From Lachnospiraceae bacterium (GTDB lineage: Bacteria; Bacillota; Clostridia; Lachnospirales; Lachnospiraceae), in contig JBJENY010000054.1 of assembly GCA_051880435.1 (NCBI GenBank), positions 616 through 64,615 on the forward strand: DNA of 64,000 nucleotides, written 5' to 3'. A model generated the notes under the pieces. It saw nothing but the letters and a program-made list of their open reading frames with translations. It was not told where the DNA came from and did no database searches. Positions 1 to 64,000 of the stretch are shown piece by piece; position 1 is the first letter of the stretch; every line of letters begins with the position of its first letter. Made by a program: the position numbers and the translations under genes.

Positions 1-1
1 T

Positions 2-865
2 GTAACTGTCAGTGCCTTAATAAAAGATGAAACCATCTGGATTACGCAAAAAGCTATGGCTGAATTGTTCGGTGTGCAGACACCGGCAATCAGCAAGCAT
101 TTAAAAAATATTTTTGAGCAGGGAGAACTTCGTGAAGAAGTGGTAGTTTCCAAAATGGAAATACCCACTCCACACGGTGCGATTCCCGGAAAAACGCAGC
201 TTTCCCCTACCAATTATTACAATCTGGATGCCATTATTTCTGTAGGTTACAGAGTGAACTCCATTCAGGCAACCAGATTCCGTATATGGGCAACCAGTAT
301 TTTGAAAGAATATATGATAAAGGGCTTTGCTATGGATGACGAACGCCTGAAACAGGGTAAAACAGCTTTTGGAAAAGACTATTTAGATTCTGATACTGCA
401 TATCATTTTTATGCTACCATACAGAACAAATTCCACTATGCCATTACCGGCAAGACTGCGGCTGAAATTGTGTACAATCAGGCTGACCACACCAAAGAGA
501 ATATGGGATTAACTACATGGAAAAATGCTCCCGATGGTCGCATTCTCAAATCCGATACCCCGATTGCCAAAAACTACCTGGATGAAAAGCAAATCCGCCA
601 ACTGGAACGTGCTGTTACAGGATATTTTGATTACATAGAGGATTTGATTGAACGGGAGAATGTTTTCACAATGGAGGAATTCTCCAAAAGTGTAAATGAG
701 TTTCTTGAGTTCCGCAGATACGATATTCTGAAAGATAATGGGCGAATTTCCCATAAACAGGCAGTGGCGAAAGCATATCAGGAATACGATATCTTTAATA
801 AGACGCAACCTATAGAATCTGATTTTGATAGAATGGTCAAAGGGTTGTCAAAGACTGAAAAATAA
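2..865 (+). CDS. RhuM-family protein (5' end lies outside the window)
   Basis: The frame is open from nt 2 (VTVSALIKDETIWITQKAMAELFG...), so the listed ATG at 56 is internal. The block NYYNLDAIISVGYRVNSIQATRFRIWATSILKEY is the conserved core I associate with RhuM/virulence-protein family members. Stop TAA at 863-865. Confidence 0.75.
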   Translation, partial: VTVSALIKDETIWITQKAMAELFGVQTPAISKHLKNIFEQGELREEVVVSKMEIPTPHGAIPGKTQLSPTNYYNLDAIISVGYRVNSIQATRFRIWATSILKEYMIKGFAMDDERLKQGKTAFGKDYLDSDTAYHFYATIQNKFHYAITGKTAAEIVYNQADHTKENMGLTTWKNAPDGRILKSDTPIAKNYLDEKQIRQLERAVTGYFDYIEDLIERENVFTMEEFSKSVNEFLEFRRYDILKDNGRISHKQAVAKAYQEYDIFNKTQPIESDFDRMVKGLSKTEK

Positions 866-1037
866 ACCGTAACGGAAAATGTCAGTTATAAAACGAGAAG
901 TATTATTATGCAGGAGTTTATATCCGAAAAGCAATTTATAATTCTCTTTTTGGAATTGTGTTTCTGATAAGAAATGGTACAATTAAAACAATCGGATTTT
1001 GACGATTTTGTAAATTCCGATTTTCGATGCGATAGAG

Positions 1038-1391
1038 GTGATGATTTTGGGCGTTAGTAAAAAGGGCAGAAGAAAACTAACATACAATGAGAGACAATAT
1101 GTGTGGAATGTTCAAGAAGATAATGATAGCCCATATTATTGCTTAAATATCATATCAGATGATAAACAATTATTTTTAACTTTGCCACTAGGCTTGGATA
1201 TTAAATATGTGATTAGCAAAGGAAAAAGATTCCAGAGCAACAAAAGTAATGGGTGTTGGGAACGATATGTATGTCCGTTAGATATTCCTGAAATAATAAC
1301 ACACAAGATAGTAGCGGATATTATTAATTGGGCGGAGTATGGTAATGAAGCAGTAGTGTTAGAATATGAGGGAAAAGAATTCCCGGTATAA
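1038..1391 (+). CDS. hypothetical protein (about 117 aa), no recognisable motif
   Basis: It is the only long ORF in a 700-bp gap. An AGAGGTG purine run lies just upstream; the start could be GTG 1038, ATG 1041 or TTG 1047. A clean hairpin terminator follows. Confidence 0.45.
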   Translation: MMILGVSKKGRRKLTYNERQYVWNVQEDNDSPYYCLNIISDDKQLFLTLPLGLDIKYVISKGKRFQSNKSNGCWERYVCPLDIPEIITHKIVADIINWAEYGNEAVVLEYEGKEFPV

Positions 1392-1457
1392 CTAAAAATT
1401 TCAATTTGGACCTTTGTTAAGGATACTGAAATTAACAAGAAATAATGCATTTAGAAG

Positions 1458-1481
1458 GGGTGTTCAAATGAACACCCTTTT
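1458..1481 (+). terminator. intrinsic terminator after ORF 1038-1391
   Basis: GGGTGTTC (1458-1465), loop AAAT, GAACACCC (1470-1477), then TTTT. A second hairpin (TACAATC..GATTGTA + TCATTTTT) follows about 20 nt later. Confidence 0.7.
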
Positions 1482-1594
1482 GAACACCCCTAATGGTACA
1501 ATCGTTAAGATTGTATCATTTTTATTGTCCTAACGAACTGTTATGGACATCCGGATAGTAAAACTTTTATATTAAATACAATCAATTTAATCTT

Positions 1595-2818
1595 TTACTT
1601 TGTATTATCCTTCTTTAATTCATTCATTCTCATGGCACGTACCTTCAGCGGAAGACCCCATAAGGTAATGAAACCTTCTGCATCATGATGATCATACATA
1701 TCACCTGTTGTGAAAGATGCTAGAGACTCGCTGTATAATGAATATGGAGAAGTAGTACCATTCTTAATAATATTTCCTTTGTAAAGACGTAACTTTACTT
1801 CACCTGTTACACACTGTTGTGTTACATCCACAAATGCTGAAATCGCTTCTCTTACAGGTGTAAACCATTTTCCTTCATATACAATGCTTGCCAGCTTGCT
1901 TCCAAGCTCTAACTTAAGAGCGATGGTATCTCGGTCAAGTACAAGTTCCTCGAGCTGCTGATGTGATTCCATAAGGATGGTTCCGCCGGGAGTTTCGTAT
2001 ACGCCACGGCTCTTCATACCAACAACACGGTTCTCTACGATATCTACAATACCGATACCGTGCTTTCCACCAATGGTGTTAAGCTCTCTAATAATGTCAG
2101 CAACCTTCATTTTCTTTCCGTTAAGGGATGTTGGAACACCCTTTTCAAATGTAAGTGTTAATTCCTCGCCTTCATCAGGGGCTTTTTCAGGAGTTACACC
2201 AAGAACAAGCATATGGTCATAATTTGGTGCCTGAGAAGGATCTTCAAGCTCTAATCCCTCATGACTGATGTGCCAGATGTTTCTGTCACGGCTATATGAC
2301 TGGTCTGTGCCAAAAGGAAGGTCGATTCCATGAGCCTTACAATATTCAATCTCTGCTTCACGGGAATCCATCTGCCATTTGTCATCTCTCCATGGAGCAA
2401 TTACCTTAATATCAGGAGCCAATGCTTTGATACCTAATTCGAAACGAATCTGGTCATTACCTTTACCTGTTGCACCGTGGCAGATTGCAACAGCATTTTC
2501 TTTTCTTGCAATCTCAACTAACTTAGCAGCAATGGTTGGTCTTGCCATAGCGGTTCCCATGAGATATTTATGTTCGTAAACTGCACCTGCCTGTACGCAA
2601 GGCATAATGTAATTCTCGCATAAATCATCAACTACATCTTCAATGTAAAGCTTAGCCGCACCGGAAATACGTGCACGTTCCTCTAAACCATCAAGCTCTT
2701 CGCCCTGACCACAGTCAATACAGCAGCATACTACTTCATAACCGTAGGTTTCCTTTAACCATGGAATAACAGCAGTGGTGTCAAGTCCACCAGAATAAGC
2801 TAAAATAACCTTTTCCAT
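1595..2818 (-). CDS. argG: argininosuccinate synthase
   Basis: 407 aa. It has the N-terminal AYSGGLDTT PP-loop motif and reads colinearly like type-1 ArgG throughout (..RPTIAAKLVEIA..GATGKGNDQIRFE..). Confidence 0.95.
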   Translation of the reverse strand: MEKVILAYSGGLDTTAVIPWLKETYGYEVVCCCIDCGQGEELDGLEERARISGAAKLYIEDVVDDLCENYIMPCVQAGAVYEHKYLMGTAMARPTIAAKLVEIARKENAVAICHGATGKGNDQIRFELGIKALAPDIKVIAPWRDDKWQMDSREAEIEYCKAHGIDLPFGTDQSYSRDRNIWHISHEGLELEDPSQAPNYDHMLVLGVTPEKAPDEGEELTLTFEKGVPTSLNGKKMKVADIIRELNTIGGKHGIGIVDIVENRVVGMKSRGVYETPGGTILMESHQQLEELVLDRDTIALKLELGSKLASIVYEGKWFTPVREAISAFVDVTQQCVTGEVKLRLYKGNIIKNGTTSPYSLYSESLASFTTGDMYDHHDAEGFITLWGLPLKVRAMRMNELKKDNTK

Positions 2819-2865
2819 ATTTTTATCCTCTTTTCTTTAAATTATAATGCATTTTTACCTTGTTT

Positions 2866-2894
2866 ATCATACATGAAATGGTATAAAATGACAA
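2866..2894 (-). promoter_or_regulatory. candidate sigma-A promoter of argG
   Basis: On the minus strand: TTGTCA (2894-2889), 17-nt spacer, TATGAT (2871-2866). AAAAATGCATTATAAT downstream loosely resembles an ArgR/AhrC ARG box. Confidence 0.4.
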
Positions 2895-2899
2895 GTCTA

Positions 2900-3094
2900 T
2901 TATCTGGAATGACTTCTTTTAATTGTATCGTTTTTAATATGATAAGTAGGGGGTTTATTATCCGGGAGACAATGAGAAGCATCTTCATATTCTTCCCCTA
3001 CCATGTTGGAGTTCGTAAGACCATATAAAGTTGCACCTATGGCACAAATGACACCTAATGTAATACCAATGATAAGGCCTAATATTATGTTCAT
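2900..3094 (-). CDS. small single-pass membrane protein (64 aa)
   Basis: ATG 3094 is preceded by GGGAGG 9 nt upstream. One TM helix (IILGLIIGITLGVICAIGATLYGL). It starts 4 nt after the stop of the upstream same-strand gene. The track start at 3121 lacks an RBS. Confidence 0.5.
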   Translation of the reverse strand: MNIILGLIIGITLGVICAIGATLYGLTNSNMVGEEYEDASHCLPDNKPPTYHIKNDTIKRSHSR

Positions 3095-3098
3095 ATAA

Positions 3099-4241
3099 TC
3101 AATCCTCCCTTCTGTTTGCATATGATGTCATATGCCTAGAGGCTAACTGCTGCATTCCTAATTTGTATTTGTTATAACCTTTGATGCCACTGACTACAAA
3201 AATTGCGGTTATAATAACCGGAAAAATAAACAGCATAAGTAGTGGAGGAAAAGAAAGAAACAGTATGGAAAAAAGGCTGTATATGGTACAGGCAATGGCA
3301 GCATTTTTAATAAACATACCAATAAAACGTCCTTTTTCAACCGGAAGATTACCTACAACTTTTCCAGTCTGTCCGTTTACGATAATCAGCTCTTTTCTAT
3401 TATCAAACTGAATGTTAACAAAGTAAGCAGGCAACAGGGCATAGGTCACATCCTGTAATTCGTATTCCTCTTCTGTGTCGGATTCACTAAAGTTTGCAAT
3501 GTTACCGGATTTTGTAGGAATCATGTTTGCTTTAGGACATGAATTTAAAATCTCTAAATTCATGAATCGACGGCAGCGTTTTTGCACCTGTCCCTTTAAT
3601 GCATCCTGGGGAACATCGTATTTGTCTGCATAATATCCTGATAAATAAGTCACATCAAAATCTTCTAAATCTTTCATATGATAAGGTTCTAATCGACGAG
3701 ATAAATCGTTACTAAGTTTTAACGAAGCATCCATAGGTACGTTTTCGTAAGTACAGGAAACATCCCTGTTATAGATATATCGGTCGTTATCATCTCTAGC
3801 GGTGATTGTGGTTTTCTTTCGTACATAAGCACTATACAGCCAATAAGGAATATAAATGGCACGGACTTTTTCCGGTGTCAGTTCCTTGATTTTGGCTGGA
3901 ACATAACTGCCATGGCTAAAATGTTCTTTGATACTTGATAATGCCTGATTTTCCGTAATTTTAAATGGTATAATTTTTTTCGGTTTTTCCTCCTTTGATA
4001 CACGCGCATGCACAATGGATGGAGAACCACAGTAGCTGCAAAATGTGGAAGACTGGGTTTTTCCTACCATTAAGTCAGCACCACAGGAAGAACAGTGATA
4101 GATGTTCATTTCCATATATTCTTTTTCCTGTGAATCGTATTCCTCTTTTGATGAAAGTCCGTCACAGTAACTGCATTTCATCATACCGGATTCCACATCA
4201 TATACGAGCGGACCGCCGCAATTTGGACATTTAATATTCAT
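3099..4241 (-). CDS. double zinc-ribbon, C-terminally membrane-anchored protein of unknown function
   Basis: 380 aa. Two CxxC..CxxC modules (CPNCGG..CSYCDG; CSSCGA..CSYCGS), a soluble domain of about 230 aa, and hydrophobic C-terminal helices (AIACTIYSLFSILFLSF.., IFPVIITAIFVVSGI). Confidence 0.7.
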   Translation of the reverse strand: MNIKCPNCGGPLVYDVESGMMKCSYCDGLSSKEEYDSQEKEYMEMNIYHCSSCGADLMVGKTQSSTFCSYCGSPSIVHARVSKEEKPKKIIPFKITENQALSSIKEHFSHGSYVPAKIKELTPEKVRAIYIPYWLYSAYVRKKTTITARDDNDRYIYNRDVSCTYENVPMDASLKLSNDLSRRLEPYHMKDLEDFDVTYLSGYYADKYDVPQDALKGQVQKRCRRFMNLEILNSCPKANMIPTKSGNIANFSESDTEEEYELQDVTYALLPAYFVNIQFDNRKELIIVNGQTGKVVGNLPVEKGRFIGMFIKNAAIACTIYSLFSILFLSFPPLLMLFIFPVIITAIFVVSGIKGYNKYKLGMQQLASRHMTSYANRRED

Positions 4242-4309
4242 AGAACTCCCCCTTGTGTATAGAATCGTTACTTTTTATCTAAAGACAATTTTATAAGAAT
4301 TAGCCTTGT

Positions 4310-4327
4310 TTTGCAACCGGTTGCAAA
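4310..4327. promoter_or_regulatory. perfect 18-bp palindrome TTTGCAACCGGTTGCAAA (operator candidate)
   Basis: Read directly from the sequence. It lies in the 270-bp divergent region between the zinc-ribbon gene (-) and the GGDEF gene (+). Confidence 0.4.
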
Positions 4328-4514
4328 TAAATATCATAAGGTTGATAAAATGAATAATCTGAAACTATAGTTTTGACGAAAACTGTAATAATTTGTATAT
4401 ACGTGACGAAGAAATGATTTTATGATATACTGCAATTGCAATTAACGAAAATTATCCGATAAAGGATTTAAAACAACCGAGATATGAGAATGAACATAAG
4501 ATGGGAGTTTGAAC

Positions 4515-6650
4515 ATGAATATTACAAACTTAGAGATGACACAGGCTACAATAGAAATATTCGGTGGATTTATTTGCATTATGCTGGCACTGATTATCAT
4601 GATAAATGGTTATGAAAGAAAAAGCTGGAAATTGTTGAAATGGATGACTTTCTCTGTTTCCGGAATCTTTTTCTCCGATGCGCTGGCTTACATTTTTCGA
4701 GGTAATACCGGCCCATTGGCAATGTTGTTTACCAGATGTTGTAATTTTCTGGTGTTTTTATTCAATGTTGTATTGGTTAACATGTTTATTCATTATGTTT
4801 ATAGTTTGTTACAGGAAAAAGGTGTAGTGCCAAGTAAGATATATAAAAATATTGTGGGTATTTGTGTGATATTAAATATTGCCATACTGATTACCAATTG
4901 GTTTACAAAATGGATGTACTATTTTGATGAATCTAATTGTTATCATAGAAATACCGGATGGTATGCATACACAGTATTGGGCCTTGTTTGTATTCTTACA
5001 AGCTGTGTCATGAGTATCCGGTATCGGAAGGCGATAAGAAAAACAATGCTTGCGGCCCTGTTGTTTTATGCTGTTGCACCGGTAATTGCCATTGTAATTC
5101 AGGCCTTTATTTACGGAATATCCATTACCAATATTGGAATCTTTATCGCATTGATTTTCATGCTTCTAGCATATTTAAAGGAATGGAGTAAAGCGAAGGA
5201 AAGCAACGATAAGGAACGAAAATCCCGTGATATTGTTATTTTAATGGTAATCATGACAATTAGTATGAGTGCCTCTGTTATTTCATGCATTGTATCCATT
5301 GATCATATTTCCCAAAAAAATTCGAAAAGTAATAGTATTCTGATTGCCCATATGGTAAATGACCGCATAGAAAATGAATTTCTAAGACCGATTGTGGTGG
5401 CGGAAACCATGTCTAATGATTATAGTCTGAAAGAGTATATGAAAAAGAGTGGAACCGTTTCGCCGAAAAGTGTTGAAAAAGAGGTGGCGGCATATTTGGA
5501 GTCTATTCGTATCGGGTTTGGATATCAGATGGTATTTTCTGTTTGTGATGCATCAAAAGCATATTATACCTATGATGGCATCAGCCAGTATGTAGATATG
5601 GATGATAAGGGACATGATATCTGGTACAAGCTTTTTTTAGAAGAAGGAAAACATTATGATCTGGATGTGGATACAGATGCAGCCAATCATTGGGAACTGT
5701 CTGTTTTTGTGAATACGGAGATTAAAGATGAAAATGGTAAGCTTTTGGGAGTTTGTGGCGTTGGTGTTGAAATGACAAAGCTGCAGGAGCTTTTGAAACA
5801 GTTTGAAACAGAATACAATGTGAAGATAGCTTTGATTGACAAAGAAGGTTTGATTCAAATCGATTCGGATGGTAAAAGAATAGAGAAAGACTACATTGAA
5901 AATGATTATTTGAAAAATGTTAATTCCAAAGAATTTTATTATGAAGAAGGAGCAGATACCAGTCGTATGACAAAGTATATGGAGGACCTGGATTGGTATC
6001 TTGTTGTGGAGGATTATGAGCCGGATAAAATGAACGCCTTTAAACTTGCCACCTCAAGTATTATTATCTTCATAATAGGATTAATAATGATGGGAATTGT
6101 TTTTTCTGTTATTACAATTCGTGAGCGAAAGGCATCCAGAGAGCTTCAGGAGAAAAGAAAAATATCCATTACAGATGATATGACAGGTCTCCTTAATCAT
6201 CGTGCTTATGAAGAAGACTGTGTAAAAATTGTTGAAAATAATAGTATCCCCCAGATTACCATGATTATGATGGATGTCAATGGATTAAAGACAGCCAATG
6301 ACACTTATGGACATATGGCGGGAGATGAGCTGATTATCGGAGCGGCCAAGTGTATTCAGACCGCTATGGGTGAATATGGAAAGGTGTATCGAATCGGTGG
6401 GGATGAATTTGTGGCAATTTTAGAATGTACAAAGGAACAATTAGAGGATATGCTTCAAACCTTTGAACACATTTTAGAAAGCTGGAAAGGCTCATATCAA
6501 TGTGAATTATCCATTTCTAAAGGTGTTGTGATGTTTGGAGAACATGAAAATCTCACTCTTGAAGAGATGAGAAATCTGGCAGACAAACGGATGTATGAGG
6601 ATAAGAATGAATACTATAGACGCACTGGTAAGCCCCATAGGAAAATGTAG
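4515..6650 (+). CDS. membrane-bound diguanylate cyclase (polytopic N-domain + Cache-like sensor + GGDEF)
   Basis: The C-terminal domain carries DVNGLKTANDTYGHMAGDE and YRIGGDEFV. About 6-7 N-terminal TM helices, an extracytoplasmic segment, then another TM. GGGAG lies 7 nt before ATG 4515; the track start 4509 is TTG. Confidence 0.85.
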   Translation: MNITNLEMTQATIEIFGGFICIMLALIIMINGYERKSWKLLKWMTFSVSGIFFSDALAYIFRGNTGPLAMLFTRCCNFLVFLFNVVLVNMFIHYVYSLLQEKGVVPSKIYKNIVGICVILNIAILITNWFTKWMYYFDESNCYHRNTGWYAYTVLGLVCILTSCVMSIRYRKAIRKTMLAALLFYAVAPVIAIVIQAFIYGISITNIGIFIALIFMLLAYLKEWSKAKESNDKERKSRDIVILMVIMTISMSASVISCIVSIDHISQKNSKSNSILIAHMVNDRIENEFLRPIVVAETMSNDYSLKEYMKKSGTVSPKSVEKEVAAYLESIRIGFGYQMVFSVCDASKAYYTYDGISQYVDMDDKGHDIWYKLFLEEGKHYDLDVDTDAANHWELSVFVNTEIKDENGKLLGVCGVGVEMTKLQELLKQFETEYNVKIALIDKEGLIQIDSDGKRIEKDYIENDYLKNVNSKEFYYEEGADTSRMTKYMEDLDWYLVVEDYEPDKMNAFKLATSSIIIFIIGLIMMGIVFSVITIRERKASRELQEKRKISITDDMTGLLNHRAYEEDCVKIVENNSIPQITMIMMDVNGLKTANDTYGHMAGDELIIGAAKCIQTAMGEYGKVYRIGGDEFVAILECTKEQLEDMLQTFEHILESWKGSYQCELSISKGVVMFGEHENLTLEEMRNLADKRMYEDKNEYYRRTGKPHRKM

Positions 6651-6706
6651 TAAAACTCGGAGGGAATCATTTACCATATCCTTGGAATGAAAGAGGAGGA
6701 ATGAAA

Positions 6707-7135
6707 ATGAAGAAAAAGATAATGTTTGTTGCAACGGTTGGTATGATGGCTGTAGCAGCATGTGGATGCGGACAAGAAAACAGTTCCGGAAAAGTTGCAG
6801 ATGATGTGAACACAGAAAGCATCCGGGAGACTGCCGGTACATCGGAATCGATATCAGAAATAGAAACCACAGAGGTGATGGCAGATGGGACAGACAACGC
6901 AGTAGCTGATTCAGAAAAATCAGAAGATAACACTTCGACCTTAGAGGGCGAGTTTGTCGGCTGGGCAGATAGTCATACCATAGAAGTAAAAGTAGAGGAT
7001 GGTCCAATGGCATTCCAGGTTGAGGATGAATCTGTAAAAGAAATCTTGGAAGGTTTTAAAGAAGGAACCCTTTTTACTTTCGAGATAGAATGGGACGATA
7101 ACGGTCAACGGATTACGAAGGTATTGGGAGAGTAA
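6707..7135 (+). CDS. acidic lipoprotein, unknown function
   Basis: Signal peptide with lipobox VAAC|G. The GAGGAGGA RBS favours the second ATG (6707). The mature part is rich in D/E. Confidence 0.65.
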   Translation: MKKKIMFVATVGMMAVAACGCGQENSSGKVADDVNTESIRETAGTSESISEIETTEVMADGTDNAVADSEKSEDNTSTLEGEFVGWADSHTIEVKVEDGPMAFQVEDESVKEILEGFKEGTLFTFEIEWDDNGQRITKVLGE

Positions 7136-7159
7136 TATGAAGTATTGACGCAGGGAAGA

Positions 7160-8032
7160 TTAATCATCTTCCTCTGCGTCATTTTCATTTGAGTATTCCT
7201 CGTCATCTTCTTCCATTACGTCATCGCTGTCATCATCTTCCTCTTCGTTAACTTGTGTGTCGTTATCATCATCAGTATCATCACTGTCGTCGCTTTCATC
7301 ATCGTTGTTGTCATCGTTGTCATCGTCGATGATATCATTATCATTAATATGTTCATTCTCTCCAGTATCAACATTTTCTGTTGTAGATTGTTCTTCGTAC
7401 CTTTCTTTATACTCGGCTGTATTAGCTACAGATGTTGTACTTTGTTCGGATTCGGAATTCTGTTCTTTTGTTGTATCTGGTTTATCTTTATCTGTCGTGA
7501 TTTTGATTGTCCCATTAAAGTGGTTTTCTAATTCTCTTGTTATATCATCTGATATCTGTTTTTTCCAGGATTTATGATGTGAAGAGACGCTAATATGTAT
7601 TATGCCATTTTCATGCAAATATCCCATCAATATGGCACGGTCGGCTAGTTCGTCCAACACAACTTCTATTTTTTTTCCTTTGTAGTGGTAATTATTTATT
7701 AGATTTTCTCCGTCAGAATTTATTGCTTTAATACTGGTTACGTGTCTTTGGCGGTTTACTGTTATCTCTACATCCGGGTTAATCTGCATTCGAATGACAC
7801 CATATGATACATATGAGGAATACCAGGAACCAAGAAGAAACAGACATAGACATGCAGCCATTACCATCCATTTTAATGCATAGGTTTTTGTATGAGTTTC
7901 TTCTCTGTAAGCTACCACGTTCGATACAATTTGGCCTGTCTTGTAATTCATATTTGCAATGTTTAAAAAACTACCTTTTTCATCTAAGGCAACTGCGTAT
8001 GCTTCATGGCACTCCATGATTAAATATTTCAT
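7160..8032 (-). CDS. rsgI: anti-sigma-I factor RsgI-like, with poly-acidic C-terminal tail
   Basis: The N-terminus MKYLIMECHEAYAVALDEKGSFLNIANMNYKTGQIV resembles the RsgI N-domain. One TM (WMVMAACLCLFLLGSW) and a juxtamembrane extracytoplasmic domain containing INPDV. The last ~100 aa are mostly D/E/N. ATGA start/stop overlap with the sigma gene (8029-8032). Confidence 0.8.
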   Translation of the reverse strand: MKYLIMECHEAYAVALDEKGSFLNIANMNYKTGQIVSNVVAYREETHTKTYALKWMVMAACLCLFLLGSWYSSYVSYGVIRMQINPDVEITVNRQRHVTSIKAINSDGENLINNYHYKGKKIEVVLDELADRAILMGYLHENGIIHISVSSHHKSWKKQISDDITRELENHFNGTIKITTDKDKPDTTKEQNSESEQSTTSVANTAEYKERYEEQSTTENVDTGENEHINDNDIIDDDNDDNNDDESDDSDDTDDDNDTQVNEEEDDDSDDVMEEDDEEYSNENDAEEDD

Positions 8033-8772
8033 TCTTTTTTTCCTCCCCGTTTTATTTGGCATAAATGTCCTCGGATAATTTCAAAACCATTTGTAAATGC
8101 AAGAAAAATGGCAATGATATATTTACGATGCCTTTCTAATGTCTTACGTTGCAATCCGGTTGCTTCACACAACTTTCCGATAGGTAATTGTTTTTTATCA
8201 ATCATTTCATCCAGTAAATTTCTGTGTGATTTAACATAATCCAAGGCATCCATGCATACCTGTAAGGTTCTGTCCTGCTTTGGACAAGAATCTGCTACTT
8301 CTGTCATTGAGATGGCAAATTCACTTAACTGGCTAATAAAATGATTGATTTCTGCTTGTGTGGCCATTGTCTGTTCTATTTCGCAAATATCGTCTGATTT
8401 GTCTTGTATTTTGTTACCACGAGTTTCTTCTTTATCACTATATGAATTATTAAATGGCTGATCCAAAGAGATCATTCCTCTATGTTTTTTTTCTTGACGG
8501 TAATAATCAATTAGGCGATTGCGTATGACACGTTCAGCAAATTTTATAAATGTACCTCTATTCTTCTGGTACTGTAGCATTGCCTCATAAAATGCAAACA
8601 TAGCGATGCTTAATTCATCATCCAAGCCATCTTGGGGAGATTTTTTTGTAAATTTTGTTGTTTGTACCTTAATAAAAGGCATATACTGACGAATAAACTG
8701 GTCCGCAGTATCTTGGTCATGTTTTGCACGCTCAAGTATATTTGTTAAATTAACTTCTTCATCCTTTATCAT
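8029..8772 (-). CDS. sigI: RNA polymerase sigma factor SigI-like
   Basis: FIRQYMPFIKVQTTKF..DDELSIAMFAFYEAMLQY..FIKFAERVIRNRLIDYYRQE is colinear with B. subtilis SigI as I recall it. GGGAGAAAGGA RBS precedes ATG 8772. It is coupled to an RsgI-type gene. Confidence 0.85.
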   Translation of the reverse strand: MIKDEEVNLTNILERAKHDQDTADQFIRQYMPFIKVQTTKFTKKSPQDGLDDELSIAMFAFYEAMLQYQKNRGTFIKFAERVIRNRLIDYYRQEKKHRGMISLDQPFNNSYSDKEETRGNKIQDKSDDICEIEQTMATQAEINHFISQLSEFAISMTEVADSCPKQDRTLQVCMDALDYVKSHRNLLDEMIDKKQLPIGKLCEATGLQRKTLERHRKYIIAIFLAFTNGFEIIRGHLCQIKRGGKKE

Positions 8773-8916
8773 AGTTATCCTTTCTCCCAATAAACCAACT
8801 TGATTTGACGCATAACATCCATAACTTTAGTCGTGGTAATGATAATATATTTCTTTAGTCATGGGAAAACAAGCAGAGGTAACTTATTTAAAAGTACGCC
8901 CTGCCTGTTTTCATAA

Positions 8917-9642
8917 CTAATCATCTTCGCCATCATTATTAATGTCATCATCATTGATATCGTCGTCATCAGAGTCATCGGTATCGTCGTCATCGGTATC
9001 GTCGTCATCGGAGTCATCGGTATCGTCGTCGTCGGAGTCATCGGTATCGTCGTCGTCAGTAGCATCAGATTCATTGGTAACATTACCGGAATCGTCATTG
9101 CCGTCATCAGAGTCATCATCAATATCATCCGAATCGTCATCATCTGAATCAACAACATCATCAGTATCATCATCGATGTCGTTGGAATCATCATCCGTGT
9201 CGTTGGAATCGTTATCTGTGTCATCGGAATCATCATCCATGTCGTCTGAATCGTTATCTGTGTCATCGGAATCATCATCAGAGTCGTCTGAATCATTATC
9301 AGTATTATTCACATTGGCTTCACTGGAATCATCATTAGGTTGCGTTGCTACAACTTCTCCATTATAAGCATTCACTTTACATTTCTGTTCCACACCGTTG
9401 ACCAGTAAACGGATTTCATATGTACCATTTTCCTCATTGTATACACAAGATATAAATTGAGCATCTGATACATTAAGATGGTCCATTACAAGTTCCTTTG
9501 CTTTATCTTCAGTGATTGAAATGTTTCCTGCTGTTCGTTGTATTGTTGTTTCTTTCAAACTGTTTTCTTTGGTGCTTTCGCATCCTACTAACAATGTTGC
9601 AACTGCTAGTGCACTCATAATTACATAAATTTTTTTCTTCAT
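8917..9642 (-). CDS. PepSY-like lipoprotein with ~135-aa Asp/Ser/Thr/Asn-rich tail
   Basis: Lipobox LLVGC. PepSY-like segment ITEDKAKELVMDHL..YEIRLLVNGVEQKCKVNAYNGEVV, then DSDDSDDDSDDTDNDSDD... to the C-terminus. GGAGGAG RBS. Confidence 0.75.
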   Translation of the reverse strand: MKKKIYVIMSALAVATLLVGCESTKENSLKETTIQRTAGNISITEDKAKELVMDHLNVSDAQFISCVYNEENGTYEIRLLVNGVEQKCKVNAYNGEVVATQPNDDSSEANVNNTDNDSDDSDDDSDDTDNDSDDMDDDSDDTDNDSNDTDDDSNDIDDDTDDVVDSDDDDSDDIDDDSDDGNDDSGNVTNESDATDDDDTDDSDDDDTDDSDDDDTDDDDTDDSDDDDINDDDINNDGEDD

Positions 9643-9786
9643 ATGAACTCCTCCATTCTCTATATTTTTTATATTAATAGAATACGTAGAGTTCTTTTAT
9701 ATAACTGGGGTAGCTTTCTGCTTTTTGTAATTTTTTTTGAAGGGCATGTTTTTTGATTTTTACTTTATTACTGTAAGCTGTTGTAT

Positions 9787-10470
9787 TTATATCTCAATAA
9801 GTTCCTCGATTAAATCGTAGTGTTTATCAATAAATGTAGTTACATCTTTCTCATTACCTATAAGAATTCCATGATATATACCTTCGTGATATAAGTGGAA
9901 TTCTTTTTTTTTCTGTTTATCTGCTTTTTGCAGTACCTCATCAATCCATTCCCGATATACGGTCATTAGGGCTTCCATGATGGTAATCAGTAGGGTATTT
10001 TCGGATTCTTTCATCAGTAATTCATGGAATTCTTTATCAAGAATTGCTTGATTTAGGTCGGAGGCATTTTTTAGGTCCTTTAGATTTTCCTCAAATATAT
10101 TTTTGTGTTCTTCTCGGATTCCTTTTTTTATTAATAGTGAGCAGGTCGCTTTTTCCATTGTGCGTCTAAATTCGCAGACGTCTTTTTTTGTAATGGTACC
10201 TAATGCTAACATCATAATAAGGAGTTGACGAAAGGTCTCGTTTGTTCTTGCTGAAATATAGTTTCCGGAGCCATGAACACGGTTGATGATTCCCATGCCA
10301 TGAAGAATACTGAGTGCTTCTCTTGTGGAATTTCTCCCAATATTTAATGTTTCGGCAATTGTCCTTTCCGTTGGTAATTTATTTCCCACAGACAGTTCAC
10401 CGTTTTGAATCATGGAAAAGATGTATGTAATTGCTTTTTCATACTCCATTTGTTTATTTTGTTGTTCCAT
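9787..10470 (-). CDS. GntR-family (FadR/FCD-type) transcriptional regulator
   Basis: Winged HTH KLPTERTIAETLNIGRNSTREALSILHGMGII plus a helical C-terminal domain. It lies downstream of lrgAB on the same strand. Confidence 0.85.
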   Translation of the reverse strand: MEQQNKQMEYEKAITYIFSMIQNGELSVGNKLPTERTIAETLNIGRNSTREALSILHGMGIINRVHGSGNYISARTNETFRQLLIMMLALGTITKKDVCEFRRTMEKATCSLLIKKGIREEHKNIFEENLKDLKNASDLNQAILDKEFHELLMKESENTLLITIMEALMTVYREWIDEVLQKADKQKKKEFHLYHEGIYHGILIGNEKDVTTFIDKHYDLIEELIEI

Positions 10471-10530
10471 CGTTTCCCCTTTTTACAAACATCTATTTTA
10501 AAACTAAAGTTACAAAGATACTATGTCAAA

Positions 10531-11223
10531 TTATAAAAAACAAGCATATATAGATGCCAGAATTACTGTTAATATACCGGAAACAGCAATAGCAAGTCCA
10601 CTCATTGCTCCTTCAATTTCGCCGATTTCCATTGCTTTTGCGGTACCGATTGCATGGGAGGAAGCTCCAAATGCCAGACCCTTTGAAATTGGTTCCGTTA
10701 TGTGAAAGATTTTACAAATAGTTTCTCCCATGATATTTCCCAAAACTCCTGTGATGATGATAACGGCAACCGTAATCGTAACATATCCTCCAAGTTCTTC
10801 TGAAACGTCCATCCCGATTGCTGTTGTAATGGATTTCGGTAATAAGGTTACATATTCTTTATGTGATAATCCTAAAATAAATGCGAGTATAAGAACAGTA
10901 GTAAGACTTGTGATTGTTCCAGCCAAGAGTCCGGCTATTACAGCTTTGTAATTTTTTTTCAGTAAGCTCCATTGTTCGTATAATGGGATTGCAAGACATA
11001 CGGTGGCAGGTGTTAATAACCAGCTTAATATTTTTGCCCCTTCATAATATGTATTATAATCCATGTTACCTGCTACAATTACCAGAATGGAAATAATGAT
11101 AGCTATTAACAGTGGATTAAAGATTCCCAGTTTAAATTTCTTTTTCAGTATGATTCCGATTCCATATGAAACTAAGCTTAATGCAACACCTGCAAACATG
11201 GATTCTTCAAAAAATTGGTTCAT
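10531..11223 (-). CDS. lrgB: LrgB/CidB-family membrane protein
   Basis: 230-aa polytopic protein. Typical LrgB N-terminus (..FAGVALSLVSYGIGIILKKKFKLGIFNPLL..). Overlaps the lrgA stop by 17 nt. Confidence 0.85.
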   Translation of the reverse strand: MNQFFEESMFAGVALSLVSYGIGIILKKKFKLGIFNPLLIAIIISILVIVAGNMDYNTYYEGAKILSWLLTPATVCLAIPLYEQWSLLKKNYKAVIAGLLAGTITSLTTVLILAFILGLSHKEYVTLLPKSITTAIGMDVSEELGGYVTITVAVIIITGVLGNIMGETICKIFHITEPISKGLAFGASSHAIGTAKAMEIGEIEGAMSGLAIAVSGILTVILASIYACFL

Positions 11224-11572
11224 TTTCTTTTTCCTTTCTGATGATTCTTTGTGAGACTTTTCCCGTTGCTATCATTACGGTAATTATGGTTGTAATCGTA
11301 ATGATACAAATAGGAAGCAACATGGATTTTAAAACCTCCCAGGAGGTAATCAGTCCCACTCCTGCAGGAATGAACATAACAGGCATAATTTCTATCATAA
11401 AGATTCCTGTCTCCTTTACTGCTGTCAATGGAATGATACCGGTCATAAGACAGACAAATAGAATAATCATCCCATAAATGCTTGCTGGAATTGGTAAAGG
11501 GATGATATATTTTAATATTTCCCCGATTAGTGTAACCAGTAAAATTAACAAAAATTGTTTTAAATACTTCAT
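11207..11572 (-). CDS. lrgA: LrgA/CidA holin-like protein
   Basis: 121 aa with 4 TM helices. MKYLKQFLLILLVTLIGEILKYIIPLPIPASIYGMIILF is typical of LrgA. GGAG RBS. Confidence 0.85.
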   Translation of the reverse strand: MKYLKQFLLILLVTLIGEILKYIIPLPIPASIYGMIILFVCLMTGIIPLTAVKETGIFMIEIMPVMFIPAGVGLITSWEVLKSMLLPICIITITTIITVMIATGKVSQRIIRKEKENEPIF

Positions 11573-11666
11573 AGATTCATCTCCATCGTAAAAATTGGTA
11601 GCACCAATATTGGTGCTACCAATTAATATACCCTTATATTTTTATCTGTCAAGTAATTTCTGGAAA

Positions 11667-11906
11667 TTACGATTGCTTCTTCGTTAAAGATTTTATTCGG
11701 GCACGGATAATTACATAGTTCCATTTTGTTTCAGGACAAGAAACGGGACAAAGGTTCGCCTCCATTACGGATAGATTTGTATTGATTGGTATACCGGTCA
11801 GACATTCGGTATGCTGTTCTGCAGGAACGGTAAATTCTGTAACCAGCTCGTCAGACTCCAGAATAGGAGCGTTTATTTTGCCGTCACTGATTTTAATCAC
11901 ATCCAT
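11667..11906 (-). CDS. possible small protein (79 aa), unknown
   Basis: An ORF only. The RBS is weak (AAGGA, about 16 nt upstream) and there is no motif. It is divergent from the cupin gene. Confidence 0.3.
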   Translation of the reverse strand: MDVIKISDGKINAPILESDELVTEFTVPAEQHTECLTGIPINTNLSVMEANLCPVSCPETKWNYVIIRARIKSLTKKQS

Positions 11907-12057
11907 CAGCAGCTTTTCAAATCCTTTTTAGAATGCACATATCTGTCAGAGAAAGATAGAAAAATCATATATGCTTCGTCAGTCTTGAATATGCACGAAA
12001 ACAGAATTCCTGCATACACTGTTAATGGAACTACAGGGTATTATGCAGGAGATTTTT

Positions 12058-12474
12058 ATGGATGAATATAATCAAAAATCAATAACGGATTATGGAGCAT
12101 GTCCCTATGCTACCAATGTTGGAAGAATGGCACGTCAGAATACGAACTTTCGTACTGCATTGTGGACCGGATGTCATTTGCAAATGACATTAATGTGTAT
12201 TCCCAGATGTGGTGAAATCGGAGTGGAAATTCATGAGGACACAGATCAGTATATCCGGGTGGAGCAGGGGCAGGCAATGGTTTTGCTTGGAGAATGTGAA
12301 AATCGGATGGATATGAGACAGGGCTTGATGCAGGGGGATGCCGTGTTTGTCCCCGCGGGCACCTGGCATAATATCATTAATACCGGCAACTGTTGTCTCA
12401 AGGTATCCTCTGTTTATGCACCTCCGCATCATCCGTGGGGAACTGTGCAGCGGGATAAGGAAAGCGCAGAATAA
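12058..12474 (+). CDS. cupin-domain protein
   Basis: Cupin motifs GEIGVEIHEDTDQYIRVEQG and GDAVFVPAGTWHNIIN. AGGAG lies 7 nt before ATG 12058; the track start 12025 has no RBS. Confidence 0.75.
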   Translation: MDEYNQKSITDYGACPYATNVGRMARQNTNFRTALWTGCHLQMTLMCIPRCGEIGVEIHEDTDQYIRVEQGQAMVLLGECENRMDMRQGLMQGDAVFVPAGTWHNIINTGNCCLKVSSVYAPPHHPWGTVQRDKESAE

Positions 12475-12537
12475 AATAGGAGATTGCAATTGTGCTTTTT
12501 ACCATTTTTTGTTAAAATATAAGCGAGGTGGCAGATT

Positions 12538-12966
12538 ATGAAAAAAGGTAAAATGCACAATTTCATTATCCATATCATACTGTTGGCAATTGTGGTATCT
12601 GTGATAGGTGTAGGTTTTGATGGTTCTCGCCTTGTAAGTAGACAGTCAGATTCTGCAGATATCATGAAGTGTATTGTGGAAACCGAACTGCTTTCTGACG
12701 ATAATGTGAACAATATTCAAATTGTGGAACGGGGAAGAGTTTTGGTAAGTGTCTGGCAGATGAGGGTAGTCCGCGGTGTATTTTCCTATCGGGCAGCTCT
12801 ATATTATCTTTGTGCTCTGGTATTTTTATCAGGGCTGTTTCTATTTTCCCTTCGGGAGCGTTTTATTCTTTATGGAAACCGATATGTGGCAAAGGTCTGC
12901 TATCAGGTTGACTACATAGAGAATCAGGACGGTCGGAAAAAATCTCATCACTTTTTTACAATTTAA
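12538..12966 (+). CDS. hypothetical membrane protein (142 aa)
   Basis: GAGGTGG RBS. N-terminal TM (FIIHIILLAIVVSVIGVGF) and a second TM (LYYLCALVFLSGLFLFSL). Confidence 0.55.
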   Translation: MKKGKMHNFIIHIILLAIVVSVIGVGFDGSRLVSRQSDSADIMKCIVETELLSDDNVNNIQIVERGRVLVSVWQMRVVRGVFSYRAALYYLCALVFLSGLFLFSLRERFILYGNRYVAKVCYQVDYIENQDGRKKSHHFFTI

Positions 12967-13199
12967 GGAGCAATTTTTGTTCCCATATGAACGAAACAGG
13001 AGATGACTGAAAAAGCAATAGGTCATGGCCTTATTTTGGTGTACGAATTTTTCAGACAAAATGACTTCATGAAAGTGTATCTATTTGTTTGGAGAATTGG
13101 TGCTTTATTCATCGTGCCAAAAGGCAGATGCTGAAAAAAGATAGGAATCAAGTAGAAACCTGCTTGATTGCTTTGTTGTAAAGAAGGAGATTTGAGATT

Positions 13200-13343
13200 A
13201 TGAAAATATTAATGTGGTTACTTATTATTTTTGGTGGAGGCGTTGGACTGTTTTCTACCCTTTATATTGTTGTTTCTTTGTTCGCGGTAATAGGATTTAA
13301 AATTTTCCGCAAAATTAAATATGGTATGTCTTTCTATGACTAG
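13200..13343 (+). CDS. micro-ORF, 47-aa single-TM peptide (not in ORF track)
   Basis: AAGGAGA lies 8-9 nt before ATG 13200. Translation: MKILMWLLIIFGGGVGLFSTLYIVVSLFAVIGFKIFRKIKYGMSFYD. Stop TAG 13341-13343. Confidence 0.5.
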   Translation: MKILMWLLIIFGGGVGLFSTLYIVVSLFAVIGFKIFRKIKYGMSFYD

Positions 13344-13354
13344 GAGGTGGCAGC

Positions 13355-13495
13355 ATGACAGGAGCAGATATTTTAGTGATTATCATGAGTGTCATCGCAT
13401 TTGGAATTGGCATTTATTGTTTCTTTACGGAGCATTTTAGTTCCGGTAAGAGTGATTTGGAATCGAAAGAAATAAAGGAAGGAGATGGACAATGA
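13355..13495 (+). CDS. micro-ORF, 46-aa single-TM peptide (not in ORF track)
   Basis: TAGGAGGTGG lies 5 nt before ATG 13355. Translation: MTGADILVIIMSVIAFGIGIYCFFTEHFSSGKSDLESKEIKEGDGQ. Its TGA overlaps the ATG of the CaCA gene (ATGA at 13492-13495). Confidence 0.55.
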   Translation: MTGADILVIIMSVIAFGIGIYCFFTEHFSSGKSDLESKEIKEGDGQ

Positions 13496-14421
13496 TAATT
13501 GTATCAATCATATTATTAATCCTTGGTTTTGTAATGCTGGTAAAAGGTGCAGACTGGTTTGTGGATGGTGCTTCCGGTCTGGCAACTCGTCTTGGTATTC
13601 CCCAGCTTGTGATTGGTTTGACTATTGTGGCAATGGGAACCAGTTTGCCGGAGGCTGCGGTAAGTATTACAGCGGCAATTAAACAAAATGCGGGTATTTC
13701 TATTGGGAATGTACTTGGTAGTAATATTTTAAATATACTGATTATTTTAGGTATTACCGCAGTTTTGGTTTCTGTCGGGGTACAGAAATCAACTTATTTT
13801 TATGAGATACCATTTATGCTTGTGATTACGGCTATCCTCCTTGCAATGGGGGTAACAGGGCAGGAGGTTACCCGAATAGAGGGTATCCTTCTTTTGATAC
13901 TTTTTGTGCTGTATCTGGTATATCTTTATTTTTTATCAAAGCAGTCAAAGGCTCCGGAATCAGAGGAAGAGAAAGTGTTCTCTGTGGGCAAATGCATTTT
14001 CTTTATTATTCTTGGCGGTATCATGATTGTATGGGGCAGTGACCTTGCTGTAAAAGGGGCGTCTGACCTTGCAAGAATATTTGGTGTCAGTGAGCGGTTT
14101 ATCGGACTTACCATTGTTGCATTAGGAACCAGTCTGCCGGAGCTTGTGACTTCCGTAACAGCGGCACGGAAAGGAAATGCAGATATTGCCATTGGTAATA
14201 TTGTGGGAAGTAATATTTTTAACATTTTATTTGTCCTTGGAATATCTTCCACAATCTGTGATATACCCTATGCCCTGTCCTTCCGGGTGGATGCGGTCAT
14301 TGCAATCATCGCCGGTGTTTTGCTATGGCTTTTCAGTATCCGGAAAAAGAAACTGACACGTAGCGGAGGGGTGGTTATGCTGATAGCCTATGCTGCATAT
14401 TTTGTGTATTTATGTTCGTGA
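13492..14421 (+). CDS. Ca2+/Na+ (CaCA, YrbG-type) antiporter
   Basis: Two alpha-repeat signatures (AMGTSLPEAAVS and ALGTSLPELVTS). About 10 TM helices, 309 aa. Confidence 0.9.
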   Translation: MIIVSIILLILGFVMLVKGADWFVDGASGLATRLGIPQLVIGLTIVAMGTSLPEAAVSITAAIKQNAGISIGNVLGSNILNILIILGITAVLVSVGVQKSTYFYEIPFMLVITAILLAMGVTGQEVTRIEGILLLILFVLYLVYLYFLSKQSKAPESEEEKVFSVGKCIFFIILGGIMIVWGSDLAVKGASDLARIFGVSERFIGLTIVALGTSLPELVTSVTAARKGNADIAIGNIVGSNIFNILFVLGISSTICDIPYALSFRVDAVIAIIAGVLLWLFSIRKKKLTRSGGVVMLIAYAAYFVYLCS

Positions 14422-14485
14422 AGTCCTGCATTGGAGATACATGCAGAATGTAAAAGGATTTTAAATGTAAAATGAACCTTCAAGT

Positions 14486-14523
14486 GGAGAGAATCGATTA
14501 TACAGATCATTCTCTCCTTTTTT
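14486..14523 (+). terminator. intrinsic terminator after CaCA gene
   Basis: GGAGAGAAT (14486-14494) ... ATTCTCTCC (14509-14517) followed by TTTTTT. Confidence 0.8.
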
Positions 14524-14604
14524 ATGCATTGTCCAGGTGCTTTGAATTGTAATTTGAATTGACTTTTTTCCTTTCTGACTTGTATATATAGTGAAGGAGG
14601 AAAA

Positions 14605-15099
14605 ATGATGGAATCAAATATGAGTACTCAGGAATTTGAAATGATTTACCAACAATATAAAAATATATTGTATCGTATTGCATTTACATATCTAAAAAAT
14701 AATGCGGATGTGGAAGATATACTGCAGGAAGTATTTTTAAAGAGGGTATATCAGGCACCGGTATTTAATAATTCGGAACATGAAAAACGGTGGATGATTC
14801 GTATCACTGTCAACATGTGTAAAAATATGTTAAAGAATTTTTGGAATCAAAATATGGACAGTCTGGATGAAAATATGGACTTATTATTTCAGCAATGGGA
14901 TATGGATTCTAATGAAAAAACCATCATGGATGAGGTGTTTCGGCTACCGGAAAAACAAAGGATTGTAATTTATCTGTACTATTTTGAGGGATATGCGTGC
15001 AAGGAAATTGCAAACATCCTTAAAATAAGTGAGTCGGCTGTAAAAATGAGATTAAAAAAGGGCAGAACCCAGCTAAAAGCTGTATTAGTAGAGGAGTGA
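14605..15099 (+). CDS. ECF-type sigma-70 family factor
   Basis: Region 2 (DVEDILQEVFLK..) and region 4 HTH (GYACKEIANILKISESAVKMRLKKGR). AAGGAGGA RBS. Confidence 0.85.
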   Translation: MMESNMSTQEFEMIYQQYKNILYRIAFTYLKNNADVEDILQEVFLKRVYQAPVFNNSEHEKRWMIRITVNMCKNMLKNFWNQNMDSLDENMDLLFQQWDMDSNEKTIMDEVFRLPEKQRIVIYLYYFEGYACKEIANILKISESAVKMRLKKGRTQLKAVLVEE

Positions 15100-15104
15100 T
15101 TTGT

Positions 15105-16166
15105 ATGGAACAGGGAAACTATAGGGAACTGGCAGACAAAATGATAATGCCGGAAGATATGGATAGGAGATTAAAAATGAAATTAATAAAGGAAACAGAG
15201 CAAAAGCAGAAAAAGAAAGTATGGAACAGGTTCGCTATGACTGCCGCAATTGCACTTTGTTTTATTGTGGCACTTTCCGGTGCTGCAGTAGCAAAATCAG
15301 ATTTGTTGAGAAACTGGCTTGCAGGATTAGGACCTAATTCAAAAAATGTTGAGGAATACATTGAAACGGATACGGCAAAGACAGACAGTGACTGGCTTAC
15401 AGTAAAGGATGTATATCTGGATGGCATGAAGCTTGTGTTTGTGGTTGAGTTACAGGAAGATTCTCAGGTAATGCCTTATGATATAACGGATCATTCATAT
15501 GTGGATGGCGTGGATTGTCTCAGTGATACTTTTCAGCCCATAGGGGATGGAATGTATGAGGGGATTATCGATTTATCTGTAGCTGACGGGTTGTTACAGT
15601 CTGCTCTGTCCAAGGATACTATAACGGTAGAAACAACCTTGTATTGTGAAGGGGATGTGACAACAGACCGGAGAGCATTTTCATTTACGGTTCCAAGTAA
15701 AAATATGCAGTTAACCACCATGATAGAAGATGATAAGATACCAATTACTGAGATTGGAGAAAATGGTGAGGAAATACAGATTGGAACGGTAGTCGGTACA
15801 TTTACCATATCTCCGTCCACGATACAGATGAGACTGCATTATGAGTTTACAGGTGAAAATGCAAAGGAAAACCGGGAAAAATATGCAGCCGAAAATCTGT
15901 TATATAATGTCATAGATGATGCCGGTCAGACAATGGATTTCTTTGATGTATGTAACTGGTCGGGATATGAAAATATTGTTGACCGGGATGGGTTTAGTAG
16001 TATTGATATGACTGCGGAACTAAACAAATATGATACCAATTCCAAGACCATTACACTTTATCCGGTTACAGTGGATTATTATACAGAAGGGGAATTGGCA
16101 GGAAAATATATTCAGGGAACGGAGGTTCCTCATGAAGAACGTGCCATTACATTCCATTTACAATAA
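15105..16166 (+). CDS. cognate anti-sigma factor candidate (single TM, large extracytoplasmic domain; DUF4179-like layout)
   Basis: It starts 6 nt after the sigma stop, using the GAGGAG inside the sigma gene end as RBS. TM FAMTAAIALCFIVALSGAAVA. Confidence 0.65.
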   Translation: MEQGNYRELADKMIMPEDMDRRLKMKLIKETEQKQKKKVWNRFAMTAAIALCFIVALSGAAVAKSDLLRNWLAGLGPNSKNVEEYIETDTAKTDSDWLTVKDVYLDGMKLVFVVELQEDSQVMPYDITDHSYVDGVDCLSDTFQPIGDGMYEGIIDLSVADGLLQSALSKDTITVETTLYCEGDVTTDRRAFSFTVPSKNMQLTTMIEDDKIPITEIGENGEEIQIGTVVGTFTISPSTIQMRLHYEFTGENAKENREKYAAENLLYNVIDDAGQTMDFFDVCNWSGYENIVDRDGFSSIDMTAELNKYDTNSKTITLYPVTVDYYTEGELAGKYIQGTEVPHEERAITFHLQ

Positions 16167-16262
16167 AATGATAACTTTGATATCAATGGATTGTGAAGTT
16201 ATCTGATAGTTTTACAATGGTTGAAATAGGGTGTGTTCAATTAAAGCTGGTAATATAAAAAT

Positions 16263-16291
16263 CGGACAATTTATGAGTTGTCCGGTTTTTT
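16263..16291. terminator. bidirectional terminator between convergent genes
   Basis: CGGACAA (16263-16269) / TTGTCCG (16278-16284), flanked by an A-run upstream and TTTTTT downstream. Confidence 0.75.
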
Positions 16292-16299
16292 AGTGGAAT

Positions 16300-17535
16300 T
16301 TAATCCATATATTTTTTTACAAGTACAGTTGCATTATGTCCGCCAAAGCCTAATGAATTGCTGATGGCAATATTGACAGGTGTATGAATACCGTTACCCT
16401 TTGTATAATCCAGGTCGCATTCAGGATCATCTTCTTGTAATCCGACAGTAGGATGAATATAGCTATGATTAATAGATAAAATACTGGTAATCAGTTCTAC
16501 AGCACCACCACCGGCAAACATATGGCCAACCATTGATTTTGTTGAGTTAATGTGCAAATGATAAGCGTGCTCTCCAAAGGCAAGCTTAATGGCTCTTGTT
16601 TCATATAAATCATTGTAAACCGTACTGGTACCGTGAGCATTAATATAATCAACCTGTTCCGGAGTTACCCCTGCGTCCTCCATTGCCATGGTCATGGCAC
16701 GTGCTGCAGCAGAACCATCTTCTAATGGGGTTGTGACATGATGGGCATCACAGGTGGCACCATAACCACCTATCTCAGCATAGATATGTGCACCTCTTCT
16801 TTTGGCATGCTCTAATTCCTCCAATACTAATACACCGGCACCTTCCCCGGTAACAAAACCATTTCTTCTTTTATCAAATGGGATGGAAGCACATAAGGGG
16901 TCTTCCGACTGGGTAAGAGCGGTTAATGCTTGAAAGGATGCTACACCAAATCTGCTGACAGAACTGTCTACACCACCGGCTAATATTACGTCAGCTTCTC
17001 CATGCTGAATACTTCGAAACGCCTCACCAATGGAGTTGGTACCTGTTGCACAGGCTGTCACCACATCAATACATTTTCCCTGAAAACCATGGATTAATGC
17101 CACATTTGCTGCCGCCATATTTCCAAGAATCAGTGGGGCAGTAAGTGGATGGATTTTTCCCGGTCCTTTTTCTATCAGCTTATCATATTCTCTTTCGATT
17201 CCCATAAGACTTCCGATACCGGAACCGATGCTGACGCCTAAACGGAAGCTGTCTTCCTTCTGTACATCAATACCGCTGTCTTCCATGGCTTCTTTTGCGG
17301 CTACGGCGGCAAACTGACTAAAACGGTCCATTCTTTTTGTAATTTTAGGTTCCAGATAATCCTTGGCATTAAAATCCTTTACTTCTGCGGATAATTTTGC
17401 TTTATAATCTGTAGTATCAAAATTCTGTATGACATCAATACCTACTTTGGTTTGCAAAATACTATCCCAAAAGGTGGAAACTCCGATTCCGATTGGCGTT
17501 ACCGCACCCATTCCTGTTACTACTACACGCTTCAT
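16300..17535 (-). CDS. fabF: beta-ketoacyl-ACP synthase II
   Basis: MKRVVVTGMGAVTPIG start. Active-site Cys context VVTACATGTNSIGEA. His motifs CDAHHVTTP and INAHGTST. GFGGHN near the C-terminus. Confidence 0.93.
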   Translation of the reverse strand: MKRVVVTGMGAVTPIGIGVSTFWDSILQTKVGIDVIQNFDTTDYKAKLSAEVKDFNAKDYLEPKITKRMDRFSQFAAVAAKEAMEDSGIDVQKEDSFRLGVSIGSGIGSLMGIEREYDKLIEKGPGKIHPLTAPLILGNMAAANVALIHGFQGKCIDVVTACATGTNSIGEAFRSIQHGEADVILAGGVDSSVSRFGVASFQALTALTQSEDPLCASIPFDKRRNGFVTGEGAGVLVLEELEHAKRRGAHIYAEIGGYGATCDAHHVTTPLEDGSAAARAMTMAMEDAGVTPEQVDYINAHGTSTVYNDLYETRAIKLAFGEHAYHLHINSTKSMVGHMFAGGGAVELITSILSINHSYIHPTVGLQEDDPECDLDYTKGNGIHTPVNIAISNSLGFGGHNATVLVKKYMD

Positions 17536-17614
17536 AATTTCAGTCCTTTCCTGTGTCTGCATAAAAGTAATTGTGTGTTGAATTCTTGTAAGATAATATG
17601 TAAAGTGTTTTTAA

Positions 17615-18691
17615 TTAACCACGCAAGAATCCTTGTTTTAGCTCATTCATGATTTCTGATACAGTGGTAATTTCCTTTATTTTTCCTACATTTGCACCAC
17701 AAAAAATCAATCCTTGTTCGATATCTCCGGATACTGCACGAATCAACGCATCTGTAATGCAGTATGGAATTTCTGCCGGATTACATTTTGCAAGACATCC
17801 AAGACATCGTTCCACCTTACAGTTACCTATTTCTGTATCTGCCAAAAATGTATTTTGTAAAGCCCGGCCCGGCATTCCTACCGGACTTTTGATAATGCGG
17901 ACATCTTCTTCTTTTGCATTGATATAAGCTTCTTTATACCGGATATCAGCATCACATTCTTTTGTTGCAACAAAGCGGCTTGCTACCTGTACACCATCTG
18001 CACCAAGACTTACTGCATGAGCTACATCTGAGGCATCAAAAATTCCGCCGGCAACAATAACAGGTATTTTTTTGTCATATTTTTCTTCCTGTTGATGTAC
18101 GCTTTCAATGATTTTTTTGATTTCGGTATCATAATCAAGAGTTCCTGCAGTATCTTTTTCCAGTTCGTCCTTTGAAAAACCTAAATGACCACCGGCTTTT
18201 GGACCTTCAATTTCTACAAAGTCAGCAGTTTTCTGATATTTTTTATCCCACATTTTAAAAAGAATTTTGATTGCTTTGTCGGAAGATACAATAGGAGCAA
18301 ATTTGGTATCTGTGTCCTCTAATAATGCAGGCAGTGTAACAGGAAGTCCTGCTCCACAGATTACAACATCGGCTCCGGCTTTGGCAGCAACTTTAACGTG
18401 TTCTTCGTAATCCTTTAATGCAACCATTACATTAACACCTACAAGCCCACCGTTTGCCTGTGCCTTTGCAAGCTTAATGTGTTTTTCAATGGCACGGTTA
18501 TTTGCTTCCTTGTGATTGTTTACAAAATCGGGCTCATCATAGCCAATCTGTGCGGTAGAGATAATACCAATGCCTCCTTCTTTCGCAACCGCGCCTGCAA
18601 GGCTGCTTCGGCTGACACCTACCCCCATTCCTCCCTGAATAATGGGAATTCTGGCAATTTTATTACCAATTCTTAGCTCTTTCATCTGCAT
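17615..18691 (-). CDS. FabK-like enoyl-ACP reductase II / nitronate monooxygenase-family flavoprotein with Cys-rich C-terminal extension
   Basis: IIQGGMGVGVS, GAGLPV and VIVAGGIFD motifs of the FMN TIM-barrel NPD/FabK family. It is adjacent to fabF. Extra CLGCLAKCNPAEIPYC (Cx2Cx3Cx7C). Confidence 0.7.
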   Translation of the reverse strand: MQMKELRIGNKIARIPIIQGGMGVGVSRSSLAGAVAKEGGIGIISTAQIGYDEPDFVNNHKEANNRAIEKHIKLAKAQANGGLVGVNVMVALKDYEEHVKVAAKAGADVVICGAGLPVTLPALLEDTDTKFAPIVSSDKAIKILFKMWDKKYQKTADFVEIEGPKAGGHLGFSKDELEKDTAGTLDYDTEIKKIIESVHQQEEKYDKKIPVIVAGGIFDASDVAHAVSLGADGVQVASRFVATKECDADIRYKEAYINAKEEDVRIIKSPVGMPGRALQNTFLADTEIGNCKVERCLGCLAKCNPAEIPYCITDALIRAVSGDIEQGLIFCGANVGKIKEITTVSEIMNELKQGFLRG

Positions 18692-18823
18692 GTCTCCTTA
18701 ATTTGAATAAATCTATTTTTAATACATTTTCTTCCTGTTAAACTGCAAATATTTCAACTTTATGTATTTGAATATATTAAGCAGATAGGATTGTTAATGA
18801 TTAATTATCGCTTATTATTTATC

Positions 18824-18875
18824 GAAACCAATTATTGAAACCAATTATTAAAATTAATTATTGAAACCAATTATT
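18824..18875. repeat. 4 x 13-bp direct repeat GAAACCAATTATT (third copy AAAATTAATTATT)
   Basis: Counted directly: units start at 18824, 18837, 18850 and 18863. The array lies 130-185 bp upstream of the fabK-like start codon. Confidence 0.9.
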
Positions 18876-19009
18876 GCTAGTTTCTACATTGTTTTTTTGT
18901 TTTATTCCTTGTGTAATTCATTCATAATCTTTCAATATCAAACATTACCACTATGTAGTAGAGTTGTCAATAAGATGTAGTAAATAAAACTATGTTTGCA
19001 ATTAAGAAC

Positions 19010-19585
19010 TAAGAAAATACCTACTAAATTGAGATAAATTAAAAGTATGGTAGGTAATTGGCAGGCTGAAAAGAAGAAAGAGCAAGCAAAATACCTACTA
19101 AATTGAAGAAAATCAAAAGTATGGTAGGTAATTGGCAGGCTGAAGGGAAGAAAAAGCAAGCAAAATACCTACTAAATCAAAGAATATCAAAAGCTTGATA
19201 GGTAATTGGCAGGCTGAAAGGAAGGAAAAACATAAAATTTACCTACTAAATATGTAATAAGTAGAAAATAGTAGGTAAATCCCTAAAGATAAATAAGAAA
19301 AAGCAAGCAAAATACCTACCAAATTGAAAAAAATCAAAAGTATGGTAGGTAATTGGTAGGCTGAAAAGAAGAAAGAGCAAGCAAAATACCTACCAAATTG
19401 AAATAAATCAAAAGTCTGGTAGGTAATTGGCAGGCTGAAAAGAGGAAAAAGCAAGCAAAATACCTACTAAATCAAAGAATATCAAAAGATTGGTAGGTAA
19501 TTGGCAGGCTGAAGGGAAGAAAATGCATAAAATATACCTACTAAATTGCGAATATGAAACAAAATAGTAGGTAACCTGACACCAA
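19010..19585. repeat. 8 tandem 74-bp units, each with an inverted repeat TACCTACYA ... TRGTAGGTA
   Basis: TACCTAC starts at 19018, 19092, 19166, 19240, 19313, 19387, 19461 and 19535, giving spacings of 74,74,74,73,74,74,74. The loop (20-24 nt, A-rich) and the purine-only spacer are also conserved. Confidence 0.95.
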
Positions 19586-19589
19586 TATT

Positions 19590-20351
19590 TTACTTGCTAA
19601 ATTTTAAAACAGATATTACAGAATTTAATATCGTTATTATGATGCAGACAATCAAAGCCTTGTAATAATCACTGACTTCACATGTGTCGGTAAGAATTGA
19701 CATTCCATCTAAAAGCTTGATGGGAAGATAGTCCTTGATTTTTCCAATCATGCTAAGCAGATACATTGCAGCCACACATCCTCCGCTTCCAAGTAATACA
19801 GTTCCTGTATTCTGAGAGAAAGTGGAAAATAACATAATAAAGGAAATCATCATGATACCAAAACACCAGGTGAAAAGAGCGGCAATAAAGTGCTGTGTTG
19901 CGATTGCATTATCCCAGAAATAGCTGTTATAAAAATAGGTGATGGCATAGCAGGCAAAATATCCTCCTGTCCATACTGTTATCAGGATGGCAAATTTTGC
20001 AGTGATGATTTTCCATCTTGCATAGCCCTTGGCAAATATGGAAATTAAAGTTCCTTTTTGTAATTCGTTTACTAAAATTCCACTGAATAAAAGTACAAAA
20101 GCAATTAATGCCATGGGAATGTTTTTATAAAACTGGGTCCATGAAGTTAAGGCATCTACAGATATTTCGTTTATCACAAATCCGCTTTCTTCCAATTCCT
20201 CTGACATGGTTTTCATCATCCAGGGAGTAAGCTTTGCCAGTGCCGGATTCATAATACCAAAAAGAATAAATAATATGGATATTACAAGAAGCTTGCTTGT
20301 TCTGATAAGCTCTATCCATTCCTTCTTAAAAAATGCGAAAAATGTTTTCAT
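19590..20351 (-). CDS. ABC-2-type transporter permease
   Basis: About 6 TM helices. ATGA overlap with the upstream ATPase gene (20348-20351). Start MKTFFAFFKKEW. Confidence 0.75.
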   Translation of the reverse strand: MKTFFAFFKKEWIELIRTSKLLVISILFILFGIMNPALAKLTPWMMKTMSEELEESGFVINEISVDALTSWTQFYKNIPMALIAFVLLFSGILVNELQKGTLISIFAKGYARWKIITAKFAILITVWTGGYFACYAITYFYNSYFWDNAIATQHFIAALFTWCFGIMMISFIMLFSTFSQNTGTVLLGSGGCVAAMYLLSMIGKIKDYLPIKLLDGMSILTDTCEVSDYYKALIVCIIITILNSVISVLKFSK

Positions 20352-21178
20352 TTGCCGATTACCTCCATGAATAATTGTTCCAAATTCCATTCTTTTTCCT
20401 TTATGTCGGAAATAGGAATGTCATGCTCTGCCATATATTGCTTGAGTTGTTGCAATTTGTTTTCGTCTAAGTCTTTTACAGAAATGGTAATATCATAATC
20501 GCTTATATTTTTATGAGAAGTCTTTATTTCCTCCATGGAGCCGGAAAGCATGATTTTTCCATTGTGTAGCAATGCCAGCTGATCGCAAATCCGTTCCACA
20601 TCACTTAAAATGTGAGTAGAAAATAAGATGGTTGTTTTTTCCTTTGCAGCCACTAAAACATCCATGATTTCCTTTCGACCTACAGGGTCTAATGCAGAGG
20701 TGGGTTCATCACATATCAAAAGCTTTGGTTCGTGAAGCAGCGCCTGTGCAATACCAAGACGTTGTTTCATGCCCCGGGAAAAGCCTTTAATTCGATGGGT
20801 TTCATTTGCTAATCCAACTAAAGAAAGCATTTCTTTACTTCGTTCATTGAGAAGCTTTTTTTCCATACCAATAATGCTTCCGCAAAACTGAAGATATTCC
20901 CCTGCAGTCATATAATCATAAAATTCCGGGACATCAGGTAAATATCCGATATAACGGTTAGTAGGAGCATTGCCGTATATGACAGGTTCTCCATTTACCA
21001 ATATATTTCCCCGGTCCGGTTTTAACATGCCAAGAACCATTTTCATGGTTGTGGTTTTACCGGCACCATTTTTTCCTACAAATCCGAATATGGAATGTTC
21101 CGGTACATCAAGGGAAATACCATCTAAAACCTTTTTTGTTCCGAAGCTTTTTTCCAGATTTTCAATATGTAACATCAT
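20348..21178 (-). CDS. ABC transporter ATP-binding protein
   Basis: Walker A GKNGAGKTT, signature FSRGMKQRL, Walker B LLICDEPTSALD. Confidence 0.93.
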   Translation of the reverse strand: MMLHIENLEKSFGTKKVLDGISLDVPEHSIFGFVGKNGAGKTTTMKMVLGMLKPDRGNILVNGEPVIYGNAPTNRYIGYLPDVPEFYDYMTAGEYLQFCGSIIGMEKKLLNERSKEMLSLVGLANETHRIKGFSRGMKQRLGIAQALLHEPKLLICDEPTSALDPVGRKEIMDVLVAAKEKTTILFSTHILSDVERICDQLALLHNGKIMLSGSMEEIKTSHKNISDYDITISVKDLDENKLQQLKQYMAEHDIPISDIKEKEWNLEQLFMEVIGK

Positions 21179-21181
21179 GAT

Positions 21182-21382
21182 TTAATCCTCTTTTCCCAGT
21201 GTAAAGTATAGGATTGGTCCAATAAATTCCATCCCGATAATGGTAATAATAAGCCATAAGGTGCGGTTTCCTCTTTTATAGGTAGTATGGGTTAAAATAT
21301 GGTGAATCGTTACAGCAAGTAAAACCAGCTCTGCAATGGCAAGTGGTATGATAAAAGGTAAAATTTCATTGATTTCTGACAT
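21182..21382 (-). CDS. PLDc_N-type small membrane protein (66 aa)
   Basis: Two TM helices, with ..RTLWLIITIIGMEFIGPILYFTLGK typical of the PLD-nuclease N-terminal-domain family. AGAGGAG RBS. First gene of the ABC operon. Confidence 0.7.
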   Translation of the reverse strand: MSEINEILPFIIPLAIAELVLLAVTIHHILTHTTYKRGNRTLWLIITIIGMEFIGPILYFTLGKED

Positions 21383-21414
21383 AATTATCTCCTCTTTATA
21401 CTTTCTTATTTATT

Positions 21415-21451
21415 TTGCACAAAAAAGCCTGTATTTTAGCCATTTGTGCAA
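21415..21451. promoter_or_regulatory. inverted repeat TTGCACAA-N21-TTGTGCAA upstream of the PLDc_N/ABC operon (operator candidate)
   Basis: Arms at 21415-21422 and 21444-21451. It lies between the XRE regulator stop and the PLDc_N start. No T-run on either side, so it is unlikely to be a plain terminator. Confidence 0.35.
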
Positions 21452-21503
21452 TGATTCATAAAGTTACAAACAATGATAAGCATTCATTAATGGGTGAAAA
21501 CTC

Positions 21504-22631
21504 TTAAATTTCATTTAATTTCTGAATCCTTTTTCGTAACAGTTTATAAGCTTGTTCTTCTTTTAAAAATGCAAATGCAGGATGATCCAATATTGCAATT
21601 GCACTTTTGATTACTAATTCAATGTTTCTTGGTGGACCGCTTTCAAATTCCGAAGCCTCTATCCACTGGGCGACCCTGTCAAAATATTTGTCATTTTTAA
21701 ATGTAATTACTCCTGTTCCCAGTAATTCCATAATACAATCACAATAATGTGACAGGTATTGTAATGTTTGTTCTTTGTTTCCATATGTCCCGTATATGAT
21801 AGATGCCTGATAATAGAATTTAGCACCTGTATTAGGATTTGATTTTTTCACTTCAAACACATCAATCAGATGTTCCATACGTCGTATTGTTTCTTCGCAT
21901 ATCGACCTATTGTTTTTATTGATTTCTAAATATTGAATTGCATTTTCAATGACGCTCATCAGATGAAAATACATACTCACCTGGGTAAAGGTATTGGCTT
22001 TTTCCACATCATTGTTCAATTGATATGCCTGTATTAGTAGTAAATCATTTTGACCGGAAAGACGGGCGGCTGTGTTTAAGGGTTCTAGTGTTTCAATAAC
22101 ATTTTTTGCATTTCCCATTAGCAGCTCACATAGGGTTCCGAAGGATATTCCATTGTCAATTAAAACAATATCTTTACTGGTTTCAGTTACCTGATTGCAT
22201 AGATTTTTGGCCGTTTCTAAAACTTCAAACTGTTTTTCCTGACTGGGAAATAGCATGAAATGATTGATTAATAATAGTGCCATCTGAATGAGAAAAGGAT
22301 TACAGGCATAATACTGGTGAATCAGTGCCTGTATTTTTTCCATAACTGTTTCCGGAGGCTCATGGGCAAAATCTGCTGCAAGCTTGGCATATATTTCTTT
22401 AATCTGCTCCGGAGAGAGCATTGGTTCATATCCCATTAGTTCATCAATGGTAACATGAAAATAAGCTGCCAGCTGGGGAAGTAATAAAATATCCGGCATG
22501 CTTTGTCCATTTTCCCATTTTGAAACAGACGCCTTTGTGATACCAAGAAAATTTGCTACATCTTCCTGGGTAAGCTTCTTTTCCTGTCGCAATCTATTAA
22601 TGTTTTGGGCTAACTTAATGTTGTGTGGCAT
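21504..22631 (-). CDS. XRE-family HTH regulator with ~300-aa helical (TPR-like) C-terminal domain
   Basis: HTH LRQEKKLTQEDVANFLGITKASVSKWENGQSMPD. AAGGAG lies 5 nt before ATG 22631. Confidence 0.8.
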   Translation of the reverse strand: MPHNIKLAQNINRLRQEKKLTQEDVANFLGITKASVSKWENGQSMPDILLLPQLAAYFHVTIDELMGYEPMLSPEQIKEIYAKLAADFAHEPPETVMEKIQALIHQYYACNPFLIQMALLLINHFMLFPSQEKQFEVLETAKNLCNQVTETSKDIVLIDNGISFGTLCELLMGNAKNVIETLEPLNTAARLSGQNDLLLIQAYQLNNDVEKANTFTQVSMYFHLMSVIENAIQYLEINKNNRSICEETIRRMEHLIDVFEVKKSNPNTGAKFYYQASIIYGTYGNKEQTLQYLSHYCDCIMELLGTGVITFKNDKYFDRVAQWIEASEFESGPPRNIELVIKSAIAILDHPAFAFLKEEQAYKLLRKRIQKLNEI

Positions 22632-22881
22632 ACAGTCTCCTTTCTGGTTAAATTCTTTTTTAGGCATTTGCGAAACGCACTTTGTTGATGTTATTTTTAT
22701 ATGCTTATTTTACAATAGAAATAATGGTCCATAAAGGGATTGTTACGATATATTCGTAAATTAAATCAACTGTTAGGAAACTTTTTCGGTGCGACTTATT
22801 GCTGATAAATCGTAAGCAGGCCCTTCTAGAAAAAGACACCATAATATGATATATTTTGATAAGGATAAAAGGTTGGGAGGA

Positions 22882-24045
22882 ATGGCGTTGAAATTTATTC
22901 ATTTAGGCGATTTGCATATTGGAAAAATGCTTGGGGATTTTGATTTGTTAGAAGACCAAAGCTATATTTTACAACAGATTTTAAAGATTGCTGATGATAA
23001 TCAGGTTGATGGTGTTTTGATTGCAGGAGATATTTATGACCGTTCGATTCCTAGTGAAGGTGCGGTGAGTTTATTTGACTGGTTTGTTGGAGAACTGGCA
23101 AAAAGGAAATTAAAGACTTTTATGATTTCCGGGAATCATGATTCCGATGAACGTTTGAATTTTGGCAGTAGTTTATTTACTGCAAATGAGATTTTTATTT
23201 CGGCTAAATATAATGGGCAGCTTTATAAAAAAACGTTACAGGATGATAACGGAAATCTAAACATATATTTAATGCCCTTTATAAAAGCTTCCCAGGTAAA
23301 ACATTTTTATCCGGAGGAAGATATCGTTTCCTATGATGATGCTGTGAGAGTAGCCATTGAAAAAAGTAATATTAAGAAAGAAGAACGGAATGTGTTAGTT
23401 GCTCATCAGTATGTAATTAAAATGGGAAGTGATCCAATACTTGCCGGTTCGGAAAGTATGGCAGTTAAAAATGTTGGAACAATAGAAAAAATTAATGCAG
23501 CTCATTTTGATGACTTTGATTATGTGGCGTTAGGTCATATTCATTCTGCTCAGGAAATTACAAGAGAAACCATTCGATATTCCGGTTCTCCCTTAAAATA
23601 TTCTTTAAGTGAGGCAAAACATACAAAATCAGTTCCCATTGTATCCTTTGGGGGAAAAAATGATGTTTTGGTGGAGTACGCCGAATTATGTCCCAAAAGG
23701 GATTTGCGTCATATAAAAGGAACTATGGGTCATTTGTTAGATAAGAAAAACGTTATGGGACAAAATGATTTTATTTATGTAACATTAACAGATGAAGAAA
23801 TAATAAATGATGCCATGACAATTTTTCAACAGGTGTATCCCAATACGATTAAAATTGATTATGATAATTCCTACACAAAGGAAATACAGCCCATTGATAT
23901 TGAGCAGATTGCAAACAACAGGTCTTTTGACGACATGATAGCTGAATTTTATTATAAAATGTATGGCTGTGAGATAACAGAGGAAGAACGAAAGGTTATG
24001 AAGGAGATTGCAAAGGAGGTGGGGGTTTCAGATGAAGCCGATTAA
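22882..24045 (+). CDS. sbcD: exonuclease SbcD (Mre11-like)
   Basis: FIHLGDLHIG, GDIYD and GNHD phosphoesterase motifs. The true start may be TTG 22888 (7 nt after GGGAGG), giving MKFIHLGD. Confidence 0.9.
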   Translation: MALKFIHLGDLHIGKMLGDFDLLEDQSYILQQILKIADDNQVDGVLIAGDIYDRSIPSEGAVSLFDWFVGELAKRKLKTFMISGNHDSDERLNFGSSLFTANEIFISAKYNGQLYKKTLQDDNGNLNIYLMPFIKASQVKHFYPEEDIVSYDDAVRVAIEKSNIKKEERNVLVAHQYVIKMGSDPILAGSESMAVKNVGTIEKINAAHFDDFDYVALGHIHSAQEITRETIRYSGSPLKYSLSEAKHTKSVPIVSFGGKNDVLVEYAELCPKRDLRHIKGTMGHLLDKKNVMGQNDFIYVTLTDEEIINDAMTIFQQVYPNTIKIDYDNSYTKEIQPIDIEQIANNRSFDDMIAEFYYKMYGCEITEEERKVMKEIAKEVGVSDEAD

Positions 24046-27000
24046 ATTAATAATAAGTGGATTTGGACCTTATGGCGATACCATGCCTGCAATTGAATTT
24101 GAAAAATTTACAGATAAGGGTTTATTTTTAATATCCGGAGATACCGGTGCAGGAAAAACAACCATATTTGATGCCATTAGTTTTGCTTTATATGGAACCA
24201 CAAGTGGAATTTATAAAAATACAAAAAATTTACGAAGTGAATATGCTTCACCGGATGTGGAAAGTTATGTAGATTTTTATTTTTTTCATCAGGGACATGA
24301 TTATCATATTTGTAGAAAACCTTCTTTTGAAAGAATCAATCGAAATGGGAAGCTGATAGAAGAACCGGAAAAGGTTATTTTTTATTATGAGGATGGAAGT
24401 ACCGTAGAAGGAACCAGAAATGTGGATGGCACGAAGGATGATCCGGGTGTTATCAGAAATCTATTGCATATTGATGCAAAACAGTTTAAGCAAATTGCAA
24501 TGATAGCACAGGGGGAATTCTGGGATTTATTAAATGCTAAGACCGAGGAACGGACTGTTATTTTAAGAACGATTTTTAATACCGATTCTTACAAAAATAT
24601 GGAAGTGAAATTAAAAGAACGGATGAATGCAAGCTATGTTTTGCGAAAAGAAACGGAAAATAGTATTTTGCAGTACTTTAGTGATGTTGTTGTGGATGAA
24701 GAATCAGAACATGCAGAGGAATTGTTACGTTTGCAGGAAAATGCCGGAGATAGTAAAAGTGCCTGGAATGTTGAGGAAATGATTGGCATCATAGAAAAAA
24801 TTATCAAATCTGATTTGCTAAAACAGAAAATGTTCAAGGAACAATTAGAGAAGCAGGATAAGAAATTAACAGAAAAAAATAATATGTACGGGGTTGCACA
24901 AACGAATAATGCTTTGCTGCAAAAAGTAGATACTTTAGAAAAGGAATATGAAAAACTACAGGAAAAACAACAGGAAATAGAGCAACGATCCTTTACATTG
25001 CAAAAACAACAGGATGCTACATATAAAGTTAAGCCTGAGTATCTGGCGTGGAAAACGAAATGTGATGAATTAAATGCTTCTCAAAGGGATATGGATGAAG
25101 CAAAGATGCTGCTAACAAAAGCCCTTGCCCTGAAAAAGAAATCACAGGATTTATTTGCAGAGGTATCCAAAGAAGAACCAAAACAGGATGAACGTAAAGT
25201 GTTGGTTTCGAAAATGAAGGAGTCAGAAAGGGATTATGCAACCAGGGATGCCTTATTAGAGGAGATAAAAACAATAGAGGATGCTCTTAAAAAAATGGGA
25301 CAGTTAGAGAAATCTGTGTTGTCAAATGAGCAAGCGTTACGGGAACAAGTGAAATCAATAAACGCAACAATTCAACAGCTAGAGGATGTTCCTGCAAAAT
25401 ATATGGAAACCTCAAAGGAAAAGGATAAGTTTTTTCATTTAATGAATCAAATGAGCCAAATTCAAAATGAAATGATTCCGGCTTATGAAAGAAAAAAACA
25501 ACAATATGAAAACCAGCAGAATCAGTTTGAAATGGCAAAAAAATCCTATATTGACGCAAGAAATAAAGCAAATCACGCAAAGGATGTCATTGATGGTTGT
25601 CGTGCCGGCATATTGGCAAAAGATTTAGAGGAAGGTGTTCCATGTCCCGTATGTGGTGCAACCCATCATGAAAAGCTGGCAATTCTTCCAGACGAATATA
25701 TGACAGAAGAACAGTATAAAGAATTAGAAGCAGCTTATCATAAAGAACAGGATAATTATGAAAAAAAAGTTGGAGCTACAGAGGGCGCAAAAAAATCCTT
25801 TGAAACAGAACAGGAGCATTTAACACAATCTATTCATTCATGTTTGAAAAATGAGTTAGTAAATAAAAATGAGCTTGTGAATGAAAAGGATCCGGATGCA
25901 ATAGATGTTGCTAAGTTGATACAGATATTGAAGGATACCCTTAATCAGGTAGAAGAAAAATATGAAGCAATCAGTCATAAGGAGTCGTCCTTAAAAGAAT
26001 CCTGTGAAGAATTGGAGCGTTTAAGAACTACCTTAGAAACAGTGCGGGATAAGGAATTAGAAGCTATTGTAAAGGAAAAAGAAGATATATTGCTACAAAA
26101 AAATGAAAATCATGCATTGCTGGCAAAAAAGAAGGCAACGTTAGATTCCATCGGAACCTTACCATATAAAGATTTCAGTGAAGCTGTAGCACAAAGAGAA
26201 AAAATAGAAAAGGAAATCAGTGATTTTGACAATCTGTTACAAAAAACAAGAAAAGACAGAGACGAAGGAATTACAAGATATGCAAAAGCAAAGTCCACTG
26301 TGGAGACCTTACAATTGACAGTAGAAAAAAATTGTAAGGATGAAAAGGATTTAAAAGAAAAATTTGATGCTTTATTAGTAGAACGGGAGCTTACCGATGA
26401 AAAAGAATTTTTGTCTTTTGTTGTTCCTGAAGATAACATGAAAGAAACAGAAAAAACCATAGCAGAGTATCATGAGAACGTGAAGGCTGTTACTGCTCAA
26501 TTAGAATCCGCCCAGGCAGAAGCAAAAGATAAGACAATGATTGATGTGGATGAGATACTTGATGAAATAGCGGAACAAACAAATTTGGTAGATGAAATTC
26601 GGGAAAACTATAATTTGATTACTTATCGGATAAATACAAATCAGGATAAGTTATCTCATATTAAAGAAAAAATATCTGAACTTTTACACAGTCAAAAAGA
26701 AAATGCGATGTATACTAAATTATACCATTTGGTAACAGGACAAACGGGAAAAGGAAAGATTACATTAGAACAGTTCATACAGGCGGCAGGTTTTGACCAA
26801 ATTATTCAGGCAGCTAACCGTCGATTGCTTCCTATGACGGATTACCAGTATGAATTATCTCGACAAAATGATTCCTTGGGTAAGAAAAGTAATACCTTCT
26901 TAGATTTGGAAGTCACAGATAATTTTACAGGTCATAAACGTCCTGTTGGTAATCTGTCCGGTGGAGAAAGCTTTAAGGCATCACTTAGTCTTGCACTAGG

Positions 27001-27250
27001 CTTGTCGGATACCGTTTCTTCCAATCTTGGTGGCGTACAAATGGATGCTTTATTTGTGGATGAAGGATTTGGAACCTTGGATAAAAAATCTATGGATAAT
27101 GCAATGGATATTTTATTAAATCTTGCAGGTGCTAATAAATTAGTTGGTATTATAAGTCATAGAGAGGAACTAATGGAAAACATTCCCCAGCAAATTAAAG
27201 TATCTAAAACAAAAAATGGAAGTCAGATGAAAGTAGAATTAGGATTATAA
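24032..27250 (+). CDS. sbcC: exonuclease SbcC (Rad50-like ATPase)
   Basis: Walker A GDTGAGKTTIFDAISFALYG, long coiled coil with zinc hook CPVCG, signature LSGGESF, Walker B LFVDEGFGTLD. AGGAGGTGGGGG RBS. Overlaps the sbcD end. Confidence 0.92.
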   Translation: MKPIKLIISGFGPYGDTMPAIEFEKFTDKGLFLISGDTGAGKTTIFDAISFALYGTTSGIYKNTKNLRSEYASPDVESYVDFYFFHQGHDYHICRKPSFERINRNGKLIEEPEKVIFYYEDGSTVEGTRNVDGTKDDPGVIRNLLHIDAKQFKQIAMIAQGEFWDLLNAKTEERTVILRTIFNTDSYKNMEVKLKERMNASYVLRKETENSILQYFSDVVVDEESEHAEELLRLQENAGDSKSAWNVEEMIGIIEKIIKSDLLKQKMFKEQLEKQDKKLTEKNNMYGVAQTNNALLQKVDTLEKEYEKLQEKQQEIEQRSFTLQKQQDATYKVKPEYLAWKTKCDELNASQRDMDEAKMLLTKALALKKKSQDLFAEVSKEEPKQDERKVLVSKMKESERDYATRDALLEEIKTIEDALKKMGQLEKSVLSNEQALREQVKSINATIQQLEDVPAKYMETSKEKDKFFHLMNQMSQIQNEMIPAYERKKQQYENQQNQFEMAKKSYIDARNKANHAKDVIDGCRAGILAKDLEEGVPCPVCGATHHEKLAILPDEYMTEEQYKELEAAYHKEQDNYEKKVGATEGAKKSFETEQEHLTQSIHSCLKNELVNKNELVNEKDPDAIDVAKLIQILKDTLNQVEEKYEAISHKESSLKESCEELERLRTTLETVRDKELEAIVKEKEDILLQKNENHALLAKKKATLDSIGTLPYKDFSEAVAQREKIEKEISDFDNLLQKTRKDRDEGITRYAKAKSTVETLQLTVEKNCKDEKDLKEKFDALLVERELTDEKEFLSFVVPEDNMKETEKTIAEYHENVKAVTAQLESAQAEAKDKTMIDVDEILDEIAEQTNLVDEIRENYNLITYRINTNQDKLSHIKEKISELLHSQKENAMYTKLYHLVTGQTGKGKITLEQFIQAAGFDQIIQAANRRLLPMTDYQYELSRQNDSLGKKSNTFLDLEVTDNFTGHKRPVGNLSGGESFKASLSLALGLSDTVSSNLGGVQMDALFVDEGFGTLDKKSMDNAMDILLNLAGANKLVGIISHREELMENIPQQIKVSKTKNGSQMKVELGL

Positions 27251-27257
27251 TAATAAC

Positions 27258-27296
27258 AAAACCTCTTTGCATATCACACAAAGAGGTTTTGTTTTG
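27258..27296. terminator. bidirectional terminator (sbcC / caspase gene convergent)
   Basis: AAAACCTCTTTG (27258-27269) / CAAAGAGGTTTT (27279-27290), then GTTTTG. Confidence 0.85.
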
Positions 27297-27321
27297 TTCA
27301 TTATTTAAGAATATAATCAAA

Positions 27322-28506
27322 TTATCGTTTGAAAATTCTTGTTGTACAATTTGTTGGATAAACCTGAGCTGACTGATCCTCAGCAGTGTTAGCTCTTACG
27401 TAGTTATAACACTCGTTAATTGTAACAACACCATTTCCATCAGAATCTGCCGGAGATGAAGAAGCTGCCGCTCCTGTAAAGTAGTCAACACCGGCACTTA
27501 GTGTAGTATAGTATGAGAAGTAGCTGTAGCTTGAATTACACCAAGAATATTCATACTTACTACATGCTGTAATTACTCTGAACTTGCTTGTGCAAAGCTC
27601 TCCGGTCTTACTGCTTGCTGCTTTTGCCTTTGCATCAGCCTTTGCAAAAGCATTAACAACAGAATTGTTGAAAGCGTTAAGGTCGCTCTTTGTTACAGCT
27701 TTCTTCTGGCTAAATGTAATCTTACCATCAGCAGATTTGTTGATACAGCTACCACTGTGACAACTATCTAATAATACGATAACAGTACCAGGTACCTGAC
27801 TTAACCAGCTTGAAATGTAAGACATGCTGATTGTATCATCATAGTAGCTTTCAACTGTACATAATGAACCATCGCTTGCACCGTGACCTGAATAGAAGAA
27901 TAAAGAAACGTCATTGCTATCAGCACCACTAAATGTTGAGGCAATGAAATCTTTCATTCCAGCTGCACTTGTATTAAACTTGGCTTTTACAACTGAGTAA
28001 CCTGATTTCTTACAAGCATAAGCAATACCAATTGCATCATTTTTACATGCAGGAAGGTCGTTGTTATAGTTATAATCATACTGACCAATAACTGCTGCAC
28101 GATATACAACAGGGTTTGGAGCCTTAACAGTAACCTTGATGATGCGGTATTCAGCATTATATGTACTAGTTAACTTAATTGTAGTTGTACCTGCTTTTAA
28201 ACCGGTAATAATTAATTTGTTATTCTTTGCAGACCAACCGCCCCATTTTAATGAAACGTTGCTGTTAGATGCTGTTGCTCTCAGTGTTGAAAAATTAGTT
28301 GGTTTGAAACAAACAGTAACGACAGCAGTTTTTCCTTTCTTAACAGTAACAGCATTTGTTGATGTTGTTAAAATGTTGGACTTTGCTACTGACGTACTTT
28401 TTACTTCTGCAGTTTCAACAGTCATCGCTTTTGTGCTCATTGGTAATGTTAATACTGCAAATAATGCAAACATAGCCAATAGAAGACCTTTTTTTGTTTT
28501 GTTCAT
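27322..28506 (-). CDS. secreted caspase-family (peptidase C14) protein with N-terminal Ig-like domain
   Basis: Signal peptide MNKTKKGLLLAMFALFAVLTLPMSTKA. Beta-rich segment of about 100 aa. His/Cys dyad contexts FFYSGHGA and VLLDSCHSGS. EF-hand-type loop DSDGNGVVTINE. GGGAG RBS before ATG 28506. Confidence 0.8.
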   Translation of the reverse strand: MNKTKKGLLLAMFALFAVLTLPMSTKAMTVETAEVKSTSVAKSNILTTSTNAVTVKKGKTAVVTVCFKPTNFSTLRATASNSNVSLKWGGWSAKNNKLIITGLKAGTTTIKLTSTYNAEYRIIKVTVKAPNPVVYRAAVIGQYDYNYNNDLPACKNDAIGIAYACKKSGYSVVKAKFNTSAAGMKDFIASTFSGADSNDVSLFFYSGHGASDGSLCTVESYYDDTISMSYISSWLSQVPGTVIVLLDSCHSGSCINKSADGKITFSQKKAVTKSDLNAFNNSVVNAFAKADAKAKAASSKTGELCTSKFRVITACSKYEYSWCNSSYSYFSYYTTLSAGVDYFTGAAASSSPADSDGNGVVTINECYNYVRANTAEDQSAQVYPTNCTTRIFKR

Positions 28507-28745
28507 GTCATTCTCCCTTCTTTTTGTACTTTGACTGTACATTGTTATAATGTTTACAAGTAACATATAAGCCTATTATATATTAAGTTTTTTTATAAAA
28601 CAACATTGTTTTTTTGTTTTTTTCGTACATTTTTTGTTTATAAATTTGTTTTTTTATTTGTTTTCATTGTTTGTTTTTATATATTTATCATGTAAAATAG
28701 TCTATTATGAAAGATAAGTTTATTTTTTGACCATAAGGAGGAAAC

Positions 28746-29402
28746 ATGATAAAAGCAGTTTTATTTGATTTTGATTATACATTAGGTGATTCTACTGATG
28801 GAATTGTAGAAAGTACAAATTATGCATTGGAAAACCTTGGCTATCACAAACACGAGAAAGAAGAAATAAAGAGAACCATTGGGTATACGTTAGAAGAAAG
28901 CTTTTTTTTGTTAGAACCGAAAGGGACACAGGAAGAAGCCGGGTTATATCATGATTATTTTGTAAAAAAAGCAGATGAGGTTATGGTAAAAAATACAGTG
29001 TTATATCCCGGAGTAAAAGAAATATTAACTGATTTAAAAAATAATGGATATCAAATTGGTATTGTTACAACGAAGTTTACCTATCGAATTGAAAGCATTT
29101 TTGAAAAATACGGACTAACCGGAATACTTGACACTATTATAGGTGGGGATGTTGTTACAAAGAAAAAGCCGGACCCGGAAGGGATTATGAAAGCACTAGG
29201 AGAATTAGATTGTGAAAAGGAACAGGTGCTGTATGTAGGAGATAGTATTGTGGATGCAAAATGTGCAAAAAGTGCCAACGTGGATTTTGCAGCTGTATTA
29301 ACCGGAACTACTGTAAAAGAAGCATTTTATGAATATCCCTATGTTGCTATTTTAAAGGATGTACAGGCGGTATATCAATTGATTCGTAAAATGAAAGCAT
29401 AA
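28746..29402 (+). CDS. HAD-superfamily phosphatase (phosphoglycolate phosphatase/PpaX-like)
   Basis: Motif I LFDFDYTLGDS, motif II VTTK, motif IV GDSIVDAKCA. AAGGAGGA RBS. Confidence 0.85.
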   Translation: MIKAVLFDFDYTLGDSTDGIVESTNYALENLGYHKHEKEEIKRTIGYTLEESFFLLEPKGTQEEAGLYHDYFVKKADEVMVKNTVLYPGVKEILTDLKNNGYQIGIVTTKFTYRIESIFEKYGLTGILDTIIGGDVVTKKKPDPEGIMKALGELDCEKEQVLYVGDSIVDAKCAKSANVDFAAVLTGTTVKEAFYEYPYVAILKDVQAVYQLIRKMKA

Positions 29403-29409
29403 AGAAAAA

Positions 29410-29469
29410 CGACCTTCATAAGGAGAGGGTTTCCCAAGAGGAAGAGGGATTTTTTGAAGGTCGTTTTTT
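29410..29469 (+). terminator. terminator-like split palindrome (9-bp arms, 36-nt interior) + T-run
   Basis: CGACCTTCA (29410-29418) / TGAAGGTCG (29455-29463), then TTTTTT. Confidence 0.55.
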
Positions 29470-29545
29470 ATTCAATAAATAGTAATTTGATTGATAATTA
29501 TTTATAAATGCATAATCTTTTTTTTTTGAGATGAGAAAAAATTTA

Positions 29546-30580
29546 TTATAAATGTTTAATCATTTCGTCTTTAATCTCTGCGTAGTGAGGGTCTACAATA
29601 CCAAAGTCTTTACTCTTGTATGTCCAGAGCGCACGTCCGATATTATATTTTTTAAATGCATTGTTAATATCTGTTAACCAACGAAGGGTATCCGGAAGCG
29701 GTGCCTGATCAATGACACCATATTCTCCGCAGTAAAGAGGTACATCCCGTTCCATTGCTGTTTTGATTGCAGGGCTAAATAAAGCTTCAAACATTTCAGG
29801 ACCGATTGTTTTAATTCCGTGTTCATTGATGGCACCAACTAAGTCTTGTGAGAATTGCATGCTTTTTTCACGATACACATCAACGCTGTCCGGATAAGCC
29901 ATGTCAAAATCCTTCGTCATATTTTTAACCCAGTATGCTTTCTGGTGTGTAAAAATAAGTGGATCATAGCAGTGGAATGTATATACTAATTTATCTGCAA
30001 ATGGTTCAACTAACCCCGGAACACTGGTAACATTATTGTAGCATACGCCACCGAATACAATGTAATTATCCGGTGCGATTTCCCGAATTGCAGGGACAAC
30101 CTTTTTCACAATTTCATTCCATTGTGTTACTACGTTAGGACTTACGATTTCATTCAGTAGTTCGAAGGCAATCATGTCGGAATCTTTACCATAACGGGTA
30201 GCAATTTCTTTCCAAGTTTGAATGAAACGTTCTTGTAATTCTTCACTGTGGAAAAAGATTTCCTTGTCGCCGTCATCTAATGGATCAAATGTATATCCGT
30301 AAGTTTTGTGAAGGTCGATAATCATATGTAAACCGTGTTTTTTGCACCAGTTTACACAATTGGTAATATATGCATATCCTTCTTCTTTTGGTGTTCCGTC
30401 TTCATCTTCAATAATTACGTAGTCAACAGGAACACGAACATGATCAAGACCCCAGGAAGCGATTTCTTTAATATCTGCCTCTGTAATAAATGTTTCAAAA
30501 TGCTCTTTTTCAAAACTATCATTTTGCGATAACCAACCACCTAAATTAATACCTTTTTGGTAACCTTCAAATACCTTCAT
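29546..30580 (-). CDS. glycoside hydrolase family 5, no signal peptide
   Basis: GINLGGWL start. Acid/base FELLNEI and nucleophile context YCGEYGV. AAGGAGG RBS. Confidence 0.85.
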   Translation of the reverse strand: MKVFEGYQKGINLGGWLSQNDSFEKEHFETFITEADIKEIASWGLDHVRVPVDYVIIEDEDGTPKEEGYAYITNCVNWCKKHGLHMIIDLHKTYGYTFDPLDDGDKEIFFHSEELQERFIQTWKEIATRYGKDSDMIAFELLNEIVSPNVVTQWNEIVKKVVPAIREIAPDNYIVFGGVCYNNVTSVPGLVEPFADKLVYTFHCYDPLIFTHQKAYWVKNMTKDFDMAYPDSVDVYREKSMQFSQDLVGAINEHGIKTIGPEMFEALFSPAIKTAMERDVPLYCGEYGVIDQAPLPDTLRWLTDINNAFKKYNIGRALWTYKSKDFGIVDPHYAEIKDEMIKHL

Positions 30581-30811
30581 TTATAATTGCCTCCTTTGTA
30601 ATTATTGTAACGATTTATGATAACTGAAGTATAGACTTTTTTGATTGCTTTAGATATAATAAAACTGTTTTTTATGTAAAATATCTGTTATTAGTGAACT
30701 GTTATTTACCATTTGTTTTTTTTATATGTTTTTTAACATAATAAGAAAGTAGAAATTATGTTTCTGATTATGTTTTTGATATGATATTTTTAGAATAGAA
30801 GGAAGTGTAAT

Positions 30812-31588
30812 ATGGATGTAAAAGATTTTGAACATTATGAACAGCTTGCAAAGGAACGATTTTCAAAACGAGAGCAGGAGCTGTTTCATCCTACCTACGA
30901 TGAGGAATTAGCCTTTTATGAATTGATTAAATCCGGTAATTTAGAGGAACTTGATACAAAACGAAATTGGGATGTTATTGATTCACCGGAACGAGGAGAA
31001 TTATCCGCTAATCATATTCAAAGTATAAAATATCATATTGTGGTGTCCATTGCCATGATTACCCGATTTTGTATTGAAGGTGGATTAGATGAAAAAGAGG
31101 CATACCATTTAAGCGATATTTATATTAATAAAACTGACACACAAACAACGAAAGAAGCCCTTGTGAAGGTACAAAAAGAAATGGCATATACTTTTGCGAA
31201 GCGTATGCATAAAATAAAAACAGTAGATAATCATTCGGTACACTGTAAAAGAGCATTAGATTATATTTATAATCATCTTCATGAGCCGATTCAGATTATA
31301 GATGTGGCAGAATTTGTGGGGTTAAATGAAACTTATTTAAGTAAGCTGTTTTTAAAAGAAACAGGGAAAAATATAGGTGCTTATATCAGACAGCAAAAAA
31401 TAAATGAAGCAAAAAATATGCTGATATATACAGATGCAAGCTGTGCAGAAATCGCACAATATTTTTCTTTTGCATCCAGTAGTCATTTTTCTAAAAATTT
31501 TAAAATGGAAACCGGAATGACACCTTTACAGTATAGGAATAAAAATTATAGAAAACATTGGGATATGGATGACAAATCACTATTGTGA
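30812..31588 (+). CDS. AraC-family transcriptional regulator
   Basis: C-terminal double HTH (VAEFVGLNETYLSKLF ; IAQYFSFASSSHFSKNFKMETGMTPLQYR). Divergent from the GH5 gene. Confidence 0.88.
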   Translation: MDVKDFEHYEQLAKERFSKREQELFHPTYDEELAFYELIKSGNLEELDTKRNWDVIDSPERGELSANHIQSIKYHIVVSIAMITRFCIEGGLDEKEAYHLSDIYINKTDTQTTKEALVKVQKEMAYTFAKRMHKIKTVDNHSVHCKRALDYIYNHLHEPIQIIDVAEFVGLNETYLSKLFLKETGKNIGAYIRQQKINEAKNMLIYTDASCAEIAQYFSFASSSHFSKNFKMETGMTPLQYRNKNYRKHWDMDDKSLL

Positions 31589-31763
31589 TATTTGTTTAAA
31601 CATAGTAAAATACAGCAGGTTGAATTTAGCTGTGATGGTTATTCTGAATCATATTATATAGAAAATGAAAGTGTGATATGATTTATGGAAACCTGGGATA
31701 TGGGTAAAGAAAAAGGTTTAGAGAAACTCTCAAAAATATTGATGTGATATATGGAGGAAAGTT

Positions 31764-32735
31764 ATGGAAATAAAGAAAATAGCGGTTTTGGCAAGTGGTG
31801 GTGATGCACCGGGAATGAATTCTGCAATTCGTGCAGTGGTATTTAGTGCTGTGAATGCCGGAATTGAAGTGGTTGGTGTATACAGAGGTTATGAGGGATT
31901 AATTGACTGGGAAGTTAAACCTCTTACCATTGATGATGTTCGCAATATTAACAATCGTGGTGGTACAATGTTATATACAAGCAGAAGCGACCGTTTTCTG
32001 CAAAAGGAATATCGCAAACAGGCAGCTTATAACCTGCGGACTCATCATGTGGATGCGGTTGTTGCTGTTGGAGGAGATGGTACATTACGGGGAGCAATTG
32101 CCTTTAGAGAGGAAGGTGTAAATATCATATGTATACCGGGAACCATTGACCGTGATGTTGCCTGTACAGAATATACATTAGGCTTTGATACTGCCGCCAA
32201 TACAGCTATGGAAGCTATTGACAGAATTAGGGATTCTTCTATTTCTCATGGCAGATGCAGTGTGGTAGAGGTAATGGGACGTAAGAGAGGATATATTGCT
32301 TTGTGGGCAGGTATGGCCACTTCAGCAGATGCCATTGTACTTCCTGAAAAATGGGATGGTAATTTTGATAAAATCATTGACACCTTAAAGCAACGTCATG
32401 AGGATGGCAGAGACAGCTATTTAGTTGTTGTTGCAGAGGGGGTAATTGATGCACCGGAGCTGGCACAAATCATTCAGGAGCAGACAGGGATTGAGTCGAG
32501 AGTTTCTGTTCTTGGCTATATTCAAAGAGGTGGGCAGCCTACCGCCAAGGACCGCATGTATGGTTCTTTAATGGGAGCATATGCAGTAGAAATATTAAAA
32601 CGTGGAGAGCAGAATCGAATTGTAGCAATTAAAAATGATTTGTTGACGGATTATGATATTACGGAGGCAATAACCTTGCAAAATAATAATTTGGATTCTT
32701 TCCAATATGAATTAAGCTTAACTTTGGCAGAGTAA
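31764..32735 (+). CDS. pfkA: ATP-dependent 6-phosphofructokinase
   Basis: SGGDAPGMN, GGDGTL, PGTIDRD and MGRKRG motifs; 323 aa. Confidence 0.93.
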   Translation: MEIKKIAVLASGGDAPGMNSAIRAVVFSAVNAGIEVVGVYRGYEGLIDWEVKPLTIDDVRNINNRGGTMLYTSRSDRFLQKEYRKQAAYNLRTHHVDAVVAVGGDGTLRGAIAFREEGVNIICIPGTIDRDVACTEYTLGFDTAANTAMEAIDRIRDSSISHGRCSVVEVMGRKRGYIALWAGMATSADAIVLPEKWDGNFDKIIDTLKQRHEDGRDSYLVVVAEGVIDAPELAQIIQEQTGIESRVSVLGYIQRGGQPTAKDRMYGSLMGAYAVEILKRGEQNRIVAIKNDLLTDYDITEAITLQNNNLDSFQYELSLTLAE

Positions 32736-32954
32736 GCGAGATGAAGGAATTGGATGAGATGCAATTATTAAAATAGTAGGATTGAAAAAATTTTGCATAT
32801 CATTATGAGAGGTAATAGAAGCATTGAAAAGACCTTAAATATAATTATGAAAAGTGCTATCAGCTCTTTTATGTAATTATGATATGCAATAGAAGCATTG
32901 GAAATTCTTGAAAAAAGTACTAGCAACACAGGAAGTAATAAGAAGTGGGATATT

Positions 32955-35306
32955 ATGACATTAAATGAAATTAAAGTTGGACAAAGTGTAGTAATTGAAC
33001 AAGTTGGTGGAGATGGACAGCTTCGACAACATTTTCTTGATATGGGACTGATTCCCGGGGCAGAGGCAACCTTAGTGAAATTTGCTCCTATGGGTGATCC
33101 TATGGAATTACGTCTTCATGGATATGAATTAACCCTTCGTTTGGAGGATGCTGCAAAGATAGAGGTACATCTAATCGAAAAACAGGAAATCATACAGACA
33201 CAGAAAAAGGAAAAAGAAAAAAATATGGAGCATCCCGGTTTGGGAGAGGATGGAAAGTTTCATGTAAAGGCAGATGAACATCCTTTAGAGGATGGTACAG
33301 TATTATCTTTTGCTTTAGTTGGGAATCAAAATTGTGGCAAAACTACATTGTTTAACAGGTTAACCGGTTCTAATCAGCATGTGGGTAATTTCCCGGGGGT
33401 AACAGTGGAACAAAAAAGCGGACAGATTCATAATGACAGTAATACATTGGTTACGGATTTGCCGGGTATTTATTCGTTATCGCCATATACAAGGGAGGAA
33501 ATTGTTTCCAGAGAATTTATTTTAAATGAAAAACCAAAAGGGATTATTAATGTAATTGATGTCACCACCATAGAACGAAGCTTGTATTTAACCATGCAGC
33601 TTATGGAACTAAATATTCCAATGGTATTAGCCCTTAATATGATGGATGAAATGCGTGGAAATGGCGGCGTTGTACATATTAATGAATTAGAGGATATGTT
33701 AGGAATACCCGTTGTTCCTATTTCGGCAGCAAAAAATGAAGGGGTAGATGAGCTTGTTCGTCATGCACTTCATGTTGCCAAGTATCAGGAGCATCCCGGA
33801 CGACGGGATTTTTGTCCGGAAAATCAGAATGGTGGTGCGGTACATCGGTGCCTTCACGGAATTATGCATTTGATTGAGGACCATGCCAAAAATGAGGGGA
33901 TTCCTATTCGTTTTGCAGCTACAAAGCTGATTGAAGGCGATGAGAAAATATTAGAAGGTCTCAAATTATCGCAAAATGAAAAAGAGATGTTGGAGCATAT
34001 TATTTGTCAAATGGAAGAAGAACGGGGACTTGACCGTGAAGCTTCCATTGCAGATATGAGATATGCATTTATCTGTCAGCTGGTTGAGGAGTGTGTTGTG
34101 AAACCGAAGGAAAGCCGGGAGCGGGAGAGAAGCCGTAAAATTGACAAGGTATTAACAGGAAAATATACAGCCATTCCGTCCTTCGTGATGATTATGGCAT
34201 TGATTTTTTATCTTACTTTTCATGTGATTGGTGCCTGGCTGCAAGGGTTGTTAGAGCAGTGCATTAACAGTGCAGGGGATATGCTGGATCGGGGAATGAA
34301 TGCTTTGCATGTGAATCCCGTGATTCATTCCCTAATTATGGATGGTGCATTTAACGGAGTAGGAAGTGTGTTAAGTTTTCTTCCGATTATTGTAACCTTA
34401 TTCTTCTTTTTATCCTTGTTAGAAGATACCGGATATATGGCAAGAATTGCTTTTGTGATGGATAAATTACTTCGAAAAATTGGTTTGTCAGGAAGAAGTA
34501 TTGTGCCGTTGCTGATTGGTTTTGGATGTTCTGTTCCCGGGGTTATGGCAGGCAGAACCTTGCCTTCAGACCGAGATCGGAAAATGACAATTATGATGAT
34601 TCCTTTTATGAGTTGTACGGCAAAACTGCCGGTATATGGATTTTTTGCTACAGCCTTTTTTCCGGAACATAGTGCATTGGTAGTAATTCTTCTGTATTTT
34701 ACCGGAATTGTGGTTGGTATCTTAATGGCATTGTTATCAAAGGTTACTGTTTTCAAGGGAGAAGCGGTACCCTTTGTGATGGAACTTCCTAATTATAGAA
34801 TGCCCGGAGTAAAAAATGTTGCCAGATTACTTTGGGAAAAAGCAAAGGACTTTATGGAAAAGGCCTTTACCATAATTTTTTTGGCGTCTATTGTTATCTG
34901 GTTTTTACAAAGCTTTAGCCTGCATCTATCTTTGGTAACAGATTCAAAAGACAGTATTCTTGCGGGAATTGCAGGTGTCATTTCGCCTTTGTTAAAGCCT
35001 CTGGGCTTTGGAGACTGGAGAATTTCAACCGCATTAATTTCCGGTTTTATTGCGAAAGAAAGTGTGGTATCCACATTAATTATTTTATATGGAACAGCCA
35101 ACTCCATATTGGCAGTGATGTCACCATTATCCGTAGCATCGTTACTTGTATTTTGCCTGTTATATACACCTTGTGTGGCGGCCATTTCCTCAGTAAAACA
35201 GGAGCTTGGAGCAAAATGGGCAATTAGTATGGTTGGATTACAATGTATGGTGGCCTGGATATGTTCTTTTTTGGTATATACAGTTGGTAGTATGCTGGGA
35301 TTTTAA
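32955..35306 (+). CDS. feoB: ferrous iron transporter, FeoA-FeoB fusion
   Basis: N-terminal FeoA-like MTLNEIKVGQS..FLDMGLIPGA..LRL, then the FeoB G-domain (GNQNCGKTTLFN, DLPG, NMMD) and a polytopic membrane domain. The track start 32898 is TTG without an RBS. Confidence 0.9.
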   Translation: MTLNEIKVGQSVVIEQVGGDGQLRQHFLDMGLIPGAEATLVKFAPMGDPMELRLHGYELTLRLEDAAKIEVHLIEKQEIIQTQKKEKEKNMEHPGLGEDGKFHVKADEHPLEDGTVLSFALVGNQNCGKTTLFNRLTGSNQHVGNFPGVTVEQKSGQIHNDSNTLVTDLPGIYSLSPYTREEIVSREFILNEKPKGIINVIDVTTIERSLYLTMQLMELNIPMVLALNMMDEMRGNGGVVHINELEDMLGIPVVPISAAKNEGVDELVRHALHVAKYQEHPGRRDFCPENQNGGAVHRCLHGIMHLIEDHAKNEGIPIRFAATKLIEGDEKILEGLKLSQNEKEMLEHIICQMEEERGLDREASIADMRYAFICQLVEECVVKPKESRERERSRKIDKVLTGKYTAIPSFVMIMALIFYLTFHVIGAWLQGLLEQCINSAGDMLDRGMNALHVNPVIHSLIMDGAFNGVGSVLSFLPIIVTLFFFLSLLEDTGYMARIAFVMDKLLRKIGLSGRSIVPLLIGFGCSVPGVMAGRTLPSDRDRKMTIMMIPFMSCTAKLPVYGFFATAFFPEHSALVVILLYFTGIVVGILMALLSKVTVFKGEAVPFVMELPNYRMPGVKNVARLLWEKAKDFMEKAFTIIFLASIVIWFLQSFSLHLSLVTDSKDSILAGIAGVISPLLKPLGFGDWRISTALISGFIAKESVVSTLIILYGTANSILAVMSPLSVASLLVFCLLYTPCVAAISSVKQELGAKWAISMVGLQCMVAWICSFLVYTVGSMLGF

Positions 35307-35318
35307 TAAAATAAAAAA

Positions 35319-35410
35319 CATCGGCTCTTTGTTGAGAAATGAGCTGACTCCGTTAGATCTAAAATCTTGCACCTGGAGGTCGGTTCAAAAACGGAGCCGA
35401 TGTATTTTTA
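35319..35410. terminator. terminator-like split palindrome (9-bp arms, 66-nt interior) between convergent genes
   Basis: CATCGGCTC (35319-35327) / GAGCCGATG (35394-35402), followed by TATTTTTA and preceded by AAAAAA. The interior has its own hairpin (35352-35370). Confidence 0.5.
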
Positions 35411-35445
35411 TACAATAAAATATAGGAAATGTCTGGGATAATAGT

Positions 35446-36519
35446 TTAATCCTCTAAGTGAAAAATCCCTCTTAATGTTGCATCTTCAACAATGAATTTC
35501 TTTGCTTTTTCCCGATATTGTTCTTCGTGAAGATAGGTATGACGGAATGGTTTAATAGATGGTGACAAATCAATGGCTTTTATATAATCATTTACATCCA
35601 GATTTAAGCTTTTTGCATAAGAAAAGAAACCGGTCTTGGTTAATACAGTGTGAATTCGTTGGTAGCGGTGATCCTGAACCAGACTCATGAGATAAGTGGC
35701 AATACCTACCTGAATACCATGAAGCTGTGGTGTATCGCTGATTTTATCTAATGCATGGGATATTAAATGCTCGCTTCCGCTTGTTGGAAGACTGCTTCCG
35801 GCTATTTCGTTGGCAATCCCGCTCATGGCAAGAGAATCTAATAATTCTTTCAGAAATAAATTATCTTTAATAGTGGAAAAAGGGGTACGGACAAAGCTAT
35901 TTACGGCCTTTTTTGCAATCATCATGGCGCAGTCATTGACTTCTCCATATCCACAAGCCTCCTCATAGACCCAGTCATATAAAGCAGTAATTTTAGAAAC
36001 CATGTCCCCTATGCCTGAATATAAAAAGCGTTCCGGAGCGCTTTTAATAACCTCTGTATCAGCAATAATGCCGTAAGCCATTTTTGCCGGGACGGAATTA
36101 CGACGTCCGTTTATTAATAAAGATGCACTGGCACTGGAAAAACCATCGCTTGATGCTGATGTTGGAACGCTGATGAAGGGCACTTTTCTAAGAAAACTGC
36201 TGTATTTTGCTGCGTCAATGACTTTGCCTCCACCAAGACCAATAATTGCCTGGGTTTTTGCCGGAAGGGAAAAGGCAAGGGTGGTAATATCGTCAAGATT
36301 AACTGTATCAAGTTCCATATATTCTAACACTTCAATCTGAGCCTCTTTTAGTGAAGCCATAACTGTGCTGCCAAACATATCGATTAATCCATTTCCAAAA
36401 AAAATGACAACTTTATGAAGCTCATTTTCTGCAAGAAAGTGACCAATGTGATAAAGGGCATTTTGTTCTACCTTTAATAGTGCGGGAATGGCAATGTAAT
36501 CATTGTTAATTTTTCTCAT
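35446..36519 (-). CDS. sn-glycerol-1-phosphate dehydrogenase-like (AraM/EgsA branch of iron-type alcohol dehydrogenases)
   Basis: GLGGGKVIDAAKY nucleotide loop; ..VPTSASSDGFSS.., ..GIGDMVSK.., ..SGSEHLISHALD.. as in G1PDH/AraM-type enzymes as I recall them. AAGGAG lies 6 nt before ATG 36519. Confidence 0.6.
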   Translation of the reverse strand: MRKINNDYIAIPALLKVEQNALYHIGHFLAENELHKVVIFFGNGLIDMFGSTVMASLKEAQIEVLEYMELDTVNLDDITTLAFSLPAKTQAIIGLGGGKVIDAAKYSSFLRKVPFISVPTSASSDGFSSASASLLINGRRNSVPAKMAYGIIADTEVIKSAPERFLYSGIGDMVSKITALYDWVYEEACGYGEVNDCAMMIAKKAVNSFVRTPFSTIKDNLFLKELLDSLAMSGIANEIAGSSLPTSGSEHLISHALDKISDTPQLHGIQVGIATYLMSLVQDHRYQRIHTVLTKTGFFSYAKSLNLDVNDYIKAIDLSPSIKPFRHTYLHEEQYREKAKKFIVEDATLRGIFHLED

Positions 36520-36821
36520 TTTGTACTCCTTCTTATGTGTTGATATGTTAAATGTATTATGTTCTTTGTTTGTCATAACAGAAATCCTTTTTTATTTAGT
36601 ATAAACAGATTCTGTTTACTTCAAACATCTTATATGTTACCACAAAAAATAAAATTGTTGCGTTATTTTTGACAAAGAAAGATATTTTTGTAGTTTTATT
36701 ATTAGTATTAGTCTTTTTTTAAAATATTGTTTATTTTTTTCCGCTTTTTTGATAAAATGTGTATAGTTATTTCGTTTTTTTGAATGAAAATAAATAAGGA
36801 CCATGAGGGGAGGCTTATTTT

Positions 36822-38792
36822 ATGGGGCAAATATCATTAAGTAAAAGAATTGAACAGGCATTTAATAAAATTGTTACCAGTGTGTTATTTATCGTTGCAA
36901 TGGAGTATTTGTTGATTGCCATTTTGTTAATTATTAATAGTGTGATTTCAGATGTGAAATCAGATGCACTTCAATATGCGGTAAAAGTGGATACTGCCAT
37001 GGAAGAAAAAATCAGTATGATTAATTCTGTTGCAGGTACCATTAATAGTGGGACGGTTGAAGGCCATGATGCAGTTTTAGCTTATGTTGATTCCATGGTT
37101 GCATTGGATGACCAGGTATCTGCTGTGTATAGCTGCTATGATGAAAATATTACGATTATGAGTGGCGGCTGGATACCACCGGATGATTTTATTGTAACAG
37201 AAAGAGAATGGTATAAGGGTGCCCAGGCAAATCCTGATGAAGTTTATATTTCAGATCCCTATGTAGATATGCAAACAGGTGGAATTTGTATTACACTGGC
37301 AAAGGCTACCTATAAGGATGGGGAGTTAAACGGCGTTGTTGGTATGGATATGTATATGAATGATTTGGTATCCTTGATTTCCGATAGCTATAATGGGAAC
37401 AGTTATGTATTCCTGTCAACCGCAGGTGGAACAGTGTTAGTACATCCTAATGAAGAATATTGTTTGAAGGATGAAACGGGTGTAACAGTTGATGAGGCAA
37501 ATCATGGAAGATATGCCCAGTTAATCAAAAAGGATAACAGAGTAAAGCTTCTTTTAGATTATAAAGGTGGTTTTAAATTAGCGTCTTCTGCTACGTCTGC
37601 TTCTACGGGATGGAAGCTTGTTTCTGTACAGGCAATGACTTCCTCATTGTTGTTAGTGTTTGTGATTGTTGTGCTGTTTATGACGATTTTTGCAGTTACT
37701 CGTATGATTGCAAAGAAAAACATGGTAAGGCGTGTGGAGCATTTGTTCTCTCCATTAGCATCTATTAGTGGAAAAATGTCAATGATTGCAGATGGAGATT
37801 TGGATGTTGTTTTTGATGAAGAACGTAATTCCATTGAGATTGAGAACTTAACGGAATCGCTAAATGGAACCATTGAAAGTCTGGGAAATTATATTAATCA
37901 AATTACAGAAACCGTAACAGCTATTTCCAATAAGGATTTAACGGTATCCATTGATACGGATTTCAAAGGAAGCTATGTTCAGATAAAAGAATCTTTAGAG
38001 GAAATTATTGTGAATTTAAACCTTGCCTTTGGGCAGATTAAAACAGAATCTCAAAGAGTATATGAATATTCTAACCAGTTAGCAGAAACTTCAGAAGGTG
38101 TTGCAGAAAGTGCGACAACTCAGAATTTAGCCATTGGTTCTGTTGCTGCGGATATGGAAAGACTTACAAGACAAACACAACAGATTACAGAAGGTGCAAT
38201 GAAAATTCGTGAGAATTCAGAGTTGACAAATAATCATTTAAAAGAAAGTGAAGAAAAAATGCAGGCGTTGGTTGAGGCTATGGATTTAATTGAACGTAGC
38301 TCCAACCAGATTGTTGCATTTGCAGTTGAAATTGCAAATATTTCAGATCAGACAAATCTGTTAGCATTAAATGCTTCTATTGAGGCGGCAAGAGCAGGAG
38401 AAGCCGGTAAGGGATTTGCGGTTGTAGCAAGTGAAATTGGTGCCCTGGCAACCTCAAGTGCAGAGGCTAGTGAGAATATTAGCAGACTGATTATGGAATC
38501 AAAACAAGCTGTACAAAAGGGAAAAGAAATGGTAGATACTACCTCTGAGACAATGAAACTTGGGGTACAGGATTCTTTGGAAGCTGAAGAACAGATTGAT
38601 GAAATTGTAGATTCAGTAAAGGATCAGCAAAACTATATTGAGAATATCAATCGTTCTCTTAGAAATGTTGCCGATTTGGTAGAGGCAAATGCTTCAAGTG
38701 CAGAAGAAAACACAGCTATTAGCCAGGAGCTTAATGTTTGTTCCCAAACCCTTATGGATATGGCTAATTCATTCCGGTTAAGAGATGAATAA
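36822..38792 (+). CDS. methyl-accepting chemotaxis protein (double-Cache-type sensor)
   Basis: TM, extracytoplasmic domain of about 250 aa, TM, HAMP, then the signalling hairpin [27 protein letters not shown]. Confidence 0.92.
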
Positions 38793-38821
38793 GTTTTGAT
38801 TATGATTTGATAGATTTTATT

Positions 38822-38880
38822 ACACACTTTCTTTTGAAGGGATTCCGTTAATGGAGCCGTCATGGAAAGTGTGTTTTTTT
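38822..38880 (+). terminator. terminator-like split palindrome (10-bp arms, 33-nt interior) + T7
   Basis: ACACACTTTC (38822-38831) / GAAAGTGTGT (38865-38874), then TTTTTT. Confidence 0.6.
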
Positions 38881-38884
38881 GTAA

Positions 38885-39058
38885 CCATAATGTGATGAAG
38901 AATGATGAAGCGTGAATCCTACGATGGACGTTTAATGTGATGAAGCTATGGATCATGTGATGGGATATATCAGATGACAAAGCTATAGATTATCTGATGA
39001 AATTTTTAGATGATAAAGCTATGGATTATCTGACGGACATTATCAGATGATGAAGGTG
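38885..39058. repeat. degenerate ~25-30-bp direct repeats rich in GATGA
   Basis: Examples: TGTGATGAAGCTATGGATCA, CAGATGACAAAGCTATAGATTATCTGA, TAGATGATAAAGCTATGGATTATCTGA. They lie immediately upstream of the MATE gene. Confidence 0.7.
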
Positions 39059-39076
39059 GAATAGAGGTGAAAATTT

Positions 39077-40450
39077 ATGAAACAAAATAGTATATATGGA
39101 AAAGCCATGAAGCTGGCTATTCCAATGATGATACAAAATGGAATTACCAATGCAGTGGGATTGGTAGATAATGTTATGGTAGGAAGTCTGGGAACGGAAT
39201 CTATGACTGCGGTATCCATTGTCGGACAATTAATGTTTGTATTTAATTTGGCTGTGTTTGGTGGATTATCGGGACCTACCATTTACGGTGCTCAGTATTT
39301 TGGAAAAGGAGATGAAAAAGGATTTCAAAATGTATTTCGCTTAAAATGGTGGATTGGAATCTTTTGCTTTCTTGTAGGAAATTTCGTGTTTCTTTTGTTT
39401 GGCAATCAGTTGATTTCCTTGTATTTGCATGGAAATGATGGTGGAATTGACCCTATGCTTACGCTTGATTATGGAAAACAATATTTGGATATTATGTTAT
39501 GCTGTTTATTCCCGTTTATTGTAACTCAGATTTACGCCAGTAGTTTGAGAGAAACAGGAGACAGTATTAAACCCATGGTTGCGGGAATCTGTTCCGTAGT
39601 TGTTGATATCGTATTTAATTATTTGTTGATTTATGGAAAATTCGGTTTGCCAAGATTAGAGGTAAGAGGAGCGGCAGTTGCAACAGTGCTTGCCCGTATT
39701 GTTGAAATGTCCATTATTGTAATATGGTCTCATAAGGAAGTGAAACGTCATTCCTTCCTGAAAAAAATATATGAGACATTAATGGTGCCAAAGGATATTG
39801 CAGCTATGATAGTCAAAAAAGGCTCGCCTATTTTCTTTAATGAATTTTTGTGGGCAGGAGGAATCGCGGTATTAACCCAGTGTTACTCTACCAGAGGGTT
39901 AAGCGTTGTTGCAGGCTTTAACATTTCCAATGCGATTTGCAATTTGTTAAACGTGGTATTTGTAGCTTTAGGTGGAGCGGTTGGAATTGTGATTGGACAA
40001 TTATTAGGTGCATCAAAGTATGAACAGGCGAAAAAAGATGCTATAAAATTAATGTGGTTTACAGGTGCAATTTGTATTGTGTTGACTGTGATTTTAATAA
40101 GTATCTCAGGAGTATTTCCGAAGCTTTATCAAACTTCTGATGAGGTACGAAAGCTTGGAAGTAGTATTATTGTTATTACAGCATTTTTCTTCCCATTGCA
40201 GGGTTTTTTGAATTCTCTGTATTTTACACTACGTTCCGGTGGAAAAACGGTTATCACCTTTTTGTTTGATAGTGGATTTACATGGGTGGCATGTGTTCCG
40301 GTAGCGTTTTGTTTATGTAAGTTTACCTCGCTGCCAATTCTTACAATCTATGTTGTTGTGCAGTCCTTAGATATGATTAAGGTTATTGTTGGCTATATTT
40401 TGATTAAGAAAGAAGTGTGGATTACGAATCTGGTGGATACCTTGAAGTAA
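39077..40450 (+). CDS. MATE-family efflux transporter
   Basis: 457 aa, 12 TM helices. N-terminal LAIPMMIQNGITNAVGLVDNVMVG is typical of MATE/NorM-like proteins. Confidence 0.9.
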   Translation: MKQNSIYGKAMKLAIPMMIQNGITNAVGLVDNVMVGSLGTESMTAVSIVGQLMFVFNLAVFGGLSGPTIYGAQYFGKGDEKGFQNVFRLKWWIGIFCFLVGNFVFLLFGNQLISLYLHGNDGGIDPMLTLDYGKQYLDIMLCCLFPFIVTQIYASSLRETGDSIKPMVAGICSVVVDIVFNYLLIYGKFGLPRLEVRGAAVATVLARIVEMSIIVIWSHKEVKRHSFLKKIYETLMVPKDIAAMIVKKGSPIFFNEFLWAGGIAVLTQCYSTRGLSVVAGFNISNAICNLLNVVFVALGGAVGIVIGQLLGASKYEQAKKDAIKLMWFTGAICIVLTVILISISGVFPKLYQTSDEVRKLGSSIIVITAFFFPLQGFLNSLYFTLRSGGKTVITFLFDSGFTWVACVPVAFCLCKFTSLPILTIYVVVQSLDMIKVIVGYILIKKEVWITNLVDTLK

Positions 40451-40458
40451 AAATGTGT

Positions 40459-40486
40459 TTGAAAAAAGTTTCTTTAAGGGTATAAT
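40459..40486 (+). promoter_or_regulatory. sigma-A-type promoter of fruK
   Basis: TTGAAA (40459-40464), 16-nt spacer, TATAAT (40481-40486); about 27 nt upstream of the start codon. Confidence 0.55.
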
Positions 40487-40512
40487 CATTAAATGTTTTA
40501 GGAGGGAATTAC

Positions 40513-41418
40513 ATGATTTATACAGTTACATTGAATCCATCTATTGATTACATTATTTCAGTTAAGAATTTTACCTTGGGAAGTGTAAATCGTACAGAAA
40601 AAGAAGTGATGTTTCCCGGAGGAAAGGGAATTAATGTATCCCTTGTACTTAAAAATATGGATGTGGAAAGTACGGCTCTTGGATTTGTAGCCGGTTTTAC
40701 AGGAGAGGAAATCAGAAAAAGAATTCATGAATTTGGTGTGGTGGAAGAATTCATTGAAGTAAGAGAAGGGATGTCCCGTATTAATGTTAAACTTCATTCA
40801 AATGAAGAAAGCGAGATTAATGGGAGAGGTCCTGCTATCAAAGAACATGATGTGAAGTCTTTCCTGCAGCAATTAAGACAGTTAAAGGATGGTGATGTTT
40901 TAGTACTTGCAGGAAGTATTCCTAATGGTATGCCGGATACTATGTATGGTGACATCATGAGCGGTTTGAAGGATAAAGATGTAATGGTAGTGGTAGACGC
41001 AACCGGAGATTTGCTTATGAATGTGTTAGCATATCATCCATTTTTAGTCAAACCAAATCATCATGAATTAGGTGATATTTTTGATGTGGAGATTCATACA
41101 AGAGAGGAAGCCATTCCTTATGCAAGGAAACTTCAGGATTTGGGTGCAAGAAATGTTTTAGTATCTATGGCAGGAGAAGGTGCAGTTTTAGTAGCAGAGG
41201 ATGGTAATGCTTATCAAAGTGAGGCACCAAAGGGAATGGTTGTAAATTCCGTAGGTGCAGGTGATTCTATGGTGGCAGGTTTTCTTTATGGTTATACAAC
41301 AAAGAAAAGCTATGAAGGTGCATTTTATTATGGATTATGTACCGGAAGTGCCAGTGCTTTTTCGGAAAATCTTGCAACAAAAGAAGAGGTAGAAACACTA
41401 TTATCCCAATTGCAGTAA
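40513..41418 (+). CDS. fruK: 1-phosphofructokinase (PfkB family)
   Basis: MIYTVTLNPSIDY start, GGKGINV, and the C-terminal GAGDSMVAG PfkB signature. Confidence 0.88.
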   Translation: MIYTVTLNPSIDYIISVKNFTLGSVNRTEKEVMFPGGKGINVSLVLKNMDVESTALGFVAGFTGEEIRKRIHEFGVVEEFIEVREGMSRINVKLHSNEESEINGRGPAIKEHDVKSFLQQLRQLKDGDVLVLAGSIPNGMPDTMYGDIMSGLKDKDVMVVVDATGDLLMNVLAYHPFLVKPNHHELGDIFDVEIHTREEAIPYARKLQDLGARNVLVSMAGEGAVLVAEDGNAYQSEAPKGMVVNSVGAGDSMVAGFLYGYTTKKSYEGAFYYGLCTGSASAFSENLATKEEVETLLSQLQ

Positions 41419-41578
41419 CGGAATCGATATCCTTTTTTATTATCTTATCTTTTTTATCAAAACGCCAGCTCTGGCAAACCATTTATACAATCTGTGTACG
41501 TGTCTACGATGGTAGATATACTGTATAAAAATGTTTGCCAAGGCTGGCGTTAGTATGTTCTGTATGAATGGGGGCAAC

Positions 41579-43174
41579 CTATCTGTCCCACTTATCACAT
41601 AGGTTATTAATCTGACTGGTAAACTTAATTAGGTCTTTATTTGCACCGCCCTTGTTGTGGGCGATAACAGTAAGTAAACGGTTGCCTGCTGCCACAAGCC
41701 GGTCAAAGATTGTCTGGGCACGGAATGCCTTCTGACTGATTTTAACCTTCTTGGTTGTTACACCTGCGGAAATTAATTCGTCATTTGCAAGGTCGAATTC
41801 GCCGCCGGAAAATGGTGCGATGGCCTGATAACCTTCTTCTCTGATTAACATCTTAAAGTTTTCACAAACCGTATCCTCTCCATGTACAACAAATACCTTT
41901 GGTTTGTTTTCAAAGGAATGTAACCATTGTAATAAACCTCGTTGATCCGCATGACCACTAATACCGTCAAGCTTTTCAATATGAGCCTTCACATCAATGG
42001 ATTCACCAAATAATTTAACACTGGTGGCTCCTTCTAAAATACTTCTTCCTAATGTTCCATGAGCCTGGTAGCCTACAAACAAAATGGTATTTTTTGCTTC
42101 CCAAAGATTGTGTTTTAAATGATGTCTGATTCGTCCGGCTTCACACATTCCTGAAGCGGAAATAATCACCTTTGGATTTGGATTAAAGTTAATGGCTTTG
42201 GAATCCTCACTTGTTGTGGAGGTTTTTAGTCCCGGAAATGCAATTGGGTTAATTCCCTGGCGGACAAGCGCCATTGCTTCGTCATCAAAACAGCTTTCTA
42301 CATTTTTATGGAAAATATTTGTTGCTTCAATTGCAAGTGGGCTGTCAACGTATACTTCAAAATCCGGATAATCCGGTAATAAATTATCGTATTTGATTTT
42401 GCGGATAAAGTACAGTAATTCCTGTGTTCTTCCTACTGCAAAAGAAGGAATTACTACATTACCCTTTCGATCAAAGGTTTCTTTTATGATTCTTGTCAGT
42501 TCCTTTACATAGTCTGGTGTTCCACCATGATTACGATCTCCATAGGTGGATTCCATTACAACGTAATCAGCTTCTTTTAAATATTGTGGGTCTTTTATAA
42601 TTGGCTGGTTAATATTTCCAATATCCCCGGAAAATACAATCTTTTTGGAAACGTCACCCTCTGTTAACCAGATTTCAATACTTGCTGAACCAAGTAAATG
42701 ACCTACATCAGAAAATCTGACAGTGATTCCTTCTGCAATATCAATGGATGTATCATAATCACAGGGAATAAAATGTTCCAATACACCAATGGCATCGTCC
42801 ATTGTATAAAGTGGAACGTACTCGGGTTCTCCGGCACGTTTTGCCTTACGGTTACGCCATTCTGCTTCAAATTCCTGAATGTGAGCACTGTCCCGAAGCA
42901 TAATATTACACAAATCAGTGGTGGCTTTTGTTGTATATACCTGACCCCGGAATCCCTTTGCATACATAAGCGGAATCAATCCGGAATGGTCGATGTGGGC
43001 ATGAGTTAGTAATATGTAATCAACATCAGAAGGATTCATAGGTATCTCCTGATTTTCGTACACATCCTGACCTTGTTCCATACCGCAATCAATCAGTATG
43101 TTTTTGCCACAGGCTTGTAGACAGTGACAGCTACCGGTTACTTCGTGGTCTGCGCCAATAAAAGTAAGTTTCAT
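41579..43174 (-). CDS. MBL-fold beta-CASP ribonuclease-like hydrolase
   Basis: MKLTFIGA start, HxHxDH motif (THAHIDHSG), beta-CASP region and C-terminal H (ISGHAD), plus a C-terminal extension of about 90 aa. Confidence 0.8.
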   Translation of the reverse strand: MKLTFIGADHEVTGSCHCLQACGKNILIDCGMEQGQDVYENQEIPMNPSDVDYILLTHAHIDHSGLIPLMYAKGFRGQVYTTKATTDLCNIMLRDSAHIQEFEAEWRNRKAKRAGEPEYVPLYTMDDAIGVLEHFIPCDYDTSIDIAEGITVRFSDVGHLLGSASIEIWLTEGDVSKKIVFSGDIGNINQPIIKDPQYLKEADYVVMESTYGDRNHGGTPDYVKELTRIIKETFDRKGNVVIPSFAVGRTQELLYFIRKIKYDNLLPDYPDFEVYVDSPLAIEATNIFHKNVESCFDDEAMALVRQGINPIAFPGLKTSTTSEDSKAINFNPNPKVIISASGMCEAGRIRHHLKHNLWEAKNTILFVGYQAHGTLGRSILEGATSVKLFGESIDVKAHIEKLDGISGHADQRGLLQWLHSFENKPKVFVVHGEDTVCENFKMLIREEGYQAIAPFSGGEFDLANDELISAGVTTKKVKISQKAFRAQTIFDRLVAAGNRLLTVIAHNKGGANKDLIKFTSQINNLCDKWDR

Positions 43175-43230
43175 AAGTAACACCCCTTTCATATTTAAGA
43201 AACATGATTCCCCAAATTCGTGTTTCTTTC

Positions 43231-44886
43231 TTATTTAATTAAATGCAATTTACTTGCAATTTTTACGAGAACCAAACCCTTTGGAAAAGCAGAAAGGGTT
43301 TCTTTTGTATAGCCGCCGATTTTAATCATGGCAATAAAATATATTATGGCGGCAATTCCGATGGAAAGCAATACAGAAACTGCGTTGCTGATAAATTCAC
43401 CGGCAAAAAGTCTCATTGCCATAAACAATAATTTGTATCCTACAAAAGCAGCTACTCCCATAACTGCAGAGGACGCAACGGGAATCCATAAAATGGTTTT
43501 CCAGTCAATATGATAATCTAATTCTTTTTTTACACTTCGATAATTCATGAATACAACAACAATGGCATAAAAGGCTGTAGCTGCAATTAAGGAATAAGTA
43601 CCAAAGCCCATAAGTAACATAGGAACTAATACCAATATATGAAGTACCAATGCAGTAAGTGAACTGATTACCGGAACATTTACTTTACCAATGCCCTGTA
43701 AAACTCCGTTGAGAACACTGGAAATTCCGTAAATAACAATGGAAAAACCACCAAATAACAATAGGTATGCCACCGTGTGATTATCTGCTGTGTTTAATCG
43801 GTAATATACAAGTGCCACAATCTGACGCCCTAATACGGCAAAACCAAATGCACAGGGAACGGTAAGGGTCATGGCAAGCTGCATGGACTGTGTGATTTTT
43901 CTGTTACATTCTTTTTTGTTACCGACTGCAAAAGCTGCTGAAATCCCCGGAATAACAGCTGAGGCAACGGCAGCGGCCATAGCAATTGGGACGTTTGCCA
44001 ATACAAGATAGTAACGGCTGTAAAGTCCGTATTGTCCATCTACAAGTTCTTTGTCAGTGCCCATAGCATATAAAATCTTGTCGTGTATTGTCATGTCAAG
44101 AGGAACGTTGATGTTATAAATAGCAGAGCTTAAAATGATTGGTGTAGCAATCATTAATAACAAACGAATAACCTCTTTGTAGCTCATAACGGATTCTGAT
44201 GTATCTAGTTTTATATTTTCTTTTAGGTCTTTTTTTCTATTTTGAAATAAAAATGTAATATAAACAAGTCCTGCCAAAGCAGCAATTCCGGTACCAAGGG
44301 TTCCCCCTGCTGCACCATAGATATCTGCATTCTGTCCTTTGTTCGTTGCGATATTCATAAATAAAACAGCGGCACCAATACTGAAAATTGCATTGAAAAT
44401 CTGCTCAACAATTTGAGAAACGGATGTAGGCACCATATTTCCATAGGCTTGAAAATAACCTCTGTATACACTTAAAAAACCGGAAATAAAAACAGTAGGT
44501 GCCAATATGCGAAGTGCGGGGATGGTATTCTTCGTTACTAAAACAGGCGCGGCAAAATATGTGAATAATGCTGCAATACCACCCACTACAAGTACATAAA
44601 GCATAGAGCCTTTCAATATTCTGTTAACATTTTTGTATTCCCCTTTTTGAATATATTCTGCCATGATTTTTGAAACAGCACTGGGAATACTAAAAGTGGC
44701 AATTAATAATATAAAGGCATATATTGTTTGGGCCCTGCCGTAATATCCATTTCCTACAGGACCTAGCATATTTGCAAATGGAATGTTATAAAGCATTCCG
44801 ATTAACTTAGAAACAATGCTGGCCACAGCTAAAATAGTAGCCTGCATCGCAAAATTTGTAGCAATTTTTTTCTTGTTACCTGACAT
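43231..44886 (-). CDS. MOP-superfamily flippase (polysaccharide biosynthesis / SpoVB-MurJ-like)
   Basis: 551 aa with about 14 TM helices. The N-terminus ..NFAMQATILAVASIVSKLIGMLYNIPFANMLG.. is typical of SpoVB/Wzx-type proteins. Confidence 0.75.
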   Translation of the reverse strand: MSGNKKKIATNFAMQATILAVASIVSKLIGMLYNIPFANMLGPVGNGYYGRAQTIYAFILLIATFSIPSAVSKIMAEYIQKGEYKNVNRILKGSMLYVLVVGGIAALFTYFAAPVLVTKNTIPALRILAPTVFISGFLSVYRGYFQAYGNMVPTSVSQIVEQIFNAIFSIGAAVLFMNIATNKGQNADIYGAAGGTLGTGIAALAGLVYITFLFQNRKKDLKENIKLDTSESVMSYKEVIRLLLMIATPIILSSAIYNINVPLDMTIHDKILYAMGTDKELVDGQYGLYSRYYLVLANVPIAMAAAVASAVIPGISAAFAVGNKKECNRKITQSMQLAMTLTVPCAFGFAVLGRQIVALVYYRLNTADNHTVAYLLLFGGFSIVIYGISSVLNGVLQGIGKVNVPVISSLTALVLHILVLVPMLLMGFGTYSLIAATAFYAIVVVFMNYRSVKKELDYHIDWKTILWIPVASSAVMGVAAFVGYKLLFMAMRLFAGEFISNAVSVLLSIGIAAIIYFIAMIKIGGYTKETLSAFPKGLVLVKIASKLHLIK

Positions 44887-45045
44887 AAATGAATCCTCAT
44901 TATAAAATATATATGTATTCTTTAGGATGAGAAAATCCGATTGGTTGTATTCTTATTAAATATAGATAAACATACTAGTAAATCATACCATATAATAAGG
45001 TATTCTTCAAGAAAATGGGAAATATAAAAAATATGAGAATATGGG

Positions 45046-45073
45046 TTGACATTTTAAGGAAAAGAAGTATAAT
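45046..45073 (+). promoter_or_regulatory. sigma-A-type promoter of cysK
   Basis: TTGACA (45046-45051), 16-nt spacer, TATAAT (45068-45073). Confidence 0.6.
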
Positions 45074-45080
45074 ACTCATA

Positions 45081-45105
45081 TATTCCTACTAAACATATAG
45101 GATAA
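45081..45105 (+). promoter_or_regulatory. candidate CymR/Rrf2 operator in cysK leader
   Basis: TATTCCTACTAAACATATAGGATAA, an imperfect dyad (TCCTA/TAGGA), lies right after the -10. ATTCCTA resembles the AATTCCKAT half of the CymR box as I recall it. An Rrf2 gene lies directly downstream of cysK. Confidence 0.3.
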
Positions 45106-45146
45106 ACGGAAAGATAGCGTATTGAATGATTAAGGAGGATAGGAAA

Positions 45147-46082
45147 ATGGGAGATATTAAAGAAAGTGCATTAGAATTAATTGGAGGAACACCGATTTTA
45201 AAATTATCTCGTTATGGAAAAAAGGCAGGAGTGACAGAGGCTACGATTCTTGCCAAGCTTGAGTATTTGAATCCGGCAGGTTCTGTAAAGGATCGTGTTG
45301 CTTTGGCTATGATTGAGGATGCAGAGCAGAAGGGATTGTTAAAACCGGGGGCAACAATTATTGAACCAACCTCAGGAAATACCGGTATTGGTCTTGCTGC
45401 AGTAGCTACTGCAAAGGGTTATAAAGCAATTCTTACTTTGCCGGATACCATGAGTGTTGAAAGACGTAATTTATTAAAAGCCTATGGTGCTGAACTTGTT
45501 TTGACAGAAGGTGCAAAAGGAATGAAGGGTGCCATTGCAAAGGCTGAGGAGCTGAATAAAGAAATCGAAGGTTCCATTATACTTGGCCAGTTTGTTAATC
45601 CTGCAAATCCGGCAATGCATAAAGCCACTACAGGTCCTGAAATTTGGGAGCAGACCGATGGAAAAGTAGATATTTTTGTTGCCGGTGTTGGTACAGGTGG
45701 AACTGTTACCGGTGTTGGTGAGTATTTGAAATCAAAAAATCCGGATGTGAAGGTTGTGGCAGTGGAGCCCGCTACTTCTCCTGTTTTGTCAAAGGGAGAA
45801 GCAGGTGCCCATAAGATTCAGGGAATTGGTGCAGGCTTTGTTCCTGACGTATTAAATACCGCTGTATATGATGAAATTATTGCAATTGAAAATGAAGATG
45901 CCTTTGCAGAAGGTAGGGCTTTTGCTGTAAGTGAAGGCATTTTGGTTGGCATTTCTTCCGGTGCTGCATTAAAGGCTGCAACCATATTAGCTGCCCGTCC
46001 GGAAAATAAAGGAAAAAATATTGTTGTATTGCTTCCGGATTCGGGAGACCGTTATTTATCAACAGCGTTGTTTAATCATTAA
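45147..46082 (+). CDS. cysK: cysteine synthase A (O-acetylserine sulfhydrylase)
   Basis: PLP-lysine context [19 protein letters not shown] loop, GVGTGGT. AAGGAGG lies 8 nt before ATG 45147. Confidence 0.93.
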
Positions 46083-46135
46083 TGGTTTGTAGTTGTGAAT
46101 GCTAATCATTGATTGAATGAATACGTAAATTTAAT

Positions 46136-46179
46136 CCCCATAAGCAAGATGAATATTATCACCTGTTTATGGGGTTTTT
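46136..46179 (+). terminator. terminator after cysK (8-bp arms, 23-nt interior)
   Basis: CCCCATAA (46136-46143) / TTATGGGG (46167-46174), then TTTTT. Confidence 0.65.
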
Positions 46180-46216
46180 GTTTTCCCTATAAACCTATCA
46201 ATGAAATATGGATTCG

Positions 46217-46245
46217 TTGACAAAATGGTTAGAATCCCTTAAAAT
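46217..46245 (+). promoter_or_regulatory. sigma-A-type promoter of the rrf2-tcdA-ttcA operon
   Basis: TTGACA (46217-46222), 17-nt spacer, TAAAAT (46240-46245). Confidence 0.55.
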
Positions 46246-46352
46246 ATCAAAAAAACAGATATGAATGTTACGAATAATATGTGATAAAAAAGCTTGTAGG
46301 TGAATAGATATTTTGCAAAGATGGAATGTTATTTGAAAGGAGTTGATGAAAA

Positions 46353-46784
46353 ATGAAAATATCTACAAGAGGCCGTTATGCCATCAGAGTTATGATTGAT
46401 TTAGCAGAACACAATACAGGTGAGTATGTCCCTTTGACAGATATTGCAAAAAGACAGGAGATTTCTGAAAAATATTTGGAAGCAATTGTTGCTTCATTGG
46501 TTAAAAGTGGTAACTTAAAAGCGTTACGTGGAAAAAAAGGTGGTTATCGTCTTGTCAAAGAACCAAGCGAATATACAATGAAAAGTATTCTAGAGGTTAC
46601 AGAAGGGGAGTTTGCTCCGGTTTCTTGTATGGAGAGTGGAGTGAATCAGTGTGAACGCTATGGCGAATGTAAAACCATTAAAATGTGGGAAGGTCTTAAC
46701 AAGGTAATTGGCGATTATTTTGAAGGGATTACCTTAGAGGATTTAGTAAATGAAGGAAAAGGCGGAGATGACTATGTCATTTAG
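46353..46784 (+). CDS. Rrf2-family regulator (CymR/IscR-like)
   Basis: MKISTRGRYAIRVMIDLA start, HTH ..DIAKRQEISEKYLEAIVASLVKSG... It has two Cys (C92, C106) in the segment where IscR-type Cys ligands sit. Confidence 0.88.
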   Translation: MKISTRGRYAIRVMIDLAEHNTGEYVPLTDIAKRQEISEKYLEAIVASLVKSGNLKALRGKKGGYRLVKEPSEYTMKSILEVTEGEFAPVSCMESGVNQCERYGECKTIKMWEGLNKVIGDYFEGITLEDLVNEGKGGDDYVI

Positions 46785-47511
46785 CAGAACAAAGCTTTTG
46801 TTAGGTCAGGATGCCATGACACGTCTTCAAAATGCCCGGGTGGCAGTATTTGGTGTTGGTGGTGTTGGGGGATATGTAGTAGAAGCTCTGGTTCGTAGTG
46901 GTGTTGGAGCAATTGATATGATTGACAGTGATACCGTAAGCCAAACGAATATAAATCGTCAGATAATTGCCACAACAAAAACAGTAGGCAGGTACAAGGT
47001 TGATGTAATGAAGGAACGGATTTTAGAAATTAATCCTGACTGTAAAGTAAATGGTTATTGTTGTTTTTATTTACCGGAAACAAAGGATGAATTTGATTTT
47101 TCCGGGTATGATTATGTTGTGGATGCAGTGGACACGGTAACTGCAAAAATACAGCTGGTAATGGAAGCCAAGGAAAAAAATGTTCCTATCATCAGTAGTA
47201 TGGGTGCGGGTAATAAATTAAACCCTGCAGAATTTGAAGTGGCAGATATATCGAAAACTTCCGTTTGTCCTTTGGCGAAAGTGATGAGACGAGAACTAAA
47301 AAAAAGAGGTGTGAATCATTTAAAAGTGGTTTATTCTAAGGAAAAGCCACTAACGCCTGCTCCTTGTGATGAGGATAGTGGAAAAAGAGTTACACCGGGT
47401 TCTGTTGCCTTTGTACCCTCGGTGGCAGGGTTAATTATTGCATCAGAAGTAATAAAAGATTTGATAAAAAATGAGAGTGAACATGTATACAGTAACAATA
47501 GAACAATTTGA
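46774..47511 (+). CDS. tcdA: tRNA threonylcarbamoyladenosine dehydratase (ThiF/E1-like)
   Basis: VAVFGVGGVGGYVVEAL Rossmann loop, ..DSDTVSQTNINRQ... Overlaps the rrf2 stop; the start could also be ATG 46768. Confidence 0.85.
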   Translation: MSFSRTKLLLGQDAMTRLQNARVAVFGVGGVGGYVVEALVRSGVGAIDMIDSDTVSQTNINRQIIATTKTVGRYKVDVMKERILEINPDCKVNGYCCFYLPETKDEFDFSGYDYVVDAVDTVTAKIQLVMEAKEKNVPIISSMGAGNKLNPAEFEVADISKTSVCPLAKVMRRELKKRGVNHLKVVYSKEKPLTPAPCDEDSGKRVTPGSVAFVPSVAGLIIASEVIKDLIKNESEHVYSNNRTI

Positions 47512-48610
47512 AAATGACAAAAGAGAAAAGTGTATTGTTGATTTGCGTACCACTGAGAAATATGAGAGAAAAACATTAGAAGGTGCCATTCATATTTATT
47601 GGGAGGACTTAGAACAGCATATCAACGAATTGCCTATGGATAAGCCTGTTTATTTTTTGTGTAATACGGGAATCAAAAGTGCGCAGGTGGCGGCTGATAT
47701 GCGGGAGCGGGGATATGATGCGTATAGTATTGCGCAAGGTTATCATGCATACTTGAGACTGGAAGCTCAAAAACAGTGTACCGTTACTGCCAAAGACGTG
47801 GAACGCAGTATTGTAAAGCGTTTTCGCAAAGAAATCTGGCGCCCTTTTGTGAAAGCCATCAATGAATATGACATGATTCAGGATGGCGACCGGATTGCTG
47901 TATGTATTTCCGGTGGAAAAGATTCCATGCTGTTAGCAAAGCTTTTTCAGGAATTGGAACGTCATGGGAAGAAAAATTTTGAATGTGAATACTTAGTAAT
48001 GAATCCGGGGTATAATGATATTAATTATCAGACCATTGTTAACAATGCAAAGCTGTTAGATGTACCTATTAAGGTGTTTGATTCTGATATTTTTGATACT
48101 GTAGCAAAGGATGATATTGGTGGTTCTCCCTGTTATTTGTGTGCCCGTATGAGAAGAGGATTTTTATATGCTCATGCAAAGGAGCTTGGGTGTAATAAGA
48201 TTGCATTAGGTCATCATTTTGATGATGTGATAGAAACCATTGTTATGGGTATGCTTTATGGAGCACAAATTCAAACCATGATGCCAAAGCTTCACAGTAC
48301 GAATTTTGAAGGGATGGAATTAATTCGTCCTATGTATTTGATAAGAGAGGATGACATTGAACACTTTAGGGATTATAATCATTTATATTTCATTCAATGT
48401 GCCTGCCGTTTTACTGAGAGCTATGAAAGTGATGGAGAAGTGGAACAAACATCTAAACGAAAAGAAGTGAAGGAACTAATCAGACAGTTGGCGCAAAAGG
48501 ATCCGGTAATTGAAAAAAATATATTTAAAAGTGTGGAAAATGTTAATTTAAATACAGTAATCGCATATAAGGATGAGGATGGAAAACATCATTTCCTGGA
48601 TGATTATTGA
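47483..48610 (+). CDS. rhodanese domain fused to TtcA-family PP-loop tRNA thiolase
   Basis: N-terminal ~100-aa rhodanese with the CNTGIKS active-site loop. Then SGGKDS PP-loop, SPCYLCARMRRG and IQCACRF Cys motifs as in TtcA-type enzymes. The start is uncertain (47471 or 47483). Confidence 0.8.
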   Translation: MYTVTIEQFENDKREKCIVDLRTTEKYERKTLEGAIHIYWEDLEQHINELPMDKPVYFLCNTGIKSAQVAADMRERGYDAYSIAQGYHAYLRLEAQKQCTVTAKDVERSIVKRFRKEIWRPFVKAINEYDMIQDGDRIAVCISGGKDSMLLAKLFQELERHGKKNFECEYLVMNPGYNDINYQTIVNNAKLLDVPIKVFDSDIFDTVAKDDIGGSPCYLCARMRRGFLYAHAKELGCNKIALGHHFDDVIETIVMGMLYGAQIQTMMPKLHSTNFEGMELIRPMYLIREDDIEHFRDYNHLYFIQCACRFTESYESDGEVEQTSKRKEVKELIRQLAQKDPVIEKNIFKSVENVNLNTVIAYKDEDGKHHFLDDY

Positions 48611-48634
48611 TGATAAATGTAGGAGGATTTTACA

Positions 48635-48847
48635 ATGGAAATTACAAAACAGACAACAATGGGAGAAATGCTTCAGTACGATATGGGTATTGCGTATATT
48701 TTAATGGAGGCAGGAATGCACTGTGTTGGATGCCCTTCTTCCGTGGGGGAATCCTTAGAGGAAGCCTGTGCCGTGCATGGACTGGATGTTGATGAAGTAT
48801 TTGCGGATATTCAGGCGTATCTAAAAGAAAAAGAAACAAATAAGTAA
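48635..48847 (+). CDS. DUF1858-type small redox-disulfide protein
   Basis: 70 aa. ..MGIAYILMEAGMHCVGCPSS..ESLEEAC..HG.. is the typical DUF1858 signature. GGAGG RBS. Confidence 0.75.
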   Translation: MEITKQTTMGEMLQYDMGIAYILMEAGMHCVGCPSSVGESLEEACAVHGLDVDEVFADIQAYLKEKETNK

Positions 48848-49028
48848 TTGTATCAGGAACAGTGTGGTGTTTGCCGTGCTGTTTCTTTTTCTTGTAGGTG
48901 TTTGCGAAATGCATAAAGATAACCTTTTGCGTTGTGAATTTTTATAAATCTCAAATGCATTTCGCAAACGTCTATTATTTTTCTTAGTTTGAAAGGATAA
49001 TATTATTTTGAGGAAAGGTGTTTGTGAT

Positions 49029-49670
49029 ATGAACCAGCATAAGAAAACATTTTATAAAAATCAGGCAGAATCTATTATTCATAAATTAAAGGCAAGAAAA
49101 ATGGATGGATATTACTGTGATACCATAACTGAGGCCGAAAAAAAGGTGTTAGAGCTAATCGGTGAACCGGGAAAGAGTGTTGGTTACGGTGGCTCTATGA
49201 CCATTGATGACAGTGATTTAAAATCAAAAATTGCCGCAGCGGGACATGATTTGATTGAGAGGGAAAAACTGAATCAGACATCGGAAGGAGAGGCAGAGTG
49301 TAAATCCAGACTGATTAATGCAGATACTTTTTTGATGAGTACAAATGCCATTACATTAGATGGTGAGCTGATTAATATTGATGGAATTGGAAATCGTGTG
49401 GCATTTCTGATTTATGGTCCAAAGCAGGTGATTGTAATTGCAGGAATGAACAAAGTGGTTGCTAACGTGGAGGATGGAATTAGAAGGGTTCGTAACTTTG
49501 CATCACCACCTAATACTGTCCGGTTAAACTGTGATACACCATGTGCGGTTACAGGTCAGTGTGCAGACTGTTTAACTAACAGTATTTGTTGTCAGATTGT
49601 GACAACAAGGGTCTCTCGTATACCCGGAAGAATTAAAGTTATTTTAGTTGGAGAAGCGTTAGGGTATTAA
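49029..49670 (+). CDS. LUD-domain (YkgG/DUF162-like) protein with Cys-rich C-terminus
   Basis: ..GGSMTI.., ..FLMSTNAITLDGELINIDGIGNRV.. and CDTPCAVTGQCADCLTNSICC. AAGGTG lies 8 nt before ATG 49029. Confidence 0.7.
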   Translation: MNQHKKTFYKNQAESIIHKLKARKMDGYYCDTITEAEKKVLELIGEPGKSVGYGGSMTIDDSDLKSKIAAAGHDLIEREKLNQTSEGEAECKSRLINADTFLMSTNAITLDGELINIDGIGNRVAFLIYGPKQVIVIAGMNKVVANVEDGIRRVRNFASPPNTVRLNCDTPCAVTGQCADCLTNSICCQIVTTRVSRIPGRIKVILVGEALGY

Positions 49671-49714
49671 AATGAGCTGATTTTGATATATTTTCTTTAT
49701 TATCGTAAGTAAAT

Positions 49715-49723
49715 ATGATATAA
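49715..49723 (+). promoter_or_regulatory. extended -10 (TGATATAAT) upstream of second MCP gene
   Basis: TG-N-TATAAT read directly from the sequence, 34 nt upstream of the GTG start. Confidence 0.45.
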
Positions 49724-49756
49724 TGTTGAAAAATGTCGTGTAGGAGGAGAAGGAAA

Positions 49757-51454
49757 GTGCAAAAGAAATTCAGGATTACTGATTTTAAAACCATTGTATT
49801 TGGGATGATTGTTATCAGCTCTTTGTTTGTTGCTTTGGCAAGTATGATTACTACATATGTTGAGTTTGGTGGCAGTTTAACAAAAACTTTGGAAAATTAT
49901 ATGGAAGATATGGCTACTAGCGGGGGAATGGTAGCACAGATTCTATATGAAGAACATGGAGAAGAAGTTCCTGTAGAGGAATGGGAAAGAAGCTTTAAAG
50001 ATACAAAGATTGAAAAGCTTCCTTCCAGTTATGTTTATGTAGTGGATGCACAATCAACTATAATGTTGTATCATCCAACTGCAGAAAAAATAGGAGAGCC
50101 TGTTTCCAATGAAGTGATTTTAGGCCTGTGTGAAAAAATAGCCGCAGGAAAGAGCTTTCAATCAGAGGCATACGTGGAGTATGTATTCAAGGGAGCAGAT
50201 AAAATGGCTGCTTATTCAGTTGTAGGAGATAATCATTATATTGTAGTTGTTACTGCTGATAAAGCTGATATTGATTCTGTAGTAAATAAGATTATGCAAA
50301 AAACAATATTAATTGTTTTGGTTTGCCTGACGTTGCTGTTAGTGGCTGCAGTATTTATTAACATTAAGATTATGGGTGATCTAAATACGGTGACAAAGTC
50401 TGTGCAGCAATTAAGCAATTTTGAATTAACAGATAATGAGGCGGAGACAAACCGTCTTTGCAGTAAGCAAAGTGAAATTGGAGATATTGCCAGGGCTGTT
50501 CGCGAATTGAGAGAGACATTACGTCATACAATTTCAATTTTAAAGGATAATTCAGAAAGACTGGTAGGTTATTCTACAGAATTATCCCAGCATTCAGATT
50601 ATGTAACAGATTCTATGAACAATATAGACAGTGCCTGTAATGAGATTGCAGAAGGGGCAACAAGTCAGGCTCATTCAACGGAAGAAGCAACTCAGGCTGC
50701 TTATAAAATGGGTCATTTGATAGAGTCCTCTATTCGTGCAGTAGATAGTCTGAATTATGTTTCCAGAGAAGTTAAGGATGCTACGGATTCCGTTAGTGAA
50801 AGACTTTCTGAGGTGAGAGAATCCAATAAGAAGGTTACAGAAGTAACAAAACAGATTAAGACCAGTATTATGGAAACATCAGAGTCTGCTGAAAATATTC
50901 GTCAGGCTGCAGATGTTATTACAGATATTGCCAGCCAGACTAATCTCTTGTCATTAAACGCATCCATTGAAGCTGCCAGAGCCGGTGAAGCAGGACGAGG
51001 TTTTGCAGTTGTTGCATCTGAGATATCTCAGTTGGCGGATCAGTCGAATGAAGCTGCTGTAAAAATTCGTGGAATTATTAGTGAATTAATTGATAATTCA
51101 AATCGCTCGGTAGAGGAGATTCAGGATGCTCAGCATATTACAGAAGAACAAACGGAGCGTTTGATGGAAGCCGTTGGAGAATTTACAAAAACAAAGAGCG
51201 GCTTAGACCATGCGTTAACAGAAATTGACAACGTAAAGAAATCTACGGTTGAAATTAATCGTTCTAAGGATCAGGTGCTAGATATTATTCAGGCGTTGTC
51301 AGCTATTAGTGAACAAAATGCTGCTTCTACAGAGGAAACAGCAGCTTCCGTTACAGAAGCAAAATCCGTTGTAGGTGATGTGGCTGAAAAAGCAGTCCAT
51401 GTAAGTGGAATTGCAGAACAGTTAGGTGAGGATGCTAATAAGTGGATTCTCTAA
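49757..51454 (+). CDS. methyl-accepting chemotaxis protein
   Basis: GTG 49757 lies 9 nt after AGGAGG; the ATG at 49733 has no RBS. TM, sensor, TM, HAMP, then [27 protein letters not shown]. Confidence 0.9.
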
Positions 51455-51464
51455 TAAAACTAAT

Positions 51465-51527
51465 ATGGGGTCAGACCTTGTGAACAATTTGTGAAGGAAT
51501 TGTGAAAGGGGTCTGACCCCATTTTTT
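51465..51527 (+). terminator. terminator (11-13-bp arms, 32-nt interior with inner ACAATT/AATTGT stem) + T6
   Basis: GGGGTCAGACC (51467-51477) / GGTCTGACCCC (51510-51520), then ATTTTTT. Confidence 0.7.
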
Positions 51528-51604
51528 GGTTGATATAAAGGGGGATTTATGATACCATAAAGCTGTAGTAGTGTCTATTATAGATTGGTGTTTTAGGTGA
51601 TAAT

Positions 51605-52054
51605 ATGGTTCATGAAAAAAATGTGAAATTAATGACTAAAATGGCCATATATGAGAAGAATGAAGGTAAGTACCAAATTCCCATGACGGGTTTTTTTAGA
51701 GGTGACTATGTACGGATGAATACCTTGAAATCTGTTGTAGGTGGAACAGTGGCTTTTTTTTTGGTAGTTATACTTGTTGTTTTGTATAAGGCAGAGTTTA
51801 TTTTGGCAAACATTATGAAGATGGATTACAAGAAAATAGGAATGGAAGTCCTTTGTATTTATGCTGTTGTGTTTGTCCTGTATTGGTTGCTTGCCCGCAT
51901 TATTTATATGAGAAGATACGAGAAGGCAAGAAAGAATATTATAGAATATAATCAAAATTTAAAAAGTCTGCAGGAAGAGATGAAAAAACTGGAAGTTAAG
52001 ACCGGTATACCAAAGGGAGGGATTGTAATCAATGACGACTTTATGGACTTTTAG
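51605..52054 (+). CDS. hypothetical 2-TM protein with C-terminal coiled-coil (149 aa)
   Basis: TMs VVGGTVAFFLVVILVVLY and VLCIYAVVFVLYWLLARII. Overlaps the next ORF by 23 nt. Confidence 0.55.
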   Translation: MVHEKNVKLMTKMAIYEKNEGKYQIPMTGFFRGDYVRMNTLKSVVGGTVAFFLVVILVVLYKAEFILANIMKMDYKKIGMEVLCIYAVVFVLYWLLARIIYMRRYEKARKNIIEYNQNLKSLQEEMKKLEVKTGIPKGGIVINDDFMDF

Positions 52055-52970
52055 AGATAACGCCAAGACGATATATAGTCGTTATGATTATATATTTACA
52101 CCTATTTTGAAATTTATTTTATCATTTCTTGTTATTATGAATATTAATAGCAGGACCGGATACATGGCTTTTTTGAATCAAAATTATATTGTGTTCTTAT
52201 TATCGATTTTATGTGCTTTTTTGCCAATCGAGTTTTTGGCCGGGATATCATTTGTTGTATTAATTGGACAATCCTTTAAGACATCCTTGGATGCCTGTTT
52301 ACTTGGAGTGATATTAATTTTGATATTTTATTTTGGATATATGAGATTTGTGCCAAAGACCGGTGTTTTGGTATTTCTTGTTCCTATATTTCAGATGTTA
52401 CATTTAACCTATGCAATACCGGTATTATTTGGATTCCTTTTTGGTCCGTCTGCTATGGTAGCAGTTGCTTTTGGTTTGATTGTTTCTGCTTATGAAACGG
52501 AATTAGGGGAATTGGTAAATGTATTGGCTAAGGTTTCAGAGGATGATGAGGCAATACAGGGATACCAGTATATTTTAAGCGAATTGCTTGCAAATAAACA
52601 AATGATGCTTACCATGCTGGTGTTTGCTGTGGTAATTCTGATTACATATTTGATTTATCGTCTGCCATTTGAACATTCATGGATTGTTTCATTTTTTGTG
52701 GGTGGTATTTTAAATATTGTATTATTCCTTATGGGAAGCGTAATGTTTTTGGTTGAAGTTGATCTTATGCCGGTGTTGATTGGTAGTGGTGTAAGTGTAC
52801 TGATAGCAATTGTGATTCAGTTCTTTAAAGGAGTTTTGGATTATCAAAGAACGGAATTGTTGCAGTTTGAAGATGATGATTATTACTATTATGTAAAAGC
52901 AATTCCAAAGCTTTCGATTTCGGAAAAGAAAGCAAATGTAAAGCATATTAATTCAAAGACGAATAAATAA
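52032..52970 (+). CDS. hypothetical polytopic membrane protein (312 aa)
   Basis: About 8 TM helices and no motif I recognise. It sits directly upstream of cdaA, with an 18-nt gap. Confidence 0.6.
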   Translation: MTTLWTFRDNAKTIYSRYDYIFTPILKFILSFLVIMNINSRTGYMAFLNQNYIVFLLSILCAFLPIEFLAGISFVVLIGQSFKTSLDACLLGVILILIFYFGYMRFVPKTGVLVFLVPIFQMLHLTYAIPVLFGFLFGPSAMVAVAFGLIVSAYETELGELVNVLAKVSEDDEAIQGYQYILSELLANKQMMLTMLVFAVVILITYLIYRLPFEHSWIVSFFVGGILNIVLFLMGSVMFLVEVDLMPVLIGSGVSVLIAIVIQFFKGVLDYQRTELLQFEDDDYYYYVKAIPKLSISEKKANVKHINSKTNK

Positions 52971-52987
52971 ATGGAGATGAAGGTAAC

Positions 52988-53872
52988 TTGGAAAATATCA
53001 AAAATTTTTTATCCACCTATTTTGATTGGTTTTATATTCCAAAGATTACAATTTCAGATGTGTTCGAAATCCTTTTGATTGCCATTATCGTATATTATGT
53101 GATGGATTGGTTTAAGAAAACAAGAGCCTGGACCTTAATAAAGGGCGTAGTTGTGTTGCTTTTAATTACAGCTGTTGCTTTTGCATTTCAGTTTAATACC
53201 ATACTTTGGATTTTTAAAAATACCATTAGTGTAGGTGTTATTGCCATTATCATTATTTTTCAACCGGAGTTTCGGCGTGCCTTGGAACAGCTTGGCAGAA
53301 GAAATTATTTGAGTGTGTTATTGAATGCTGATATGAATAAGTCTACGAGCAAACTGGACAAACGATCATTAGGTGAAATTGCAAAAGCATCATATATTAT
53401 GGGTGAAAATAAAACAGGTGCATTAATTGTTATTGAAAAAAATGTAAGACTTGGAGACTATGAAAGAACGGGTATTAATATTGATGCGGAAATATCCAGC
53501 CAATTGTTAATTAATATTTTTGAACATAATACACCATTACATGATGGTGCGGTGCTGGTGCGTGATAATCGTATTGTAAGTGCTACCTGTTATCTTCCAT
53601 TAACGGATAATATGGATATTAATAAGGATTTGGGGACAAGACATCGTGCAGCTATTGGTGTCAGTGAAGTGTCTGATAGTATAACGGTTATTGTATCTGA
53701 AGAAACCGGTGCAGTTTCTTTGGCTCATAATGGAAATATTTATCGCGGTCTTGAAAAGGAAGCGTTTATTTCAAAAATTAGTGAGCTTATGAATAGCGAG
53801 TCTATTATAAAGAAAACAAAATGGTGGAAAGGAATTGATAAAAATGAAAAAACTGATTCTGAACCATCTTGA
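52988..53872 (+). CDS. cdaA: diadenylate cyclase CdaA
   Basis: 3 N-terminal TM helices, then a DAC domain with GALIVIE, TPLHDGAVLV and GTRHRAAIGVSE. TTG start. Confidence 0.92.
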   Translation: MENIKNFLSTYFDWFYIPKITISDVFEILLIAIIVYYVMDWFKKTRAWTLIKGVVVLLLITAVAFAFQFNTILWIFKNTISVGVIAIIIIFQPEFRRALEQLGRRNYLSVLLNADMNKSTSKLDKRSLGEIAKASYIMGENKTGALIVIEKNVRLGDYERTGINIDAEISSQLLINIFEHNTPLHDGAVLVRDNRIVSATCYLPLTDNMDINKDLGTRHRAAIGVSEVSDSITVIVSEETGAVSLAHNGNIYRGLEKEAFISKISELMNSESIIKKTKWWKGIDKNEKTDSEPS

Positions 53873-55073
53873 TTTGAAAGTAGTATCCCTGGTTATTGCA
53901 ATATTAATCTGGATTGTTGTAGCAAATGTAGATGATTATAAAACGACCAAACAAATTACCGGGATTGAAATCGAATTTGTGAATGGAAATGCGATTACAG
54001 AGCGGAATAAGGTGTATGAGGTTCCGGAAGGTACTACGATAGACATTGTGATTAAGGGACCGAGAAGCACGGTAGAAGGATTGACAAGAGATGATTTTAA
54101 AGCAGTTGCTGATTTGTCGAAAATGTCTATTACAAATGCTGTGTTAGTGGATGTTTCTGCTGTTAGTAGTCGTGTGGATAAAGAAATTTCTATTGCCTAC
54201 TCTAACAATGCTGTTAATGTTGAAGTAGAGGACAAGGTTGAAAAACAGTTACCTATTACTGTTAAGATAAAGTCTTCTGTTGCGGAGGGATATGCAATCA
54301 GTAATAAATCTGCAACTCCAAATCTCATCACTGTAAAAGGTGCGGAAAGTATCGTTAATACTATTAGTGAAGTGTATGTAGAAGTAGATGTGTCAAAGGC
54401 TAATCGAGACATTGTTGCGTATGGAGAACCTGTTTTCTTAGATTATGCCGGTGAAGTAATTGACGCTACTCGGTTTGAGTATGATGTGACAACTGCAGAA
54501 GTAACAGTTCAGGTTAAAAAGACAAAGGAACTTGCTGTGAAAGTCAAAACACAGGGTGAGGTTAAGAGCGGTTATGCAATTAGTAGTATTGATTATCAGC
54601 CTACTAGTGTTGTAGTTGTTGGAGAGCCGGAAGATCTTGCAAGGGTTGACGAGATTGTGATAGGTGATATTAAGGTTTCCGGTTGTGATCAGGATTTGGA
54701 AACTTCTGTTAATATTGCTGATTACTTACCAAGTGGTATTGTTATTGCGGATGAAACAGAAGAAATTATGATTAAGGTCATAATAGAAGAAATTAAAGAA
54801 AAAACAATCAAGATTAATAATAGTGACATCAATATTGTTGGTAAAAATAATGATTACACTTATTCCTTTGTAAACAAAGACGGCGTATCCATAACAGCAA
54901 AGGGTCTCAAAAATGTTTTGGATGATTTGAAGATAACAAATTTGATACCAAGTATAGATGTTACAAATTACAAACCGGGTATTTATGAATTTAAATTAAA
55001 TTTACGGGATGTAAATGGTGTTACAATTGAAGATATCTACGTGGTGGAGCTGGAAATAAAGAGCAAATCATAG
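53844..55073 (+). CDS. cdaR: CdaA regulator CdaR (YbbR-repeat protein)
   Basis: N-terminal TM (LKVVSLVIAILIWIVVA) followed by four beta-rich repeats of about 85 aa. Overlaps the cdaA end. Confidence 0.85.
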   Translation: MKKLILNHLDLKVVSLVIAILIWIVVANVDDYKTTKQITGIEIEFVNGNAITERNKVYEVPEGTTIDIVIKGPRSTVEGLTRDDFKAVADLSKMSITNAVLVDVSAVSSRVDKEISIAYSNNAVNVEVEDKVEKQLPITVKIKSSVAEGYAISNKSATPNLITVKGAESIVNTISEVYVEVDVSKANRDIVAYGEPVFLDYAGEVIDATRFEYDVTTAEVTVQVKKTKELAVKVKTQGEVKSGYAISSIDYQPTSVVVVGEPEDLARVDEIVIGDIKVSGCDQDLETSVNIADYLPSGIVIADETEEIMIKVIIEEIKEKTIKINNSDINIVGKNNDYTYSFVNKDGVSITAKGLKNVLDDLKITNLIPSIDVTNYKPGIYEFKLNLRDVNGVTIEDIYVVELEIKSKS

Positions 55074-55087
55074 CAGATGATGGGGGG

Positions 55088-55372
55088 ATGGTTATGGTTT
55101 CACAGAAATTTGTAGTGATGGAGCCAACCGGTCTGCATTTACGCCCAGCAGGTTTGATTTGTGATGAAAGTATAAAGTATCAGTCAAAGATACTGCTTGT
55201 TAAAGGAAATCACATTGCGAATGCGAAAAGTGTGTTGGGAGTTTTAGCGGCAAGAGTGCAGCAAGGAGATGAAATAGAAATTCAATGTGAAGGTCCGGAT
55301 GAAGAACAGGCTCTTCTGGCACTAACGCAACTTGTGCAGAGTGGGTTTAAACAAGAATGTAATGAGAAGTAG
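55088..55372 (+). CDS. HPr-family phosphocarrier protein
   Basis: His-15 context TGLHLRPA and Ser-46 context ANAKSVLGVL; about 90 aa. Confidence 0.85.
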   Translation: MVMVSQKFVVMEPTGLHLRPAGLICDESIKYQSKILLVKGNHIANAKSVLGVLAARVQQGDEIEIQCEGPDEEQALLALTQLVQSGFKQECNEK

Positions 55373-55413
55373 AAACGGATAGTTTTGTATATTATTAGTT
55401 TGGAGATGATAAA

Positions 55414-56145
55414 ATGCTTCATGAGGAATCTCAAAAGAAAATTGAACAGTTAAGGGATGTTATTAATAATAGTGATAATATTGTATTTTTTGGTGGTGCG
55501 GGAGTTTCTACAGAAAGTGGAATTCCTGATTTTAGAAGTGTAGACGGATTGTATCATCAGCAATACAAATATCCACCGGAAACAATGGTAAGTCATAGTT
55601 TTTATGTTCGTCATACAGAGGAGTTTTTTGATTTTTACAAGAATAAAATGATTGCGCTGGAAGCAAAACCTAATATGGCACATATAAAACTGGCTGAACT
55701 TGAGAAAAGTGGAAAGTTAAAAGCAGTAATTACGCAAAATATTGATGGATTACATCAAATGGCAGGTAGTAAAGAAGTATTGGAGCTTCATGGAAGTGTT
55801 CATCGCAATTATTGTGAACAATGTGGAAAGTTTTATTCTGTTTCTCATATTATTGAGTCAAAGGGGGTTCCTGTTTGCGAATGTGGCGGAACTGTAAAGC
55901 CTGATGTGGTTTTGTATGAGGAAGGTCTTGATTATGAAACGATGCAAAAATCTATTCAATATATCCGGAACGCAGACGTTTTAATTATTGGCGGAACTTC
56001 CTTGGCAGTGTATCCGGCAGCAGGATTTATTGATTACTTTGGGGGGTCTTGTCTCGTGGTAATTAATATGGCAGAAACCTCGAAGGAGGTAAAAGCTGAT
56101 CTTGTAATTCGGGAGCGAATTGGCGAGGTGTTTTCGCAACTGTAG
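55414..56145 (+). CDS. cobB: NAD-dependent protein deacylase (Sir2 family)
   Basis: GAGVSTESGIPDFRS, QNIDGLH, catalytic HG, Zn ribbon CEQCG..CECGG. Confidence 0.9.
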   Translation: MLHEESQKKIEQLRDVINNSDNIVFFGGAGVSTESGIPDFRSVDGLYHQQYKYPPETMVSHSFYVRHTEEFFDFYKNKMIALEAKPNMAHIKLAELEKSGKLKAVITQNIDGLHQMAGSKEVLELHGSVHRNYCEQCGKFYSVSHIIESKGVPVCECGGTVKPDVVLYEEGLDYETMQKSIQYIRNADVLIIGGTSLAVYPAAGFIDYFGGSCLVVINMAETSKEVKADLVIRERIGEVFSQL

Positions 56146-56258
56146 TTGTATAAAAATATATACATAATAGTAAAAATTTAGAAATTATATGGCTTTTGGC
56201 TATTTCAAAATACAGCTGTGAATAATCGGGGATAATTAAATTTTAATATTAGTAAAAT

Positions 56259-56342
56259 AAAAAGGCATGGATTGTGTACCGACACCAAAATGTTAGAGTG
56301 AAATCTAACAATTGGAGGTAGGAACGCAGTCCATGCCTTTTT
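56259..56342. terminator. terminator-like split palindrome (A5-GGCATGGA ... TCCATGCC-T5, 58-nt interior)
   Basis: Arms at 56259-56271 and 56330-56342. The interior contains the hairpin TGTTAGA/TCTAACA (56291-56310). Confidence 0.5.
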
Positions 56343-56464
56343 GTGTATCCAATGATTCAAAATCTTTTTTCATTATATGGATTTCTTAAATCAAAAATAG
56401 TAATCCCCGTTAGTACATTTAAAGAGTAATGCAGGAGTATGAATGCATTTGTTTGATGAAGCAA

Positions 56465-56595
56465 AGAAGAAATATAAGAAAGATATTCAGGAAAGATATC
56501 CAGAAAAGATATCCAGGAAAGACATTCAGGAAAGATATCCAGGAAAGACATGCAGGGAAGATATAAAGAAAAGATATTAAGAAAAATATTAAACA
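56465..56595. repeat. about 10 tandem 12-14-nt units, consensus CAGGAAAGATATC
   Basis: Read directly: ..ATTCAGGAAAGATATCCAGAAAAGATATCCAGGAAAGACATTCAGGAAAGATATCCAGGAAAGACATGCAGGGAAGATAT... Confidence 0.85.
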
Positions 56596-56811
56596 TATAT
56601 ATTCGAGTATGATATTCACGAAAAAAGTAACAAATTCGCTTGCTTAAATGATATGAAAAGTATGTTTAGAGATATAAGTAAAAATTATATCAAAAAAATA
56701 ACATTTATTTACAATATTTTGTATAAAGTGACAATAGAAAAAGGTAGACAAATACAATTTATTGTGATAAAATAAATTTGTAGAAAATCAAAAGACATAA
56801 GGAGAGATTAT

Positions 56812-57714
56812 ATGAATATCAATCTGGAGTATTACAAGATTTTCTATCATGTAGCCACCGAACTTAGCATTACTGGTGCAGCAAAGAAGCTTTGTATATC
56901 ACAACCTGCCGTCTCCCAAGCTATGAAACAGCTCGAGCAGGGATTAGGGATACAGCTTTTTACCAGACGTGCAAAAGGTGTCAGTTTAACCCGTGCTGGA
57001 ACGTTACTGTTTTCTTATGTTGGAGAGGGGTATGAGACGATTCTCACTGGAGAAAAACAGTTAGAGAAAATGATGAATTTAGAATATGGTGAGGTTCGAA
57101 TAGGAGCCAGCGATATGACCTTACAGTTTTATCTGTTACCATATTTAGAACGATTTCATCAGCTTTATCCTGAGATTAAGGTAACAGTTACTAATGCCCC
57201 TACGCCTCAAACAATTGACCACTTGAATCAGGGCCGAATCGACTTTGGGGTTGTGACCATGCCTGTAGAGGTTGATTCACATTTTGACGTTTTCCGGGTC
57301 CGAAAGATTCGAGACGTGTTTGTGGCAGGGGATAAGTTCCGGGAATTTGAAAATAAGAATTTAACCTACGATGTATTGTCGGAATTACCACTTATTTGTT
57401 TGGAAGGAAAGACGAGTACAAGAACATATGTAGAAGATTATCTGCATACAATGAATATAGAGGTTAAACCGGAGTTTGAACTTGCAACCAGTGACATGAT
57501 TGTCCAATTTGCCAGTCGGAATCTTGGGATTGGATGTGTTGTAGAGGACTTTGCAAGAAACCAGATTGAAGCCGGGAATTTATTTGAACTAACATTTAAA
57601 GAAGCAATTCCGGAACGTGACATGTGTTTAATATTTGATAAAAGAGCAACCATGTCTGTAGCGGCAACGAAACTGAAGGAATTATTAGAAATTGAAGCTG
57701 TGAATGTAGCTTAG
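56812..57714 (+). CDS. LysR-family transcriptional regulator
   Basis: N-terminal HTH FYHVATELSITGAAKKLCISQPAVSQAMKQLEQ plus a substrate-binding domain. Confidence 0.9.
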   Translation: MNINLEYYKIFYHVATELSITGAAKKLCISQPAVSQAMKQLEQGLGIQLFTRRAKGVSLTRAGTLLFSYVGEGYETILTGEKQLEKMMNLEYGEVRIGASDMTLQFYLLPYLERFHQLYPEIKVTVTNAPTPQTIDHLNQGRIDFGVVTMPVEVDSHFDVFRVRKIRDVFVAGDKFREFENKNLTYDVLSELPLICLEGKTSTRTYVEDYLHTMNIEVKPEFELATSDMIVQFASRNLGIGCVVEDFARNQIEAGNLFELTFKEAIPERDMCLIFDKRATMSVAATKLKELLEIEAVNVA

Positions 57715-57794
57715 CATAAAAACGTTCACAAAGTGGCGAGGATAGAGAATAAAATGTACTTTGTGAAGAAAAGTATGAAGGAGGATAATAAGAA

Positions 57795-58064
57795 ATGGAA
57801 CACAATGTATTTACATTAATTAATGAGAATGGTGAAGAGATTCAGTATATTGGATTGAATGTAGTAGAAAATCCTGAGAATGGTCAGAAGTATTTAATTT
57901 ATACAGAGGCCGATAATGCGAAAGAAATTACCGGCAAGCAAATTGATTTGTATGCTTGTATGTATAACAAGGAGAATGGTCGTATTGTATTAGATCCATT
58001 GTCTTCTGAGAAAGAAAGAACATTGATTAAGAACTTTATCGAGGAAAATACCAGAATAGCATAA
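57795..58064 (+). CDS. DUF1292-family small protein
   Basis: ..LINENGEEIQY..ENGQKYLIYTE....LYACMYNKENGRIVLDP..SEKE is the typical DUF1292 pattern. GAAGGAGG RBS. Confidence 0.7.
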   Translation: MEHNVFTLINENGEEIQYIGLNVVENPENGQKYLIYTEADNAKEITGKQIDLYACMYNKENGRIVLDPLSSEKERTLIKNFIEENTRIA

Positions 58065-58089
58065 TGTCCTCTCTTTCTTATATTATAGG

Positions 58090-58127
58090 GATTCCACTTT
58101 TTGTGAAATGAAAGTGGAATCTTTTTT
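58090..58127 (+). terminator. intrinsic terminator
   Basis: GATTCCACTTT (58090-58100) / AAAGTGGAATC (58111-58121), then TTTTTT. Confidence 0.85.
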
Positions 58128-58187
58128 ATTTGTGATTTGTATAGATGGGTGGAGTTTGAAAACTATTTATGACTGAATGAAAGAAGG

Positions 58188-58234
58188 GAAATACCTACTA
58201 AAATATATATTATTGCTTGAATACTAGGTAATTT
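58188..58234. repeat. solitary, degenerate copy of the TACCTAC hairpin unit
   Basis: AAATACCTACTAAAATATATATTATTGCTTGAATACTAGGTAATT. The left arm is identical to the 19-kb array; the right arm has one mismatch. Confidence 0.7.
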
Positions 58235-58304
58235 GGATAGAAAAGGAAAGCTTATAAAGGAACAAATTCGTGAGATGACGAAAGCAAATTAAAATATAGA
58301 ATAT

Positions 58305-58313
58305 TGTTATAAT
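58305..58313 (+). promoter_or_regulatory. extended -10 promoter element of purA (TGTTATAAT)
   Basis: TG-N-TATAAT read directly. No good -35. Confidence 0.45.
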
Positions 58314-58321
58314 CATAAGAG

Positions 58322-58364
58322 AGATATAAGCTGTACTTATATGATATAAGTGTAGCTTATGTCT
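58322..58364 (+). promoter_or_regulatory. 19-bp stem / 5-nt loop hairpin at the predicted 5' end of the purA leader
   Basis: AGATATAAGCTGTACTTAT-ATGAT-ATAAGTGTAGCTTATGTCT gives 16 Watson-Crick pairs plus 3 G.U pairs, possible only in the + strand RNA. No following T-run. Confidence 0.6.
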
Positions 58365-58469
58365 AATATTAGATATATTAATTTTACTTATATGTTGCAT
58401 TATGTTATATTATAGAAAGGATAAAGTGGTCATTTATCCAAAATGTTTGATTGAGAAAGGGTTAACGAA

Positions 58470-59747
58470 ATGGTTAAAGCAGTAGTAGGTGCAAATTGGG
58501 GAGATGAAGGTAAGGGTAAAATTACCGATATGTTAAGTAAAGAAGCAGATATAATTGTCCGCTTTCAAGGTGGTGCAAATGCAGGTCATACAATCGTAAA
58601 TGATTATGGTAAATTTGCACTTCATACATTACCATCAGGTGTATTTTATGATCATACAACAAGTATTATTGGTAATGGTGTGGCATTAGATATACCCAAA
58701 TTATTCAAGGAAATAAATGAAGTAATAGAAAAGGGTGTTCCTGCACCTAAGATTTTAGTTTCAGACCGTGCACAGATGGTTATGCCTTATCATGTATTAT
58801 TTGATACATATGAGGAGGCAAGACTTGCAGGTAAGTCATTTGGTTCTACAAAGTCAGGTATTGCTCCATTTTATTCTGATAAATATGCAAAGATTGGTTT
58901 CCAGGTATCAGAATTATTTATGGAAGAGGATGCATTAAAAGAAAAAATTGAGCGGGTTATTGCACAGAAGAATATTTTGTTAGAGCATTTATATCATCAG
59001 CCATTATTAACTGTTGATGAAGTATATGCAACATTAATGGAATATAAGGAAATGGTTGAGCCATATGTATGTGATGTATCTGCATACCTTTATCAGGCAA
59101 TTAAAGAAGGCAAGAATATTTTATTAGAGGGTCAGTTAGGTTCTTTAAAGGATCCGGATCACGGAATTTATCCAATGGTTACATCATCCTCTACATTAGC
59201 AGCTTATGGTGCAATCGGTGCAGGTATTCCTCCATATGAGATTAAGAAGGTTATTACTGTATGTAAGGCTTATTCTTCAGCAGTAGGTGCCGGTGCATTT
59301 GTAAGTGAAATCTTTGGTGAGGAAGCAGATGAATTACGTCGTCGCGGTGGTGACGGTGGTGAGTATGGTGCAACGACCGGTCGTCCAAGACGTATGGGAT
59401 GGTTTGACTGTGTTGCTTCTAAGTATGGATGTCGTATACAGGGAACAACAGATGTAGCATTTACCGTATTAGATGTACTTGGCTATCTTGATGAAATTCC
59501 GGTTTGTGTTGGTTACGAAATTGATGGAGAAATTACAACAGACTTCCCAACAACAGCTAAGCTTGAAAAGGCAAAACCGGTACTTAAGGTATTACCTGGC
59601 TGGAAAGAAGATATTCGTGGAATTAAGAAGTACGAGGATCTTCCTGAAAACTGTAGAAAATACATTGAATTTGTTGAGGAGCAACTTGGATTCCCTATTA
59701 CGATGGTTTCTAATGGTCCTGGAAGAAACGATATTATTTACAGATAA
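58470..59747 (+). CDS. purA: adenylosuccinate synthase
   Basis: GANWGDEGKGKITD P-loop, GGANAGHT, TTGRPRR; 425 aa. Confidence 0.95.
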   Translation: MVKAVVGANWGDEGKGKITDMLSKEADIIVRFQGGANAGHTIVNDYGKFALHTLPSGVFYDHTTSIIGNGVALDIPKLFKEINEVIEKGVPAPKILVSDRAQMVMPYHVLFDTYEEARLAGKSFGSTKSGIAPFYSDKYAKIGFQVSELFMEEDALKEKIERVIAQKNILLEHLYHQPLLTVDEVYATLMEYKEMVEPYVCDVSAYLYQAIKEGKNILLEGQLGSLKDPDHGIYPMVTSSSTLAAYGAIGAGIPPYEIKKVITVCKAYSSAVGAGAFVSEIFGEEADELRRRGGDGGEYGATTGRPRRMGWFDCVASKYGCRIQGTTDVAFTVLDVLGYLDEIPVCVGYEIDGEITTDFPTTAKLEKAKPVLKVLPGWKEDIRGIKKYEDLPENCRKYIEFVEEQLGFPITMVSNGPGRNDIIYR

Positions 59748-59773
59748 TATAAAATATCATAAAATGAAAGCTA

Positions 59774-59808
59774 AAAAGATGAGTCGGCAAGTCTGATTCA
59801 TCTTTTTT
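59774..59808 (+). terminator. purA terminator
   Basis: AAAAGATGA (59774-59782) / TCATCTTTT (59798-59806), running into a T-run. Confidence 0.7.
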
Positions 59809-59847
59809 ATAATCGGTATTATATGATTTGGAGGACTGAAGAGCAGG

Positions 59848-60045
59848 AAAAAACCTGCCAAATAGGGAAAATAAGGAAGTCTGGTAGGTAAATAATCATG
59901 CCTGAGGAAGAAAAAATAGGAGAAATACCTACTAAAAAGAGAAAATAGGCGAATTGGTAGGTAAATGAGTGGAATGAACGAAAGAAAAAACAGGAAAATA
60001 CCTACTAAAATAGAGAAGAGATGGAAATTAGTAGGTAACAGAGGA
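59848..60045. repeat. 3 tandem units (74/73-bp period) of the TACCTAC hairpin family
   Basis: Left arms at 59852 (AACCTGCCA), 59926 and 59999 (TACCTACTA). Right arms TGGTAGGTA (59882, 59955) and TAGTAGGTA (60029). Confidence 0.9.
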
Positions 60046-60095
60046 AAATCCTGCCTCATATAGTATAGTTTCGAAATAACAAATGGAGATGAAAA

Positions 60096-61103
60096 ATGAA
60101 AAAACGATTGGTTACATTGGGTGTAGTTCTCTGCGGATGTATCGTGTTCGCAGTATTAGCACTGGGAAATGGAATAGGAATTATTGACAGAAACGGTTTC
60201 GATGACAATATCAGTAACACAATAGAAACTGAGGTTGCTTCCACAAATGATGAGATTTTCCAAAATGAAGAAATAGAAGATATTCAGGATGATACTAGTC
60301 AGGAATCGGCAGAAGATAATATAAAGATAACAGTAGAGGATGTTACAAAGACAGGCTCGGCAAATGATAAGAATGAAATAACAGAAGTAGAAACAGCGGA
60401 AGAATTCACGAATGGTCCATCCATGGATAAACTGATGAGATTTGCCATAGCTCCTGTTGGCAATACCATGTATATCTGGGGTGGAGGCTGGAATGAGGCA
60501 GATGATGGAGCGGGAATCGAGGCGGTTACCATAGGCGTCAGTTCCCGATGGGCAGAATATGCCGCACAGCAGGGTACAGATTATAATTACAGAAATACCA
60601 GATATCAGATTCATGATGGATTGGATTGTTCAGGCTATATTGGCTGGCTGGTCTATAATGTTATGAATGAAGAAAGTGGTAATGAAGGCTATGTGATATA
60701 TGCTTGTGATATGGCAAAAACATTTGCAGAGTATGGATGGGGAACCTATATGACTTCCGGTGATTATAAGCCCGGAGATATTTGTAGTATGCCAGGACAT
60801 GTATGGTTATGTCTGGGTACCTGTTCCGATGGAAGTGTATTGCTAGTTCATGCAAGTCCTCCCGGTGTTCGCATTTGCGGAACCAAGTTGCCCGGCGGTT
60901 ATAATAGTCAGGCGATAGAATTAGCAAAGGAAATTATGAGTACACATTATGAGACCTGGTATAATCGATATCCGGATTGTAGTGTAGATGCCGGATATTT
61001 AACCGGTTCTGTTAGAATGAGATGGGATACATCAGTTTTACCGGATGAGAATGATATTCAAAATGCAAGTGCTGAACAGGTAGCAAAGTATCTGTTTGAT
61101 TAG
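60096..61103 (+). CDS. secreted NlpC/P60 (C40)-like cell-wall peptidase
   Basis: Signal/lipoprotein-like N-terminus (LGVVLCGC), acidic linker, YIWGGGW..., catalytic Cys context GLDCSGYIGWLVY and His context PGHVWLCLG. Confidence 0.65.
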   Translation: MKKRLVTLGVVLCGCIVFAVLALGNGIGIIDRNGFDDNISNTIETEVASTNDEIFQNEEIEDIQDDTSQESAEDNIKITVEDVTKTGSANDKNEITEVETAEEFTNGPSMDKLMRFAIAPVGNTMYIWGGGWNEADDGAGIEAVTIGVSSRWAEYAAQQGTDYNYRNTRYQIHDGLDCSGYIGWLVYNVMNEESGNEGYVIYACDMAKTFAEYGWGTYMTSGDYKPGDICSMPGHVWLCLGTCSDGSVLLVHASPPGVRICGTKLPGGYNSQAIELAKEIMSTHYETWYNRYPDCSVDAGYLTGSVRMRWDTSVLPDENDIQNASAEQVAKYLFD

Positions 61104-61363
61104 AGTCTCTACAGTAATGCAGTGGATTTATAAGAATTCATTGCATTTTTATTTTGTTTTTATTAAAAAAGGGTTATAATAGAAGCATTCATTTATAAAG
61201 ATGTGAAACGGGAACAGTCAGGTATTTGCAAAATGAAACTGCGGTTTATATTTTACATGGGGTATTTTTTATTGTTTGCAAAATGCAATTGCAGTTGATA
61301 TGCTAAGAATCTTTTTATGATGTAAACACCGGTGGAATAATAAGATGGAGGTACTCAATTAAT

Positions 61364-61849
61364 ATGGAACATACAGTAAGAAAAAATAAGTGGAATCGAA
61401 TTGCTCTTCGTTCGGTGGCATTTATATTTCTATTTATTGCAATATTACGGATTGTGGTAGTTGTAGTAAGTAAGGAACCAACTAATCGGCTGGTAACCAT
61501 TGTATTATGCGGCGGATGTCTGTTGTATGGTTTTTATTTGCTTGTAGGAACCTTAAAGCCTCAGGCATATGATATAACCTATGTTTTTTTGGATAAAACA
61601 TTTACAATGAAAATGCATAGAAAAGAAAAAACGTATTCTTATGGTGATATTAAGGACTTGGGATATGTCATTCCCAATGATAGTTTGGATTATAGTCTGA
61701 TTCAGATTTTCCTTGATAAGGAGCAGTATACCATTCCTTTTAATGGGAACAGCAACGTAGGCAAGGGTCTTTATGGTATGTTAAAGCTAAAAAGAGAAGA
61801 GGCATTGGGAAAATCAGAAGAAGGAAAAGAAGAAATGTCTCAATCATAA
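61364..61849 (+). CDS. hypothetical 2-TM protein (161 aa)
   Basis: GGAGG RBS. TMs VAFIFLFIAILRIVVVVV and IVLCGGCLLYGFYLLVG, plus a soluble C-terminal domain. Confidence 0.6.
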   Translation: MEHTVRKNKWNRIALRSVAFIFLFIAILRIVVVVVSKEPTNRLVTIVLCGGCLLYGFYLLVGTLKPQAYDITYVFLDKTFTMKMHRKEKTYSYGDIKDLGYVIPNDSLDYSLIQIFLDKEQYTIPFNGNSNVGKGLYGMLKLKREEALGKSEEGKEEMSQS

Positions 61850-61871
61850 TAGAAATACGATAAAAATAAAT

Positions 61872-62141
61872 GAAAATTGATAATGAGAGAGAAACATAAA
61901 ATTATATGAAAATCCAAAATGAAATGAAAATCGATAATGAGAGAGAAACATAAAATTATATGAAAATCCAAAATGAAATGAAAATCGATAATGAGAGAGA
62001 AACATAAAATTATATGGAAATCCAAAATAAAATGAAAATCGATAATGAGAGAGAAACATAAAATTATATGGAAATCCAAAATGAAATGAAAATCGATAAT
62101 GAGAGAGAAACATAAAATTATATGGAAATCTAAAATCAAAT
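61872..62141. repeat. 5 x 54-bp near-identical tandem repeat
   Basis: GATAATGAGAGAG starts at 61879, 61933, 61987, 62041 and 62095, exactly 54 bp apart. Only a few substitutions between copies. The array ends 39 bp before the birA ATG. Confidence 0.95.
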
Positions 62142-62179
62142 GGAAACCGGAAAAATCAATTTATGAATGGAGTTAGAAA

Positions 62180-63157
62180 ATGAAAGATAAAATATTGGCA
62201 CTGCTAAAGTCTTCCTCAGATTATATATCAGGACAGAACATTTGTAATCAGTTGGGGGTTTCGCGGACAGCAGTATGGAAAAATATCAATGCATTAAAAC
62301 AGGAAGGATATGAAATTGATTCCGTTAATAATAAAGGATACCGGTTGCTATCGGAACCGGATATTATTAATGAAATGCGTATCCGGGAATATATGAACAC
62401 AAAATGGATGGGAAAGGACATCATTTATTTTCCTGTTACAGATTCTACCAATACTCAGGCAAAACGGTTAGGAGAAGAGGGGGCAGAACATGGGACCCTT
62501 GTTGTAACCCAGTGCCAGACGGCAGGCCGTGGAAGAAGGGGCAGAAGCTGGGAGTCTCCGGAGGGAAATGTTTATTTTACTTTTATATTAAGACCTGAGG
62601 TGGAAGTGTCAAGGGCGTCCATGCTTACACTGGTATCGGCACTTGCTCTTGCAAAGGCAATTGAAAGGGTAACAAAATTAGATACCCGGATTAAATGGCC
62701 CAATGATGTGGTGGCAAATGGAAAGAAGCTTTGTGGGATTCTTACGGAAAGCAGTACGGATTTGGAATATATCAATTATGTGGTAGTTGGAATCGGTATA
62801 AATGTGAATCAGACTTATTTCCCGGATGAGCTGGCAGATAAGGCATCCTCTTTGTTATTAGAATTAGGTCATAGTGTTAACCGTGGTCAAATTCTTGGAG
62901 AATTCCTAAATCAGTTTGAAAAGTATTATGAAATATTTATGAAAACAGAGAATATGTCAGATTTAGTTGCACTTTATAATGAAAAACTGGTTAATTGTGG
63001 ACGTGAAGTAAAGATTATTGAAAAAGATAATGAGAGAATATTAAAGGCAATTGGAATTGATAACATGGGAGGCTTGATTGTAGAAAATCCGGAAGGTGTG
63101 AGGGAAACCATAATTTCCGGGGAGGTATCTGTCAGAGGAATTTATGGATATGTATAA
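62180..63157 (+). CDS. birA: bifunctional biotin-protein ligase / biotin operon repressor
   Basis: N-terminal wHTH (ISGQNICNQLGVSRTAVWKNINALKQEGY), GRGRRGRSW biotin loop, KWPNDV. Confidence 0.92.
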   Translation: MKDKILALLKSSSDYISGQNICNQLGVSRTAVWKNINALKQEGYEIDSVNNKGYRLLSEPDIINEMRIREYMNTKWMGKDIIYFPVTDSTNTQAKRLGEEGAEHGTLVVTQCQTAGRGRRGRSWESPEGNVYFTFILRPEVEVSRASMLTLVSALALAKAIERVTKLDTRIKWPNDVVANGKKLCGILTESSTDLEYINYVVVGIGINVNQTYFPDELADKASSLLLELGHSVNRGQILGEFLNQFEKYYEIFMKTENMSDLVALYNEKLVNCGREVKIIEKDNERILKAIGIDNMGGLIVENPEGVRETIISGEVSVRGIYGYV

Positions 63158-63181
63158 ATTTACAGATTCTTAGAACTAAGA

Positions 63182-63390
63182 GATGATGTAATGAAGGAAG
63201 GAACTTGGGGCTTAAGGAGTGAAAACAAAAATTAACTGCGGTGAAGATATGATGGAAGAATGAATTTGGGGTATAAGGAGTAAAAACAAAAATTGACTGT
63301 GGTGATTATGTAATGGAAGGCTGAACTTGGGCATAAGGAGTGAAAGCAAAAATTGACTGTGGTGATTATATAATGGAGGGATGGAATATG
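63182..63390. repeat. 3.5 x 60-bp tandem repeat whose last partial copy contains the RBS and start codon of the next ORF
   Basis: The xACTGyGGTGAwxAT landmark starts at 63233, 63293 and 63353, a 60-bp period. Unit text: ..ATGGAAGGCTGAACTTGGGCATAAGGAGTGAAAGCAAAAATTGACTGTGGTGATTATGTA... Confidence 0.9.
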
Positions 63391-64000
63391 GGTCTTACGT
63401 TAAAAACAGAGGAAGAGACTGGGGCAAATGGATTAAATGAAAGAACGACAAAAGTGAATCGGGATCCTGTGATAGATGATGACTGGTTAACTGGACCGGA
63501 ACCATATTCTGTAGTTGATTCTATCAACAAACCGAAGGATTTCGAAATAGGTAAAACTGTTGATACAGGTAAACCGAATGCATTACATAGAATGTCTGAT
63601 TCTTCTAAACCAGGAGTAGATTCCCAAATGGAAGAAGTTGCCATGGATTTTTCCAAACAATACGGTGCCTATTATAGGAATCAAAAGTCAGATGCGGATT
63701 TGCTGGAATTAACAACCCAGCCTTTCTGGCAGAGTATGGGGTTAAGTAAAAGACGTTTGCGGGATAAAGGTCTTACTCTGGAAGTAGATATGATTCCGGA
63801 AAATACGAAGAACTCCCAAGTTTTACGGGAACATTTTAAGGCAAATAAGCGACCTATGGCTTACAAAATGAGGGTTCAGGGAGATGGTCAGTTTGAATAT
63901 GGAAATTATGTGGGAAATGCGCTGGTCAGAAGACGTTTCGTAAAAGGTGGAAAGCAGATATATAAGAAGGTTACAGTGGAACAACATGTGGCCACCTGTT
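63388..64000 (+). CDS. hypothetical protein, open-ended at window edge (absent from ORF track)
   Basis: I translated it codon by codon: MGLTLKTEEETGANGLNERTTKVNRDPVIDDDWLTGPEPYSV...KKVTVEQHVATC, 204 codons with no stop up to nt 64000. GGAGGG lies 7 nt before ATG 63388. No motif recognised. Confidence 0.6.
   Translation, partial: MGLTLKTEEETGANGLNERTTKVNRDPVIDDDWLTGPEPYSVVDSINKPKDFEIGKTVDTGKPNALHRMSDSSKPGVDSQMEEVAMDFSKQYGAYYRNQKSDADLLELTTQPFWQSMGLSKRRLRDKGLTLEVDMIPENTKNSQVLREHFKANKRPMAYKMRVQGDGQFEYGNYVGNALVRRRFVKGGKQIYKKVTVEQHVATC

Follow-up and report, generated by a model that had tools for sequence, protein, structure and literature searches.

Introduction

The described elements closest to the repeats reported here are the REP, BIME and REPIN sequences of Proteobacteria; among these, BIMEs are also bound by IHF and gyrase. 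Elements of this group are short extragenic palindromes that occur in many copies, either as singletons or in regular clusters (PMC3733652, PMC6006769, PMC3116915). GTAG-tagged REPs are defined by an unpaired GTAG or GTGG located 0–2 nt 5' of a hairpin, which has a fully paired basal stem of 7–20 nt and a loop of 2–5 nt, or else is a bulged long hairpin (PMC6006769, PMC3733652). The palindromic units described below differ from REPs in that their arms are identical across bacterial families and in Treponema, in that their period is quantised by helical turns and in that their hosts, Clostridia and Treponema, are absent from the REP survey (PMC3733652). They share with REP, BIME and REPIN elements the character of short extragenic palindromes in multiple copies, the occurrence as singletons or regular clusters, the preference for gaps after genes, the avoidance of divergent promoters, a copy number that varies between relatives and the presence of GTAG/CTAC. 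The alternating unit orientation of REP, BIME and REPIN clusters is a shared trait as well.

In F sopC, 12 direct repeats of 43 bp each hold an inverted repeat bound by SopB. Judged by this description our arrays are built alike, as tandem direct repeats holding a putative inverted-repeat protein site for which a higher-order nucleoprotein complex would be expected. Unlike sopC and parC they reside on the chromosome, at multiple loci in a genome, and the window ORFs and flanking ORFs near them include no parA/parB, parM/parR or sopAB. Operators of about 40 bp with two inverted boxes about 16 bp apart are known from E. coli bioO/BirA, from the PurBox pairs of B. subtilis PurR and from paired NrdR boxes. 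The units resemble these operators in having two inverted boxes of about 12 bp, a distance of about three turns from center to center and an A/T-rich center. The box sequences are different, and each of those operators stands alone ahead of the genes of a coherent regulon, whereas here we find arrays with unrelated neighbors. Mycobacterial MIRU VNTRs consist of tandem units of 50–100 bp at many intergenic loci, sometimes in operons, with variable copy number. To our knowledge MIRUs have neither conserved palindromic arms nor a reported helical-turn quantisation, and as far as we can compare them they have no sequence relationship to the family described here.

Here we report on an array of eight units in a Lachnospiraceae genome, which judging from its sequence appears to have arisen by local amplification of an interspersed palindromic unit whose family is undescribed.

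Results

A tandem array in the largest gene-free gap

The DNA analyzed, called the window throughout, comprises 64 kb of ordinary chromosome of a Lachnospiraceae MAG and lies on a contig of 66,975 bp. Its genes include argG, sigma/anti-sigma pairs, lrgAB, fabF, sbcCD, pfk, feoB, cdaA, HPr, purA and birA. A search of the ORFs of at least 80 aa turned up no cas, transposase, recombinase or partition gene. A first-pass annotation had named a gap of 898 bp (18692–19589) as the largest non-coding stretch, and over the window it is indeed the largest stretch free of ORFs. The features of the gap and its surroundings, and a second array, are:

17615–18691, minus strand: NMO/FabK-like gene, followed by a ketoacyl synthase gene at 16300–17562
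18819–18876, no strand assigned: 13-bp direct repeat in 4.5 copies, TTATTGAAACCAA, in the leader of the NMO/FabK-like gene; same gap, outside the palindrome family
18942–18970, minus strand: promoter-like block TTGACA-17 nt-TAATGT with a TG upstream, recognized by sequence and conserved in relative L198
19014–19574, no strand assigned: array 1, eight tandem units of 74/73 bp (TRF, unit list, alignment)
19018–19058, no strand assigned: palindrome of unit 1, TACCTACTA...TGGTAGGTA, as example unit (unit list and pattern matches)
19531–19574, no strand assigned: unit 8, the anchor unit, 16 bp from the stop codon of the ABC-2 permease gene (comparison with relative L197)
19590–20390, minus strand: ABC-2 permease gene, for which NCBI calls a 253-aa product; array 1 starts 16 bp past its stop codon
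59849–60040, no strand assigned: array 2, three 73-bp units, the first with a degenerate left arm (pattern matches and alignment)

The gap had been described as almost wholly filled by the tandem array. In our analysis array 1 covers 561 of the 898 bp, and the remainder holds the promoter-like block and the 13-bp repeat. Array 1 ends 47 bp upstream of the -35 element of this block, which presumably is the promoter of the NMO/FabK-like and fabF genes.

Within array 1 TACCTAC starts at 19018, 19092, 19166, 19240, 19313, 19387, 19461 and 19535, with a spacing of 74 bp and one of 73 bp. TRF found a period of 74 bp at 19014–19548 (7.2 copies, score 637), and the unit number and period given by the first-pass annotation are confirmed. 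In each unit AAAATACCTACYAAAT is separated by about 20 nt from TRGTAGGTAAT, and a spacer of about 30 nt, rich in purines, comes next. The arms are TACCTACYA and TRGTAGGTA, separated by about 21 nt, and their centers lie 32 bp apart inside a unit and 42 bp apart between units (about three and four turns). An extension of the inverted repeat to about 20 nt, with 80% complementarity, is possible in array 1 only. Purines predominate on the plus strand, which is antisense to both adjacent genes. Units 4 and 8 carry the arm state CTA/TAG, units 5 and 6 CCA/TGG and units 1, 2 and 7 CTA/TGG, while the right arm of unit 3 (19166) is degenerate through a G-to-A change; our unit list agrees with the earlier assignment of these states. 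TRF also detected a higher-order period of 295 bp (four units) with 90% identity over 19014–19574. Units 1–4 and 5–8 are therefore a block duplication, and the units of array 1 are not independent observations.

The array had been regarded as non-coding, and we likewise reject a coding role: the period of 74 bp is not divisible by 3, and on the minus strand the ORFs of 71–73 aa have TTG starts and cross the units out of register.

The pattern TACCTACYAAA-N14-24-TRGTAGGTAA matched nine times in the window, compared to 0.00 matches expected from shuffles. Two of the nine belong to array 2, a member of the same family that the first-pass annotation had overlooked. Array 2 is located between the purA terminator and an ORF at 60096. 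The two arrays, 40 kb apart, have an equal period, the same strand polarity with the purine-rich strand on the plus strand, and a purine-rich composition; their loops and spacers are only weakly similar, with homology outside the arms assessed by eye only. By GC skew the purine-rich strand of both is the leading-strand sequence. Several further purine-rich intergenic tandem arrays, unrelated to the family, are present in the same window.

A family of palindromic units in gut and rumen bacteria

An exact-pattern scan with one genome per species yielded 72 loci, from which we removed 13 singletons belonging to unrelated phyla, a number close to chance expectation. The remaining 59 loci contain 180 units in 32 species-level genomes; at every locus the search pattern itself dictated the arms of one or more units. 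Further copies, which the first-pass annotation had suggested looking for, thus exist both in the same genome (array 2) and in other genomes. The hosts are Lachnospiraceae, Ruminococcaceae/Oscillospiraceae, Saccharofermentans, Mageeibacillus, other Clostridia and three rumen Treponema, throughout bacteria of the herbivore gut or rumen. Units occur as singletons or in arrays of up to 10–11 units, with up to five loci per MAG by the strict pattern and two loci in the 64-kb window. The family unit measures about 38–40 bp and consists of TTACCTACTAAA, 15–17 bp with an A/T tract at the dyad, and TTTAGTAGGTAA. Arms are identical across genomes of 36–59% GC; loops and spacers are unrelated between genomes.

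Nearly all loci are intergenic. The gaps are co-directional in about 30 cases, convergent in about 10 and divergent in about 4. Many arrays begin 7–40 bp past a stop codon, leaving no space for a terminator before them, and the array at locus L036 spans an intercistronic gap from 8 bp past the stop codon to 19 bp ahead of the next start codon. At 13 of the 14 co-directional loci with a strong purine skew the genes are encoded on the purine-rich strand, a count combined from two listings rather than from a dedicated tally. As to position relative to regulatory sequences, besides the -35 element next to array 1 we noticed that one array (L042) lies just upstream of an L10 leader and that sites in Oscillospiraceae lie about 22 nt from a promoter-like CsoR-type box. 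ORFs running through 63-bp arrays are explained by low-complexity sequence.

No gene family was enriched beside the arrays, and no candidate partner protein emerged, either by Pfam on 96 flanking ORFs or by all-against-all clustering of 483 ORFs. The families beside the arrays are common ones only (ABC, TetR, GGDEF, ComEC, LepA), and the neighbors are mutually unrelated.

The first-pass annotation had not recognized a described family, and our searches point the same way. Rfam 15 gave no match at the gathering threshold over the whole window, only chance-level matches at E<=10 over 18650–19650 (rox2, snR50 and similar) and nothing overlapping the arrays at 15 other loci. BLAST against PLSDB plasmids and INPHARED phages gave no match, and three matches in viral contigs were chance-level singletons within coding DNA. 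A literature search by sequence words and topics found no description of the family. A two-gap pattern scan of metagenomes, intended as an unbiased sampling of periods, was swamped by an unrelated low-complexity class, CTACCTAC/GTAGGTAGG, and contained about eight loci of true members.

Units are spaced by whole helical turns and have an A/T-rich dyad

Distances between successive units of the family are 53, 62–66, 73–74, 83–86, 94–96, 116, 148, 158 and 178–182 bp, keeping in mind that tandem arrays in short-read MAGs may be misassembled. Few distances fall off this lattice (58, 59, 91, 129 and 144 bp; one of 56 bp spans an N gap). The Rayleigh R of the periods peaks at 10.6 bp. Among 46 unit types that are unrelated in loop and spacer, and whose period classes are not fully independent, R is 0.81, a value reached by none of 20,000 uniform nulls of 50–100 bp. 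At loci L130, L036/L050, L055 and L041 neighboring units have no similarity in loop or spacer, and the periods are held at 73, 74, 74 and 85–86 bp, respectively. That 74 bp is close to seven helical turns had already been noted for array 1; with family periods quantised in steps of about 10.6 bp, this has become the most informative point of the first-pass annotation.

In 21 of 30 arrays the AA/TT periodicity has its maximum at 10.5 bp, which is partly built in by TAAA/TTTA of the arms. The center of the segment between the arms, i.e. the dyad, is 93% A/T, and a central A4 or T4 tract is found in 100 of 222 loops compared to 48 +/- 6 in shuffles.

Arms are conserved as sequence rather than as pairing

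The units had been described as covarying hairpins. Among the 11 units of the window 98% of the cells pair, with a single variable pair (U.G in five units, C-G in three, U-A in three) and no pair changed on both sides. The covariation score was matched or beaten in 177 of 500 shuffles, and because of the block duplication in array 1 the variable pair reflects at most two mutational events.

The larger alignment proposed as a check on covariation did not bear it out for the core of the arms. When variation of the 7-nt core was counted per locus across the family, 2 events were compensated and about 45 uncompensated, the uncompensated states being 16 G.U, 16 A.C and 14 other. In the core columns of 150 distinct units, 2 cells were changed on both sides compared to 26 unpaired cells. 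The eighth arm position (Y/R) is the sole free position. Both strands fold equally well (z = -8.6 and -10.5). The ratio of G.U to A.C on the purine-rich strand is 61:39 and becomes 45:39 once the array at L064 is removed, so it is not decisive. The arms are conserved as sequence rather than as pairing, without strand preference.

A weak excess of complementarity was seen in the flanks and inner positions of the 150 units, with a covariation score of 0.141 compared to 0.112 in shuffles, a value reached by none of 500. Relatedness between units could produce this excess. Symmetry past the core with sequences differing between copies is what a hairpin model predicts, and it counts against a reading in terms of duplex DNA.

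Copy number turns over at the orthologous locus

Three relatives carry 8, about 1.5 and about 0 copies at the orthologous locus. L197, whose permease is 81% identical, has one intact unit directly past the same stop codon and a decayed second arm; the unit kept intact corresponds to unit 8 of array 1. In L198 (GCA_051880415.1; 74%, synteny kept) a gap of 474 bp holds a decayed relic only, and a different hairpin plus a T-run occupies the same position. The large array is therefore dispensable. The comparison with both relatives indicates that array 1 grew in place in its own lineage, the latest step being the four-unit duplication.

Discussion

A putative phased array on duplex DNA

Half-sites conserved by sequence, an A/T dyad and a whole-turn spacing kept whatever lies between favor a sequence-specific DNA-binding protein, since an RNA or single-stranded DNA hairpin requires none of these. 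We therefore tentatively prefer the reading that the array may be a phased binding array for a putative protein on duplex DNA. Each arm would be a sequence-specific half-site, with the two arms of a unit about three helical turns apart and successive units spaced by 5, 6, 7, 8 or 9 whole turns, seven in array 1. Such spacing would place all half-sites on one face of the helix, so that bound proteins could assemble cooperatively or wrap the DNA. The arrays, lying in gene-free spacers, typically soon past a stop codon and ahead of the following promoter, could when bound serve as an architectural element, an insulator or a roadblock. With sites intergenic at nearly all loci and mutually unrelated flanking genes they are not regulon operators.

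Besides the symmetry past the core, several observations weigh against a duplex-DNA binding array. No candidate partner protein emerged, and the turnover at the orthologous locus shows a large array to be dispensable. The distribution over 32 species-level genomes of Clostridia and Treponema from the herbivore gut suits a horizontally spread selfish element equally well as a host function, and arrays located inside operons or 7–40 bp past stop codons must be transcribed. A more far-reaching proposal, which we put forward only as speculation, is that Clostridia and Treponema of the herbivore gut horizontally share a dedicated sequence-specific DNA-binding protein, that this protein builds a wrapped or one-faced nucleoprotein array between a terminator and the next promoter, that the whole-turn rule is kept by selection and that this would constitute a new architectural, insulator or roadblock system.

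Alternative explanations

The alternative that survives best, although we consider it unlikely, is a selfish element like REP, BIME or REPIN. A single-stranded hairpin on the lagging-strand template would be copied by a RAYT-like or IS200-like HUH/Y1 transposase encoded elsewhere, and arrays would arise by local amplification. The arms contain CTAC...GTAG, the tetranucleotide recognized by RAYTs (PMC3733652, PMC6006769), and in Clostridia IS200-type genes are reported to be common and RAYT Group 1 to be present (PMC6006769, PMC5581495). Several loci per genome, the likeness of the two window arrays, their purine-rich strand on the leading strand and the copy-number turnover would fit as well, as does a location nearly always intergenic and mostly in co-directional or convergent gaps. 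The hairpin itself fits less well: GTAG lies inside the arm and pairs with CTAC of the opposite arm, so that no unpaired 5' tag is left, and a stem of 9–12 bp encloses an unpaired center of about 15–21 nt, with a loop of 15–17 nt in place of 2–5 nt. The quantised period and the A/T dyad are left unexplained, and each lineage has REP sequences of its own, whereas the arms described here do not differ between families or in Treponema. Neither a Y1 transposase nor a RAYT gene turned up among the ORFs of the 64-kb window, and tblastn with IS608 TnpA and E. coli RayT, a weak search, detected none in about 190 fetched loci. No pair of empty and filled sites was seen; L198 shows a decayed relic and no clean absence. 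The comparison to REP/BIME made in the first-pass annotation is thus a fair analogy in general kind, but the paired GTAG and the large loop depart from the defining REP features, and the family falls outside that group.

An element acting at the level of RNA is distinctly improbable. Transcribed hairpins in UTRs or intercistronic regions would act as weak iterated terminators, would stabilize 3' ends or would serve an RNA-binding protein as its sponge or processing array. Arrays that start just past a stop codon with no terminator space before them, the L036 array filling its intercistronic gap, the hairpin and T-run at the equivalent position in L198 and the purine-rich strand coinciding with the gene strand at most of the skewed co-directional loci would all agree with this. 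In array 1 itself a T-rich (in RNA, U-rich) tail follows seven of the eight hairpins on the minus strand, the strand of the flanking genes; the first-pass annotation had stated this for each hairpin. Iterated terminators are, however, no feature of the family: a T-run on the sense strand is present in 17 of 107 units, seven of them in array 1, and on the antisense strand in 12 of 107. Intrinsic termination was rejected for array 1 too, where a terminator scan of 18500–19800 gave no site and the AT-rich stem has four G-C pairs out of nine and a large loop (15–17 nt in the family). Stems conserved by sequence without covariation, the lack of a strand preference for G.U over A.C, strands that fold alike, the absence of an Rfam match and a polarity inconsistent relative to genes, with the purine-rich strand of array 1 antisense to both neighbors, speak against an RNA element as well, and helical-turn quantisation has no rationale in RNA.

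We regard it as very unlikely that the array is a neutral minisatellite, that is a chance palindrome or former terminator amplified by replication slippage or unequal recombination and without function. Copy numbers from 8 to about 0 at one locus, the recent four-unit block duplication and the unrelated purine-rich tandem arrays elsewhere in the window would be expected of such a sequence. Against it, the arms are invariant while loops and spacers diverge beyond recognition inside one array, the same 11–12-nt arms occur in 32 species including a different phylum, and the period is constrained.

A CRISPR or CRISPR-like array, with the palindromic unit of about 40 bp as repeat and segments of 25–36 nt as spacers, is refuted, as the first-pass annotation had held: repeat-plus-spacer lengths (38+25, 38+36) lie within the CRISPR range and spacers are mutually unrelated in some arrays, but only the 11–12-nt repeat ends are conserved with a center as variable as the spacers, the spacers of the window array are about 80% alike, and cas genes were absent both from the window ORFs of at least 80 aa and from the top 25 Pfam families listed for the 96 array-flanking ORFs.

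Some further candidates were set aside. A toxI array of a type III toxin-antitoxin system was rejected, as the neighbors are the ABC-2 permease, the NMO/FabK-like gene, purA and an ORF of no named family, and flanks across the family are diverse with no ToxN/AbiQ context. B. subtilis RTP/Ter, for which the review consulted offers no site sequence for comparison, DnaA boxes, NarL heptamers, the PurBox, the BirA operator and CsrA GGA sponges lacked a sequence match or context, and sigma-54 promoters, integron attC sites, invertons and uptake sequences were dropped likewise.

Significance

Within the literature and databases searched, the helical-turn rule is new, as is the invariance of the arms across families. 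In Proteobacteria interspersed palindromic repeats have been studied in depth; we found no description for the dominant fiber-degrading Clostridia of gut and rumen. In practical terms the arrays break short-read assemblies, as seen in a Logan contig from the same organism that terminates within array 1, and they can be mistaken for CRISPR arrays or structured RNAs. The signal is clean in that invariant half-sites, A/T dyad and whole-turn period outlast the divergence of the rest of the unit. A phased protein array on duplex DNA is a specific and directly testable hypothesis, and if the partner is found, it would establish a new DNA-protein system in organisms most of which are represented by MAGs only.

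TACCTAC palindromes at other loci

Among the loci fetched from other genomes and metagenomes, L042 carries an eight-unit, 63-bp array of the TACCTAC family at positions 2971-3744. The array stops 69 bp short of an L10 leader (RF00557, scoring 44.2 bits) that precedes rplJ. It therefore borders a ribosomal-protein promoter region immediately on the upstream side.

In the relative L198, with a permease identity of 74%, the position corresponding to the anchor unit (the TACCTAC unit next to the ABC-2 permease stop) is occupied instead by the inverted repeat GCGTAGC-N23-GCTACGC followed by TTTTTAT (4775-4830). Its arms differ from those of the anchor unit, the loop length is identical and the loops are partly homologous (TTTCATAATCGC in L198 against TTTCATATTCGC).

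Pairs of TACCTAC palindromes spaced 178-182 bp apart recur as a composite at at least three different loci in MAGs of Oscillospiraceae and Saccharofermentans. Composites were recorded in L006 (850-1300), L007, L022, L026, L031, L034, L049, L057 and L070; the spacing in L031 is 223 bp. The composite opens with a palindrome resembling a CsoR operator (ATATACCCCCAGGGGGTAT), about 22 nt outside one TACCTAC site, and a half copy of this palindrome (ATATACCCCCNCCCCCT) abuts the other site. Some copies adjoin a Trns_repr_metal (CsoR-like) gene.

Separate repeat types

Most of the loci L073-L192 from the metagenome scan belong to a distinct, abundant low-GC class packed with the words CTACCTAC, GTAGGTAGG and TACCTAGG in both orientations, with sources including the JGI samples Ga0116226-Ga0116231 and Ga0209208. 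This class is not the TACCTAC family. The dense array of short hairpins in a Chitinophagales MAG (L067, 4500-4882; 7-nt loops, period about 43 bp) is a separate repeat type; its hairpins are made of the same words, for example GACCTACAAAAAAAGTAGGTAG and TACCTACCAAATTAGTAGGTC.

Further repeats in the window

Other tandem repeats in the window include:

18819-18876, 13-bp direct repeat, 4.5 copies (TTATTGAAACCAA; the gene strand reads TTGGTTTCAATAA)
56478-56590, 13-bp tandem repeat, 8.8 copies (GAAAGATATYCAG), upstream of a LysR-family gene
61863-62146, 54-bp tandem array, 5.3 copies, 96% identity, + strand strongly purine-rich
63182-63383, 61-bp tandem array, 3.3 copies (GATGATATAATGGAAGGATGAACTTGGGGCATAAGGAGTG...), + strand purine-rich, directly downstream of birA

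Situated between a promoter-like block and the NMO/FabK-like gene start, the 4.5-copy repeat may serve the fab genes as an operator or as a leader element. The 8.8-copy repeat sits in a gene-free gap of 666 bp (56146-56811). The 54-bp array, flanked by a small membrane-protein ORF (61364-61849) and birA (62180-63157), shows no sequence kinship with the TACCTAC family and had no match in Rfam. Intergenic DNA of this genome holds several unrelated purine-rich arrays.

A putative repeat-protein ORF and sbcCD

Two coding regions of the window were also recorded:

8917-9642, minus strand, 241-aa ORF with in-frame repeats of 15-63 bp throughout (GTCATCGGTATCGTC...)
22846-27250, sbcD and sbcC, 3 kb from array 1 (the eight-unit TACCTAC array)

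Next to the 241-aa ORF, for which Pfam returned no family, a sigma factor is paired with an RsgI-like anti-sigma (7160-8790); the predicted product of the ORF is an acidic repeat protein rich in Asp. SbcCD is a nuclease that cuts DNA hairpins. The closeness of its genes to array 1 is probably a coincidence; it bears on how palindromes are tolerated.
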